A stretch of DNA of 59,766 bases, the filler included, from Sphacelaria rigidula (lineage: Eukaryota): the NCBI GenBank assembly GCA_964200075.2. It is 9 parts of 9 records of this genome, joined end to end, with 100 filler letters (N's around TTAATTAATTAA, not from the genome) between each part and the next. Parts side by side here need not be neighbours in the genome. Positions count along the whole stretch, not along the records: positions 6,653 to 13,204 come from CAXNAA020019390.1; 8 more parts are not named here. One strand, 5' to 3'. Under the pieces are notes generated by a model that worked only from the letters and a program-made list of their open reading frames with translations, was not told the DNA's origin and ran no database searches. The position numbers and the translations under genes were made by a program. Positions 1 through 59,766 of this stretch are shown here, piece by piece; positions within the stretch are counted from its first letter, which is position 1; each line of letters opens with the position of its first letter.

Positions 1-1202
1 TGGGCAGAGACGATCGGCTGCGTACCATTAGTCGGGGTGAGCGGCGCGCAGCATGGTCTTACTTTGTGATGTCTCCAGAACCAACCCACGATAACCCCAA
101 TTTCATATCGAAATGCTGCACACACGAAACAACGGCCAGGCGCACTTTATAGCAATCCACAGCAGGGCAGTAAAGAAAGCATCTTGTCGTAGGGCAGAAG
201 ACCGCACTCCTGCGGCGATAAACTCCCTGCTCGATATTGACGAGCAAACAATCGTCTTGTGTTCTTGGTCAGCCAAGCACCGCGCATGCTTGATTGTATA
301 GGTGCTCTGACAATACAGACTGTATACAGTATAATTGAACTGCTCGAAATCGAGACGATCGCCGTTTCATACTGTTATTGCACTGTTGCTGTACAAGAGA
401 CCACGCTCTCTGCACACTATGTCTGTGGGCGCGACCTATTCGCAGGTGGAGTATGCAAATAAGAGCGTACAGGTCGCGAACGCCTCCAGAACCAATCCCA
501 CGACAAACCCAGTTTCGAATGCTGGTGAGCACACGAAACAACAGGCGTACCCCACAACAGTAGTAGCGCACATCATGGCTGTAAGACCCACTTACTGCAT
601 GGATATGTGACCACTGTGGAGGTATTTGGGGAAGATCGTTCGGAATGAAACATGTAGAATAGTATTCAAGGGTAACGTAGTACATCTTTCCCCGTTTAAA
701 ATCGAAATTTCCTCGCTTGAACGCTTTATACCCGTTACAATGAGCGACTGCTTCCCAAGAAAACCATCCGTAATTTCAGGACTTCCCCTGGGGTCTCATC
801 TTAACGCTGAGGTGGTCACAAATCCTATCTGAGGGAAAGGGTAGGGTCCGCCCCTGGATCAGACCCCGGTTGGGACCGTCAGGAGGGATATTCAAACTAC
901 AGCTGATGCGGGTTCTACATTAAAAGAAATGGCTCCAATTTCGCAAGCGCGTTGCGCTACCGTAGTATTGTTCGACAGCCTCACCGCGAAACCGGTTCTC
1001 AGTACAGCCACGGCGAAGGTGGCCATACAAGCCGTGATAGCTGATTCAGACTGGATGAAGCGCCTCGCATTGGCACTACTGGCGAAACAACCCCAAGCGT
1101 GGGACTAACTCTTACCCCCTTTGTGTGTGTCTGAAGCTTTATTGTGGAGCATCCATTTTTCGACTGTACTGTAGTGATGCTGGTGATGGTATATCTCAAC
1201 AG

Positions 1203-1356
1203 ACTGCTGAATGATGCTGCGTTTCGAAGATCGCTGGCGTCTGTCTCCGCATTGGATCGTTTCGCTGACGGTGGTCGTCGCCGGCGCAACAGTATGAAGT
1301 CTCTCTCAGATACTCAACAAGAGGCGCTCGAAAAACTCGATGACTATCCCAAAGAA
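1203..1356 (+). CDS. Candidate internal exon of an unidentified host gene
   Basis: CAG acceptor ends at 1202 and GTATGT donor starts at 1357. The frame is open between them (LLNDAAFRRSLASVSALDRFADGGRRRRNSMKSLSDTQQEALEKLDDYPKE). No recognisable domain. Confidence 0.3.
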
Positions 1357-1570
1357 GTATGTTTTCAGCATGCTTTGTTACGTGTTCCGCAGCGCTTAGA
1401 CGCAGGGGTTGCTCGAAACATGCCGCACAATGAATCACGGCGGTTTTTCTGTTGGACTGCTCATCATCATGCTTTTGCTGCCTTGCAGAAACTTCTGGGT
1501 TAGGGGTATATGGTCGCAACCGGTTGCGAATCCCGAGCCTTTTGAACAAATTAAATGGAACTTCGATGGT

Positions 1571-1620
1571 CTGTTGAACCTCAATTACATGTTGAACCTC
1601 AAAAACGAATCCAGGCTGTT
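1571..1620 (-). mobile_element. Terminus of an AACAG-type MITE
   Basis: Reverse complement reads AACAG-N14-TGAGGTTCAAC-N7-TGAGGTTCAAC, the same end architecture as at 4006, 6480 and 42805. Confidence 0.6.
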
Positions 1621-4005
1621 ATTTTTAGTGTTGAACGAAAAAATCACTTGCTTTTAGTAAACCACGGGACAATCAACAGGCTGTGACACGGGATATGATT
1701 CATCTTGGCTCGGATGTTGTGTCAAACAACTACTTGATTTTAGTGTTGTGTGGCGATTAGAGCGAGGCAGTACATACCATGAGGCTCACGAACATGAACG
1801 GCGAGGGTTCTATACATGGTATGCCTGAATTAAGATAGAGCATGGGTGGTAAACACCGCTACTGCACCAGAATCTGGCAGTTCTACTCAATAGTGAAAGG
1901 GCCCCGGCGTCGAACGAAGAAGCCTGTTTGCCTGTGAACTGTAGCTTTCTCCCCGCCATTTACCGTAAAACGGCGCACAGTTGGGGTGCGGTCCAACACA
2001 CTTCCAAGTTCACTTAGCAGCATTTTCATCAGATAGAGAGCTTAGCTTTTGATTTAGAGTCAGCTTTGATACGTAGGAACACGTTGTTTTCATGTGTTCC
2101 TAATAGTGCATGAAACACTTACTACATTCCTGAATGTCAGGTGTACCGATGCCGATTCAACAGATCACCAACCCTACCGATTGAAGGGTTAATTCGAATG
2201 ACGTAGCGTTGTACGTGTACAGTGTAGATTAAGATTCGCGAGCTGTAAGACTAATGGTGAAGAACGATCCGTTTTGTTGAAATATCGATTAAAAGGGAAG
2301 GGGAATGGGGATATCAAACATTACCATCGAAAGATTCCTCTCATCATCCACACGCCGCTGTACATTCAGCAGGTTATGATTACACGTCGCACATAGTATC
2401 ACGCATTTCAAAAATGTTCTTCCCATTAACACATTAATGCGAATGCAGGGTAGTAGACCGTAGAGATGTCAAAGAATCGCATGGTGGCGTTTGCTTGTCT
2501 TCGGACTATATGTCCAACGACTAACTCTTCGGAATGTTGACCCATTGATCGTCAGGATTGGTAATCAGGGCCACTCAGCAACATTTCAAGTGAAAATGAT
2601 GCCGATTTTACAGCCGTCTACAAAGCTGGCCCTCGATCAGAAACTACACTCCCAATCTCACTTGTGATAATATTGCCGTGTTCTCTTTGGGCTTCGTCTA
2701 AGAGGGTTTTCTGTTTTTCGGGTGCGTTTTCTCGACATCCTGCCGCAAAAAAGTGAACAACTTTTTTCAGTACGCTGCTACCGTGCTGTGTGTAATACGT
2801 ATACACATCCTCTCATTGCCTCTGTGCAATGTATTTCAATCCTTCAAAACTTGACCAAAAAAGTGTACATAACATTTTCCGCCCATGGCACGCCGTGCGG
2901 TAGAGGGAAGGATTCGTTTCTGACCCACACCCGCAATGTTGGAGCTTGCCGGCCTGGGTGTTCCTCATTTCCGGTTAACTCGAACTTGTTTTCGACCTTG
3001 CGCCTCGATGTGGTAACGGTATTCAATGTTCGGAACAGCTGTGTGTTTAACCAATTCGAAACGAACATACCGCAAGAAGTTGACGCATGACTCGAGCAGT
3101 GTTGCAAGTTAGCCTCCGACAATCGTCCTACCATACATGTATTGTAGTACCGCGTGTTTTGTGATATCTACGGTCTAAATCCAACGGAGACTAACTCTGG
3201 GGTCCTAAACCCTTACGATATGCGAGACAATACAATGTATCAACTCTTCTCCACGGTATTTGAGGGGAGATTTGGGCCGTAGCCCGACGGATTCGTGATC
3301 GCACGCTCGTCGACTGGCTGGCGGAGCTACGCGGCTGTTAAGGGTATGCCATTGATGCAGGTAGTGGCAGGTGTGCTCCGACGCAGCAAAGATAGCTTCA
3401 ATATAGCTACAGTCAAATATGCGATTAATTGTGTAGAGATGTGTACAGGCGATCCTTTGGTGTCAAGAGATACGTTCTGGTCGCTGTTAATGCGGACCGC
3501 TGAGTCTGGCCAAAGAAACACAAAAATGTTGTCAACCGAAAACCGGGGTCGGTTGTCCGTCGCTGAAGTGCTTGGCAAGGTGGTCGTTGTTGTTATGGTG
3601 CGCGCTCGCTGATCTTCCGTAATACTGGGGAAGCTAGCTCTTGACGCAATCATTTATCAATCAGTTTGCCTAAGAACGGATTTGAGCCTTACAGACGTGC
3701 GAAATATACGAGTCGATCACTCAAGAGTTGATCATGTAGACGATACGATACTAGCGGATCATGACCTACACATAGATGATTGATTGTGGTGATCCCGTTG
3801 TTGGCAACATACGGACAGCTGCTGCCGCCGCTACGTCCAGCCTCGCTTTCTACAAGTGGCACCAAAAATAATTACCACGCTAAGTACAACAGGGAAAACT
3901 CCCCAGCTTGTGCGTTCCAACACAAGAGACAGGGGGAGCCCTACTAGCACACCTCCCTCCATCGTAGCTGCACACGTACACTCTTTCGCCATTACACGCA
4001 CTTAG

Positions 4006-4448
4006 AAGAGCCGATCATCGAAATTGAGGATGGAGCTTCCATTGAGGATGAGAACCCGGAGGATTGAAATCTTCGTATCTACACCAAATCTTCGAAATAC
4101 GGTTCCGTTTTATCACCTACTGGTAGCTATTGACAAGCACCCCATATCATACAAATTTGGATTTCGATGACCGAAATCTTGTGATCCTAGATGAAGAAAC
4201 AGTTATAGGGAATTTAGGCGATCTAATCGGATTACCCAAATTCCACAGAATTGTTTCTTGATCTAGGACCCCAACATTTCGGTCATCGAAATCCAAAATT
4301 GTAGGGCGTGTAGCACTTGTCAATAGCTACCAATAGGTGAAGGAATGGAACCATATTTCGAAGATTACGTGTGGATACGAAGATTTGAATCCTTCGGGTT
4401 CTCATCCTCGAAGGAAAGCTCCATCCTCAGTTTCCGTGATCGGCTGTT
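4006..4448. mobile_element. Foldback MITE (~440 bp hairpin), AACAG-end group
   Basis: The two halves are imperfect reverse complements along the whole length, centre near 4225. Flanks TTAG/TAAG are a 3/4 match to a 4-bp TSD. A second copy of the right end lies at 33261-33324. Confidence 0.85.
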
Positions 4449-6479
4449 TAAGGTGGAAGGGCGTCGCCAAACCGGAGCACCTTGCCCCCATGTCGCGCTA
4501 CTAACGTTTACATGTATTGCAAAAAAGTGAACATAAACTACAGCAAAAAACAATGGGAGTCGCACTACTGTTGCACTACACCGCGACAGAGAGCGAAGAT
4601 GCTTGCATACTTGACCGTATCATCTCTCTCTCTCTCCTTCGATACTAGTAAACTCACGACCTTCTACTATGGTTACTATTTCATTCATCCTAGGGAAATG
4701 AAGGTTTCCAACCGTAACATCTTCCCCGCATCACCCATCACGTGGCATTTTAAGGCTCGAAGACAGCTAGAAGAAAACACAACGACGCTCGACGCGGGGA
4801 GGGCCACCATCATGTGCACGATATATCCAAGCCATACCTCGCTGGGCGGTGCACTCGAAAGCGAGTGTGTACCAAAAGCGGGAAAAGGGCGTGCAACTAC
4901 AGCCCGGCCCTCTCTCTACCCCAACTACCGAAACCCATCAAAAGCATGGACAAACATGTCACATCGAGCACCTCGTCTAATGGATGCTGCCAGTTCGCAC
5001 ATGTTACCTCCCGATTTCTGGTCCTCATGTCCCAGACCGACCAAATTACTCTACCCTTTCTTCAAACGACCTGGGCCAGCCTAGAAGTGAATTAGAGGTC
5101 GAGAGTGGATTTCCAACCTCAGTTTTGAGGCTTGTGCTTCGAACTTTGGCACAGTGTGTCGCAGGGAGAAAATAAAGAGAATGCATTCTGCACGTTGAGG
5201 ATTTTTCCTTTTTCACAAGTTAAGGGCAACAACCAAGATATATTTATCACAAAAACGTCTTTACCTCGTGTAAAAAACAATCACGTGCTGCATGCATCCG
5301 CTTCATTTTTCCCTGCCATACGTAATACCGATTTTTAGATCACAACTCCCAAAGAGGAGGTGGGAATTCCACTTTTAGTGCATTTTGTGCAATACACTGT
5401 ATTTGAATTGAAATATCGGAACGACGTATTTCTTGCTAGCGACGCATTAGGTATAGGTGAGGGTATCGATCGTCTTCCCTCACTCCAAGCAATATCAACA
5501 CACCAAAAATCAGCCCCGCCCACTCTTCACCACATCGTGACCGGGTTTCCGTACGGACTGGGGCATCGAGATATCTCCTCCTTACGTCACGGAATTCGCT
5601 CTACATGACGTTCAATCAACAAAAACGCATGATCGGGTTGTTGGGTAGATGGGCATCTTCCCCCCGGTTGGACGATTAACGAGATGTGCGGATCACAACC
5701 TAATTCTTCTGCGTCGATGAGATATGGCTGTGACAGCTCCAGCCCGTCTTTAGGCTGGTCCAGCTCGTAAGCAAACACGGAAAGCGGATAGCTTGTGCCA
5801 TTCCTCACGGAAACTTAGGTGGCATTGCATCATTCACAACGTGAGAAAACTGACGACGTGTGTTAGGCACTTCCTCAGGTACCAAGGAAAAACCACAACA
5901 CGAAGAACTTCAACGATGCCTTGGATGTGATGAATGCACAGACCATAGCTCGCGCAGTCGACCACACTACTCATCCTGTGAAGGACCGAAAGCATGACCA
6001 ACTTCACAAGAAACCTTCACGTCTAGATGGCACTTCCTCGAGTTCCCAGTCAAATCAGAGATGAACGTACGCCTTCGTTCCGCTTTTCATGTACAGGACA
6101 AAAGTTCACTACTTAACGCCACTTGCCTTGTGCAACGTCACGAGCCCCCGACACCTCGGCGCCACTTCTCATTCTCGACACGAGAACCGAGGCAAACACG
6201 TTTATGCCACTCCTAATTTTCCCGGAGATCTACATTTTTCCTCACGCCCCCCCGAGTGCAAAAAGATGGAGGTAAACTCTTGACACCTGTTGGTCACTCT
6301 TCACGTACAGAATACAAGCTGAGGCCGGCACCTTGGTGTTATGTACGAAGCCAAACCCCTACACAGTCTTCGGGTGTGCCCCTATGTGCAAAACGCAAAC
6401 CGATTCATCACGCCTTGGTTCGCGCAATGCACTCTAGACGATCTTCTCATAGCGGAATCGCCATCTTCGAACAGCTCAT

Positions 6480-6552
6480 AACAGCAAATTGTGCGAATTG
6501 AGGTTTAACTTCGAGATGAGGTACAAGCCTAAAACAGTGCTTTCCCCACACT
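6480..6552 (+). mobile_element. Left end of an AACAG-type MITE, truncated by contig end
   Basis: AACAG-N14-TGAGGTTTAAC..TGAGGTACAAG. A near-identical reverse complement starts contig 9 (53216-53290). Confidence 0.75.
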
Positions 6553-6652
6553 NNNNNNNNNNNNNNNNNNNNNNNNNNNNNNNNNNNNNNNNNNNNTTAA
6601 TTAATTAANNNNNNNNNNNNNNNNNNNNNNNNNNNNNNNNNNNNNNNNNNNN
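6553..6652. other. Artificial contig linker
   Basis: 44N-TTAATTAATTAA-44N; the 12-mer gives stops in all six frames. Confidence 0.99.
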
Positions 6653-6908
6653 GGTAATCGCCGAGCGAGGACACACGAAGGACACGGGCGAGGAGCTTCC
6701 TCTCTGTCGTTGCTTCTCTCTCTGGTGATACTCGTGTACACCGCATTCGCTGGGTGCACCTAGCCCAAACTGCCCAACTCCTCCTCCTGCGGAGTTTTGG
6801 AGGGAAAGACTTCCCTTCTGTGTTACTGTTTGGTATTTTCCCAACGAAAGCGATATGCGAGTTGAACCTCATTTCAGAGATCAACCCCGAAAATTAGGAT
6901 CCGCTGTT
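6653..6908 (-). mobile_element. Right arm of an AACAG-type MITE, truncated by contig start
   Basis: Ends GAGTTGAACCTCATTTCAGAGATCAACCCCG..CTGTT, similar to the right end of 42805-43226. Confidence 0.65.
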
Positions 6909-7544
6909 AACTGATGATCCGGTATAAATCCAGCCGTGTTCGCAGGGTGGACATTAGGGAGGTAGAAAAACATCATGATTCATTGTGCCAAGAATAGAGA
7001 CAAAAACTTACACACAACCGTTCGAACAGGGACGGACGGCAGAAAAACAGAAAAACAAAACAATGACAACATAAGAAAACAAAGTTAAATCAACGAATAA
7101 AAGAACAAAACTACAGAACAGCAGTGTAGCCACCGAATTTGTCCACGAGATCACAAGCTCGTGTCACCCTTCGCATCTCTTTAAAGGCACAAGGTCTCTG
7201 ATTACTTCGTAGTCCATATTTTGACGCTAGTAACACTGAACGGTAAAACGGTACACAGCAACTCAAAGTAATGCATACTATGGTCGGAAGGCGTCCGTAT
7301 CAGATGCCCAGTACAAATGTACCGCGCAGATATCGGAACGGTTTCCAATGTGAAGACAACCACAGCAACAACAACAGTAATGGTTGGGTATGGTGTGGCG
7401 GTGCATGCTGCCGCGGCGCTGAACTTGCGCTTACATCGCGTGCGTATTATGATGGCGTATGCACACTCTTCTTGAACCTATGTATCATAACATGCGAGTA
7501 CCACATATATGCTAATCTCACATTCATCGTGGTACAAGTTGAGC

Positions 7545-7881
7545 GTGTGACGGTCGTGACGTTCATCCAGACGTCACAAACGTATGATAATGTGACGTGT
7601 GACGTATTTTATGACGTAACGCATAAAGTACGTTACACGTTACGGGAAACGTTTCAAAATACGTTACTGTGACGTATATAAAGAAATATGTCACGTCACG
7701 TCACATTTGTGACGTATTGAAAAATTAAACGTTATGTCACGTCACATTTGTTCACCGGTAGGTTGTGTTACGTCACATTCGTGACGTATTCGAAAAACAT
7801 ACGTTACCTTAGGTCGCACCCCTGTGACGTACGTTTCTGACGTGTAACGTACGTTTCTGACGTGTAACGTGAAGAGCCCTG
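7545..7881. mobile_element. hAT-like non-autonomous element remnant with dense TGACGT/GTCACGT subterminal repeats
   Basis: Many (G)TGACGT/ACGTCAC/ACGTTAC motifs in both orientations. Right end GTGAAGAGCCCTG reads CAGGGCTCTTCAC in reverse complement and matches TAGGGCTCTTCAC at 28014. Left end not found. Confidence 0.55.
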
Positions 7882-7983
7882 ATATGTTTTCCTCATAACC
7901 TGCTGCAAAAAAAAGGGGAAAAAACGAACCGGAAGAAACGGCCTAAGAAAGGTCCTTATGCCAGAAATTATGCTATCATAATA

Positions 7984-8191
7984 GAGGTATCTCGAACTCG
8001 GCTCCCGGCATCCTGATTTATTCGCTGGCTCTGAGTTGTGTGCTTTTTTTTCAAGTGAAAGTGATCGAGATTCATGGGAGGACCTGACTTGGCGGTCAAA
8101 GGTCTCATCGTCTGATGAATCGCCATCACTTTCACTTGAAAAAATATAACAAAACAAACCAGGATACCGGGAGGCGAGTTTGAGATACCTC
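7984..8191. mobile_element. MITE with ~30-bp TIRs (GAGGTATCTC...GAGATACCTC)
   Basis: GAGGTATCTCGAACTCGGCTCCCGGCATCCTG versus reverse complement GAGGTATCTCAAACTCGCCTCCCGGTATCCTG; flanked by TA on both sides. Confidence 0.75.
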
Positions 8192-8657
8192 TAATGAGTA
8201 GAAGCCTAAACCCCCCACTGTTTCGTGCAGACGCCAGACAAGTAATTCCTAATTAGCCTCATTGGTTGTTCTGGAGGCTTGGTCCCTAAAGGGTTAATCA
8301 TAGGACACCCCTGTTCCTAACCATATCTCGCCTAAGCGTAGGAATACTCTTCCCACATGTTTTTGCGCCAGGCACCCCCCGACACACACCATGCGTGCGA
8401 CCGGTTGACATCAGAGAAGCTCGAATACAGGATCTCAGCCCCCATTTTGGTCACGCGAGCAAGAGTTAAGTCACCCGCACAAGGTATCTTTTTTCACTTC
8501 GCATACCAAGAACGTCCACACGAGTGTTTGATCGCTCATACATCTATTCCCGCAACTGGGATGTGGCAGACTGTCTGTTGTCCTTGTTTCAGTGTCATTC
8601 CTTTTCCATATTGTTATGGCGGCAGTTGTGTGGAAGAATATGCATCTTCCAGTAGGT

Positions 8658-9268
8658 TGTGAAGGGGTTAGGCCTGGTGCATGGTAGACACGCTTGAGTA
8701 GTAAGGCAGGAGGGCCAGACATAAGGCCTAACACACCAGCTGAGGGGCAAAGAACAGTTCTACAGCGTACGAGGCTGACGTTCTGTGCTCTGGATATCAA
8801 ATCAGTCTCACGCGCAGGTAATGACAGTATGACTTCTTGATTGCTCAATTCCTTAATCCCTTAAGTACTTCTCAGTGCTCAATCTCTCTCGCGGAGTCAA
8901 TCAGTCTCACCGGAGATGTAAGAGTTTCCTCGTCGGGATGAAGCGGTGTGTGACCGAGGGCGATCTCATCGACAATCATCCCTCGCTATATACAAGTTCA
9001 TACTCGTATCTGACCGATTATGAACAGACCTGCAATCTTGGAATGACCCTGAAATATCCAATCTCGACATTGCTAGATCTGTCAACGGGTCTGAGGCGGC
9101 ATGATAACAGGCTACTATTCTCCCTCATGATGCTAACCCACCCACACGAACCTTTATTACAGCTGCGAGGATTTATCCCCAAAAGCAGCGAGAACTCAGG
9201 TTTTTCTTTACTCGAAAAGTCATGAGCGGGTAATGAGGCACACCAAAGGAAACACTCCCGTACCCACA
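8658..9268 (-). repeat. Putative 3' LTR of the contig-2 Ty3/gypsy element
   Basis: On the minus strand it follows the pol end and a purine-rich tract (GAGGTGTGGGAG), begins TGTG and ends TTCACA. No second LTR is available to confirm it. Confidence 0.4.
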
Positions 9269-9829
9269 CTCCCACACCTCAAAAATTAAAGGAAGCATAT
9301 ACTGCTTCGAGGAGCAGAAAAACTGCTTCCAAACGCGGGAGAACAAACTGCTTCTGCGTGCTAGCGATCAACGAAGAAGCACATATTGCTTCGGCGTCCT
9401 AGCAAAACGAAGGGGGAAACCCGGGAGGTACAACAGAGACCAGAGCTTCTACCTGGGGGATTCCAAAGAAAAACGGCAAGATCCGTAGCGGCCGACGCAT
9501 ATTGGTCGGAAGCAAGGGAACCAAATTGTGAAATCGGTGATACAACGAGATCGAGCGTCAGCCAAAACGAAAACAAAAAGGGGGGAGTACTGGAGCTTCA
9601 GTAGTCGTAGATGGCTGGTGGCTCCTAGTAGAGTCCGAGCGTAGTCCGATGTAAGTAGTCCTGTTGTGTATGTCATAGAGTCGGGTCCTAGCGAAGAAGG
9701 GAGGGCAAAATACTACGGAAGGGAAGAAAGGTCGCAGTGAAGGGGCGTGTTTCAAAGCGGTGCGTGGACGTCATGGGTGTGATCGATGTTGCGCTGGATA
9801 CCACGGCGAAGTCCTTTTGATTTGAGTCT

Positions 9830-12800
9830 CTAAAGGCACCAGGATCCGCGTGGGGCAGATGGGCTAGTGGTGTATCGTGCTGGCCGAAGCATGAGCTGGA
9901 TGGGTCCAGGATCATCGATGAAGCGCACGATGTATGTGTCGGCAGAAACCAGGTTAGCTGAGTGGGTCTGACCCAACCACCAGAGGTTGTCGCTGCCTTT
10001 GAACCAAAGGTAGCTTACCTTTGGGTAGTATTCGCTGGCTTGCGAAGAACTTCGCCTTACAAATCTTGGTGGGTACAAGTTCGTAGCCATCAGCGACAAA
10101 GCGTACTCCTTGATCGCGGTGGTGTTCGCGGGCTGCTGCACCACGACACATGTTGCGATATTTCTTGTTGTGGGCAAGATGCTGGTGTTGGGATTGTGTC
10201 CAGTACAGGAGGATTGCACGGCGGTGCAATTGAAGGCCGGATTCGCGTTCCCAAGACGCTCTCCGAAGACCTTGCCAGTGTGTCTTATACATGACAGCAG
10301 TTTTGCCACCTCGATCACGAGTGATTTAGTGGCCGGAGATGGTGAACACGGTCAGGCGGAGGGGCTTTTCCGTCACGTCGTCCGTAGTAACATGATAGGG
10401 CGGGGGCTTGGTCAAGTAGCTGTTGAGAACATACTGAATAAATCCGGCAGGCGAGTACTTGGGCATGTAGCTAGTAGCGTGCGGGTTCCTGCAGAGTTTT
10501 CATCTGTGCACAGAGACGCGGGTTTTGGTGTCCGTGCCATGGAGGTCGTGAGGCAGGCCGAGATAGAGCAGTTTGTCGCCAACGGATTTATCATCCGGGG
10601 ATGATGACGATCGTTCGACTGAGAGGATCTTGAATGGTCCTGCCCAATTGAGGGACAATTTATCGTCAAATTGTTTCGTTGGCGGCCTTGCTGGTGCCTT
10701 GACGGATAGTCGACAAACTGTTGTAGATCCAAACCCACTCGCGAACTTTCCAGTTGGGGCGTTTGTGCATGAGATTGTAGAGAGCGGTGTTAGATCTCTC
10801 GAGGCGCAAGGCGCTAATAGCATGTTTTTCGCGCACGAGGGTAAACGCTTTGCGTTGTCGTGAATGTGCCAGCTCGTGATAAGATATCTGATCCTGATCC
10901 AATCCTTGGTGACCATCGAACGTGTGTCGCTCAAACACGGTGATGGGCAGCCGAGAGTAGCATCCAAGATGGAGTTCGTTCGGGGAAATGCCTGTGGTGG
11001 CGTTCACCAGGTTGTTGTAGTACAGTATGATGTGCGAGAGGTGTAGGTCCCAGTCATTTTGGCGGTCATTGACAACCACAGAGAGCACCTGAGCCATGGT
11101 GTGATTTACTCTTTCGGTACCACCGTTACTATTAGGGTGGTAGGCGCTCGTGGCAATTTTGCGGATGCCCAGAAGCTTGTAAAGCTCATCAGAGAGACAT
11201 AAGGTGGTCCGGAGCGTTGGGGAGTCCCACAGAGATGACGGGCCAGCATACTGTCTGTCGTGAAGTTTCTCGAGCTTGGAAATTTGTAGCATTGCCGAAT
11301 CCAGAAGCAGGTGGAAATTTCCATACCAAGCCACCAGTAGAAGCGTTCCAGGAGCGCTAAGGTGCGAGTGACGCCAGGGTGACATGACAAGTCCGTGTGG
11401 CAGCCTTTCATGACCCAGGGGCGCATTAATAATGCGACAAATATGCGCGTTGGTTCGTCATCGAGTAGTCGTGAGTGGTGTCCCCTGGTTGAGACGGAAA
11501 TTGTGCCCGTCAAAGGCGTGGTGCAACGCACGAATAGTTGTACGCCTTCATCCGCGGTAAAAACGGTGCCTTTACGTACGAGGTCGTGTACGTCAGAGAT
11601 ATCTAGGGGTGGCAGTGTGCCGACCGGGGCCAGAATGGCGAATGGAAAAGGGACAGGGCAGGCAAGCTGTAAGTACCGGATGGCTGCTCGACATAAAGGT
11701 TCCGCGTTCTGTTCGCGGGCACAATCTCGGTGAGAGTAGCTGGCGAGAAACTCGCGTAGTTGACCTTCCGCTGGAGAGCCGACCACCAAACATGTTGGGG
11801 TTGGCAGCGGGGGAATAGGCGACGGGGCAGAAATGCCGACGTCAATATCTGCCCCGGGAGCAGGAGCTGAGTTCTCGACTCTATGCTCGGGAGCGGTAGC
11901 TGTAGGCGGCATTTACAACTTCTTCGCGGCGCGTGATGGATGTTGCAGTATTTTGCGCGGAGCGTTGCTTACTGGTCCGTTGGACCGGCGCTGCATGGCT
12001 CGTGGGATTTGTATATCTATGTTATCGGTGGCGGCGGGGCACTTGGGGGTGTGGTTCGGGCGGCAGACCGGGAGCGCGTGTTATCGGAGATTAGGTGGAT
12101 GACCGAAGGTGTCTCCGTGAAAAGCTTCGCGCGAGTACCGAAAGCGCGGAAATCGATAAAATCGGAGGTAGCGGGTTTTAACCCACCCAAACGACGTCAT
12201 ATGGTAAAGGGCGAAGACCGCCCATGTGCATACCAGTCTCTGGATACTGTAGGTCAAGGGCATAAACGGGCGTTGAAAAACGTACAGGGTAGATCCCAGG
12301 TTCATCGAGTTTCGTTAAACAGCAAGCCGGGCTGAAATCTGCGGCCGTAGGCGGCAGGGGTAATCCGGAAAGAAGGTCAGCGTTTCCGTTGGTTTTGCCT
12401 GGACGGTGCTTTATGGTATACTGGTACGCTGTTGGAAATTCCAACCATCGTTGTACACGCGGGTTGTGTTCGCCAACCTTGGCGAGTTGTTCGAGTGCCC
12501 CATGATCCGTGTAGATCTCAAATGGCACGTGAAACAAAACATGTCGGAGGCGCTTAATGGCCCCGGTGATTACTCCGCCGTCCAATTCTAGCGGGCTCCA
12601 GTTGGCCTCGTTGGGCAGGGTGGCCCGGCTGATGTAGAGGATGGATCGAATGGAGCCGTCAACCTGTGGTTGATTCAAACCTCCTCCAAATCCGTCTGTG
12701 CTGGCGTCAGTGTGTAGTTGGGAGTGATGCTACGGTAGGGGTACAGAAATATTTTCTAAGGTTACAATTCTTACGAGCCCTCTATCTCATGCAAAACACG

Positions 12801-13140
12801 ACCTATGAAAATATGTGAAAGTACGACAAGATTACTTTTCCAATATGCGGGAGATATCCCGAATAAATTTGTAAACGGGTAATCCTGATCCATATTTTCG
12901 TGCATCTAGAATCGTTAGGAGCCCCTGAACTAGACATGATTTCGCGAAAAAAGTGCACCCCTACCGTAGCATTGCTCTTGGAAAAGGCGAGAGCCATCTT
13001 GTACTGCCTCCCCATCAGGGAAATAGAATACCAGTTTTTCGGTAAGCGTTTTCAGCAATTCGCGGGTGATATTCTCCACATCGATGGTGAAGGTAAACAC
13101 GGCTCCTTTCTTGAGTAACTCAGTAAGGGGAGTCATCCTT
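9830..13140 (-). pseudogene. Decayed Ty3/gypsy (chromovirus-type) pol: RT end, RNase H, integrase, chromodomain, Tudor-like tail
   Basis: PLTELLKKG (RT/connection); QLHTDAS, YISRATL, IYTDHGAL, RVQRW (RNase H); H..H.G..RT..LL..FYWW (integrase Zn finger); TSAYHPNSNGGTERVNHT (rve core); W.GPF; YKTHWQGL..ASWE (chromodomain). Multiple frameshifts and stops. Confidence 0.93.
12722..12977. mobile_element. Sola-like MITE inserted in RNase H, 4-bp TSD TTGG
   Basis: TIRs GAGTGATGCTACGGTAGGGGT / ACCCCTACCGTAGCATTGCTC with TTGG at 12718-12721 and 12978-12981. Removing the element and one TSD restores SRLFQLHTDAS. Confidence 0.88.
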
Positions 13141-13204
13141 CGATAGGGGGGGGGTATTTGGTTGCACGAAAAAAGAGGCTCATAAGTGTGTCAGACATCC
13201 TTCC

Positions 13205-13304
13205 NNNNNNNNNNNNNNNNNNNNNNNNNNNNNNNNNNNNNNNNNNNNTTAATTAATTAANNNNNNNNNNNNNNNNNNNNNNNNNNNNNNNNNNNNNNNN
13301 NNNN
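13205..13304. other. Artificial contig linker
   Basis: 44N-TTAATTAATTAA-44N. Confidence 0.99.
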
Positions 13305-13392
13305 TGAGTTGCTTTATTCTGCGGTTTTGCCACGTCCAGAGACAGCCACAGCTTTTACACTGCCTCATGGGTGTCTAACCGGTTGTGTCATG

Positions 13393-13465
13393 GGGGGGGG
13401 CGTACTCATTTGTTGCTTGCCTTAGTCATTTGACCATTGACCACGCATCCCCTTCGAGACGGCGG
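13393..13465 (+). repeat. G-run-headed dispersed repeat (subfamily a)
   Basis: G-run+CGTACTCATTTGTTGCTTGCCTTAGTCATTTGACCATTGACCACGCATCCC; reverse-complement copies at ~40630-40703 and ~29115-29175. Confidence 0.75.
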
Positions 13466-13514
13466 GGAGGGGGGGGGATTTCTCTCAATTTGGTTCTAGA
13501 AGCAATGCAGCAAT

Positions 13515-13657
13515 GAGTCGTTCTACGGCACGGGTGCACACGTTTGTTTCTGAGGCTCTGCACGTTAGGAGCCTTTCGATGACAAGCACCTGGGTTTTCT
13601 TGTGCGGCCTTAGACAAATTTTGGACCAAAAGGTGCACCCCTACCGTAGAGTGACTC
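13515..13657. mobile_element. Short relative of the Sola-like MITE at 12722
   Basis: TIRs GAGTCGTTCTACGGCACGGGTGCAC / GTGCACCCCTACCGTAGAGTGACTC with GAG..CTC termini; TSD not preserved. Confidence 0.7.
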
Positions 13658-13783
13658 TAACGTTGGCAAGGAGTGAGAACGATAGTGTTTTCCGAGTGCG
13701 AAGACTGCCTTTCGTAATCCGATCTGTGACGTAGATATCCGCTGCGATGGTAAAACAACTCCGGGTACTACGCATACTCTCAC

Positions 13784-14044
13784 CACTGTAGGGCTGCCCA
13801 CACGAGAAGCTCTCAGGATTTGTTCTATCCCCCCACTGCTTTCATCTGCCGCAGCGTAGGACCTTCTCAGTTCCTGCCACAGGCTACAACGGTCGAATTG
13901 GGAGCACCCTTGTTGCCCGAGACAAGCTTCCGCACATCGACTGGCGAGGTCCCCTTCGGGAGCCAACGCCAGCAGCAGGACGACTCCTATGAGCGGAGAC
14001 GCATTCCATTTCTTCGGCCACGTCCCGAGTTCCGACACGTCGAC
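13784..14044 (-). CDS. Exon of divergent dynein heavy chain-like gene (region preceding AAA6)
   Basis: AAG acceptor, GTGAGA donor, 261 bp. WPKKWNASPLIGVVLLLALAPEGD..CAEACLG resembles dynein W...LSxFQxLLLLRxLRPD...FV...LG. Confidence 0.6.
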
Positions 14045-14179
14045 CTTTTCCCCGGCGGAACATGAGCCACACAGTAACGGTAATGGGTACGGCGGTTGAC
14101 TTTGTCAATCGTGAGTAGCGACAGATGGATAAATTTCTGTTTTTTTTTTCTCTTCACCGTGAATGGACAAGAACCTCAT

Positions 14180-14446
14180 GGGACACTTTCTACGACGGCC
14201 CCCGCCCAAAAACTGGCTGGTTCGGGGATCGAAAACCCACACGTATTTCGAAATTAAACAAGCTGAGCGCAACAAGAAGCTGGGAATTCCCACGCTTGGG
14301 TTCGTTTTCGCCAATGTCTCCTACGTGAGGCGCTTCATGCAGCCTGAAACATAACTTCAGGCGATGTATGTATGGCAATTTCCTTCGTGACAGTTTTGTG
14401 CTGTTCGTCTTTTTTTGGGGGGGGGGGGCTATCGTAGAAAGTGCCC
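14180..14446. mobile_element. Intronic MITE with TIR GGACACTTTCTACGA(C/T)(G/A)GCCCC
   Basis: Inverted termini; internal sequence shared with 25756-26004; flanked by 17-bp direct repeats at 14160-14176 and 14451-14467. Confidence 0.75.
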
Positions 14447-14824
14447 ACTATGAATGGACAAGAACCTGGGAGACAAGAGCATGAGCAGAGGCAAATTTGT
14501 GCGAAGTCGAAGACAAGAGTCGTTCGTTGAGTACACGCGAAACATCAGAGTCGAACCCAAGGCTAATCGTTTTTTCCCAGCCCGTGACCGAGATGGGCGA
14601 ACTCACCTCCAGGCTCCGCGTTTTTTTCGCTTTTTTTCTCCCGAATACCGATAAGGCTACTAGTTTCATCGCCACGGTTCGAGCCGCTGTCCGAGACCCC
14701 GTGGCATGCTTCTCGCCGGTAGCTGGCGGCAGAACACTACCGTTCACAGCAACATTCAGAACGTTCGTGGATTCGAAGGACAGAGAACAAAGAGGCAGGG
14801 GTGTGGGGTGTGCCTGTGCCGTAC

Positions 14825-14912
14825 CTCGGAGGAGAGTGGATTGGATACAACGATATCACTACATCGACCTGCCCGCGGCAGGGGGAAGGGATTGGTCATG
14901 CCGTGACTGCAG
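14825..14912 (-). CDS. Small exon of the dynein-like gene (acceptor uncertain)
   Basis: CAG acceptor and GAG|GTACGG donor. Phases (2 in, 0 out) join the 15106 donor to the 14044 acceptor without a stop. Confidence 0.45.
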
Positions 14913-15105
14913 CTGGTGCTTGTCGAGTACTGCGGTGTACGTTGAGGCTGTCAGCATAGTATACACGGAATAGAAAAAAAACTCGAAATACCACAGAGGA
15001 TACCGCAATCGCATGCATATCGTCAACTGATCATGTATTCGAGGGTAACACGGAAGAATGTACTGTGCTTTTCATTGAAACCCATGATTGTGATCGCAAA
15101 CCAAC

Positions 15106-18100
15106 CTTGGGCTTCGATGCTTATCAGACCGCTGTTTGGCAACTAAACCGGCTCCACCCGTTTCCTCCACGGACGCAGCTTCTCCTTCCTTACGTCGTCT
15201 TTTGTGGTCGCTCTTTCGTCTTTCGCTCACGGCAATAACGTCGTTGTTTTCGCTCTCAGCAGCTGCAGCGACGTCGTCGACCTTGTCGTTATCGAGATCT
15301 GCGTCCGGAGCGACTGCTACTTGTTGTTCGACAGCGGGGACTTCTGGAACTGGCTCAGGAGGCGCCGGAGGGGGGGGCTCTGATCTGATCTCCTTATGCC
15401 AATCGCTGTTGTCTCGCCGCGGACGAAAACTCTCCGCCACGAACGTTATATACGCAGCCCCACCTTCGGTATCGCCGTCACTGCCGCCGACTTCGACAGT
15501 ATCTACCCTGGGACCTGCAGCCCCTTTGGCGACGCCTGAAAACGATACATCCACCCGCTCTCTAAGCTCGGACGCTTTTTTCGGGAACGACAACCCTTGG
15601 ATGCCGACTTCCTTCGACTGGGATGATACACCGAAGAGAATGGTGGCCCTATCAACGAAATCCGGTCGATCAATCCTTGATCCCTCCGAGTCATCACAGG
15701 GTATATCTCCATCCACTCCGTCGAGATGACCCAGCTTGACTTTCATGCGCTCACGAGAATCGCGACGAACCCTGGAAAGACCGGACCCAGGGTCCAACGG
15801 CGACTCACCAGGAACATCCGTTTCTCTCCCGATAGGATTGTCCAGTTCCGTACTGTGAGGTGGTGTGGTATGGGGGTGAATGGAATCAGCGTCGTCGCCG
15901 CTATCCCTGTCATTCTCGTCGGAAGACGCGCTGGGATGAGACATGCTACCCGATGACGATTCCGAGCTCATGTCATCGGTCGCTTCGGCCGTGGAGTGAA
16001 GGGAACCGCGAGAACCAAATGCCGGCGGGGGGGTTGACAGTTGAAGATAGAGGAGAGTTTGCGAATCACTGGGGTCTTCTTCTTCTTTTGTCGCCCGCAG
16101 ACTGTCGCGTATGGCCCCAATCCAGTTCACCCATTGGCTGGGCTGCGACAGCACGTAGCCCGGTAACCTCTCGAACACGTCGTTCATTGTTACTTCTAGC
16201 AACACCAGCCGCTGCAAGTATTCGTCGTGGCAAAATCTCTCCGCAGCCACTTTCTGCACGTGACTGAGGTTGGACCTATCTTCCTTTGCCCTGTGCCACA
16301 GCTCACTCAAACGGGTAAAAAAAGGGTCTGGGTTTACCTCCGCGTGTTTCGTGTCATCGGCGATCTCACACCTAGTTGCTTCGCCATTGCTCTCCTTGTA
16401 TTGTTGGCTCATAGCCACTGCGTTGAGTGATGAAGTTGATGTCGATTGCGCCCTCGCGAACTCGATTGCCGTCACTGTGGCTTCATTGTGCGTCCAGTTA
16501 GAAGTGTCGAAGCCCAACTTCCAGCAGTGGGGAGACAAGGTCGCTCGGCCTTTCATTTGGACGTCTCTTCCGTCACTATCTGACAAATTACTTTCCGAAC
16601 TGGAGACCTTTGCCGCTGACAAGTCGGCGTTGGAGTCTTCAAAACCGAGCCCAGGGTGGTCGCCAAGCCACGTAGCCCCTACGCTACGCACCTGTGCCAG
16701 TCCTTGCTCGACGCCCACAAGCTGCTCTTGGCTTTCCTTGATATCTCCGAGAACACCAGCAATATGGTGGTGAGGACGTGCCGTCGCTCTCTGTATGCCC
16801 GGACCACCTGTGCTCATGTCAGCACCGGTACCCATGCCAAGGCTTGGAACGGCCATGGAAAACAGAAACGGCAGGTCAAGCTGGCTCGGGTTTGAGTGCT
16901 TTCGTCTGTGTCGATTTGCGAGAAGCACGCTGCACGTATCCCACCACCCTCGAGATGGAAACTCGTCGGGCCTAGCCCCAGCCATGACCGCGACTGGGAT
17001 AATCCAGGCACAGTTACGGGACACTCTTGTTAAAAAGCTCTCGGTAAGGGCGCCCAGGATGCTGCGCTCGACCGTTTCTTCCTCCTGCTGTTCCCGTGTT
17101 CCGTCGTTCTCCCGTACCGCACAAGTAGCTCGGCGTAGAACACCGTGAATGAGAGCGCGGACGGCGGGCGAGGCGGGGCAGTAGAGGGCAGGATCCAAAC
17201 CCCATGCGTGCAGCATCTCTCCCATTCGAGCCAGTGTTCGAACGACTGATTGAGACACTCGGTGTCCCATCCGTCTTTCCGATCTCATCTCCTTGACCAG
17301 TCCTGCCTGCGCTGCTCGACCGCACGTGTGTACCACCTGCTGTACGCTCTGCAGGGTGCTCTTGTACGCAAACATTGTCTCGATTAGATGGTTGACTAGC
17401 CTGTTCTGGTCGCGCTCGATCTCGTCTCCGTCTCCGGGTTTGAAAGATTCTCCGGGCAGCATCCCGGACTCTTTCCGCGAGCTAGAACCCACGGCGGGAT
17501 CGAAACACGACGGTCGAGAGGAAAGTACTGCCAGTACTGCTTCATGAGCAGCACCAAGCTGCTCGGAATAAAAAAACGCTTGTCGCTGGGCCTTCTCCAC
17601 TGCGGCGCCAGGATCAATTGCTTCCGCTCCCCCTGCAACAGCAGAGTGAGACGCACCGATGATGTGTTGCTGTAGTCCAAGACCCAGCGTCATGGGCGTG
17701 CTCAACCCGGGCAACTGGCCAAGCCCAAGCCCGGCCACAATCACCCCGGGGATTGGTGTATCTTCCTGCCCCTGGGACGTACTGCTTGAACTCGAGTCCC
17801 CATCGTCGCGGTCACCGACGTCCGCGTTTTGACCTGGCATACTAGACAGCGGATCGGTGTTGCAAGCGCTGACTGCCGGTGGGCTGTCGAAGCAGTCCAC
17901 GCCTCCGAAACGAATCACTTGGAGTCGCGCGAGAGCATCTGGGACGTCCTCGAGAAACACCAAGGGCGTCGCGCCGCTGAATGCCGAACTCTTGCTTTGA
18001 TTCGCATCATGCGCAGAGGGTATCCGCACACTCGAAAATTGTAGAGAACCTGCAAACAAGAACACCCGAAAGCCGGGTTTGACCGATACGATGGTAGCAT

Positions 18101-18372
18101 CTGGCCCGCTCCCGACCACTGCAACTCCATACGACTCGTTTGCGGCGGCGATGTCCGGCATGGTCTCAGCGCTGCAGCTTGCCCGGTCTCCGACGGGCCG
18201 AACCTCGGATCCAAGGAAAAGAGCGAGCTGAGGGTGAACGCCTCCTTCTGTAGAACCCACTACAAGCACTTCGCCTCTGTTTGCAGACGAAGATATTACT
18301 TCCAGGCTTACTGCAGACGCAGGCACCGGGACGACGATTCTTGCTTGTCCCGGGTAAACGCACCGTAGCCAT
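15106..18372 (-). CDS. 3267-bp exon of divergent dynein heavy chain-like gene (AAA5, strut/buttress region, large insertions)
   Basis: Overlaps nearly all of the 1084-aa ORF; TAG acceptor at 18373-18375 and AG|GTTGGT donor. Segments resemble dynein AAA5 (GEVLVV..GGVHPQLALFL; VKPGFRVFL; LQVIRF) and downstream motifs (EIERDQNRLVNHL; LDPALY; LTESFLTRVSR; F..LP....P..W..W). Confidence 0.75.
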
Positions 18373-18615
18373 CTAGATCAAGAGCAGACACAGACACGAG
18401 ATCAAAGTGGCACGAAGTTTTCTCATTGAGAAAAAAAAGGCATGGATAACGTCGGGCGCTGACCAGGGAATATTAGCCAATCACATCTCCCGAGTTGGTG
18501 GTTAGCTGTCGCACAGGATCGCCATGCATCCATGGCGATTTTGGTATGCATTCATGTCGGCACGAAGTGTTTGAAAAAAAATGCTGACGTCGGCTGCGGT
18601 TACCCGTGCGCTTAC

Positions 18616-18733
18616 CTCAAAGCGATGCCGCTCGGATCGATGACTAGAGGCCACTTCGGTGTAGTTAAGGTCAGCAGTGCTGCGTCCATGAATCCCGGGT
18701 GAAAGGGCAGGCCGGGCTTATTCCAGGGATTTC
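18616..18733 (-). CDS. Exon of dynein heavy chain-like gene, start of AAA5
   Basis: CAG acceptor, AG|GTAAGC donor. WNKPGLPFHPGFMDAALLTLTTPKWPLVIDPSGIALR|WL matches the dynein signature W..GLP.D....NA.I.....RWPL.IDP.GQA..W and splices in frame to 18372. Confidence 0.8.
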
Positions 18734-19425
18734 CTGGGTCGCTCGACATGTAACAAAGTCATGGAGGGGCGATAGATAGTTGTCACGAGGAACAGTGTAG
18801 ACCCGTCAAAGTCTCCTGTATATACGTAAGATTGGACCTCGTTTCTACTGTTGGTGCTAAGATATCGAGCTTTTGTTTGAGCAGAAGACATATGGAATCT
18901 TGAAGGCGAAGCAATAACACAGCAGCAAGAATGAGTTGCTACTCAGCCACCGATTTCAGGAACATTTTTTCCGCCGATTCCGCACAAAACAAAGTCGGGA
19001 GAAATAATTGATATGGTGGGATATTGTGGCGGATGCAACGCCAAAACGGTGTTATACGCTGTGACGTTCGAACATTTTGGTCGTTTCGTGGACTACGCTT
19101 GGATTCCCTACGAGAGATTTGCTGCGTTTTGTGTCGAAAGCAACGCCTTATATCACTCTCGGCACCTGGACGCACCTATGGTTCACCTAGAACGCGTTCT
19201 TCGGGGGTCACGCTTCAACACAAACAAGGTTGTTTTCGAGTATTACGTGTACTGAACCGACCCTGTGCGGGTGGTGTAGGAATGAATATATCACGCACAA
19301 GAATGGTACCCGCTATATTCAAAGCATCTTGCTAACCTCTGAGGCACTAGAAAACGGCGTTGTTGAAATCAAGCATTTGCTTTCAACGCCGGCGCCGAAC
19401 CGCCGCTCGTTGTTCATTTGGAAGT

Positions 19426-19733
19426 TCTAGGCGACTAGACACCAGCCGGGGTCACACAGGAGGAAGGCCAACACAGGAGCTTTTTATTATTTTATTTGTT
19501 TCAGTTCTCTACCTTCCTTCTGCGGTGCTTACCTTCATTTTTGATCGCAAGAAGGGTTCTGCAGTCCCTTCTCCTCGTCGACCGTTGAATCGAATTTTGT
19601 GTACCCACGACATAGTCACTCTCCACTGTTGGGCATTGTGTGAGAAAAAATCCCAGATCGCTCCGAGATTTGAACCCACGACCCAGCCGTCAGAAGATTT
19701 CGAGGTTATCAACTGAGCCACCGGGGCGACCGG
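19426..19733 (-). mobile_element. tRNA-derived SINE (family 1)
   Basis: Head CCGGTCGCCCCGG-TGGCTCAGTTG (box A)...GGTTCAAATC (box B) with a TTCTGA anticodon-like loop, followed by a non-tRNA body. Same head at 59694. Confidence 0.8.
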
Positions 19734-19783
19734 TTAGTGCAAACGACGCTGACCTTCGTCAGAAGGTTTTGAGGTTACCAACT

Positions 19784-19856
19784 AACAGACGATTCTCGAA
19801 AATGGGGTTGAAAAAAAAATGAGGTTCAACTCAAAAGTCGTGCTTTCCCTGGCCTA
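19784..19856 (+). mobile_element. Left end of AACAG-type MITE (family of 42805-43226)
   Basis: Closely matches the first ~70 bp of the 42805 element; truncated by contig end. Confidence 0.8.
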
Positions 19857-19956
19857 NNNNNNNNNNNNNNNNNNNNNNNNNNNNNNNNNNNNNNNNNNNN
19901 TTAATTAATTAANNNNNNNNNNNNNNNNNNNNNNNNNNNNNNNNNNNNNNNNNNNN
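19857..19956. other. Artificial contig linker
   Basis: 44N-TTAATTAATTAA-44N. Confidence 0.99.
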
Positions 19957-20025
19957 CTTTGTCGGGATGCGAGGTCAACGGTCTTATGACTATGGCATGC
20001 ATGATCATGAGTAACCCTCCCCCCT
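19957..20025 (-). repeat. G-run-headed dispersed repeat (subfamily b)
   Basis: Reverse complement matches 33088-33160, 26476-26508 and 25696-25756 (..TACTCATGATCATGC.TGCCATAGTCAT.AGACC.TTGACCTCGCATCCC). Confidence 0.75.
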
Positions 20026-20784
20026 CCGCCCCAGGTATACAAAGTGCTATGGTAGTACGTACTTGTATCTCTTGTTGCCTTTTTTATTGTCCTTCTGTTG
20101 TTTGCCCTGTAAATGTCGATTTATCCATTTTTCTTCTTCTCTTTTCTTCTCCCCGTTTTTTGTTTCGTAATGTGATGACCCAATCAGCTTTAACGTGGGT
20201 AACAGCCCGTTGGCGGACCTTGCTCCGTGGCTACCGTACGGAGGCAAGGGGTTCGATCTCATTGTGGTTGGTCTTCAGGAGAGCACGTACAAGGTGGGAG
20301 ATCAAACACCGAGCAGCGATCACGCTAATGGCCAGAGGGTAGGAAGGGGGGGGTAGTAGGATGATGGCACGAAACGCGTCAAGGGGAAAACAAAATGGGG
20401 AAGATCGCAGGCCCGAACGCACAGCGCATGGAAGGTAGAACGATGATATGGCACAAGAAGTATCGCGACTTTTGCGAACACACACGGCGCACGTGTGCAC
20501 ACAAAATTTAGATTCCCGTATCTTTTGATACGGTTTTTATCACGCGAACTATGCAAAAGCATAATAGAATACCGTACCATGCCATGCCATAAACACACGC
20601 ACCGCCGAACTGCAAACATGAAACAAAACAGGCTCCAAGAGGCGCACGAGACTCCCCCCTCTCACACAGCAACAGCGTCAGCCCCGCCATCACGCCGGTC
20701 AGCAGAACGGTCTCAGGAACATCCCTCAGCGGCAGGGGAAGCCTCTCTCCCCGGTGGCCGGTCACGCAGACGCAGGCGTCGGAT

Positions 20785-21764
20785 ATGGGCGACGACACGC
20801 CACCTCCCGGTCGCGGTTTTTCCCCGTTCCCCTCCGTTTCCCCTCTGTCGATAGCCGAACGAGAGCGGCAAACGATAATGCTGGATTCGTTGTCCCCGAT
20901 TCCCCGACGGTCGGCGGCTGCGCCTGCACCACGGAAGCGTTATTCTTCCCCGTTAGCGCAACCTTCTTCTGTCCCTTCTACCCCATCGTCGCCGACAACT
21001 TCACCGGCAGCTCACCGACGTCAACAGAGCAGCTCACCGGGGAACGCGACAAAATTGGGCAAGCCAGCCGCTTCTCCCCTGTTAGCAAGAGGGTCTCCTC
21101 CCTCATCGGCAGCGGCGGCCGCGACAGTGGCGGCCCAGCAGCGGCAGTCCCCAGTAGGAGTGTCGCCGAAATTTACCTTCAACCAAGGCAAGCCTAGAAT
21201 TTCATCCCCATTAGCCGGGTGGTCTTCGCCCCTCGCAGCGGGATCGACGGTGGCCGTGCCGACCGCGGCGGCGCGGCAGCAGCCGCCGCCGCTGCCCCAG
21301 CCGCACCCACGAGGTAGGTCGGGACAGAGCGGGATGATGGACTTGCGCCAGCCGAGCGCCAGCTCCAGTAGCAGAACAAACAGCAACAGCGGCAGAGGCG
21401 CTGGCGCTAGTCGCACGAGAAGCTTTACGGGGCGACTGGAATCGACGCCCGAGCGGAAGCCGCTGACGACGTCGGGAAAACTGTCACCACGGACTATGAA
21501 GCGTAGGGATTCCGCGCCTGCCGCTGCTGGTTCTTCCGATAGTGGCCCCGCCGACGGCGTTGATTCGGCAGCGGCGGCGACGAGGACGACGACTACGGCG
21601 ATGGCGACAACTGAGGAAAACCAGGCAGCGAGAAAAGGAAAGGGTGTGGATAGGGAAGGGGACGATGGTGGGGACGTTGATGATAGCGCGTTTTCGAGTG
21701 TGACAGCGTCCGGGAAGAGGGCGCTGCTGAACCGATCTCCGGAGACTTCTGTAGAGAGGACGAT
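20785..21764 (+). CDS. First coding exon of a Ser/Pro/Ala-rich, probably disordered host protein
   Basis: ATG at 20785, 326 GC-rich open codons, perfect GTAAGT donor at 21765. No recognisable domain. Confidence 0.75.
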
Positions 21765-23397
21765 GTAAGTTTGGGGCGAAAAATGTGGACATGGTTGTTT
21801 CGTCTTTGAGAAAGACAGTTTTATTTTTCAAGAACCAGGACACTAAAATGATGCCACTTTTCTGTCGACCGTGAGGTACTAATTCTAAGATTTGTCTGAG
21901 GTGAAAGAAACATACAAGTGTACGTGAAGAACAACTACTGCTTGCTTTTTGATTTCAAGACAAGAATTGGCTCGAGTGTGTGGTTGAGGGACGGAAGCGT
22001 TTCAATTGTTTGTTTTTCGTCACACGTTCAACCCTTTTCCTTCGTCCGGGCGAGTCCGCGCTCTTGACGGATCAATCCATCTCTTTTCCTGGCACACGCC
22101 TTTACATTTGTGAGATCATCGCGGATTGGATCAACACTCCCGCACCACCTCAACTGTAGTTATATAAACACTCCCTTGAGCTACTCACGTCCCTGCGATT
22201 GTAACGGCGGAAATCAGACACATGGTCAGATAAAAATCCAAATGCGGCTGCCGGTAATCAAACCTACATGTTTCCGACAGGATTGACTGTCGGTAGTACC
22301 GTTATACCATCAGGACGCGGTGGTACATACACCGATATGGTGTTGTCCTTTGAAGGGTGTTACCGGGTCGTGGCTTCGGAGTTACCGGCGGCGTAGGCGG
22401 GTTGGTCCGTTATATATTTTCCGAGAGAGGTCTGGTGCCTGGAGGGATCAATGTTTAATCAGTACGTGTTGATTTTTTCATGATACTTTTTTTTATTCAT
22501 TTTTGTGCGCGTTGTACAATGGCTCCCCTGTTTCACAGCCAGCCGTCGCTGCACCTTTTCCGAAAAGGGCAAATATGTTTTCGTGGGAAGTAGCAGGACG
22601 AAGGTAGGAGCACCGCTTCAGCTGTCTTGTGTGTGTATTCATGTAGCTTTGGGGGCTCTGAAAAAAATTGGAAACCGTTTTTTATATATATCAGAGGGGG
22701 AAGTACACATCTTGCCTTCCATCAAGATCCATTACCGCGAATAGCTTCAAAAGGCAGAGGGATGTTGGAGGGAAGTAATTCGAGATACATGATTTTTGAA
22801 CGACTGACGAAAGCCATGGTCATGATACAGAAGATCGCTTGCACGTGATACAGCAACGAGCCAGTCAGTCAGGCGTTGACCCGTTTGAGCGCAGGCAGTT
22901 GGGACACCTGAGTCTGACGAACAATGTTTCGAGCGAACATGATGCCGATTCAACTGATGAGCGCACCTGGGCAGTCACAGAGTAAAGTTCATTCACCTCC
23001 TCTGTGATTTTCGTCAAACTCTGAGTCCGCTCCCTTTTCTCGGGACAAATACGCGGTAGTGTCGAAGGATCGAATCTTTACAGGATAAGGGTTAGGTACG
23101 AGACTAGCGAGAACGAACCACGGTTCAAACGCACAATCTCAAGGGATCAACGCTCCGTCCCCTCCTCATTATAGATGTCTTGATCCAGAGACCAACCGCG
23201 TCATCCTCAAATGATCGAATCATCAATAACCAATAACCAATAACCGATAATCAAAATCTTCCTCTTTCTCTTCCCCTCTGGTCATCGTCCTCTCCCCCTC
23301 CCCCCTCTTTCGCCCTCGTGTGTTTCCCCCCCTTGTTTTTCATGGTTTCATTTGCCAATGAAAATCAAATCATGCCGCCTCCGACCGCTGCAAAAAG

Positions 23398-23580
23398 AAG
23401 ACCTCGCACTCCGATCAGCTTCCCAGCACGATCACCTCCCGCCGGGGGGGTGCGGACGTCCACGTCGCCGCTGTCGGCAGTGGTGACTACCGGCACCCCA
23501 GCCCCCCGTGATCCGGTGATCGGCCTGTCTCAGTCGTTGCCTTCGCAGTTGCCAGAAGAACAGACGTCGTGGGAACTCAG
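23398..23580 (+). CDS. Probable next exon of the same gene
   Basis: First AG after a long pyrimidine tract (23260-23340); phase 2 matches the upstream donor; similar S/P/T-rich composition; AG|GTGAC donor. Confidence 0.55.
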
Positions 23581-23694
23581 GTGACTTCTTCGAGGGAGAA
23601 ATAGGGTTTGATAACCTGTATGGGCTGTTGCTTAGAGGTAAAGGTCGGCGACGGCGGGAGGGGGGGGGGGGGCACATTGTTGACTCGCACGAAC

Positions 23695-25330
23695 TCTATC
23701 GATAGACCAGTTTCCCACACTATTTTCCGGGCAGCAGTCTGTTGTGACCCTACACCAAAATCTATTGCGGCCGACCAAATGTATCGATCGATAGTTTTCC
23801 AAATCTTTTGATGATAGCAATGGCTATCGATAGACCGCGTGCCAAATCTATTGATAGCGACGATGGTTGTTGGCAGGCTGTATATACCAAATCTATTGAT
23901 GGCAGCAATCGCTATTGATAGATTGCGTACAAAATCCATGCACCGCAGCAATGAATATCGACAGATACATACCAGAATCTACTGTGGTATACAAAGGCTA
24001 CCGACACATATTCTCTGTCGTCTATTGCCACGCCCACATTGCAACATACTACGTGTAGAGCATATCATACTCCGTTAAAGTATGGTAGAGAAGCCGCAGG
24101 TGCACATGCAGTGGATATATGATGATACTACTTGTGAATATATGACGTCACGTTTCTACAATTTTGGAACGCTGGTATTTTGTAGGAATCCGTGGACAAA
24201 AGTTTACAAGTTTTGTGGTCGATGTAGTGTTAGTACTTATGATTGTCCCTCTGATGGACATGAGCGCTTTCAGTACTTTTGTGTGTGGGTGAGATGTGCT
24301 TGTACCCTGGACAATAGACTATGCAATAGAACATTGGCGCTCCAATAGCCCCGAAAATTTGACTGTCAATGTTCAGTATCAGTCATAGTCGACTAGCATC
24401 AATGTCTATCGATAGCTATTGTAGGCGACAACAGATTCGGGACGAGGGACATAATGTATCATTGCCGTGGCGATGGAGGGGGCAAGTTGTCTATCGATAT
24501 ATCTTATTTGCTGCAAAAGGCGCTGAATTGCGGCCACCAATGTCCATTGCTTATCACAAAAGGATATGCTACGCGGCCACCAATACAAATTGTTGCTCAC
24601 AATAGGATCTAAATTGCGCCCACTAACGTCTATTGACAGTCACAATATCATCTGAATCGCGGTCACCAATGTCAATCGCTGGTCACAAAGCAATCTGAAT
24701 CGCGGCTACCAATATAATTCGCTGATCACCAAAGTAGCTGAATGCCGTCGATCACTAGCGCTATGTATGCACATACCTCTATGTATGTTCCACCTTATTC
24801 CACAGAAGCTGTGGCCAGCTATCGCCTCTGATAGTTGCGTGTTCATGTGTGAGGGACATTGCCGTTGATGTCATAAGACCACCACTGGCTATCGATAGGT
24901 GCTACCGAGAACAATCGATTGTTGACGGCAATGACCATATTGATGGATACCAAGAAATGTATTGTTGGCGGCAGAGGCTACCGATAGACGGCTCACCAAA
25001 TCTCTTGATGGCGGTATTTGAAGTTATTGATGGATGACTCACCTAATATGTTGATGACGGCAATGACTATCGATGGATGGCTCACCATATCTATTGATGA
25101 AGGCAATGACTATCGATGGATTGCTCACCAAACGTATTGATTACGGCGATTGCTATCGATATATACATCCCAGAATCTATTGCGGTACACATTTTAAATC
25201 GATGACGAGTGATCTGTATCTGATGTAATTGCCATTGGCTATCGCTCGACTATTGCAACATCTATCGTCCCTTGAAATACATATCAATAGATGCGTTTCA
25301 CCATCTATCGTGTTCGACAATATATATCGA
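23695..25330. repeat. Composite repeat with three 43-44-bp minisatellite blocks and many ATCGAT palindromes
   Basis: Periodic units at ~23799/23843/23888/23932; 24530/24573/24616/24659/24702; 24924/24967/25010/25056/25099/25142. Confidence 0.75.
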
Positions 25331-25695
25331 TAGGTTTTACCCCGTATCTTTTGCTTAAGCATTGGACTATTATTGTGCCTATTGTATAGAGTGTGAACTC
25401 TACCGAGACTTCACTGACCCCCTCCTTCCCTCCACCACCACTAGGCTGTCATCTGAACCGTGGTTTGTGTCACTGCTCTCGTGCCTAGATCCGTGTCCTG
25501 TAACGGGTGTGGAAGTGTGGGGATTAGTTGTGGTGGTGCGGGAAATGAGTCCCTCGACGGGTACGTACCCAAAACACGCATGTTTGAGCAAGTGCCAAGT
25601 ATCGTGTGCGGTAGTGCGTCGAATTGACTCATATTTCTAGTGGGAAGCGAATCACAACATCGCAAATGTTTTTTCAAGGCGTGTGTTGGGCGCTC

Positions 25696-26508
25696 TGGGG
25701 GGAGGTGCACTCCTTATGTTGCATGCCGTAGTCATACGGCCGTTGACCTCGCATCCGACACTTTCTATGATAGCCCCTGCCCCGAAAAGTGCCTGGTTTG
25801 GGCAGGCAAAATCTTCACGTGAATCGAAATGGAAGAACACGAGCACAAGGAGCAGCCGGGAATTCCCACGCTTGGGTTCGTTCTCCCCGACGTCGCCCAT
25901 ATGGGGCGCTTCATGCAGCCTGAACCCAAACATCAGGCGCTGTATGACCATTTGTTTCGTGACACTTTTGGGCTGGTTTTGGGGGGCTATCATTATAAGT
26001 GTCGTCCCTACAAAGCTGGGATGGAGCACGCCGGGTTTGCGCCGGACCAGGCTCGTAATCAATCACCAGGCGCGAAGCGTCGTGATGTGTTGAGCGAGTC
26101 GCATGAAGAATGTGGTGGATCCTGCTCAGATTATTCGACCCGAAGCGTACTGGTTATCATGCATATGGCATATAGATGACAGCTTCCAATGAGTTGCCTC
26201 ATTTTCCTGGTATCGCCACTTCTCCGACAGCCACGGTTTCCACACTGCCTCATGGGTGTCTCACCATGTGAAAACACGACGTAGTATAATCATTTCCTCC
26301 TTTGCGCAAGAAAAACACAAGCGGGCAAGCAAAAAGCGGTAACCTAGTTGCCCACCTTGCGCAGTGAGTGGCGTGTTTTACGGCGTCACTGCCAACCAAC
26401 GCTAACCCCATAGGGAGTCCCGTCCCCACAAAGCCGAGACGGAACCCGGCGTGTTTTCGCCGGACCAGGCTGTTCGGGGGGGTGTACTCATGATCATGCC
26501 TGCCATAG
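25696..26508 (+). mobile_element. G-run-headed repeat region with nested MITE (25756-26004)
   Basis: The G-run repeat is split at GCATC|TCCCTACAAAG by a TIR element related to 14180-14446. 26190-26270 matches 13305-13380. A new G-run head starts at 26476. Confidence 0.65.
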
Positions 26509-26608
26509 NNNNNNNNNNNNNNNNNNNNNNNNNNNNNNNNNNNNNNNNNNNNTTAATTAATTAANNNNNNNNNNNNNNNNNNNNNNNNNNNNNNNNNNNN
26601 NNNNNNNN
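26509..26608. other. Artificial contig linker
   Basis: 44N-TTAATTAATTAA-44N. Confidence 0.99.
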
Positions 26609-27567
26609 GCGAGTCACATGAAGGGTTAGCTGCATCCTGCTAAGGTTGTTCGGCCCGAAGCGTACTCGCCAAGATGTCGAGGCAACTTGCCCGACAGGGT
26701 GCGTGTAGCGTACAAAACAATTATACGTATCGTGGAGACACACAGAGTGATCAGTGAGGATATAATACGGGGAGCGGTAGCGAGCCGTGGGGGAACGAAA
26801 ACAATTCGCAACAAAGACAGGGGAGCAAGAGAAGGCGCTGCGGAAAGCAACTATTTGGGGGGATTCGGGGAAGACCAAATCGGGCACAGCAACAATAATG
26901 AGTTTAGTTCGTTCGGAGGGGTTGCCGTGCGTTCCGACGTATGAATGGCCGTGTGACGTGTTCGTGATGATTATTATGCCGTGTCTTATCGTATGGAAAA
27001 AAATGAGCACAAAAAAAGAGAGCGAGAAAGGCAGCTTGCCAGCCCACAACGACCACTAGACCGGGTCCTGAGGAGGAAACACAAAAGAGACTTTTCCGGA
27101 AGAGCAGCAATTGGTTCGGGGCTGGATGAAGTCAGAAACAGGTCTGGAAATTTCACTGGGCGTGCGTGACTAAAAGACGTAAAGCCTACAATACGCAGCC
27201 TGAACGAAAACGCACAGACACCCACAGCACAAGCGTATCGTGCCTAGCGCTAGCTCTTGCTCACCGACACATGGTGTTGTTTGTCTATTTGTTTGTTTCA
27301 TGGCAATCCGTTCGGTATCGTAAGAGAGCTTGTGCACGCTTATAATCCGGCGTATACTTTGTCTCTCGGCTTGGTTCTCCTTCTTTCTGTTCAGCCCCCC
27401 CCCCTCCCCCTCCTCCTGCTCATGACTTTTCTACAGGTGTGCTTCCTTTGCTTCGCGTTGGGTACGCCTATTTAATTGCCATGACTGTATCCGTAGCGGG
27501 TCAGCTAGTGTGCGACAATCAATGAATCAACCAACCAATCAACCATGAAATCAAGCGATCCATTTAC

Positions 27568-27797
27568 CTGGCCAACGCCAGCCCTGCTGCACGACTTTCG
27601 TCTAACCCCGTTCCTGCCGCCTGCCGCACGGTATGACGGTCGACGTCGAGGCGGAGCCGGACAGCGCGAGGCCCCGGCAGATCGCGAACGGTAAGCAACT
27701 GCGCCGCATTTTTTGCAACGTTCAGCATCCCTTGAGATGGCGTTGTGGTTTGATGCCTTCCGCTGTTGCGTGCCACGGCGACCACTATCGCGACGAC
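27568..27797 (-). CDS. Probable exon of an unidentified multi-exon gene in contig 5
   Basis: GCAG acceptor, AG|GTAAAT donor, GC-rich open frame VVAIVVAVARNSG...AAGLALAR. Confidence 0.5.
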
Positions 27798-28013
27798 CTG
27801 CGCGCATGGGACGATGGGTGCAGGACGGGGGCTTCAGCTTGCGATAAGAAATTAAGTTACACCTTTTGAAAGACCGTAGTGAACATAATCGCGGATGATG
27901 ATTCATTCTGAACAGTTGCTTTGACGGCCCTGGAAACAGACCTCGAAACAGACCAGACCACCCGTTCCACGAGATTTTCAACTCGTTTTTTTAAGGGACT
28001 TTGAACTTTCGAG

Positions 28014-29966
28014 TAGGGCTCTTCACGCGGTGTTGCATTATCGTACAAAACCCACCTGGGATACCTTACGCGATGTCCGCATCCACGTTTGATATTCATC
28101 TGGGATGTCAGATCCACCTAGGACATCCATCTGCGAGATTCTGTCTCAGGGCTTGGGATGGGGGCTAGGGCTTGGATTAGGGTTAGGGTTAGGGTTAGGG
28201 TTAGGGGTGGGGGTAGGCACAGGTGTCTCATGTGGATATTACCATCTAAGGTGGGCGCCCATCAGCGAAATCCAAGGTTTAGATGGACATCCCAGATGGA
28301 TCTGACATCCCAGATGGATATCCCAGATGGACATCCCAGGTGGACATCCCAGATGGGTATCCCATGTAAATATGAGCTACCAGATGGGAGTTGCACGGTA
28401 GTGCACGCTTGCTATTCCCAGGAAGATGTGACGGGGACGGGTGCTGTACACTTTACCTAAATAAATGACGGGAAAGGACGGGTACTATTTCCTGTAGCTT
28501 GAAAATCACACAACAGGAGGACTGGTATCTTTTCCGTTGCCTGAAAAGATGACGGGGCGGAATGGTCTATCAAGTCCCGCGATTGCGGGGCAAGTAAACC
28601 TTCTGCCGTCAGATTTCATCCCGTCTCGTCACCCCGTCAAGGAAATATGAAGTCCGTCCCGTGAGACCCCGTCCCGTCCCGTTCCACTTTTGTATGCACG
28701 TGGACATGAACAAGTCGATATACACGCCTTGAGACCAGGATTTCGTAGCGCCCATTCTTTGACGCCACGAACGAAGGAAGAATCTGTGGTTTTCACACAA
28801 ATGAGGTGATGAATACGGTACCATCAAACGATAACAAGAGCAAGCACGGCGACATAATACGCTAGCACTAGCACCCAGCTAGGTATCACAGAAGCTGACA
28901 CCCAATGCGGCAGTCCACGCTCGATAAGAGCAGCCAACCGGCACCCGGTGTGTAGATTAATCGTGACCGTTCGTGCAGCTACTGTACCGCAGGTGATGAT
29001 TTGTATCACCGGCACGTACTATTCCACGCCCCTCCCCCCCCCCTTGAATGGAAAAAAAAACGTACTAAGCGCTCAAATGTTGGAGGTGCCTCTATTGGGA
29101 GTAGGAACGGTGCTTCGTCTCGAAAGGGGTGTGTGGTCAATGGTCAAATGACTGAGCAACAAATGGGTACACCCCTGCCCACTCTTCCCCCCCCCGGTGC
29201 ATGTCACGCCGGGATGATAACGTTTGGAACAGTATTGGTACCATGTCGGTGTCTACGGTGCAGTGTTTGGCTATGTGGTACATCACCTCCCTCCGCCCCA
29301 GAATAATCTAGATGACTGGACTACCCCCCGGGTGATAGGTTTTCGGGTGTCGAACACTGATTCCCTGGGAGTAGCACGCACAGTCACGTACGGCTTTGTG
29401 CTGTGAAAACCACAAATGCTGTACGACCCTTGTATGAAGGTGTCTCCTATTTGGTAAACATCGAAATCTCGCTTGAACATCTTCAACTTTCATCTCAACA
29501 AGATCCAACTTGCACGCACGCAATATACGGCATCCGGTGAGAGTTGAAGGTAATTCAACGCCCCGCTCACGTTCACAGGACGTCCCGTGAAGAACAGCAG
29601 GAAGCGGTCACAGACGTCCCCTTACAACGGGACGAGCACGAGAAAAACGAACAGTGGTTCGGGGACTTTCCTCGTCGACTTGGAAAACGACCGGAAGGGA
29701 CATATACTTTCCCCGTCTCCTGGAAAGAGAACGGGACGGGACGGGACGGGACGGGTACGTTCCAGCCGCCGGGAAACAATGGCCGAACGATACGGGTACT
29801 TCTCCCATGGCGATCGGACAGGACGGATACGCTTCCCGTTGCCTGGAAATATGACGTGCAGGGAAGGGAAATTTGAGAAAGTGCCGACACGGGACGGGAC
29901 GGGTCATCCGTCCAGTCGCTTTCCGACGAATTTTCCCGTGACATTTTTGTCCTGTGAAACACCCTG
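28014..29966. mobile_element. hAT-like non-autonomous element(s) with (CGGGA)n subterminal repeats
   Basis: Ends TAGGGCTCTTCAC and GTGAAACACCCTG; flanks CTTTCGAG / CTATCAAG are a 6/8 match to an 8-bp TSD. GACGG/CCGTC arrays at 28430-28685 and 29620-29945. May be two truncated copies. Confidence 0.5.
28051..28388. mobile_element. Foldback element with central (TTAGGG)5
   Basis: CATCTGGGATGTCAGATCCA on the left is inverted on the right, where 13-bp ACATCCCAGATGG units are tandem. Perfect TTAGGG x5 at 28177-28206. Confidence 0.7.
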
Positions 29967-31414
29967 CTATCAAGCTGGAAACAACCACGGGAGTTGACAA
30001 CCATCCCAGCAACCTGCACCAACGCTCTCGCGAGTATACACAACAATACTCCACGTGTACATCTGATTTCAAGCACCCACCAGACCGAGAAACGCTCGCG
30101 AGAGACGACGGGCACCACATGGAAACAAGTCCGACACAAGCTGCAGCAACGCATCTGTCAGTTGTGGAGTCCACGCGACAACGAATACCATCACGATTCG
30201 AACGCTCGACGCATAATGTGAGGAGTGCACAATGCGCGTAAATCACGGGCTCAAGGCATGTATGTATGCGTACACGCGGAGCACAGATAGTGAGGGGCTG
30301 GGATTTAAGGGAATACCGTATTTTGACAACCGTCGTTGAAACTCTGTTTCGGAAAAAGAGGGACGCTTGACTTTTCGAGCGGCAAGTGCTGCAAGTACAG
30401 CACGTGTGTTGAACGATCATCAGCGGTTACAGCTACCACCTTGACAAACAGATGAGCGCTGACGTGCGTGTCAAGTCTAACGTAAGAGATACTTTCGAGG
30501 GCTGTGTCGCCTAAGCCCACAACACGAAATTATCGGAAGTCGATCAATCATGAGCTTGTGGGGGTCGTGGTGCGCGTAAACTAGTACCCAAAAACGGCTC
30601 TTTTCGAAACTGGAGAACAGTTGAAGGGGCGCCAACCAATGGAAAGACGAGCAGGCTCAAAACATGGGATCAAGATTACGCACGAGAGTCCGTCGTTTGA
30701 GGCAAAAAGAAGGAAAGCATTTGCTTTTACTGAAAACGCACATGCTATACACAAGCTTATCTCGTCAGCTAGCTTGCACACCTTGTATACATGCTTTCCT
30801 CCTTTTTGCCATCTGACCAATAGAACAAATGATGGCGGACCTCGAGATGAAAGCTTTGACTATTCATTGTAGTACATTGTTTTCTCAAACGCCACAGAGA
30901 GGACACAATGATACGTCAAAACACAACAACACGATACGGTATCATCGAACTACGAGCGTAGCGGGCACGTATGTGTACAGTAGACAACAGCATTAACGCA
31001 CGTATAGTGACAAAACACTTCCCAGACAGGCATAGCCGCGTCTACCTTCTCATCGGCGGTGAAAAATGGCGATGTTGTGGTCCTTTTTGGAACAATTCAG
31101 ACCTCACGAGAGGAAAAAACAAACTTAGATGATAACGTTTTCCTGGTCGCGTCGAAATGTGTCGCTGCAAACGATATTTGGTTTTGCTGCGAGATCGTTC
31201 GAAACGAACTTCGGCTCGGCGTCAACCTCCAAATATGAAGAAGCGGGCTCGGAACGTCCGTCTCGATGTTGGCCATGTACTATATAGCACTCAATGCATG
31301 TCACGTGCAAGCCATACATATTATAGCCAGATGGGCGATTTACTGTCTACTCTAGATAGTCTCGGAACGGTAGCAGTCATTAATCTGCAAGACATTCCTT
31401 CCTCATAAACTCAC

Positions 31415-31688
31415 ATGAGGCGCTTTTCGTGTCAACCAGGGCGCATTCCGACCCATCGTTTGCCGTCGCTCGATTTACATTCACTGACGGGGCCGTCTCA
31501 GGCCTCCGAGCATGCTTTTTCCCACAGTGCTGTCTCTCTTGCCCGAGCACACACTCTTTGACCGCAACGCTGTAATGACTCTCGGCCACTTCGCTACCGT
31601 CTGGGGAATCTCCCTGTGCGGTTACCATCGGGGCTTCCGGCCGTTGTTCGACACTCAAGAGCCCGTCCGCGGCGCTACGTTTCAGCAT
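31415..31688 (-). CDS. Probable exon, contig-5 minus-strand gene
   Basis: Pyrimidine-rich CAG acceptor, perfect GTGAGT donor, open frame MLKRSAADG...DTKSAS. Confidence 0.5.
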
Positions 31689-31828
31689 CTGATGGGGGAG
31701 GTGAACGTCGAGGACGGGGGTCATCTAATACCACGTCTACTCTTGCCGTCACTACTACGCGTATTCTTGAGGATTGTCGGGAAAATGTTTTCGCGCTCGA
31801 GTGCTGTTGGCCTTGCTGTGTCTTACTC

Positions 31829-32015
31829 AGGGCTAGGATTAGGGTCAGCGTTAAGGCTAGGGTTAGGGTTAGGGTCAGGGTCACGTTTATGGCTATGGTT
31901 ATGATAATAGATAGGGTTGGGGTCAGGGTTATGGTCGTGGTAAGGGTTATGGTCAGGGTCAGGGTTATGGTCAGGGTCAGGATCAGGAATAGGGTGAGGT
32001 TGGAGTTGGGGTTAG
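31829..32015 (+). repeat. Degenerate interstitial telomere-like hexamer array
   Basis: About 30 units of TTAGGG/TCAGGG/TTATGG variants. Confidence 0.8.
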
Positions 32016-32669
32016 TAGAGAATTACTGGTCGCGGGTATTCGTAGGGTGAGCAGCAGATTATTTTCCCATATGATAGACCTCAGCGTGAACAAGCAGCTG
32101 CTCACGGTTCGAAGACGCTGGTATAATAGGAGGATAGCCTTAACCATGACACACCCGCGGCCCTGTCGCCTGAAAAATACCTCGCCAAACACGCTGATAC
32201 ATCCGTGTGTGCACATGATAGTGAGGGTATAGAGGATGCCAATGGGGGAAGCGGTTCACGGTGAGCTGAAATTGTCCCGCGGTCTAGTCAGCAGAGTGAA
32301 AAACTTCAAACCAAGTAAGGAAGTAGATGAAGTGGCGTGACTCATGGTGTTACACCGAGGGGTCGGTGTCCAGATGGACAGCTTTGAGGATGCCACTGCC
32401 CCTCACGACGCTGTCGTAGCTACCGCTGGGCATCCCGACAACGAGGAATTGGAACACAACGACCCTGTGTGTACATGCGTTGAGCGTCCCGTGGTCCCTG
32501 AAGGGGTTCAACGGCTGCCTAGTATGCATACACTTATTTTCACCGGAGGAAAGCGCCAATGTTCAGGTAGCCCGGCAATTGACCTCGAAATAGTGTTGAT
32601 ATTCATTTTTAGAACACTTTTGTGTGTGCAGCGAAGGAATCAACACTGTAAATTTTGGTACAAACGCAC

Positions 32670-32750
32670 CCTCAAGTGTTTTAGTAGTGGAGTTTTGCCC
32701 TCTCCAACAACATCGCGACTTGGGGCAAGGGCTACCGATAGGTTAGGGTC
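32670..32750 (-). CDS. Candidate 81-bp exon, contig-5 minus-strand gene
   Basis: TGCAG acceptor, GTGCGT donor, DPNLSVALAPSRDVVGEGKTPLLKHLR. Confidence 0.35.
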
Positions 32751-33087
32751 CTGCAGTCGTCGAAACGTGACTTGTGCTTGTTGATGTGGGAATACTCGAT
32801 TCGCAGCAAAGGGGTTATTGCCATTTTCCCCTTCTGTTTGACGCGGAGCATGCTGCAACTTATTTTGTGCCATTTTGTGATATGCAGCTGGAACAAGGAA
32901 ACGGCATATAACATTATGGCAAGAGCACCGAATCATCTGTCACGCACCTTGACTTTGTATGCACGTGCAAAACTTCCCAGATCACTGCACCCTGAAATGT
33001 CCAAAGCACATACATGACAGATTTATCTCCCCTGGTCATGGCGGAATTTCAATTCGAGTGAGCGTGTAATATAATGCAATATATGAT

Positions 33088-33160
33088 GGTGGGTGTACTC
33101 ATGATCATGCTTGCCATAGTCATCAGACCATTGACCTCGCATCCCTACAAAGCCGGGACG
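33088..33160 (+). repeat. G-run-headed repeat (subfamily b) at contig end
   Basis: Matches 19957-20025 (inverted) and 26476-26508. Confidence 0.75.
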
Positions 33161-33260
33161 NNNNNNNNNNNNNNNNNNNNNNNNNNNNNNNNNNNNNNNN
33201 NNNNTTAATTAATTAANNNNNNNNNNNNNNNNNNNNNNNNNNNNNNNNNNNNNNNNNNNN
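33161..33260. other. Artificial contig linker
   Basis: 44N-TTAATTAATTAA-44N. Confidence 0.99.
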
Positions 33261-33324
33261 TTTAATCCTCCGGGTTCTCATCCTCAATCAAAAGCACCAT
33301 CCTCAACATAGATGATTGGCTGTT
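33261..33324 (-). mobile_element. Right end of AACAG-type MITE (family of 4006-4448)
   Basis: Matches ~4385-4448. Confidence 0.75.
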
Positions 33325-33326
33325 TA

Positions 33327-33575
33327 CAGCAGCAGTGTCGGCGGTTGGGCTCGGGATTTAGCCAGTCATATATCCCGCAACGTTTGCGGTTGACCGTCTT
33401 ACGATCTCCTCCGACCTACTCTAGCACGCCACTCAGGCCGCTTCCTACGAGCTCGGCCAGCCTAGAGGGGGATTTGAAGTTTTGAGGCCCATGCTCCCGC
33501 CAATATTTGGAGTTGGACCCTGAAATTTAGTATTTACAATGAAAAGGGCATGAAAGAAAAAATGACCTCGGTACC
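33327..33575 (+). mobile_element. Arm A plus core of an asymmetric foldback repeat (copy 1; arm-B fragment at ~34460-34672)
   Basis: Reverse complement of 38056-38296; starts TA|CAGCAGCAGTG. Confidence 0.75.
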
Positions 33576-36500
33576 AAGAGGGGGCAAAAACAATATTCCT
33601 GGACACACACCCCTATTTCTTTTATTTTTGACCTTCTGAGAGGGGATGGGGGGGTCCGCCCTAATTATTTTCTGCAGATATATCGAGTCAGCACTCATTC
33701 CCGAACACACCAAGTACACTAACCCTAACCTGACGTTGATTAGGGTTCGGAATCGTTGATCAGAGTCAAAGACAGCAAGATGAAGGAAGAGCAGCAGATG
33801 GTGTTTGCTGTCCCGGTCCAGATGGGTATCGAGATATAGTTTGCTTCGTATCTCGAACTGGTGGTTACTGTCTCTACTGGGTGCTCTGTTCTCTTACAAT
33901 CAATTCGGGTTCATCCATAACTCTAGCGCCTGCCGTAGGTTCAACGGATGATACAACTGGGTGGTGTGCCTGTGCACTCGACTGTTTATCTTCACATAAA
34001 CCATCGCTCAAGATTGGTGCACAGCCAGGGGAATGACCTCTACTCGCAGCACTATGCCGGCGGTTAGACTTGAGTGTTGTGCCAGATTTCAACTCTAAGG
34101 CCCTGCTAGCACCTGCCTGCAATAATGTGCCTGCAGATTGGTTGACACCTCGATCTATACAGAGGTGTGGATCCTTGCTAAAAACCAAGCCCAAGGTTTC
34201 GTCTTTTTGTTATATATATAGAAAGAGACAAATGCAGCACCACACACCTACAAACGACAGCACAAGAGTCGGTAGAGAGGCACAAACGGCACACATGAAT
34301 TGTTTGGATAACGTCTTCCTCGTCTACTGACGTCAACAAGGCTCCAAAACACCCATTTCGTTTGGAACGTTTTTTTTTTTTTTCGGCCTGACGAGAAGGG
34401 GGAGGCGGGGGGGGGCGTGTGGGTCTAGGAATATTTTTCTTGTGCACCCCCGTCGATATCAAGAGTTGTTTTTCATGAGTTGAAGGCATTTTACTGATCG
34501 TTCATGCCCTGGACTGCTAGAAAAAACTATTTTGGCACGTCTACGATAAAAACTTCAAAATGAAGGCCCACTGTTTTTTCATGCGCAACACTATCGCGGT
34601 TCTCCGTGCCAAGTTTTAAATAAAAATTCTAAAATTGAGCTAAAACATCGAGATAAGTCTAAGAGTAACGTAAAATATCTGCCTCTGCTCTTTTCGGATT
34701 TTTTTCGTTACCCTGTTTCGGATTTTTTTACGATATCTGCCTCAGAGATAAGATCATTTTCTTGCAAGAAAACTGACAAAAATATCATGACATTTTCATC
34801 ATCATGTCCTCTGGGGAGGGGGGGGGGGCTATGTGTCCGAGACGTTTCTCCGCGCTACCCCCTTGGCTACGCACAAATATATTACACTAGTATACCATCG
34901 CAAAAAGTATATCCACCTATATAGGTGGATCCTTGTTTCCACCGTGATCTTTTATCATGACCGATTCCGCGTTGTTTCTTCTAATTCGGGAGCCCACAGT
35001 TTTTTAATCAGCTGCCCGTTATCGATGCTTTCCAACAAACTAGGTTCGGATTACGAGCAAAACCAGAGCCAAGTTTTTGACTTTGAGAGCGCCACTAGTA
35101 GCCTGCCACTGAGTCCCTTGATACCCCTGACTAGGATGTTGACGTGTAGCTGTAAGAACACGATGGATGCGAAGAAAAGCACACACGGAATGAAAAATTG
35201 GCGAAGTTAAAGCGAATCATCAAAGCCACTCAGTCAGCGCTCTACTCTCAATCTCACGAAAACGTTGTTAGTCGTACAATGCGGTGCCACAATACAGGCC
35301 GCGGATTTTGCGAACAGTACGGCATCACAAGTATAGGCTATGCTTCGCAAACACGGCACAGCTGTAGCCTGTACTTGCTATCTTGGACTACTCCATGTCC
35401 GAGTACAGGCTGTACTCTGCCAGGTTGCGAGCACGCTGTACTCGGGAGCACAGTAGGCAGCTATGCTTTGCCAATACAGTACAGTACCCTACCGTCCTCC
35501 TATCGATACATTCAGCGGGTGACGATGATTTTTGGTTTATACAATTGATGAAGCACGGAGATATGATAGATACCCTCACCTTCACCTTATTCGTAATCTG
35601 TCTAGTTCGCTCGCGGTCGGAATCTTGCCTCGCCCGACAGCCGCCGCGATCCCTGAGATATGCAGTGTCGAAATAGGCGCATCGGCACGCATCATGCTCA
35701 ACTGAAGCTACCACCAAGGGTTTTGAGTCACTTTTTTTACGTTTTGACCTACCTTCGTGAACTTCTCTGCAGTCGTAACTGCTCCGACATTTTCTTTTTT
35801 CGTACGATCTCCGGGCTTTCTGCTGGGTACGTTGTCGATCGCCTGAAGGGGCGGAGTGTTCCGCGAGACGCGCGAGGGCAGAGGCCAGCCGGCTTCAGTC
35901 AAGGGCATGGTGGCGGGTGAAGCCTGCTGTTGTTTGTGAAGCGGATGGAAAGGAGAGTGGCGAAGGGGGTACTGGCGTCAGAGGAGCTGACACCAGTCGT
36001 GAGTCGAAGCGAGCGCCAGCGCAAGCCGGTACTACGATGCGCACAAAAATCTGAGGTTGCGCTATCAGGTACTTGTCACAGGCATACGGGCATATGTACA
36101 GCATCGATCGAAACTCCCTTGATGAGTTTCACAGGCGTAGCGGCATATACACGCCAAAACACTCATCACAGATGGACAAAGCAAGTTCGGGTTCAAATCT
36201 GTACTTTCGTTGTGTTCACTTCGCGGCGCAAATGTTGTTTCAACACCGTCCCACGTAAATGGATTGTATTTGGGCAGGCTGCATCGCCAGCGTTCCTCGG
36301 CAATGTTCCTCATGATGAGGATTGAAGGCAACAGTATGCACGAGACAGTTGAAAAAACAGCTTGTCTCGTCCGTGTTGTCGTGTATGTCACGGCCCGTAT
36401 CTCGCCGCGACCTTCCCGTTTGCAAACTACAAAGAGCGCACAGGCAAATTCGGGTACACCCGCTCGTTCCGTGGCGTACCTGCACATCGCCCCTGAAAAG

Positions 36501-37537
36501 TAGAGCTTGAAGATCCCTCAAGTGCAGGTGCTCCCGCGAGACGAAAAAAACATGATAACCGCACATCACCCACCCCGCCTCTCCAGCACCCCACCTAAAT
36601 CACACCTCGCAGTCGTTCCCTCAAGGTGGAAGATCACAGCAATCGGATGCGAATGCAGAGGAGTTCACGGAGGTGATTAGGAACCAGCCTTGCTCCGGTT
36701 GCTGGATGTACACTCGCTGGAGCGGGCTTGCACAGTCTTGAACTTTGATTTGAACTTATTGTAATTGTTTTCCGGGTCGGCCTCCTTCACACTTGCGGTA
36801 TTTCGTTCGAGACGACAAACGTGGATTGTAAGAACAACCGACCTCGCCCCTCTTGAGCGGTACAGTAGGGTCTGCCTGTACTGTATCGAGTCGCTCGTGA
36901 GGCCACTCCGTGTAACAGACAAAAATAAAATCCCGAAAAAGCTGCTCACCTCCCACAGATAGGGGTAACTCAAAGTGAAGTAAAGCATTTTCGCGGCAAT
37001 CCAGAGTATGGCCGAGCATTTGAAAATCGCCGCTGCGCAAAAATCGAGGACCCACCTGAAATCAGGGCAAGGACTATCGAATGGGGCATGCGTTGTATGA
37101 CTGTGCTGTAGCACAGACACACTCATGGTCTGTCTTGTGCGTTGCAGGTGTCGCTGCGCTGTGGCGGCTTGAGGCCTTTTTGGAGACAGTTTGATCTCCG
37201 GTGGGAGTGCCTGATTTGCTCAAAATATTGTTGGCACGCAGTGCTCTTTACACACACTTGAAACTTTCATGGGGTGTTGACTGTTTCGTCTCGAGTCAAA
37301 GGAATGAGGCGCTCCCCAAACCCATCACCTTCCCCCTCATATGGGCTTCGTGAAATATCTCTGGAGGGATTCAAAACGTCTGGTGGGCTTTGCGAGGTTC
37401 GTAAAATATCTGCCTCTGCTCCTTGCACCCTATACCCCGACGACTTCAGGCATAGGAAAAACACAAAACAGCGACGCTTTTCACCTTCATTTTTGCATCT
37501 TTTTTTCGTGTTTGTAGTGGAGTTTTGGGGGGAAACG

Positions 37538-38296
37538 AACGTTGCTCTTGGGCCTCATCTCGATGATTTGGCTCAATTTTTAGAATTATGATTTGAAACT
37601 TGGCACGGAGAACCACAACAGTGTTGCGAGTAAAAAAACAAGTGGGCCTTCGTTTTTCAAGATTTTTTCGTAGAGGTTACGTTGTTCGCGTGAAGAAATG
37701 GTCTTCACCACACTAGAACGCCCTAAGACTGTGAATTTTTTTTTTGAAGAACTGACCTGCTTTGTTCTGTTGATTTTTCCTTGGAGAGCGCCTACGCAAC
37801 ATTTCAATAGACGAAAACCACACGCCGGCCGGTGGGTGGCCTTCGGAATACTGTTCCGAGTTTCGACCGATCCTGGTTGCTGAAGGCCCATGCTCCCGCC
37901 AATATTTAGAGTTGGACCCTGAAATTTGGTATGCACAACGAACGGGGCATGGAACTAAGTTACCTCGGTGCCAAAAACGTTTTTTCAAACAGTCCGGGGC
38001 AATAATCAGTTTTTGGTTCCCAGCAAAATGCCTTTCACTCATGAAAAACAAAATGTTACCGAGGTCATTTTTTTCATGCCCTTTTCATTGTACATACTAA
38101 ATTTCAAGGTCCAACTCCAAATATTGGCGGGAGCATGGGCCTCCAAATTTCAAATCCGCCTCCAGGCTGGCCGAGCTCGTACGACGCGGCCTGAGTGGCG
38201 TGCTAGAGTAGATAGGACGATATCGTAAGACGGTCAACCGCATTGCGGGATATATGACTGACTAAATCCCGAGCCCAACCGCCGACACTGCTGCTG
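37538..38296 (-). mobile_element. Asymmetric foldback repeat (copy 2): arm B - core - inverted core - arm A
   Basis: Core GGCCCATGCTCCCGCCAAT..TTGGACC.TGAAATTT is forward at ~37885 and inverted at ~38100-38142; outer arms match 33327 and 34530-34672. Confidence 0.7.
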
Positions 38297-38499
38297 TACG
38301 AGCTGGGCCAGCCGAAAAACGGATTTGAGCTGATTAGTAATCTCGTCAACATAGACGAGTTGGGCCGTGATCCACATATCGTATCAACTGTCTGATCAAT
38401 GGCAAGGTGCCCGTCTGCTCACACGTATGGGCCCATATTTTCTCGTTGATTAAACCCCATGCCTAGTAATTCCTATACCTAAGGGGGATAGCGCAAGTA

Positions 38500-39433
38500 C
38501 TAGAATCTCTATGACACTCCCGATCGATGCATTTTGCGGATGGAGACGAAGTTTGGTGTGGAGAACGCAAAAGAGCCGAATAAAGAACAAAATGGGCCTG
38601 CATCTTGTTTTCGTAGAGGATCAGGCGTTCTCGCGAAGAAGTGATCTTTCCCGTGGTGTAACGCCCTAAACCGGTGAAGAAAAATGAAAAAAAGCAACCC
38701 GACCCACTTCGTTCTCTTGATTATGCGCTCAGACAGCGCCCAACCAAAATATAATGCAGGAAGATCAAAGATAGGCCAGTGAGTGGCCTGCGAAATACTG
38801 TTCCGAATTTCTACCGACCCGGCTTCTAAAAGGCCCATGCTCCCGCCAATGTTTGGGGTTGGACCTTGAAATTTGGTATGGACAATGCATAGGGCATGGA
38901 AAAAAAATTACATCGGCACCAATTTTTATTTTTTATTTCATGAGTTAAGGGCATTTCACTGATACTGAAAACTGATTATTGCCCTAGACTCATGAAATAA
39001 AAAATAAAAATTGGTGCCGATGTAATTTTTTTTCCATGCCCTATGCATTGTCCATACCAAATTTCAAGGTTTAACCCCAAACATTGGCGGGAGCATGGGC
39101 CTTTTAAAAGCCAGGTCGGTAGAAATTCGGAACAGTATTTCGCAGGCCACTCACTGGCCTATCTTTGATCTTCCTGCATTATATTTTGGTTGGGCGCTGT
39201 CTGAGCGCATAATCAAGAGAACAAAGTGGGTCGGGTTGCTTTTTTTCATTTTTCTTCACTGGTTCAGGGCGTTATACTACGGTAAAGATCATTTCTTCAC
39301 GAGAACGCCTGGACCTCCACGAAAACAAAATGCAGGCCCATTTTGTTCTTTATTCGGCTCTTTTGCGTTCTCCACACCAAAATTCATCTTCATCCGCAAA
39401 ATGCATCGATCGGGAGTGTCATAGAGATTCTAG
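38500..39433. mobile_element. 934-bp near-perfect palindromic (foldback) element flanked by TA
   Basis: Arms of ~460 bp are near-identical reverse complements (mirror ORFs 38509-38838 and 39095-39424); TA|CTAGAATC...GATTCTAG|TA. Confidence 0.92.
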
Positions 39434-39812
39434 TATTTTACTGCTGATACCTGGAAGAAATGATAGAGGAAATGTACCAATTATGATACAGAGCCAATTA
39501 AGATACGAGTGTTCTTAATCGTTCATATCTCCGCGAAATATTAACCGTTTTCCGTTCTGTTTTTTTCTGCGTGTGCACAAGAGCACGGCGCTTTGCTCGA
39601 GCTATTGTATGTGTCTCAAGCATCCGATCACGTAGTCTTACAGCACTGCGAGTAAGCGCGTATGTGTCATCCTCCAAAATCAGCTTTTTGGTCGATCGGC
39701 TGCTAAGCATGCAGAGAGCAGAACGTGCAGCACAGGCCGTATAAGCGGTACACAGCGGTCGTCCCAGCTTCCGTGCTGCAGCTACGACCTTTGACATCTC
39801 CGTCGGTGCACT

Positions 39813-39912
39813 NNNNNNNNNNNNNNNNNNNNNNNNNNNNNNNNNNNNNNNNNNNNTTAATTAATTAANNNNNNNNNNNNNNNNNNNNNNNNNNNNNNNN
39901 NNNNNNNNNNNN
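39813..39912. other. Artificial contig linker
   Basis: 44N-TTAATTAATTAA-44N. Confidence 0.99.
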
Positions 39913-40480
39913 TCCCCATTTCCATTTGAACTCTGCCGGATGTTTCTTATCTTCGTTACAGACGAGTACCGCGCATTTGTTGACGTTCGCTGTCACTCCC
40001 TATTTCCTAGTGTATTCTAGCGCCTCGTCTGTGTCTGTAATCCTTCCGGTGTCCCTGAAATCCCCACAAAATCATCCGCGAACATCAATCCCAATACCAT
40101 ATCTTCACCAACCTTGACCCCTTGCTTTGCTGCTTCTATTGCTATCATCAACTTGTTGACAAATACCTTGAACAAAGTGGGTGATAGCCTACATCCTTGT
40201 GCAACTCCTTGTAAGATATAAAAATATATCGATGTTTCTCCGTCTAGCATCATGACACTTTTGGCATATTCTGTCATCTTCTTCACCATTCTCCACATCT
40301 TTCCTCTGATCCCANNNNNNNNNNTTCTTCCACAACCATTTCTCCATACTGTGTCATAAGCCTTTTGCACCTCCAGAAAGAAACAGTACGTTGTCTGTCC
40401 GGTGTCTTTCCTACCCTGAATAATCATGCTTACTGTGTACACATGGTCTACGCAATTACGGTTTGGTCTATAGCTTACTT
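39913..40480 (-). pseudogene. LINE reverse transcriptase fragment, same family as 46565-49620
   Basis: RPNRNCVDH, QKAYDTVWR, GVAQGC.LSPTLF, FADDFV; very similar to ~47570-48135. Confidence 0.9.
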
Positions 40481-40536
40481 GCCACTGAGGTCCTTGATGT
40501 CCCTGAGTAGGATATCGACGTGTAACTGTAAGCACA

Positions 40537-42440
40537 CACTACACACGCGGTCATTCGGCTACCTCGTAGAGGAATTTTCAAACGCCATCCTCGCTTCCGT
40601 CCGTTTTAAAATCCCCCCTAGAGGATGCTCCGTCTCGAAAGGGATGCGTGGTCAATGGTCAAATGACTAAGGCAAGCAACAAATGAGTACGCCCCCCCCC
40701 CCCAGAGGATCTTGGGTATTCGTAATCCTCTCGAGGATTTTCACTGTTGGAGCCCTCGAAGGTCTGTGTTGATATTAAAATTCCCTGGATTGTTTTTGGA
40801 GGCACAAGTGCTATGGATATCTGGAATTTTCACAGCTGCTCAAAATAAGTCCTGATTCCAAATTATTGGAATCAGGTCGAAATGATTTATATCGAACAGC
40901 AGAGGCTGTGCAAATCCCATATACAGTACACTCGCAAGTGGAATTTGTACACCAGAAACTGTTCGAAACAAATCCTCATTTTGCCCACCAATACCTTGAA
41001 TTGGGCAAAAAGAGACTCTTATTTGCGAGCAGCTTCTGCTGTTCAAGTCCCACATACGGCACGGTATCGGTGGATGAGAGTCGAGAGACAGCAGAAGTCG
41101 TGGAGAACTCATCCTCTTGCCCCCCATTTCATATCTTGAGCAAGCGGATCGAAGTCTTCAAACGCCTCGACTGGTTTCAAATCCCATACACCGATTGCGA
41201 ATACATGTACACACAGCCATGCTATCAGCTTTAGCTTGTGGTTATGATGTACCCCTATGAGTGAACGTCATATATTTAAACATACAAGCTTGATAACCCC
41301 GTAGTCCCGTGTTCACCATTCGAACACCAAAGTGAAGCATTTTTTCGAGTGAACACGCGAGCAATTATGATCGCGGTCTATTCTGTACGTTGATGGTGAT
41401 ATGACCATCACAACAATAAGCATGGTTTGATGCTGTACTGAACAGTACAATACCGTGCAGGACAGTACCATATCGTGCTGATATGCGTGCTGTGCAATAT
41501 ACTGCAGAGTTAGCGCGGTATATGCGCCACGTGTGGCTAAAAAAAGTAGATGCCTGTAACGTTGGGTGCATGGGGGTGTTATATACTGTCAGCTACTGAG
41601 TATACACGATGCTCGTTCTTGCAGCGTGCTCACCGCCGCAGTCAGTAGGACGTGAAAGGGAAGCGGACAAAGTAGAGCACAGACAGCGCAGGACTATATG
41701 TATGTCTTCTGCTCACAGTGCAACATGAAAAGGACTTGAACAGTGTGCGCAGCTTTTTCTGCCTGCACTGTCCATGGGTGTGTATGCAGTGAACCGCCGG
41801 TTGTTGCTCGCACCATACCCCGCTGCTCAAGTTCAAACTTCCACCAACAAGACATACATCATGCTCAACTACTACAGTGTGCATCTACATCCCTGTGCCC
41901 AACTCGTGCTCTTTGCTGCAGGGTTTTTGTGGTGGTATTATGGCTGGGAATAAGTGATGTCGGGTTTGCAATTCAATCTGTGAACGGCGGGTGATACATA
42001 TATTGTTTCTGGCGTGATGGTCCCAAAGGTCCCCTGGAAACATTTAGAACACAAGTGCACAAGTGCTAATGTACAAGCTGGAGGATAGTGCACGGCTATG
42101 TCTTCCGGAGTCGGAACAAATGCCTTAAAGGCTATAGTCGGTCCCTCCGCCAGAGGAACGATGCTCATATTTCCCTCTGCCGTTCACGTTTCCGTCTAAG
42201 GGACGTTCACGAAAACCACGTGCTCCAGAGCACCATATTTTGGTACTGTGGAGGGAGTCAGACCTCAGAAGTCACTGAAGCATCATATGCCCTCGAGAGG
42301 ATTCGTTTCATGACCGGAACCGAGTATGAAATGCCCTCTAGAGGATACTTTTATCCTCCCGAGGGTCACTTTACCCTCGAGAGATGAAAATCGCGATAGA
42401 GGATTTTGAAAGGGGTAGCCGAATGGCCGCGTGTGTAGTG
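40537..42440. mobile_element. Non-autonomous CACTA/EnSpm-type element with nested repeats
   Basis: 26-bp TIRs CACTACACACGCGG(T/C)CATTCGGCTAC; AGAGGAT/ATCCTC subterminal repeats at both ends. The 3-bp flanks (ACA/ATG) do not match. Confidence 0.7.
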
Positions 42441-42804
42441 ATGGAGGCAAATAAAAGCACACACGGCGATGAAAAAGGGCTAAGTCAAAGTGAATGATCA
42501 AAGACACTCTATATCAGTGTTCTACTATCAATCTCACAAAAACGTTGTTAATAGTGCTTCGCGCCTAAAACCTCCTCTCAATCCACATTAGAATGCCCTG
42601 ATATGTTTGTGGGAGGCATGCCTTTCGTTGCGGGCTCCGCCCGCTTATTCAATTAATTGAGTAAATTATGCCCCGGTACATGGAAAGTTTGTCTCATTGC
42701 CCTCAGAATGTATTGATTTTTCCGGGTCCTACTTGATTTAATTTCGGTCTTGATCTTGATTTCATAATACCCTATTATGGGTAGTTAGCCTGTGACCACC
42801 TACA

Positions 42805-43226
42805 AACAGTGGGTTCTCGAAAATGGGGTTGAAAAACAAAATAAGGTTCAACTCAAAAGCCGTGCTTTCCCTGACCTAAATTTACGACAAATTACTTTCA
42901 TATGGACGACCCCATCCCTCCCGACCTCTCTCAAACTATTTCGGGAGTTTTCTAGCCTTCTGTTCCCCAAAGGTTATGTGCAAAAGCACGAGTTTTGGGT
43001 CGAAAAACGTCCTTTTTTCACCCCGAAATCGAGACAACAGTGTGCTTTCGCACATACCCTTTGGGGGAACGGAAGACCAGAAATCCCCCGAAATAGTTTC
43101 AGGGAGGTCGGGAGGGGTGAGGTCGTCCGTATGAAAGTCGTTTGTCATTAAATTAGGTAAGGGAAACTCGGCTTTTGAGTTGAACCTCATTTGTTTTTTC
43201 AACCCCATTTTCGAGGACCCACTGTT
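42805..43226. mobile_element. Foldback MITE, AACAG-end group, 4-bp TSD TACA
   Basis: Long imperfect inverted arms; TACA|AACAG...CTGTT|TACA. Confidence 0.9.
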
Positions 43227-43251
43227 TACAGGCTGGTTCACGCGTAAGACC

Positions 43252-43509
43252 TGTAGCCAAATGATACCAAGCCGTAGGTTTCAGTATAATCGCATGCATG
43301 ATTGGAGCAGTCGCAGGGGACAGGGGATCCTGGATTGATGACCTTCATCTATGTGGTCCCTTGCTGTCTGGCTCTTGATGTGTCCGTTGAGGATCATTCC
43401 GCAATAATAACAAGTGAGAAGAAAGGACTTTGTCGAGCACGAGGCCAGTGCTACTGGAGGAGTCCCTCGTGGATAATCCTCTTGTACAGATCGTCTGGCG
43501 GAGGCTACA
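43252..43509 (+). repeat. 5' LTR (258 bp) of a Ty3/gypsy element
   Basis: TGTAGCC...GGCTACA 7-bp inverted termini directly upstream of gag. Confidence 0.7.
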
Positions 43510-43699
43510 ATATCTAGATATTATTCTTCCGGCACTCTGGTAGAGGAGTTTTGGCTGAGGAGAAAAGTTGGGCAGCAGCTTAGAGCCAGTTTAGCCCACA
43601 GACAGGAGGAGACGAGCACACAGCAGAGGGGGATGTTCCGTGAGCTGCAGGACGCACAAGTCACGCAAGAGTCTCTCCGTGAAGTGTTTAAAGCATAGA

Positions 43700-46344
43700 C
43701 GACATGGCTCAAGCGGCGGCAGCGCCGCTGGTGTTAGGTGAGCCACTACAGCCGCCAAAGTATGGAGAAGTATGGACAGAAGAGACATCACGCGTCTTTT
43801 CGCAAAATATCTTGAATACATAGAGCGGTGGAGTCTAGCGAATTCTGAAGGAGTTATTCGGCATGAAAGAGTTAGCATAGGGCAACTCATCCCTGTCTAC
43901 ATTCACCGCTGCTCCGAAGACATATACAAGGACGGTCGGGCTATGAACCCCGACGAATTGCTTGATGCTGTGAAGCAGCATGCCGGGTATACTACAACCG
44001 GTGGAAAGCATGACGCTACGCGAGCTGCAGCAGACCTGCGTAGGGTACTCATAATGAAGCAAAGCGATGGAAAGTCCGTGAAGGATCGTGCTACTATGAT
44101 GGTTAGTTCAGATATGGAACGGTGTTTTGCAGAGAACTTGATGGTGCAAGCCATGTGCCGTGCGGAGAACAGGAGTTGGTAACCTGGCCCGGCCGAGTCG
44201 GTTTCCATAGCTTTGGTGGATGGGATTCCGCCCCCGGAACTCGAGGCGTATGTTAGAAGTGTACTAACGTATGTTGACGGCTGGAAAAAGAAACCGACGG
44301 TGGTGTTCAATTCATATTTGAGGCGGCCGACCAGTGGAAATTCATTGAAGCACATGGCCGGCGCGACTCTGCAACACGTGCAGGTGGCATGCGCCGCAAC
44401 CAGCAACAGCAACATAAACAGCAGCCGTCTTCGCGAGAGTCGTCCACTCGCGCGTATTACAGCTGCGGTGACACCGGACATATCATCAAGAACTTCCCCA
44501 AGCCTCGCGCTCAAGGCGAGACACAGGGCAATGCACGAGATTCATCAGGATCTCGGGGCGGTCGTCACGGTTGACGGGGCCGTGCCAATCAGGGACACGG
44601 GCGCGGCGGCCGCGGTAGCAAGCAATCGGCGGCGGATAGTGGTTCCTCCGCTGTTGTTTCTTCCGCTATGTCACCAGGTAGTGACTCTGGATCTTATGGT
44701 TCGTCCGTAGCGTAGCGAACAGTGTACGTGGGAAATGCAAATATCTCGGTGGGGAGTGTTGGAGCGAATAGCTCGCAACCCCTCGGCCAGGCACGATCCG
44801 TGTCTGGTGCATTCCCTACGGCTGCGACGGCTGTAACAGCGCCGTCTGCACATACGGCGACTTGGTCTGGTTGGACCGACGATTCGCAGTTATCGATGCC
44901 AAGTGATGGAGGGCAGCCCTGGCGTCAGGTGACTCTTAGCCCAGAACAGGGTTCTTCGGCAGGCGTGGTACCTGTAGATCGCAAGGGTGAATGCTTACGC
45001 GCAGATTTAGCCTTATCTGGTTCTGTAGGTTCGTTCATGGCCCTCGTTATTCTGGATTCTGGGTCCGCGCTCACGTCGATCGGTGTGGGGTTGCTAGAAC
45101 AAGTGTCTTTGCAGCTTGGCAGCGCTCAGCTTCAGATTCCGTTCGAAAACGGACCGCAAGCGGGGCAGACCGCCACGGGTGCTCCCGTGACGGTTACACA
45201 CAAAGCAGTGCCAATTACTGTTAGCATGCGTACGCCGTGGGGAGCTGTGGAGTTGCAGTTTATTACTTTCGCTGTCATGCGCGGTAGGGACGACGTGGTT
45301 CTGTTCGGGATGGCGACAATGAAGGGGCTTGGGATTGATCTATATCCGCTGGCGTTGGAGAAGTTACGTCCGCGTGCTGTGCCGGTGCAAACCGGCGTGG
45401 AAAGCCCTAGTTACCTTGCTGCAAGGCGTGTGATCGTATCCATACGGTCATTTCAGAGCGCCAATGAGGAGAAGGCTCCTGCTGATGAAGGGGTAGAGCG
45501 CTTGGTCGATCGGGGGCCTGATATATTCATGGACCGAGCTGGGGAGAGAGGTGCACGAGAACGTGCGCTTGAAGAGAGTGTGCGGCAGGCCAAGCAAAAG
45601 GGCCTAAGCGCCGATGGTGCACATTGTCTGCGCGATATTTTGGCTCGTCGCGTAGATAAATTTTGCCGTACGCTGCGTGGTGATCCGCCAGCGCGCGTTG
45701 AGCCGATGAGGGTACAGCTTAAGCCCCGGGCAAATGCGGTGAAGGCCAAGCCCAGGCGGTACAATCTGGTGAAGACCGGGTGACTTGCCTCATGCATGGC
45801 AGCTTTGGTGGCATTTGGTTTAGTGGTGAGGAACATCCACGCTGAATGGGCGAGTCCGGCAATGGCGGTGTCGAAAACGGACACATTCCGTTTGGTCAGC
45901 GACTATCAGGCGGGGAACGCGCAAGTGGAACAGTCTCCGGGGGTGATGCCAGGCCAAGAAGACATTCGGGAGTTTCTGGGAGCCCAATGCTTCGGTAAGT
46001 TGGACCTGCTACAGGGGCACTGGCAGATGCCTCTGGCGCCGGAGGCTCAGGAAACCTTCACGATCGTCACGCCGGACGGTTTGTTTACGCCTACTCGTAC
46101 CCCGCAGGGTGTGTTGAACGCCACGGCTTATTTCCAAGGTGTGCTGACTGACATTTTGCGAGGTCTAGATTGTAAAGTGCGTGTGGATGACGTTCTCTCT
46201 ATTGCTGAAAGCGAAGAGGCACTGTTAGCTTTGCTTGACGAAATGCTTGACCGCTTCGAGAGTGTTGGTCTGTTCGTCGCTGCGCAAAAGTGTACTTTTT
46301 TGCACGCGAAATGGTTTGGTGTGGTAAGGTGTACTCCATGTTAG
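43700..46344 (+). pseudogene. Decayed Ty3/gypsy gag-protease-RT
   Basis: Eroded zinc knuckle (YYSCGDTGHIIKNFP) with RGG tract; protease VILDSGS; RT motifs WASPA, FRLVSDY, KLDLLQGHWQ, PQGVLNA, VDD, KCTF. Stops and frameshifts present. Confidence 0.92.
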
Positions 46345-46464
46345 AAAAGTGTCGCGATGAACCCTTTGACGTGATCGCTAGAGTTGGCGCAATGGCACTT
46401 AAGCCAAGCAAGCAGACAAGCTGCTTTGGAGTGTAGACAGAAGATGATGTTCAAGGTGCCTCTT

Positions 46465-46564
46465 NNNNNNNNNNNNNNNNNNNNNNNNNNNNNNNNNNNN
46501 NNNNNNNNTTAATTAATTAANNNNNNNNNNNNNNNNNNNNNNNNNNNNNNNNNNNNNNNNNNNN
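46465..46564. other. Artificial contig linker
   Basis: 44N-TTAATTAATTAA-44N. Confidence 0.99.
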
Positions 46565-49500
46565 TGGCCACCATCCATCTCCTAGTATAGCCATGGTTTT
46601 CTCCCTACTGTCTAATGCATCAAACCATTTCATGCCACCTTCGTTCACATCCCGCATTTCCCACTCTAGCACGTTCCGTTCCTCCTCGTATTACTCACAT
46701 TCTGCAACTATATGACTTCTGCTCTCTATCCCTTTGCCACACAGGCAGCTCTGCCCATCTACTCCCTCCTCCTTTCGACTACAGGTAAACCTCTTTCTTC
46801 TTTCTCGCAGTCCAGGTCCCCCACCCGAAATCGTAATTCCATCTTTTTCGCAGCGTCCATTGGGCCATGCAAATATGCTTGCATCCCTACCCCCTCTCTC
46901 AACCACCCGTATATCTCCAGGTGTTCTTCCTCGTCTACTTTGCGTCTGAGCGCTCCTTTTTCGCTTGTTTCGATCATGTCTCTTACCTTTGCCTTGTACC
47001 CCGCGTCTTCACCTTTATACTGTATCTCGTCTTGGTTTCCTCCCATCTCCTTCCACTTTCTCGACTTATTTTTCCCATCTTATTCCCGCCTCCCTTTTCG
47101 TGATTTTTTTCCATAAACAACCCTATTAACTGTAGTAGCTGGCAATCTCTTCCCCTGCATCTTCTTTACGCTATATTGCCATCGCAATTTCCTCATGTCT
47201 CTGTTCGTTTTAAGTGAGTACATTCCCAACTCTGCTTTCAGTGCTGTTTAACTCGTCGTTTTCGAGCTTCCAAGTATCTTCTTAGCTGCTTCCATCTGTA
47301 CTGTTTCCAACCTCTCCACCAACTTCACGTTCCCCTCCTATAAGTCTCCTGCATATTCCAGCTTTGATACGATCGCGTTCATCAGTTCATCAGGATACAC
47401 CTCTTGATCCTAGTGACTAGGTGCGGGTCTCTGAGGATCACGTCCAACCTGTTTATCTGTGTCTTACCCTTTTCTATTACTTTGTTCATGTGTGCATCCC
47501 AAAAACAGTTTCTTGAGATCTCTACGCCAAGGTATGCATACTGGTCTACGATTAGCAATTCCTCTTCTTCCCACTTCCATTTGAGTTCTACCGGATTTTT
47601 CTTATCTTTGTTACAGACGAATACCACGCATTTATTGACGTTCGCTGTCACTCTCCATTTCCTAGTGTATTCTAGCGCCTTGTCCATCTGTGTCTGTAAT
47701 CCTTCTGGTGTGCCTGGAATCCCCACAAAATCATCCGCGGACATCAATCCTGGTAGCATATCTTCACCCACCTCGACCCCTTGCTTTGCTGATTCTATTG
47801 CTATGATCAATTCATTGATAAATACCTTGAACAACGTGGGTGATAGCGTACATCCTTGTGTAACTCCTTGGAAGATATCGAAATATTGCGATATTTCCCC
47901 GTCTAGCATCGTGGCAGTTTTGGCACACTCTGTCGTCTTCTTCACCATTCTCCACATCTTTCCTCTGATTCCAGCTTCCCACAACTTTTTCCACAACCCG
48001 TTTCTCCATACTGTGTCATAAGCTTTTTGCACGCCCAGGAAGAAATAGTACGTCGTCCGCCCGGTGTCATTCCCACCCTGAATAATCTTAGTTGGTGTGT
48101 GCACATGGTCTACGCAACTACGGTTTGGTCTGAATCCTGCTTGTCCCTCGCTGATGTTTTTGTCCTTTTCTAGTATCGTTCCTACTCTATTGTTCAGAAT
48201 CTTACAGAATGTTTTCCCTACCGTGCTCAGTAGCGTTATCACTCTGTAGTTTCCTGGGTCAGCCTCGTCTCCTTTTTCGAAAAGATTGTCGCGATTACTC
48301 ATTCTCTCCACCTCTTGGGTGTGTACTCGTTTTCCCAGATCCAGTTGTACAGAATGACCATCATGGTAACCATTCCTTTTCCCCCGTACCTCACAAACTC
48401 ATTCACCATTCCGTCTGCCCCTGCTGCCTTTCTGTTCCCGAGTTTAGCTACGCACTCCTCCACTTCATCTCTAGTAAACTCTTTCTGCAATTCTGTCGAG
48501 CCTCTATCCTCCCGTTTCGACGTCTCTATATTCGCCTCTGCCCACGCGTTTTGTTTTTCGAATCCCTTGTCGAACTCCGTGGTTGTTTCTGGTGTTCCTA
48601 GTTTACGGTAATGCTCGACCAGCACTTCTCTCTTTCCCTTCGAAATACTGACCATTTTACCGTTCTGTGCTCGTAGTGTAGCTATCCCGTTGTCCATCTT
48701 CCCTGCCTGGTTTCTCGTTATCCCTTTTATCCCTGCCCACATTTGTTTCATCCCGCCGTCGACATTTCCATTTGTTGTTTCCACTACACCTCCCCAAACT
48801 TCCTTTTCTTTTTCTTTTGTACCATCTTTTTTACTTCCTTTCGATCTTTAGTATACTCCTCCCATCCTACCGTAGTTTTGCTCGACATCCACCTCGCGTG
48901 GGCTTCTCCCCTTACTCTGATAGCCTCTTTCACNNNNNNNNNNATTTTATTGCTCTATTACATACGATCAGTTTCCTCCCTATGACTTTACTCGCTGTGT
49001 TCTTGACCAGCTGCTCTCATCTTCCTACAATATTCGCTCCTGCCCGATTTCTTTCCATTTTGGTATCAACTGTTCCTACCAGTTCCAACAGCTCGGAAAA
49101 CTTAGCATTTTCGGCCATCTCCTCTTTGAACTCTTGCCGTTTTCCTTCCATACCTAGTTTATCCATTCTCCATCTTCCTACCCCGCCTATTTCTTTTACC
49201 TCTTGTCTGTTGGCTTTCTATCCATATTAGGCAGTGATCCGTGGTTCCCACGTCCTCCGCGCACACATGTACCTCCATGTCTTCACTATTTCCATGCTCT
49301 ACCACTATAAAGTCAAGAACGGAGCATTTTATATTTTCTTTGCATTGCCTCGTCCATGTCCATTGCGCCTCTGGCTTTAGCACTCTATCGTACAGTGTTT
49401 TCATCTCGTTGTGCTCAAGGAACTTGAGCATTTCTACCTTGTTCGTTTTCTTCTTATCTTCCCCGTGTTGCCCAATGATATATCATCCGGTTGACCTGCT

Positions 49501-49620
49501 CTTACTATCCTTGCATTGAAATCTCCCACTAATATTACTTCGCCTTGCCTTTTATACTTATGTACATCTTCTGCAAAGTGATGAATATGTCTTTCTTCCA
49601 AACACGCCATTCGCAGATGT
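46565..49620 (-). pseudogene. Nearly complete decayed APE-type LINE ORF (endonuclease, RT, C-terminal Cys/His finger)
   Basis: GDFNAR, LDFI, TDH (APE endonuclease); KAAGADG, NYR.ITLL, QAGFR, KAYDTV, QGC.LSP.LF, ADD, YLG (RT); CLCGKGIESRSHIVAEC. Several frameshifts. Confidence 0.93.
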
Positions 49621-50789
49621 TGAGGTGGTGACAATTGCACTTTTTTGGGGAGGGGAGGCTATGAGGTGCAGACTCGATGGCGTAATGAGGCGGTTCTGAA
49701 ACCACCTGAGATTGGTTTCACGACAAATCATGGTATTCTGTAAACACGCTATCAACTCTATGAGCTGGATCATAAACCATCAAAATTTGGCAAAACTTAC
49801 CGATTTGTATTCTTCTGCTGAAAACACGTGATTTATAGATTTTTGAGGCGGTAAAAGTTGCACTTTTGGGAGGGGCTTTTGTAGAAAGTGTCGGCACCAG
49901 TAGTCCTCACGATCGTGGTGGGATCTCTGATTCAAGTCGTGCGTCGGATTCCTTCCTGCATGAAGCCCGCGTGCAGAATTTCTTTGGACGTTATGAGATC
50001 CCCAGTAGTACGACAATCAATCAATCAATCAAATCAATTGCACGTGCCTGCACACGTCTGCTGTAGTAATATAGGGTGCATGCGACTCACTGCTCAGAAA
50101 ACGAAGTCATGGGGTGTAAAAAAAAACGGTGGTATGCAGGGTGCAGCACAAGACCGTAGGGAGTATTTCTGGATAGAGTATATCGCAAAACTTCCTACTG
50201 TGTGAATCATACGACGAAGAGGCCGAGAATATCCCACCGTTGAATTGATGCAGTGAGAAGTTCTACATGATACAACCCAGCGACATGGTGTATCAAACCG
50301 ATCCTCGCATACACCCTGATATCATTATCATTGAACACCTTCTTCCGATAATGATGGACTCGGAAGTATTCTGCTGTTCACCCCTGTTTGTGGTGGTATT
50401 TGGAGAAGAAATAAACAGCCGCTGGACATGTGTTCGTGTAGTATGTGGGTATATTTTCTGAATCACATTTTCCCTTTGAGAATCCCGTCGGCACATGAAT
50501 CGTGTTTTCAGGGTTTTCATGCCGCCGCGCCATAGCTCGCAGCTCATAGCCAACAACTCTCCGCACATAGCGACCACTGAGGTTAGCTCTCTCGTATAAT
50601 GTACCCACGCACGTATCCGAGCAATACATTAGGTTATCGGGCATGGCATGAATCTCGATCGTTGTGCTGCTGTCTTTGATGACGGGGTCAAGTTTGCACA
50701 TCAGTCGTGCCCCGATTCGAATAGTACAAAAACTCATACGCGTCCGAAGGTGACGGCTTTGATTGGTGGGGGTCAAAGTCACCGAATTA

Positions 50790-51112
50790 CTCGTCCTCGC
50801 ATGTCCAATCTAGTCGTAGTTGTGGACTCTGAGCCGTCGTCATTTATTTTCCCAAGCCGTAGGGCTCGATTCTGAGTTGTCGTCAGTTTCTAAAGCTCGT
50901 CGTAACAGTCAACCCTCGTCGTCATTTTCCAAGTAGTCGTAGCAGTCAACTATGAGCTGTCGTTTTTTCAAACCAGTCGCAGGAGTCGACTCCTTGCCGT
51001 GGACGGCTTCGAGTTTAGTCGTAGGAGTCGACTCTAAGTCTTCCCCCGTTTTTCGAATGTAGTAGTAGGAGTCGTGAATCACAACTGAAGAACCCTTCGG
51101 CGTGTGGACATT
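50790..51112. repeat. GAGTCG/CGACTC-rich dispersed repeat
   Basis: Many GTCGT(A)G and GAGTCGACTC motifs; related block at 57808-57990; both end CGTGTG(G/A)ACATT. Confidence 0.55.
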
Positions 51113-51689
51113 CAAACGTGATTAGGATAGAGTAAGATACTCCAGGCACCTACTCTGAATATTAGTGAGTATTTTCGGTACCCAGTAGTCCAGCTTATAC
51201 CTGTAGTGTCGACTGTGGGAGATACTGGGGATCCTGGAGAACCTGGAGTGTCCATTACAAAAATACTGGACATTGCCGACGAGTACCATGGAGTATCTAT
51301 TATTGATGCTGAATGAAGGGAGTATTCCAGGGAAAGTGAGGTATCGAATGCCGAAATCTTGTATTCTTTTATTGATTGTCGCACTTCAACCGACCCCCCA
51401 GGGGTCCTGTCGTGGTCGCACGAAAGACGTGCCGAGGAAAAGCATAATTGAAACACTCGCTGGAGAAAATGAGGAACAGAAAAAAAATCGAAGAGACCGA
51501 CACTGTAGACTCAGACGTAATAAAAATACGATAAATAAAAAGCTGACAAAAGCAAAGCATAGAAAGAAATGGCCGACCTAGAACAAAAAACGGGAAAAGG
51601 AGGAAAGAAGGGAAAGTCGAGGTAGGAAAAGAGCAAAAAAATGGAATAAATCAATAAAAATCAATGGAAAAAGCCCAAGGGATTCACCG

Positions 51690-52990
51690 CAGCAGAGTAG
51701 ATATAGACACACACCAGTGGGCACCGCAGAGCCATCGACTAAGGACATGATCAACAACAGATATGAGCAGACAGAATTCTTCTACTGGCGATCCTCGACG
51801 CAGCAGCCTCTCGCTTGTGACGGAGGTCTCAATGTCGTTTGTCCGCGCGTCGCCACGTGTCCCCCAAACACTTCCGCACCTTTTTCGACTCCAATATGCC
51901 ATTAGCCCATGTTTTTCGCCGCAGTGACTCAATCGTATGCGTCGGTAACGTCTACACCATATACGAACCACTTCCGTCGGTCTCCTTTGTGCGGGACAGC
52001 CCCTCGCGCACGTGGGTTCTCCGGTAGGCTATCTTGCTTGGGGGGGTGGCCGGCCTCCTTGGGTCCTCGTATGGAAAGCCGACAATTCATGACGCCGTTA
52101 GAAAGGCGTGTGTCCTTCTGCCGGACAAGGGCTCCCGTGAACCAGAGTTGTTGACATTTGCGGATAGTCGTCTCGATACGTTCGCAGTTGGTCATCTCGA
52201 GCACCGCTCTGTACGAAAACGTCTTGTAGCCATTTCCTGCGGAATCCAACCACTCGTAGCGAGAGCTGATGATGGGCATTCCGCAGACTGTCAAAGTCCT
52301 CAGAACGTAGCGTCCATGTGGCACATCCATACAACAGAGCTTCTACCACCTCTGCTTCAAGCAGTCCAACTTTCAAGGATAGCTCGGCGTTTGGTCGGTC
52401 GTGGAGTTGAGAGCTCTATTTTCGGATACACGCCCACGCTGATACGGCGGTTGATTTCGATGGACATTTTCGCATCCGCGCTGATAGCTCCACTAAGGTA
52501 GATGGACTTCCCCGTCTGCTTCTCCCGTTGACCGGCAGCTTTGATATCTAGTTTGGCCTCCGTTGGACTGGGTACTGACCAAAGGTGCATGGAGTCTGTC
52601 TTGCTCTCGGGGACCATCAGGCCTAATTCTTGGCAGGTCATTATTATCACGGCCATCATTTGAGCAAGACCTTTTGAGGTCATCGAGGCTATGTCGGCGT
52701 CGTCCAGATAAAGCATTGCCCACACCGTGCGTCGCACCATTTCCAGCGGTGTCTCTTTCACGGGTTCACCACCGCCACCTTTCGGCGCATCATCGAGAGA
52801 AACCAAGTCTGAGACTATGAGCGAGTCCGCCGCAAACCGTTGAATGATCACTTCCACCAAGCCTGCTCCGAAGATGTTGAACAACAGCGGAGACGAAACG
52901 CAACCTTGTCGGAGTCCCTAGAAGACGTGGAACCACGCTGATAGTTCGCCACATCTAGCTGTACGCAAGCTTGCATGCGTCGTGAAACAC
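51690..52990 (-). pseudogene. 5'-truncated RTE-type LINE RT remnant
   Basis: LRQGC.SSPLLFNI, MLYLDDA, YLSG.IS, LLYGCATW, IETTIRK.QLWF.GALVRQ; frameshifted. Confidence 0.88.
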
Positions 52991-53044
52991 ACGGGTGGCC
53001 ACTGGAGTCTGTAACCTGGCCATTTTGGGACCTTATCCACATTT

Positions 53045-53115
53045 AACGGCCGATTTGATATTTTGGGGTTCATACAAAATATGGGGTTGAAGTGGCATAT
53101 CTCTCTTGCACGGAA
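53045..53115 (+). mobile_element. Left end of an AAC(A/G)G-type MITE at contig end
   Basis: AACGG-N14-TGGGGTTCA..(18 bp)..TGGGGTTGAA. Confidence 0.6.
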
Positions 53116-53215
53116 NNNNNNNNNNNNNNNNNNNNNNNNNNNNNNNNNNNNNNNNNNNNTTAATTAATTAANNNNNNNNNNNNNNNNNNNNNNNNNNNNN
53201 NNNNNNNNNNNNNNN
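53116..53215. other. Artificial contig linker
   Basis: 44N-TTAATTAATTAA-44N. Confidence 0.99.
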
Positions 53216-53290
53216 AAAGTGTGGGGAAAGCACTGTTTTAGGCTTGAGCCTCATCTCGAAGTTAAACCTCAATTCTCACAATTTGTTGTT
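53216..53290 (-). mobile_element. End of AACAG-type MITE (family of 6480-6552)
   Basis: Near-identical reverse complement of 6480-6552. Confidence 0.8.
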
Positions 53291-53383
53291 CTATAGCTAA
53301 ATCCCCGCGAGAAACACTGCACAGTTTCCCTGAGCCCTGTAGACGTGCCCCACAGGGTGCTACCTGTCCACGTGTGCATGGGC

Positions 53384-54170
53384 TCGACCCGAGGAAGGCG
53401 GAGGATTTAGAGTGCAACAAAAAAACGTGTGCCGATAATATACTGGGCTAAGTACAGCATGCGCCCAAATATTCGGCAGGGAGAAAGTGCCGGCAATGCT
53501 GCCACGTATGATAGCTATGACGGAACGATGAAATATCTTGACGTCTGCGTAGCGTGAGGTTGCCCACTAGACTCAAGTCCCACACCCCCACCAGATGCGT
53601 TGCATTATCTGCGCTACAGGTAGCACTCCCTTGGCTGCTGTGCCCCCTTCCTGAAAAATATTATGGGGGAAATTTTATGCCAAATACGGCGCAACATACT
53701 TGTATGAGTTGCAGACAGGGATGACACACAGCAGAGATTAGTGTGGGCGATTTTCCACGTACTACGACAGCATAAGATCACAAGGTTCTCACAACAATGT
53801 TGTTCGGAAAGGAGGCGCGCCAGCCGACGAGGTGGTTGCTACGTGTAGTACAGAAAGTATAACGCACCTGATGAAAGTATGAGATTCGCGCATGCTGATA
53901 CCGCCGACCCAGCTGGTAACCTCACGGTGCGCAGACGTTGAGATATTTCGTTGTCCCATGACAACTCTCATTCATGGCAGAATCGCCGGCGCATTTCTCC
54001 CCACGAATATTTGGGCACATGCTGTCCATAGCCTATAACATTATCGGCACACGAGCTTCTTTTTCGTCACCCACTATCGGCGCACGACCTTTTCTTTTGT
54101 TCACACTCTAAACTCCTCCCCCTCCTCGGGACGAGTCCGTGGTCTCAAGCGATCAACCCATCTCTCCTCA
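53384..54170. repeat. Inverted repeat pair sharing a module with SINE family 2
   Basis: 53384-53505 is an imperfect reverse complement of 53972-54135; the outer segment matches 55148-55225. Confidence 0.65.
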
Positions 54171-54879
54171 TGTCCTCACGTGTTCGACTGTGTCAATCAT
54201 GACTTCTACCCCATCTCCACATACTTGGAATTGCTATGATCTCCATCAACTCTTCAATTTCTAATCCAAAGCAAAATTAAAAACGGTGACCATGGGATCG
54301 ATTTATTCCCCAGGCCGTGGTGTTCTTCGAGTCGGATTTCCATTGATAATACGCACGAAAGACCCAAGAATTTTCTCCTACTCTCTGTCGTAGGAAGCTC
54401 AGATCGAACGTGGTAATTCCGTAGGTATTGGTGCTCCAAATGGAGAAAAAATAAAGTGTACTGTTGATAAGATTTCGAAGTTTCTCCGCTCTTGAGACCA
54501 ACTCTACTGGGAGCCGTTCAAAACTCCTGTTGAAACCTGCCTTTTGGATCCTTCTCCGTCGTTTTACACCAGAAAAAGAAGGCTTGGCGGATGTTGACAC
54601 CTTGGAGTGACCTGCTCTACTCGTTGAGACCGTTCCTGGGCAACTTTTCATTTTCCGCTGAGCCAGTGTTTTCATCGCCTGACCGCATTTTATTGCAAAG
54701 GTAAGTTTAGCGAGAGACTCAAAGCTACCTTAGAACGGTCTCAACGGGTAGAGCAAGTCATTTCAAGGCGCCAACATCCGTTTAGCTCTCTTTTCGGGCG
54801 TAAAACAACGGAGAAGGACCTAAGGGGCAGTTATCAACTGGATTTTTGAATGGCCACCATTAGAGGTGACCCTGCTAGT

Positions 54880-55240
54880 GACGATCCCAAGGAGGCGGTA
54901 CAGAATGACTCCAAATCATGGTGTACTGGTCCGCCTGTCGCCATCCATCAGGGTGGAGAGAACGAGGGTTCGAGTCCCGATGCGTTGGGTCTTTGTTCTT
55001 CCAAGTACAAGTATCTGATTTCCACCGTCCAGAGCAAGAGAACGTGAGTAAACAAAACGCAGTCGACTGAGTTCGTTTGACGAGAGTTGACGTGGTGTGG
55101 TAGTGCTGACCCAACCCGCGAGACCAAAATGCAAGGCGTGTACCGGGCAGAGATGGGTTGATCCGTCGAAGCCACGCACTCGTCCCGAGGAAAGGGAGGG
55201 GTTCAAAGTGCGACAAACAAACGGAAATGAATAAAGAATT
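54880..55240 (+). mobile_element. tRNA-derived SINE (family 2)
   Basis: Box A TGGTGTACTGG 54919-54929, box B GGTTCGAGTCC 54967-54977, non-tRNA body, A-rich end. Boundaries approximate. Confidence 0.6.
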
Positions 55241-55246
55241 CGTCCC

Positions 55247-55802
55247 GGGTAGTCCAAGGAATATACGCGAACATGTGGCTGCCAAACTCAAGAACCTCAA
55301 ACAGTATTTATCAAGATTCCCGAAACAAAATTTCCTACGAGCTGGTTCAGATTGAACGCCCGAAATTCATTCCCCGGGATTTCCTCACGCTGTTTTTTCG
55401 AGTTAGACCACGAAAAGTGGCAAATTTGTTTTGAGGGCACCATCTAAAACTCGAAGACCGCCTTTTTTTCTTTGTTGGTGTCGAGATAGTCGGGATCTGA
55501 ACCCTCCCCCGGTCAAGTAGGTCAACCGCAACCTTGGATAAAAAGCCACCAAAAAAATAAAACGGTCTTCGACTTCTAGATGGTGCCCTCCAGAACATGT
55601 GTGCAAATTTTCGTGGTCTCACTCGAAAAAATGGCGAGAGGAAATGCCGAAACGTGCGCTGAAGTATAAAAAAGTGTGTAAATACTTGATTAAAGTACAG
55701 AAACGCCCTTTCGGGGGGGTTGTTTTCACGGTAAAAGACCGAGCCGATTCAGGTCTTCGAGTTGAGCAACGAAAATTGGTACACATGTTCCTTGGGATAC
55801 CG
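55247..55802. mobile_element. Foldback MITE
   Basis: GGTAGTCCAAGGAA..TTCCTTGGGATACC termini; inner arms 55395-55480 / 55545-55630 are inverted. Confidence 0.7.
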
Positions 55803-56606
55803 CCTAACCCTGAGATGTCAAAATGTTGGTGTTGGGGCATTCTGTACCGGTTACCTGGGGTCTCCATGCTGGGACCCCCGGAAGCCGGTAGAGAACGGAT
55901 AAACTTTGAAATCTTGCCAATAATATAACTTTCCCGTTTGGAGCATCAATACCTACGGAACTGCCAAGTTTGAGGATGATCTGAGCTTTTCTTCAACAGA
56001 TAAAAGGGAAATCGTCTCGAGCCTCCGTGGGTCTTTCGTACGTACCATGAAAGGAAATTAGACGACGCCAAAGCTCCACATAACCGAAACATTACGGTTT
56101 TAGGCAAAATTCGACCCCGTTGGAACCGTTTTCAAATCTGTTTCTGCCGTCAGATTCCCAAGCCGATGATAATTACAACGATTTGAACCATGTGGAGATT
56201 CGGTGGAAATTGGGCTTGGATTTCGTGTTCACAATTTCGGAACCATTTGAAAGGCGCTATATGAACGAGACATATGATTATCCATAGCACCACCGCTATT
56301 CCATAGCACCACCGCTATAGCCTTGGACAAAAATCCGGTCATGTCACCCTTTTCGTCTGTTCATTGCGGTCAGTATGATACCACATTTGTGCATATTGGC
56401 TGGGTATTGCGTTCGTCGTTAGCCGGAGAATACATTTTGGGTATCCAATCTGAACCAGCTTGTAAAGTCGAGCAGTTGGGCGTTTGCACGTTTCCAGCTC
56501 ATTTCATTTCATGAATTTTCATAACTTCACGCCGTTTAGCAGTTAGACCATGAAATGTTGTACGCACGTACAATGGGTCATCACAAAAACTTTCGATGGA
56601 TAATTT

Positions 56607-56954
56607 CAAGGGCAGGTCGAGTAGAGTATACTCAATACTCATTATTTTCGAAGAGTCATACTTTTAGAACTCGAAATTTGAGTAGAGGTTTGAGGCCGTA
56701 GTCAATCTACTACAAAGTTGAGTAGAGTGTTTGAGGCCGTACTCTCGACCTACTCGAAATTTGAGTAGAGTATCAAAGGCATACCCAAGTGATACTCTAT
56801 ACCCAAATATTACTGAGAGTGCTTACTCAATGTTTGGGTAGAGTATTGGAGGTCGTGCTCGATCTCCTCAACAATTGGGTAGAGCATTTCAGGCCGTACT
56901 CGACCCGCTCAAAATTCGAGTAAAGTATTTGAGGTCGTACTCGACCTGCCCTTG
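56607..56954. mobile_element. hAT-like MITE with ~40-bp internal GAGTAGAG/TACTC repeats
   Basis: Perfect 17-bp TIR CAAGGGCAGGTCGAGTA; left flank GATAATTT, right flank GATA(TA)nTTT. Confidence 0.85.
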
Positions 56955-58294
56955 GATATATATATATATATATATATATATTTCATTCTTCGCCGGTTTT
57001 GGGGGGTCTCACGGGATTCACCGTCCCCAGAAAAGGCCAACGAGAACCCCTGGAACCCCCGGAAACGTGTAAAACAACAACAAGTAAAAAACCTTGTCCA
57101 TCGAAAGTTTTATCACGACCCGTAGCAGATTTGTGCAAAATGTCGATGACATGGTCTATCTCCCAATAACGGCGTGAAGGTTCGCCGATGAATAGTTTTA
57201 CAGAGGTTCGAAATTTCAGCAAAAAATGAATAGTTTCATAAGTCCATAAAAACAAAAACAAGGTCGCTTCAGTCAACAATATTTTACTCACGTGCAGCAG
57301 ATACCTGTAAAATTGCGTCTCAAAACTCCTTCAACAGAACTTCACTCGCAACGTTTTGTGTGACACCGCTGTGTCCTGGTAATGTGATGAGGGAGACTCC
57401 AGGTATGGGGATCACGACCTCAAATCCCTACAGATACGTTTTGTTGGCGGGATATAGTTCCGTCGTTGAGGGCGCGTATAATCCAGTACATGATTTTGTT
57501 TTGCAGGCAAGCGTGCATCACCAGGTTAGTCCGTTGCTCATCGCAATAGACTTACATCAGGTTGGTCCGGGAATCTGAAAAAAAAAGTTGCGTCTTGAGG
57601 TATGCACATTTTGCAGGTGGCCCAGCTCGTGAACGAATATATCCCCCATGAATTGATGAATATTTGTACTGGGCCGACATTGCAGAGGAGGAATAGGCGC
57701 GCAAGCACTTGGCTTAAGTACGACATGTCGGCAACGAGAAAACACACCAAAACGCAGAATCGCGGGTTAACAGCAGAAACCAGCAGTAAACTACGCTATT
57801 GGAAGGGGAGTCGTGCGACTTCATTTGCAAAATCAGGGACGACTTAGAGACGACTCCCACGACTGCATTGGAAACGTGCGTTACGACGACTCAGAGTCGA
57901 CTCCTACAATGAATTTTCAAAATGGACGACGACCAATCCAACGACCACGACTCCTACGACTCAGATTCGCAGGTGTCGAACGTGTGAACATTTATCGGTG
58001 AGCTATTCGCTGCCCGAGGCGTTGTCATGGAGAGGTGATAATTCCACAAAGGGCGTTTGTTTTTTCGTGTTTTCATGAACCGCTGGTGTTTTTAGGGCGT
58101 GAGCACACCCGAAAGTTGTTCAAAGTTTCAGTCGGTGACGAAATAGTTTTCGTCTGAGTTGAATGATCGATTGTTACACAATCAATTTATCCCCGGAGGA
58201 CCCAGTCGTGGTCCCCGGATGGAGGTAGTCAAGGTGAACGAAACGGAATCGCTCTCTTCAAACGAAAGTGTGGGGGGGGAAATTAGGAGAGAAC

Positions 58295-58542
58295 TGTGAC
58301 GCCAGCCAGAGGGAGGACTGGTGTATCGTTGCTGTTGAGGGACTCCCCAGTCTTACTGGCCTCAGTTTCAGTTGTCAGCCTTTACAACATCCTCATGATC
58401 ATGGAGTGCCGTTCCGAGGCACCCACCTAGACACGCCAGGGTATCAACCTAGTGTCGCCGGCCATTATCCAGATCATCACTACCAACGGTCATTATACAG
58501 ATCATCACTACCAACTCAACATAACGGCGTAATTTCGTCACA
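58295..58542 (-). repeat. 3' LTR (248 bp) of a chromovirus
   Basis: TGTGACG...CGTCACA inverted termini, preceded on the minus strand by a G-run PPT and the integrase end. Confidence 0.75.
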
Positions 58543-58599
58543 GCACCCCCAAAGCGCATTGGACGAAACTCGATCAACAAGCTTGACACATAAAAAATG

Positions 58600-59690
58600 C
58601 CAAAACGATGATTAAGTCTCAGTTGAAAACCAAACTCACTTGAAATGTGAGCAGCAACGGCAGGAGTCACGCGCAATTTACGCGACTGCTTCGCAACAAA
58701 GTCCGGAGCTGCCTCAAAAGTATCCTTGGAAGGCTCCCACGTACGCTCCTCAATTTCGAAAGCAACCCAGTCGATCAATACCATCAACGAACGATCGTCT
58801 GCCTGTGCCACTCGGACAATACCAGCTATCTGAAATTGCCCCTGGTTGAAAGCATGCTGGAACCCGTCCTCAACGTCAGCCGTAACATTAAGCTGCGAGT
58901 CTGCATAAAAACGCAAACGAGCTACACGGGCGGTCTGAACACGACCCGAAACAATGTTTTGAATCTTAAACACGTGCCGGTAGTGAGCACCAACCACTCT
59001 TCACGGACCAGTCCACGTTGCCATCAACTTGGGCGAGGCACTCGGACGACGCACACATGCATACAAGACATGGTCGCCTCCCTCGAAATTCGGCAGTTCC
59101 AACCCCGACGAGGACCTTTCACGTCTACGCGCACGTTCAGCGGCAACACGTTCTTGCACTTGAATGTGGAAACGTTCTTGAAAGTCCAAGACTCCTTGCA
59201 GTGCACGCGTGATTTGAACATCATCGTCCAAAGCATCACATTTCAATTCCCCCGCCGACGAAGATGCCAGCACCGAGAAAGACGTCCGAGGAGCACCACC
59301 AAACATCACGTGGTACGGCGTATTATCGTACCGACGACGATACGCTGTATTTGCGCCCATTGCATCGCAGGCAAAACGTCCACCCACTCAGAAACCGATC
59401 TACGCTGCTCGAGAAGAATAGAGCGAAGAGCACGAACTACTTCCTTGACCATGCGTTCGTACGTGCCTTTAGATCACGGAGAGTACTCCACCGCAAACTG
59501 GTGATCAAAGCGTAATTCCTCTCGCAATCGGGCCAAGATCGCGTTCTTGAAATGCGTGGCGGTATCACTCACCCACACACGCGGCACCCCCAAAGTTTTG
59601 CACCATTTTAGCAAAGACGCAGCAGTCGATTCAGCTGTACACACTGCTACTGGTTCCAGGGCCACAAAGTTGCTCAAATTATCCATGATT
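58600..59690 (-). pseudogene. Decayed Ty3/gypsy integrase with C-terminal chromodomain
   Basis: D.LS.FV.L, GVP..WVSD.ATHF, YSP..KG..ER, TPY..MFG..PR, KL..TWTGP, LIDWVAF..EERTWEP; in-frame stops. Confidence 0.92.
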
Positions 59691-59693
59691 AAG

Positions 59694-59766
59694 CCGGTCG
59701 CCCCGGTGGCTCAGTTGGTAACCACGTAACCTTCTGATGGTTGAGTTGGGGGGTTCGATTCCCGGA
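59694..59766 (+). mobile_element. tRNA-derived SINE head (family 1) inserted in the integrase, truncated by contig end
   Basis: Same 5' end as 19733; box A TGGCTCAGTTGG, box B GGTTCGATTCC; stem-loop with a CTG anticodon-like triplet. Confidence 0.8.

Follow-up and report, generated by a model that had tools for sequence, protein, structure and literature searches.

The window, a 59,766-nucleotide stretch of DNA from Sphacelaria rigidula, carries on its minus strand the 3' half of a dead Ty3/gypsy LTR retrotransposon copy, a relic of a very high-copy family. On balance, the best overall explanation is that, dead though this copy is, pol in working copies ends with an integrase, a chromodomain and a Tudor-like tail, and that the last two would act as a tandem tether to marked nucleosomes.

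The window consists of ~6.55-kb pieces joined by spacers of the form N44-TTAATTAATTAA-N44, one of which occupies 13205-13304; a chromovirus at ~58450-59390 therefore sits on another piece, not next to the element at 9830..10350. Pfam matches in the window, taken with those in its relative L001, follow the Ty3/gypsy pol order of RT, RNase H and integrase with H2C2 and rve core. The features of the copy are given below, with residue numbers from the polyprotein of L001, a marine contig to which the window copy is ~50% identical, and from the related proteins P0002, P0012 and P0038.

13204, minus strand: cut-off of the element at the end of the window piece, with the spacer starting at 13205.
12969..13142, minus strand: remnant of the RT C-terminal/connection region (tblastn with L001 polyprotein residues 427-484, 47% identity).
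12208..12720, minus strand: RNase H domain (Pfam RT_RNaseH, E 9.2e-21, on ORF 12178-12729; 51% identity to L001 pol 481-648).
11283..11783, minus strand: integrase N-terminal extension and H2C2 zinc-binding domain (Pfam Integrase_H2C2, E 2.8e-09; 47% identity to L001 pol 889-1055).
10669..11196, minus strand: what remains of the integrase catalytic core, its C-terminal half (tblastn HSPs; weak Pfam rve_3 match).
10503..10740, minus strand: integrase C-terminal SH3-like domain with the GPF motif (..EWVWIYN.. / ..KLSLNWAGPFKIL..), from ORF translations, alignment to L001 pol 1293-1550 and P0038.
10200..10361, minus strand: chromodomain-like module (LRLTVFTISGH, stop, ITRDRGGKTAVMYKTHWQGLRRASWERESGLQLHRRAILLYW), from translation, with an in-frame TAA at 10326-10328.
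10026..10199, minus strand: linker and then, from ~10151, the N-terminal extension of the tail domain (..MCRGAAAREHHRDQGVRFVADGYELVPTK..), predicted in the P0012 model and kept among relatives.
9830..10025, minus strand: predicted Tudor-like five-strand barrel (LPKG/SYLWFKGSDNLWWLGQT..YIVRFIDDPGPIQLML..RYTT..GSWCL), from translation, relatives, model and profile.
9755..9829, minus strand: conserved C-terminal extension, predicted to be disordered (RLKSKGLRRGIQRNIDHTHDVHAPL), in the frame of the barrel and matching ..QRSKSHGLRRGLQRNVDRTHDVHAPS of P0002 and L001 pol up to residue 1629.
9752..9754, minus strand: natural pol stop, TGA, from the sequence; relatives end at the same place.

The copy has undergone at least seven frame changes, holds in-frame stops (three in the integrase-to-tail part) and lacks half of the integrase core. 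Between pol 1085 (window 11192) and pol 1157 (window 11196) the tblastn HSPs leave a gap, and no HSP in the window covers L001 pol 1086-1156, the region of the first two core acidic residues. A frame change divides the integrase C-terminal SH3-like domain, and after the domain comes an in-frame TGA at 10500-10502, a position at which P0038 encodes Cys. Given these frame changes and stops and the missing half of the core, the window copy itself is incapable of chromatin targeting. No LTR pair for the tailed element was found in the window or in L001; because both are truncated 5', any such pair would be out of view. Pfam detected no host gene among 20 long window ORFs, and a protein atlas search with a 1101-aa ORF gave no usable match (0.75).

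Translation of the minus strand bears out the preliminary description in that the integrase continues past GPF into a chromodomain-like segment (10200-10361), followed by about 60 residues and a 1-nt frameshift near 10020. Frame -2 reads ...TISGH, TAA, ITRDRGGKTAVMYKTHWQGLRRASWERESGLQLHRRAILLYW and then 61 residues up to ...ILPKG, and frame -3 takes over after the break with SYLWFKGSDNLWWLGQT...YIVRFIDDPGPIQLMLRPARYTT...GSWCL and TAG. The break is a single extra base within 10016-10022; relatives read LPKGAYLWYKG without interruption. The tail does not naturally end at GSWCL (9830), as had been taken: at the TAG of 9830-9832, P0002, P0038 and most aligned relatives have Gln, and ~25 more conserved residues follow, both in relatives and in the window frame, up to the TGA at 9752-9754. 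Other copies in the same organism were compared using four sequencing runs, with 1304-1461 look-alike contig pieces in each. Most of these pieces have Gln codons at the window's TAA and TAG, and many are without the extra base. Position 9832 is G (giving CAG) in 33, 39, 31 and 25 contigs of the four runs, position 10328 is G (giving CAA, Gln) in 41, 39, 40 and 27, and copies with one base fewer lack it at 10016, 10020 or 10022. The depth of look-alike contigs drops sharply below ~9755.

The tail is part of the pol ORF. Of 54 candidates scored, 51 proteins matched the 66-aa tail alone at E <= 0.1 (best 5.7e-28; 47-77% identity), and a tail profile retrieved 723 cluster representatives at E <= 0.001 from 1.84 billion proteins; judged by these matches, the reading of the tail is far beyond chance. 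A related-locus search with alignment A1 returned one locus. L001 has an uninterrupted 1636-aa ORF running RT-RNaseH-integrase-chromodomain-tail (Pfam RVT_1 6e-26, RT_RNaseH 4.3e-29, H2C2 2.4e-11 and rve 9.2e-06, the last below cut-off). Integrase, chromodomain and tail also share a single ORF in P0038 (799 aa), which matches the Ty3 polyprotein 7q5b at 1.4e-30, and in P0027 (595 aa), and the chromodomain end and barrel occur in one stretch in 22 of the 198 collected proteins. Among 118 further integrase relatives, 39 have the tail, including the Ectocarpus-named P0224 and P0212, always 0-22 residues from the C-terminus; in all 39 integrase-linked cases it follows the chromodomain at the very end of pol. 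Intact copies do, then, keep the tail in frame directly after the chromodomain, as the preliminary description had supposed. Five Ectocarpus-named relatives (P0237, P0239, P0264, P0307 and P0317) stop 3-18 residues past the chromodomain, and therefore tail-less forms may exist or these gene models may be faulty; P0209 likewise stops shortly after its chromodomain.

In a comparison of P0038 with L001 pol, identity is 73% in the barrel, 75% in the chromodomain, 78% in the integrase C-terminal domain and 87% in the core; at the level of sequence, the tail is conserved about as well as the chromodomain. Between 91 and 96% of 81 sequences retain W55, W56, G58, P78, P80, Y90, W101 and C102, and the most conserved tail residues are aromatic and acidic (W55, W56, F74, D76, D77, Y90, W101), not basic. 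Purifying selection on the tail had also been predicted. A dN/dS of 0.15 for the barrel and extension, compared with values of 0.18-0.21 in the core and RNase H, points that way, but the ratio is only rough, with dS saturated or not computable.

The chromodomain call is itself sub-threshold, and the module is best described as chromodomain-like. P0038 did not reach the Pfam Chromo (PF00385) gathering score (15.8 bits where 25.1 are required, E 0.014) and sub-threshold Chromo matches were found in 2 of 81 members (best E 0.005). The A3 profile picked up the MPP8 chromodomain (E 0.11-0.14), with YKxxWxG..xSWE in register. A model of chromodomain and tail from 31 close sequences was unreliable (pLDDT 47.9), its strands followed by helices at 75-90 being compatible with a chromodomain.

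The tail was modelled with AlphaFold2 on P0012, using an 81-sequence alignment (pLDDT 81.2, pTM 0.71). The modelled barrel is SH3-like, with five strands (45-49, 55-63, 70-74, 81-83 and 101-106) over ~55-60 residues, and is preceded by an N-terminal extension of two helices and a short strand (H2-13, E23-25, H28-34; pLDDT 72-93); beyond residue 112 pLDDT is <50. The top Foldseek matches were PHF1/PHF19 Tudor domains, with probability 1.00, rmsd ~2 A over 43-44 columns, 30-32% identity, E ~0.01 and target-normalised TM 0.58-0.61; no Foldseek match of the tail model reached E <= 0.001. By title, Tudor or Royal domains make up 42 of the 50 VIA-align rows, and among them PHF19 aligned 56 of 57 residues (Z 5.3, rmsd 2.3 A); the best Z was 6.5, to a TraI SH3-like domain, and the tool itself remarks that Z <8 is common. 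When a sequence profile was compared with PDB sequences, the PHF19 Tudor ranked first (E 0.014), in register over strands 1-3, and a profile from a second alignment matched it at E 0.058. Sub-threshold Pfam matches among the 81 members all fell in SH3 or Royal families (SH3_VIII-1_N 16, Agenet 8, Tudor_2 4, PWWP 2), and the gathering scores for TUDOR, Tudor_2, Agenet and PWWP were not reached, the best E values being 0.0018 for Agenet, 0.017 for Tudor_2 and 0.12 for PWWP. The protein atlas returned only matches below 0.8 for the tail, including a Tudor family at 0.76 and an integrase/chromo-cluster structure row with TM 0.48.

The model and the searches support a Royal-family SH3-like barrel with a Tudor-like fold, all scores to known families being sub-threshold. 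The Tudor/PWWP-like barrel of the preliminary description thus gains support from the confident model, Foldseek and the PHF19 profile match, and an SH3-like/Tudor barrel was returned by Foldseek and VIA-align alike; by sequence, Tudor is a better fit than PWWP. The Tudor domains of the Polycomb-like proteins PHF1, PHF19 and MTF2 are H3K36me3 readers (PDB 4hcz, 6wau, 5xfr). In the HMMER alignment to PHF19, W56 faces the Y of 'GLYYLG', F74 faces the F of 'VTFED' and G50 faces the W of 'CRW'; the fourth PHF19 cage residue presumably lies beyond the end of the alignment. The aromatic cage is incomplete in this sole residue-level alignment, and conserved aromatics nearby (W47, Y48, W55, Y70, Y90, W101) could complete it. 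An origin of the tail by duplication of the element's own integrase SH3-like domain was rejected at an hhalign probability of 0.09%, a weak comparison with a single-sequence template.

In working copies, the end of pol would comprise a zinc finger, a DDE core and an SH3-like C-terminal domain, then the chromodomain-like module and then a domain of ~110 residues, predicted as a five-strand Tudor-type barrel against which a strand and two short helices pack. A conserved peptide, short and predicted to be disordered, comes last. According to Gao et al. 2008 (as cited in PMC12477816 and 10.1101/2021.11.30.470311), chromodomains steer integration to heterochromatin. The tail may likewise bind histones, and with the chromodomain it would tether the integrase-cDNA complex to nucleosomes with particular histone marks, so that the insertion sites of new copies would be biased, a mode of action reported for chromovirus chromodomains. 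Tandem readers could confer higher avidity or recognition of a mark combination.

That the tail is non-functional, either a frame left open by accident or 3' untranslated sequence into which decayed copies read, might be suspected from a window copy that is broken exactly at the tail by a frameshift and two stops. It is refuted, and left with scarcely any probability, by the intact 1636-aa ORF of L001 and the dozens of in-frame relatives, by conservation as strong as that of the chromodomain, by the confident fold prediction and by other copies without the lesions of the window. Binding of the barrel to nucleic acid or to a host or element protein rather than to a histone mark, as a second intasome DNA-binding domain comparable to the C-terminal domain of retroviral integrase or in host-factor docking, is rather unlikely. 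It would suit the best VIA-align rows, which are relaxosome TraI SH3-like domains (Z 6.5, 5.9 and 5.8), the KOW domains, PcrA/UvrD Tudor-like domains and ssDNA-bound PWWP also listed by VIA-align, the presence of RSV integrase among the Foldseek rows (ranks 37 and 47), the position of myosin SH3 as the commonest sub-threshold Pfam match (16 of 81) and the incomplete aromatic cage in the PHF19 alignment. However, the histone-reading PHF1/PHF19 Tudors are closest by identity (25-32%), profile and Foldseek probability, the most conserved residues of the tail are not the basic ones, and hhalign detects no similarity between the tail and the integrase C-terminal domain of the same element (probability 0.09%).

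The tail domain is also found in integrase-free proteins, being C-terminal in P0123 and P0101, where long coiled-coil and Ser/Arg-rich regions precede it, and accompanied by a chromodomain in P0104, and it can therefore work outside integrase. Together with the conserved disordered peptide after the barrel, this would be consistent with an accessory domain acting outside integration, for example in anti-silencing by mark occupancy or in particle assembly, and maybe released as a separate pol product. Such a role is improbable, as all 39 integrase-linked tails occupy the end of pol after the chromodomain, the position of targeting domains in LTR elements, and the non-integrase proteins amount to a handful of gene calls, unannotated and from short contigs. 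The N-terminal part of P0123 had no relative but itself among 8000 candidates scored.

Tethering of the integrase by chromodomain and tail remains the favoured reading. A tentative extension of it is a true two-reader module, in which a chromodomain with a reduced cage beside a PHF1/PHF19-like Tudor would jointly read a mark combination. According to the accessible text of PMC12477816, Ectocarpus has no H3K9 or H3K27 methylation, and H3K79me2 and H4K20me3 are associated with repeats. If the two-reader module is real and the host group resembles Ectocarpus, the Tudor might have been recruited for H3K79me2 or H4K20me3; the element would in that case target repeat islands that are already silent, in the absence of a canonical HP1-type signal, and the non-integrase barrel proteins P0123, P0101 and P0104 could represent the source host gene or a domesticated copy. 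The fusion of integrase to a single chromatin reader is a classic route to insertion-site choice, and a full-text literature search found no integrase with a two-reader targeting module. A conserved tandem of chromodomain and Tudor on an abundant algal element would be the first two-reader integrase module found in print; the claim of a first Tudor in a transposable element of any kind dates only from 2025 and concerns Ectocarpus (PMC12477816, available part). The tandem could also give a direct way to learn which marks identify 'safe' chromatin in brown algae, a group with unusual repressive chromatin, and supplies binding and structural studies with a small domain of ~110 residues whose fold is predicted with confidence. 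The general understanding of LTR elements would be unchanged.

By architecture, the element appears to belong to a NADAR-bearing brown-algal Gypsy lineage and probably falls outside the chromoviruses as strictly defined by phylogeny. Pfam identified NADAR in L001 ORF 1382-2998 (E 1.8e-52) and PF08719 is precomputed on P0224, P0257, P0259, P0261, P0286 and P0293; the domain is not visible in the window copy because the element is cut at 13204. In the part of PMC12477816 available, the chromodomain-bearing lineages of Ectocarpus are described as unrelated to chromoviruses, with the NADAR lineage outside them. Of the earlier proposal that a chromovirus carries two tandem reader modules, the tandem architecture stands, with a barrel after the chromodomain, but the label of chromovirus probably does not, the element being probably outside that clade. 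The elements themselves are already catalogued, whereas the tail is not described in the literature searched.

The closest described relatives are the lineage IV Gypsy elements of Ectocarpus (e.g. Gypsy-12_Ec32, PMC12477816), with which its lineage shares a YbiA-type NADAR N-terminal of pol (L001, P0224) and a putative chromodomain after the integrase. Identity between Ectocarpus-named proteins and P0038 over integrase and chromodomain is 51-84%, and two of these proteins have the tail, whereas the accessible description of lineage IV, on which the comparison is based, reports a C-terminal chromodomain only and no further barrel (PMC12477816). A described brown-algal Ty3/gypsy lineage, that of Gypsy-10_Ec32, also has a pol ending in a Tudor-superfamily domain; compared by description, it is a separate lineage in which the Tudor replaces the chromodomain and NADAR is absent, whereas here the barrel comes after the chromodomain in a NADAR lineage. 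The tail likewise resembles the PHF1/PHF19/MTF2 Tudor in fold (rmsd 1.8-2.3 A), identity (25-32%), strand order and the G..LxxLGKI...VxF.D pattern, but the scores are sub-threshold, one cage tryptophan faces a glycine in the tail, and the N-terminal helical extension, the long beta4-beta5 insert (RYTT..GSWCLQ) and the DDPGP motif are specific to the tail. The node uniting the oomycete Chronos with Ectocarpus lineage IV has low support, according to a supplement legend. As far as the available text of PMC5348765 describes them, chromoviruses and Chronos share with the tailed element a chromatin reader fused to the integrase C-terminus and presumed to act in the choice of insertion site, but they carry a single reader, whereas the tailed element would carry two.

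The minus strand of the piece at 6653-13204 carries the 3' half of a Ty3/gypsy pol gene. The 59,766-base window itself is a chain of ~6,552-base pieces separated by spacers and not a single genomic stretch, so features on different pieces are not genomic neighbours; the element under study lies within one piece. The features referred to here are as follows.

12178-12729, minus strand: ORF with RT_RNaseH (Pfam E 9.2e-21)
11106-11912, minus strand: ORF with Integrase_H2C2 (Pfam E 2.8e-09)
10200-10361, minus strand: chromodomain-like module
9830-10025, minus strand: putative Tudor-type barrel of the tail
9755-9829, minus strand: C-terminal extension of the tail
58449-59387, minus strand: second integrase C-terminus, from a different Gypsy family, with a sub-threshold Chromo match (Pfam E 0.0078)
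40020-40538, minus strand: reverse transcriptase ORF (RVT_1) of another retroelement
45784-46341, plus strand: the same, another retroelement
47385-48398, minus strand: the same, another retroelement
52360-52917, minus strand: the same, another retroelement
15075-18377, minus strand: 1,101-aa open frame, Ser/Asp/Gly-rich, no Pfam family
6553-6652, 13205-13304, 19857-19956 and so on, every 6652 bases: spacer, N44-TTAATTAATTAA-N44

The RVT_1 matches in the four other-retroelement ORFs range from E 1.5e-08 to 4.2e-28, and direct repeats at 39915-40486 and 47570-48148, 83-89% alike, represent one RVT_1 retroelement in two copies on different pieces. The 1,101-aa frame matched no Pfam family and its protein atlas match (0.75) was not usable; no host gene was recognised by Pfam among the 20 long window ORFs scanned.

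Further along the integrase, the GPF motif of its C-terminal domain is readable in one frame, KLSLNWAGPFKIL, and past an in-frame TGA (10500-10502) this frame gives KLCRNPH...LRLTVFTISGH, a TAA and ITRDRGGKTAVMYKTHWQGLRRASWERESGLQLHRRAILLYW, so that the chromodomain-like segment beyond GPF was found in the sequence and at the coordinates claimed in the preliminary description. The frame arrives at ...ILPKG 61 residues after that stretch, where one extra base at 10016-10022 accounts for the frameshift that had been placed near 10020 after about 60 residues, and the adjoining frame carries on as SYLWFKGSDNLWWLGQTHSANLVSADTYIVRFIDDPGPIQLMLRPARYTTSPSAPRGSWCL to a TAG. The same description reads as far as GSWCL (9830), but the TAG at 9830-9832 is not the true end of pol: the barrel frame runs on with RLKSKGLRRGIQRNIDHTHDVHAPL up to TGA 9752-9754, and relatives end alike. 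The stretch at 9755-9829 and the ends of relatives share a conserved, predicted-disordered C-terminal peptide after the barrel, ..RGxQRNVDxSRG.., which may serve as a short motif for binding.

The window copy is a non-functional relic. When the polyprotein of L001, a marine metagenome contig with an intact relative, was aligned to the window, it matched in eight pieces in frames -2, -1, -3, -2, -3, -1, -2 and -3, and residues 1086-1156, the first part of the integrase core, were covered by none of them. The stretch from the integrase C-terminal domain to the natural stop contains the in-frame stops TGA 10500-10502, TAA 10326-10328 and TAG 9830-9832, as well as the extra base. Seven public sequencing runs, labelled with a coded organism, 'algae metagenome' or 'marine metagenome', contain part of the stretch, and contigs at least 80% alike over 9700-10520 were compared from four of them (X1-X4); these represent at most three samples from two studies, may include the source sample of the window and are not independent of it. 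Each run yielded 1,304-1,461 look-alike pieces, therefore the family is very abundant. Other copies have G at position 9832, giving CAG (Gln) instead of TAG, in 33, 39, 31 and 25 contigs of the four runs (23,584 of 24,276 depth units in X1), and G at 10328, giving CAA (Gln) instead of TAA, in 41, 39, 40 and 27 contigs; between two and nine contigs per run have one base fewer at 10016, 10020 or 10022, and in X2 the base at 10020 is left out in 604 of 854 depth units. All three lesions in and after the chromodomain (TAA, TAG and extra base) are thus specific to this copy or shared by only a minority of copies. Over 9700-10520, sites with A/T in the window and G/C in the contigs (A>G 33-35, T>C 15-17 per run) outnumber the reverse class (G>A 22-24, C>T 7-12 per run), an excess that is the GC-to-AT drift one would expect when a copy decays; both stops, TAA and TAG, belong to this class of change.

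Intact relatives keep the tail in frame. With the 66-residue tail as query, 51 of 54 scored candidates matched at E <= 0.1 (best 5.7e-28, identity 47-77%), and in two of these, P0038 (799 aa) and P0027 (595 aa), one ORF spans the integrase zinc finger and core, the chromodomain-like part and the tail. Both are uninterrupted where the window copy breaks (LPVGAYFWYKG and LPKGAHVWYKG) and extend ~30 residues past GSWCLQ. A metagenome contig scan gave one locus, L001 (9,110 bases), with an uninterrupted 1,636-aa ORF containing RVT_1, RT_RNaseH, Integrase_H2C2 and rve and ending in ...GSWCLQVHLASAFTRGVQRNVDESRGAAVDR. A profile of 31 tail sequences searched against 1.84 billion proteins matched 723 cluster representatives at E <= 0.001, 460 at <= 1e-10 and 94 at <= 1e-30; the best 150 of the 723 were inspected and are mostly fragments. 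The chromodomain end and barrel fall within one matched stretch in 22 of 198 collected proteins. When the integrase-chromodomain part of P0038 served as query, 120 relatives were listed, of which 118 had not been collected before; the barrel is present in 39 of the 118, in every case 0-22 residues from the C-terminus; a further 20 match it partially and 59 do not match, many of the latter being fragments that stop earlier. L001 also contains four to five tandem 78-nt units (886-1272) upstream of a NADAR-bearing ORF, and its protease region crosses three reading frames (ORFs 1382-2998, 3030-3455 and 3293-8203), shifts that may be errors at a coverage of only ~2.5x.

The preliminary description had called the tail Tudor/PWWP-like. 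No Pfam family reached its gathering score when the 81 members of a wider tail alignment were scanned singly, and it is from profile and structure comparison that the Tudor-type assignment gains support. The recurring sub-threshold Pfam matches are all SH3-like or Royal-family (SH3_VIII-1_N in 16 of 81, Agenet in 8, best E 0.0018, Tudor_2 in 4 and PWWP in 2). Against all PDB sequences, the 81-sequence profile matched 13 at E <= 10, namely three PHF19 Tudor (E 0.014-0.024), six PHF1 Tudor (0.66-1.2) and four ASAP1 SH3 sequences, with the PHF19 alignment in register over strands 1-3 (profile side 'vlpkgahfwykgddglWwLGkisasttedgvylvrfLDdP'). A profile of 20 sequences that include the chromodomain paired the barrel with PHF19 Tudor (E 0.058-0.075) and the upstream module with the MPP8 chromodomain (E 0.11-0.14). 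A structure model of chromodomain plus tail from 31 close sequences reached a pLDDT of 47.9; that of P0012, a 129-residue tail-only protein, built with the 81-sequence alignment, reached a mean pLDDT of 81.2 and pTM of 0.71, with 59 residues at pLDDT >=90 and disorder only past residue 111. It predicts helix 2-13, strand 23-25 and helix 28-34, then barrel strands at 45-49, 55-63, 70-74, 81-83 and 101-106.

Foldseek placed no PDB entry at E <= 0.001 for this model; PHF1 and PHF19 Tudor domains occupy all of its leading ranks (E 0.012-0.02, probability 1.00, target-normalised TM 0.57-0.61, rmsd 1.8-2.1 A over 43-44 columns, 30-32% identity), followed by MTF2, Drosophila Pcl, PHF20, RDM15, Spindlin, SGF29 and Tudor-SN. 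In VIA-align, 21 of 48,161 representative chains reached Z >= 5 and none Z >= 8, values below 8 being common by the tool's own warning. Its top rows are TraI SH3-like (Z 6.5, 5.9, 5.8) and extended Tudor domains (Papi 6.0, TDRD1 5.6, Qin 5.6); 42 of the 50 best are by title Tudor, Agenet, PWWP, MBT, chromo-barrel, SAWADEE or Spindlin domains, those outside being ranks 1, 3, 4, 34, 35, 36, 48 and 49, and 56 of the 57 residues of PHF19 align at Z 5.3, rmsd 2.3 A and 25% identity. Structural and sequence searches point the same way at middling scores, and it is because three partly independent lines (sequence profile, Foldseek and VIA-align) converge, not because of any single score, that the tail is considered a probable Tudor-type barrel. 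Three features are its own: a helical extension at the N-terminus, a long insert (RYTT...GSWCLQ) ahead of the last strand, and a DDPGP turn that is characteristic of it.

In the PHF19 profile alignment, W56 of the tail stands opposite the second Y of GLYYLG and F74 opposite the F of VTFED, which we take to be two of PHF19's four cage residues; the W of CRW, presumably the third, faces G50, and the fourth would lie beyond the aligned stretch. Further conserved aromatics (W47, Y48, W55, Y70, Y90, W101) and the acidic pair D76/D77 are close in sequence. Among the 81 sequences, in P0012 numbering, conservation reaches 96% at W55, 91% at W56, 90% at L57, 94% at G58, 91% at P78, P80, Y90 and W101, 94% at C102, 88-89% at D76 and D77 and 84-85% at Y48, Y70 and F74. 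P0038 and L001 pol are 87% identical over the integrase core, 78% over the integrase C-terminal domain, 75% over the chromodomain, 62% over the helical linker, 73% over the barrel and 61% over the C-terminal extension, so at the sequence level conservation of the barrel equals that of the chromodomain. Rough Nei-Gojobori dN/dS values between window and L001 (barrel plus extension 0.15, core 0.18, RNase H 0.21) indicate just the same order of constraint, since dS is saturated (2.1-2.8) or not computable.

The integrase C-terminus is where LTR elements carry targeting domains, and both chromodomain and barrel lie at its very end. From this position, the fold and the chromodomain-like conservation, we infer that the pair would tether the integration complex to nucleosomes bearing particular marks, the two modules acting additively (avidity) or as a combination lock; ligand binding by the tail is itself suggested by its modelled fold and domain position. 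It is possible, albeit unlikely, that the tail is instead an SH3-like domain for nucleic acid or protein binding, as the presence of TraI, KOW, UvrD and RSV integrase among the structural rows and the incomplete aromatic cage would allow; against this, histone readers are the nearest matches, and conservation falls on aromatic and acidic residues, not on basic ones. Derivation of the tail from a duplicated integrase SH3-like domain of the same element was unsupported (hhalign probability 0.09%).

A role outside integration is a still more doubtful alternative to tethering, raised by the same barrel at the end of proteins without any integrase. In P0123 (828 aa) and P0101 (612 aa) it comes last, behind coiled-coil and Ser/Arg-rich regions, and their N-terminal parts are weakly similar to each other, that of P0123 having no other relative among 8000 scored candidates. 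P0104 (626 aa) has chromodomain and barrel behind an unrelated N-terminus, and P0071 has the barrel behind WSC and TIMP domains, probably through a chimeric gene call with a WSC/TIMP protein; P0123, P0101 and P0104 may be encoded by host genes or other elements, or may be faulty gene calls. A tail-less subfamily may also exist, as the Ectocarpus-named P0237, P0239, P0264, P0307 and P0317 end 3-18 residues past the chromodomain, or these may be gene-model artefacts; their endings are similar (..YWSREACQSKQ.. or ..YWSREVCQSKQ..). The second chromodomain element in the window (~58450-59390, minus strand) is of another family and on another piece; it stops ~80 residues after its sub-threshold chromodomain and is without a Tudor-like tail. 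No second tail copy was found by tblastn against the whole window.

These elements are members of a brown-algal Gypsy lineage that is already catalogued, and so they do not represent a novel type. In L001, pol is preceded by a 538-aa ORF with NADAR (Pfam E 1.8e-52), and 17 integrase relatives, 51-84% identical to P0038, are named 'unnamed protein product [Ectocarpus sp. CCAP 1310/34]'; several have PF08719 (NADAR) in their precomputed domain list, and the tail is found in two, P0224 (1,398 aa, with NADAR) and P0212. Judging by these Ectocarpus relatives and by the labels of the sequencing runs, the window's host is probably a brown alga or closely related to one. In the accessible text of PMC12477816, Ectocarpus is described as being without H3K9 and H3K27 methylation, and H3K79me2 and H4K20me3 as repeat-associated. 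If the host is like Ectocarpus, the usual chromodomain ligand would be missing and, speculatively, a Tudor domain for another mark would make sense.

In fold and architecture, the proposed tandem of chromatin readers is supported, and no description of integrase, chromodomain and Tudor-type domain together was found in the full-text literature searched, whose coverage lay outside subscription journals; as far as that literature goes, the tandem on an integrase is undescribed, while the lineage that carries it was already known. A survey of reader-transposon fusions in 172 genomes reports, in its accessible part, mainly Chromo and PHD fusions, with 92% of reader genes encoding a single reader domain (10.1101/2021.11.30.470311). 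A Tudor domain is also described for Ectocarpus Gypsy-10 (PMC12477816). The NADAR and integrase-chromodomain architecture matches Ectocarpus Gypsy lineage IV (PMC12477816, Genome Biol 2025), for which the accessible text of that paper mentions no second barrel after the chromodomain, whereas in the elements described here a predicted Tudor-type barrel is present.
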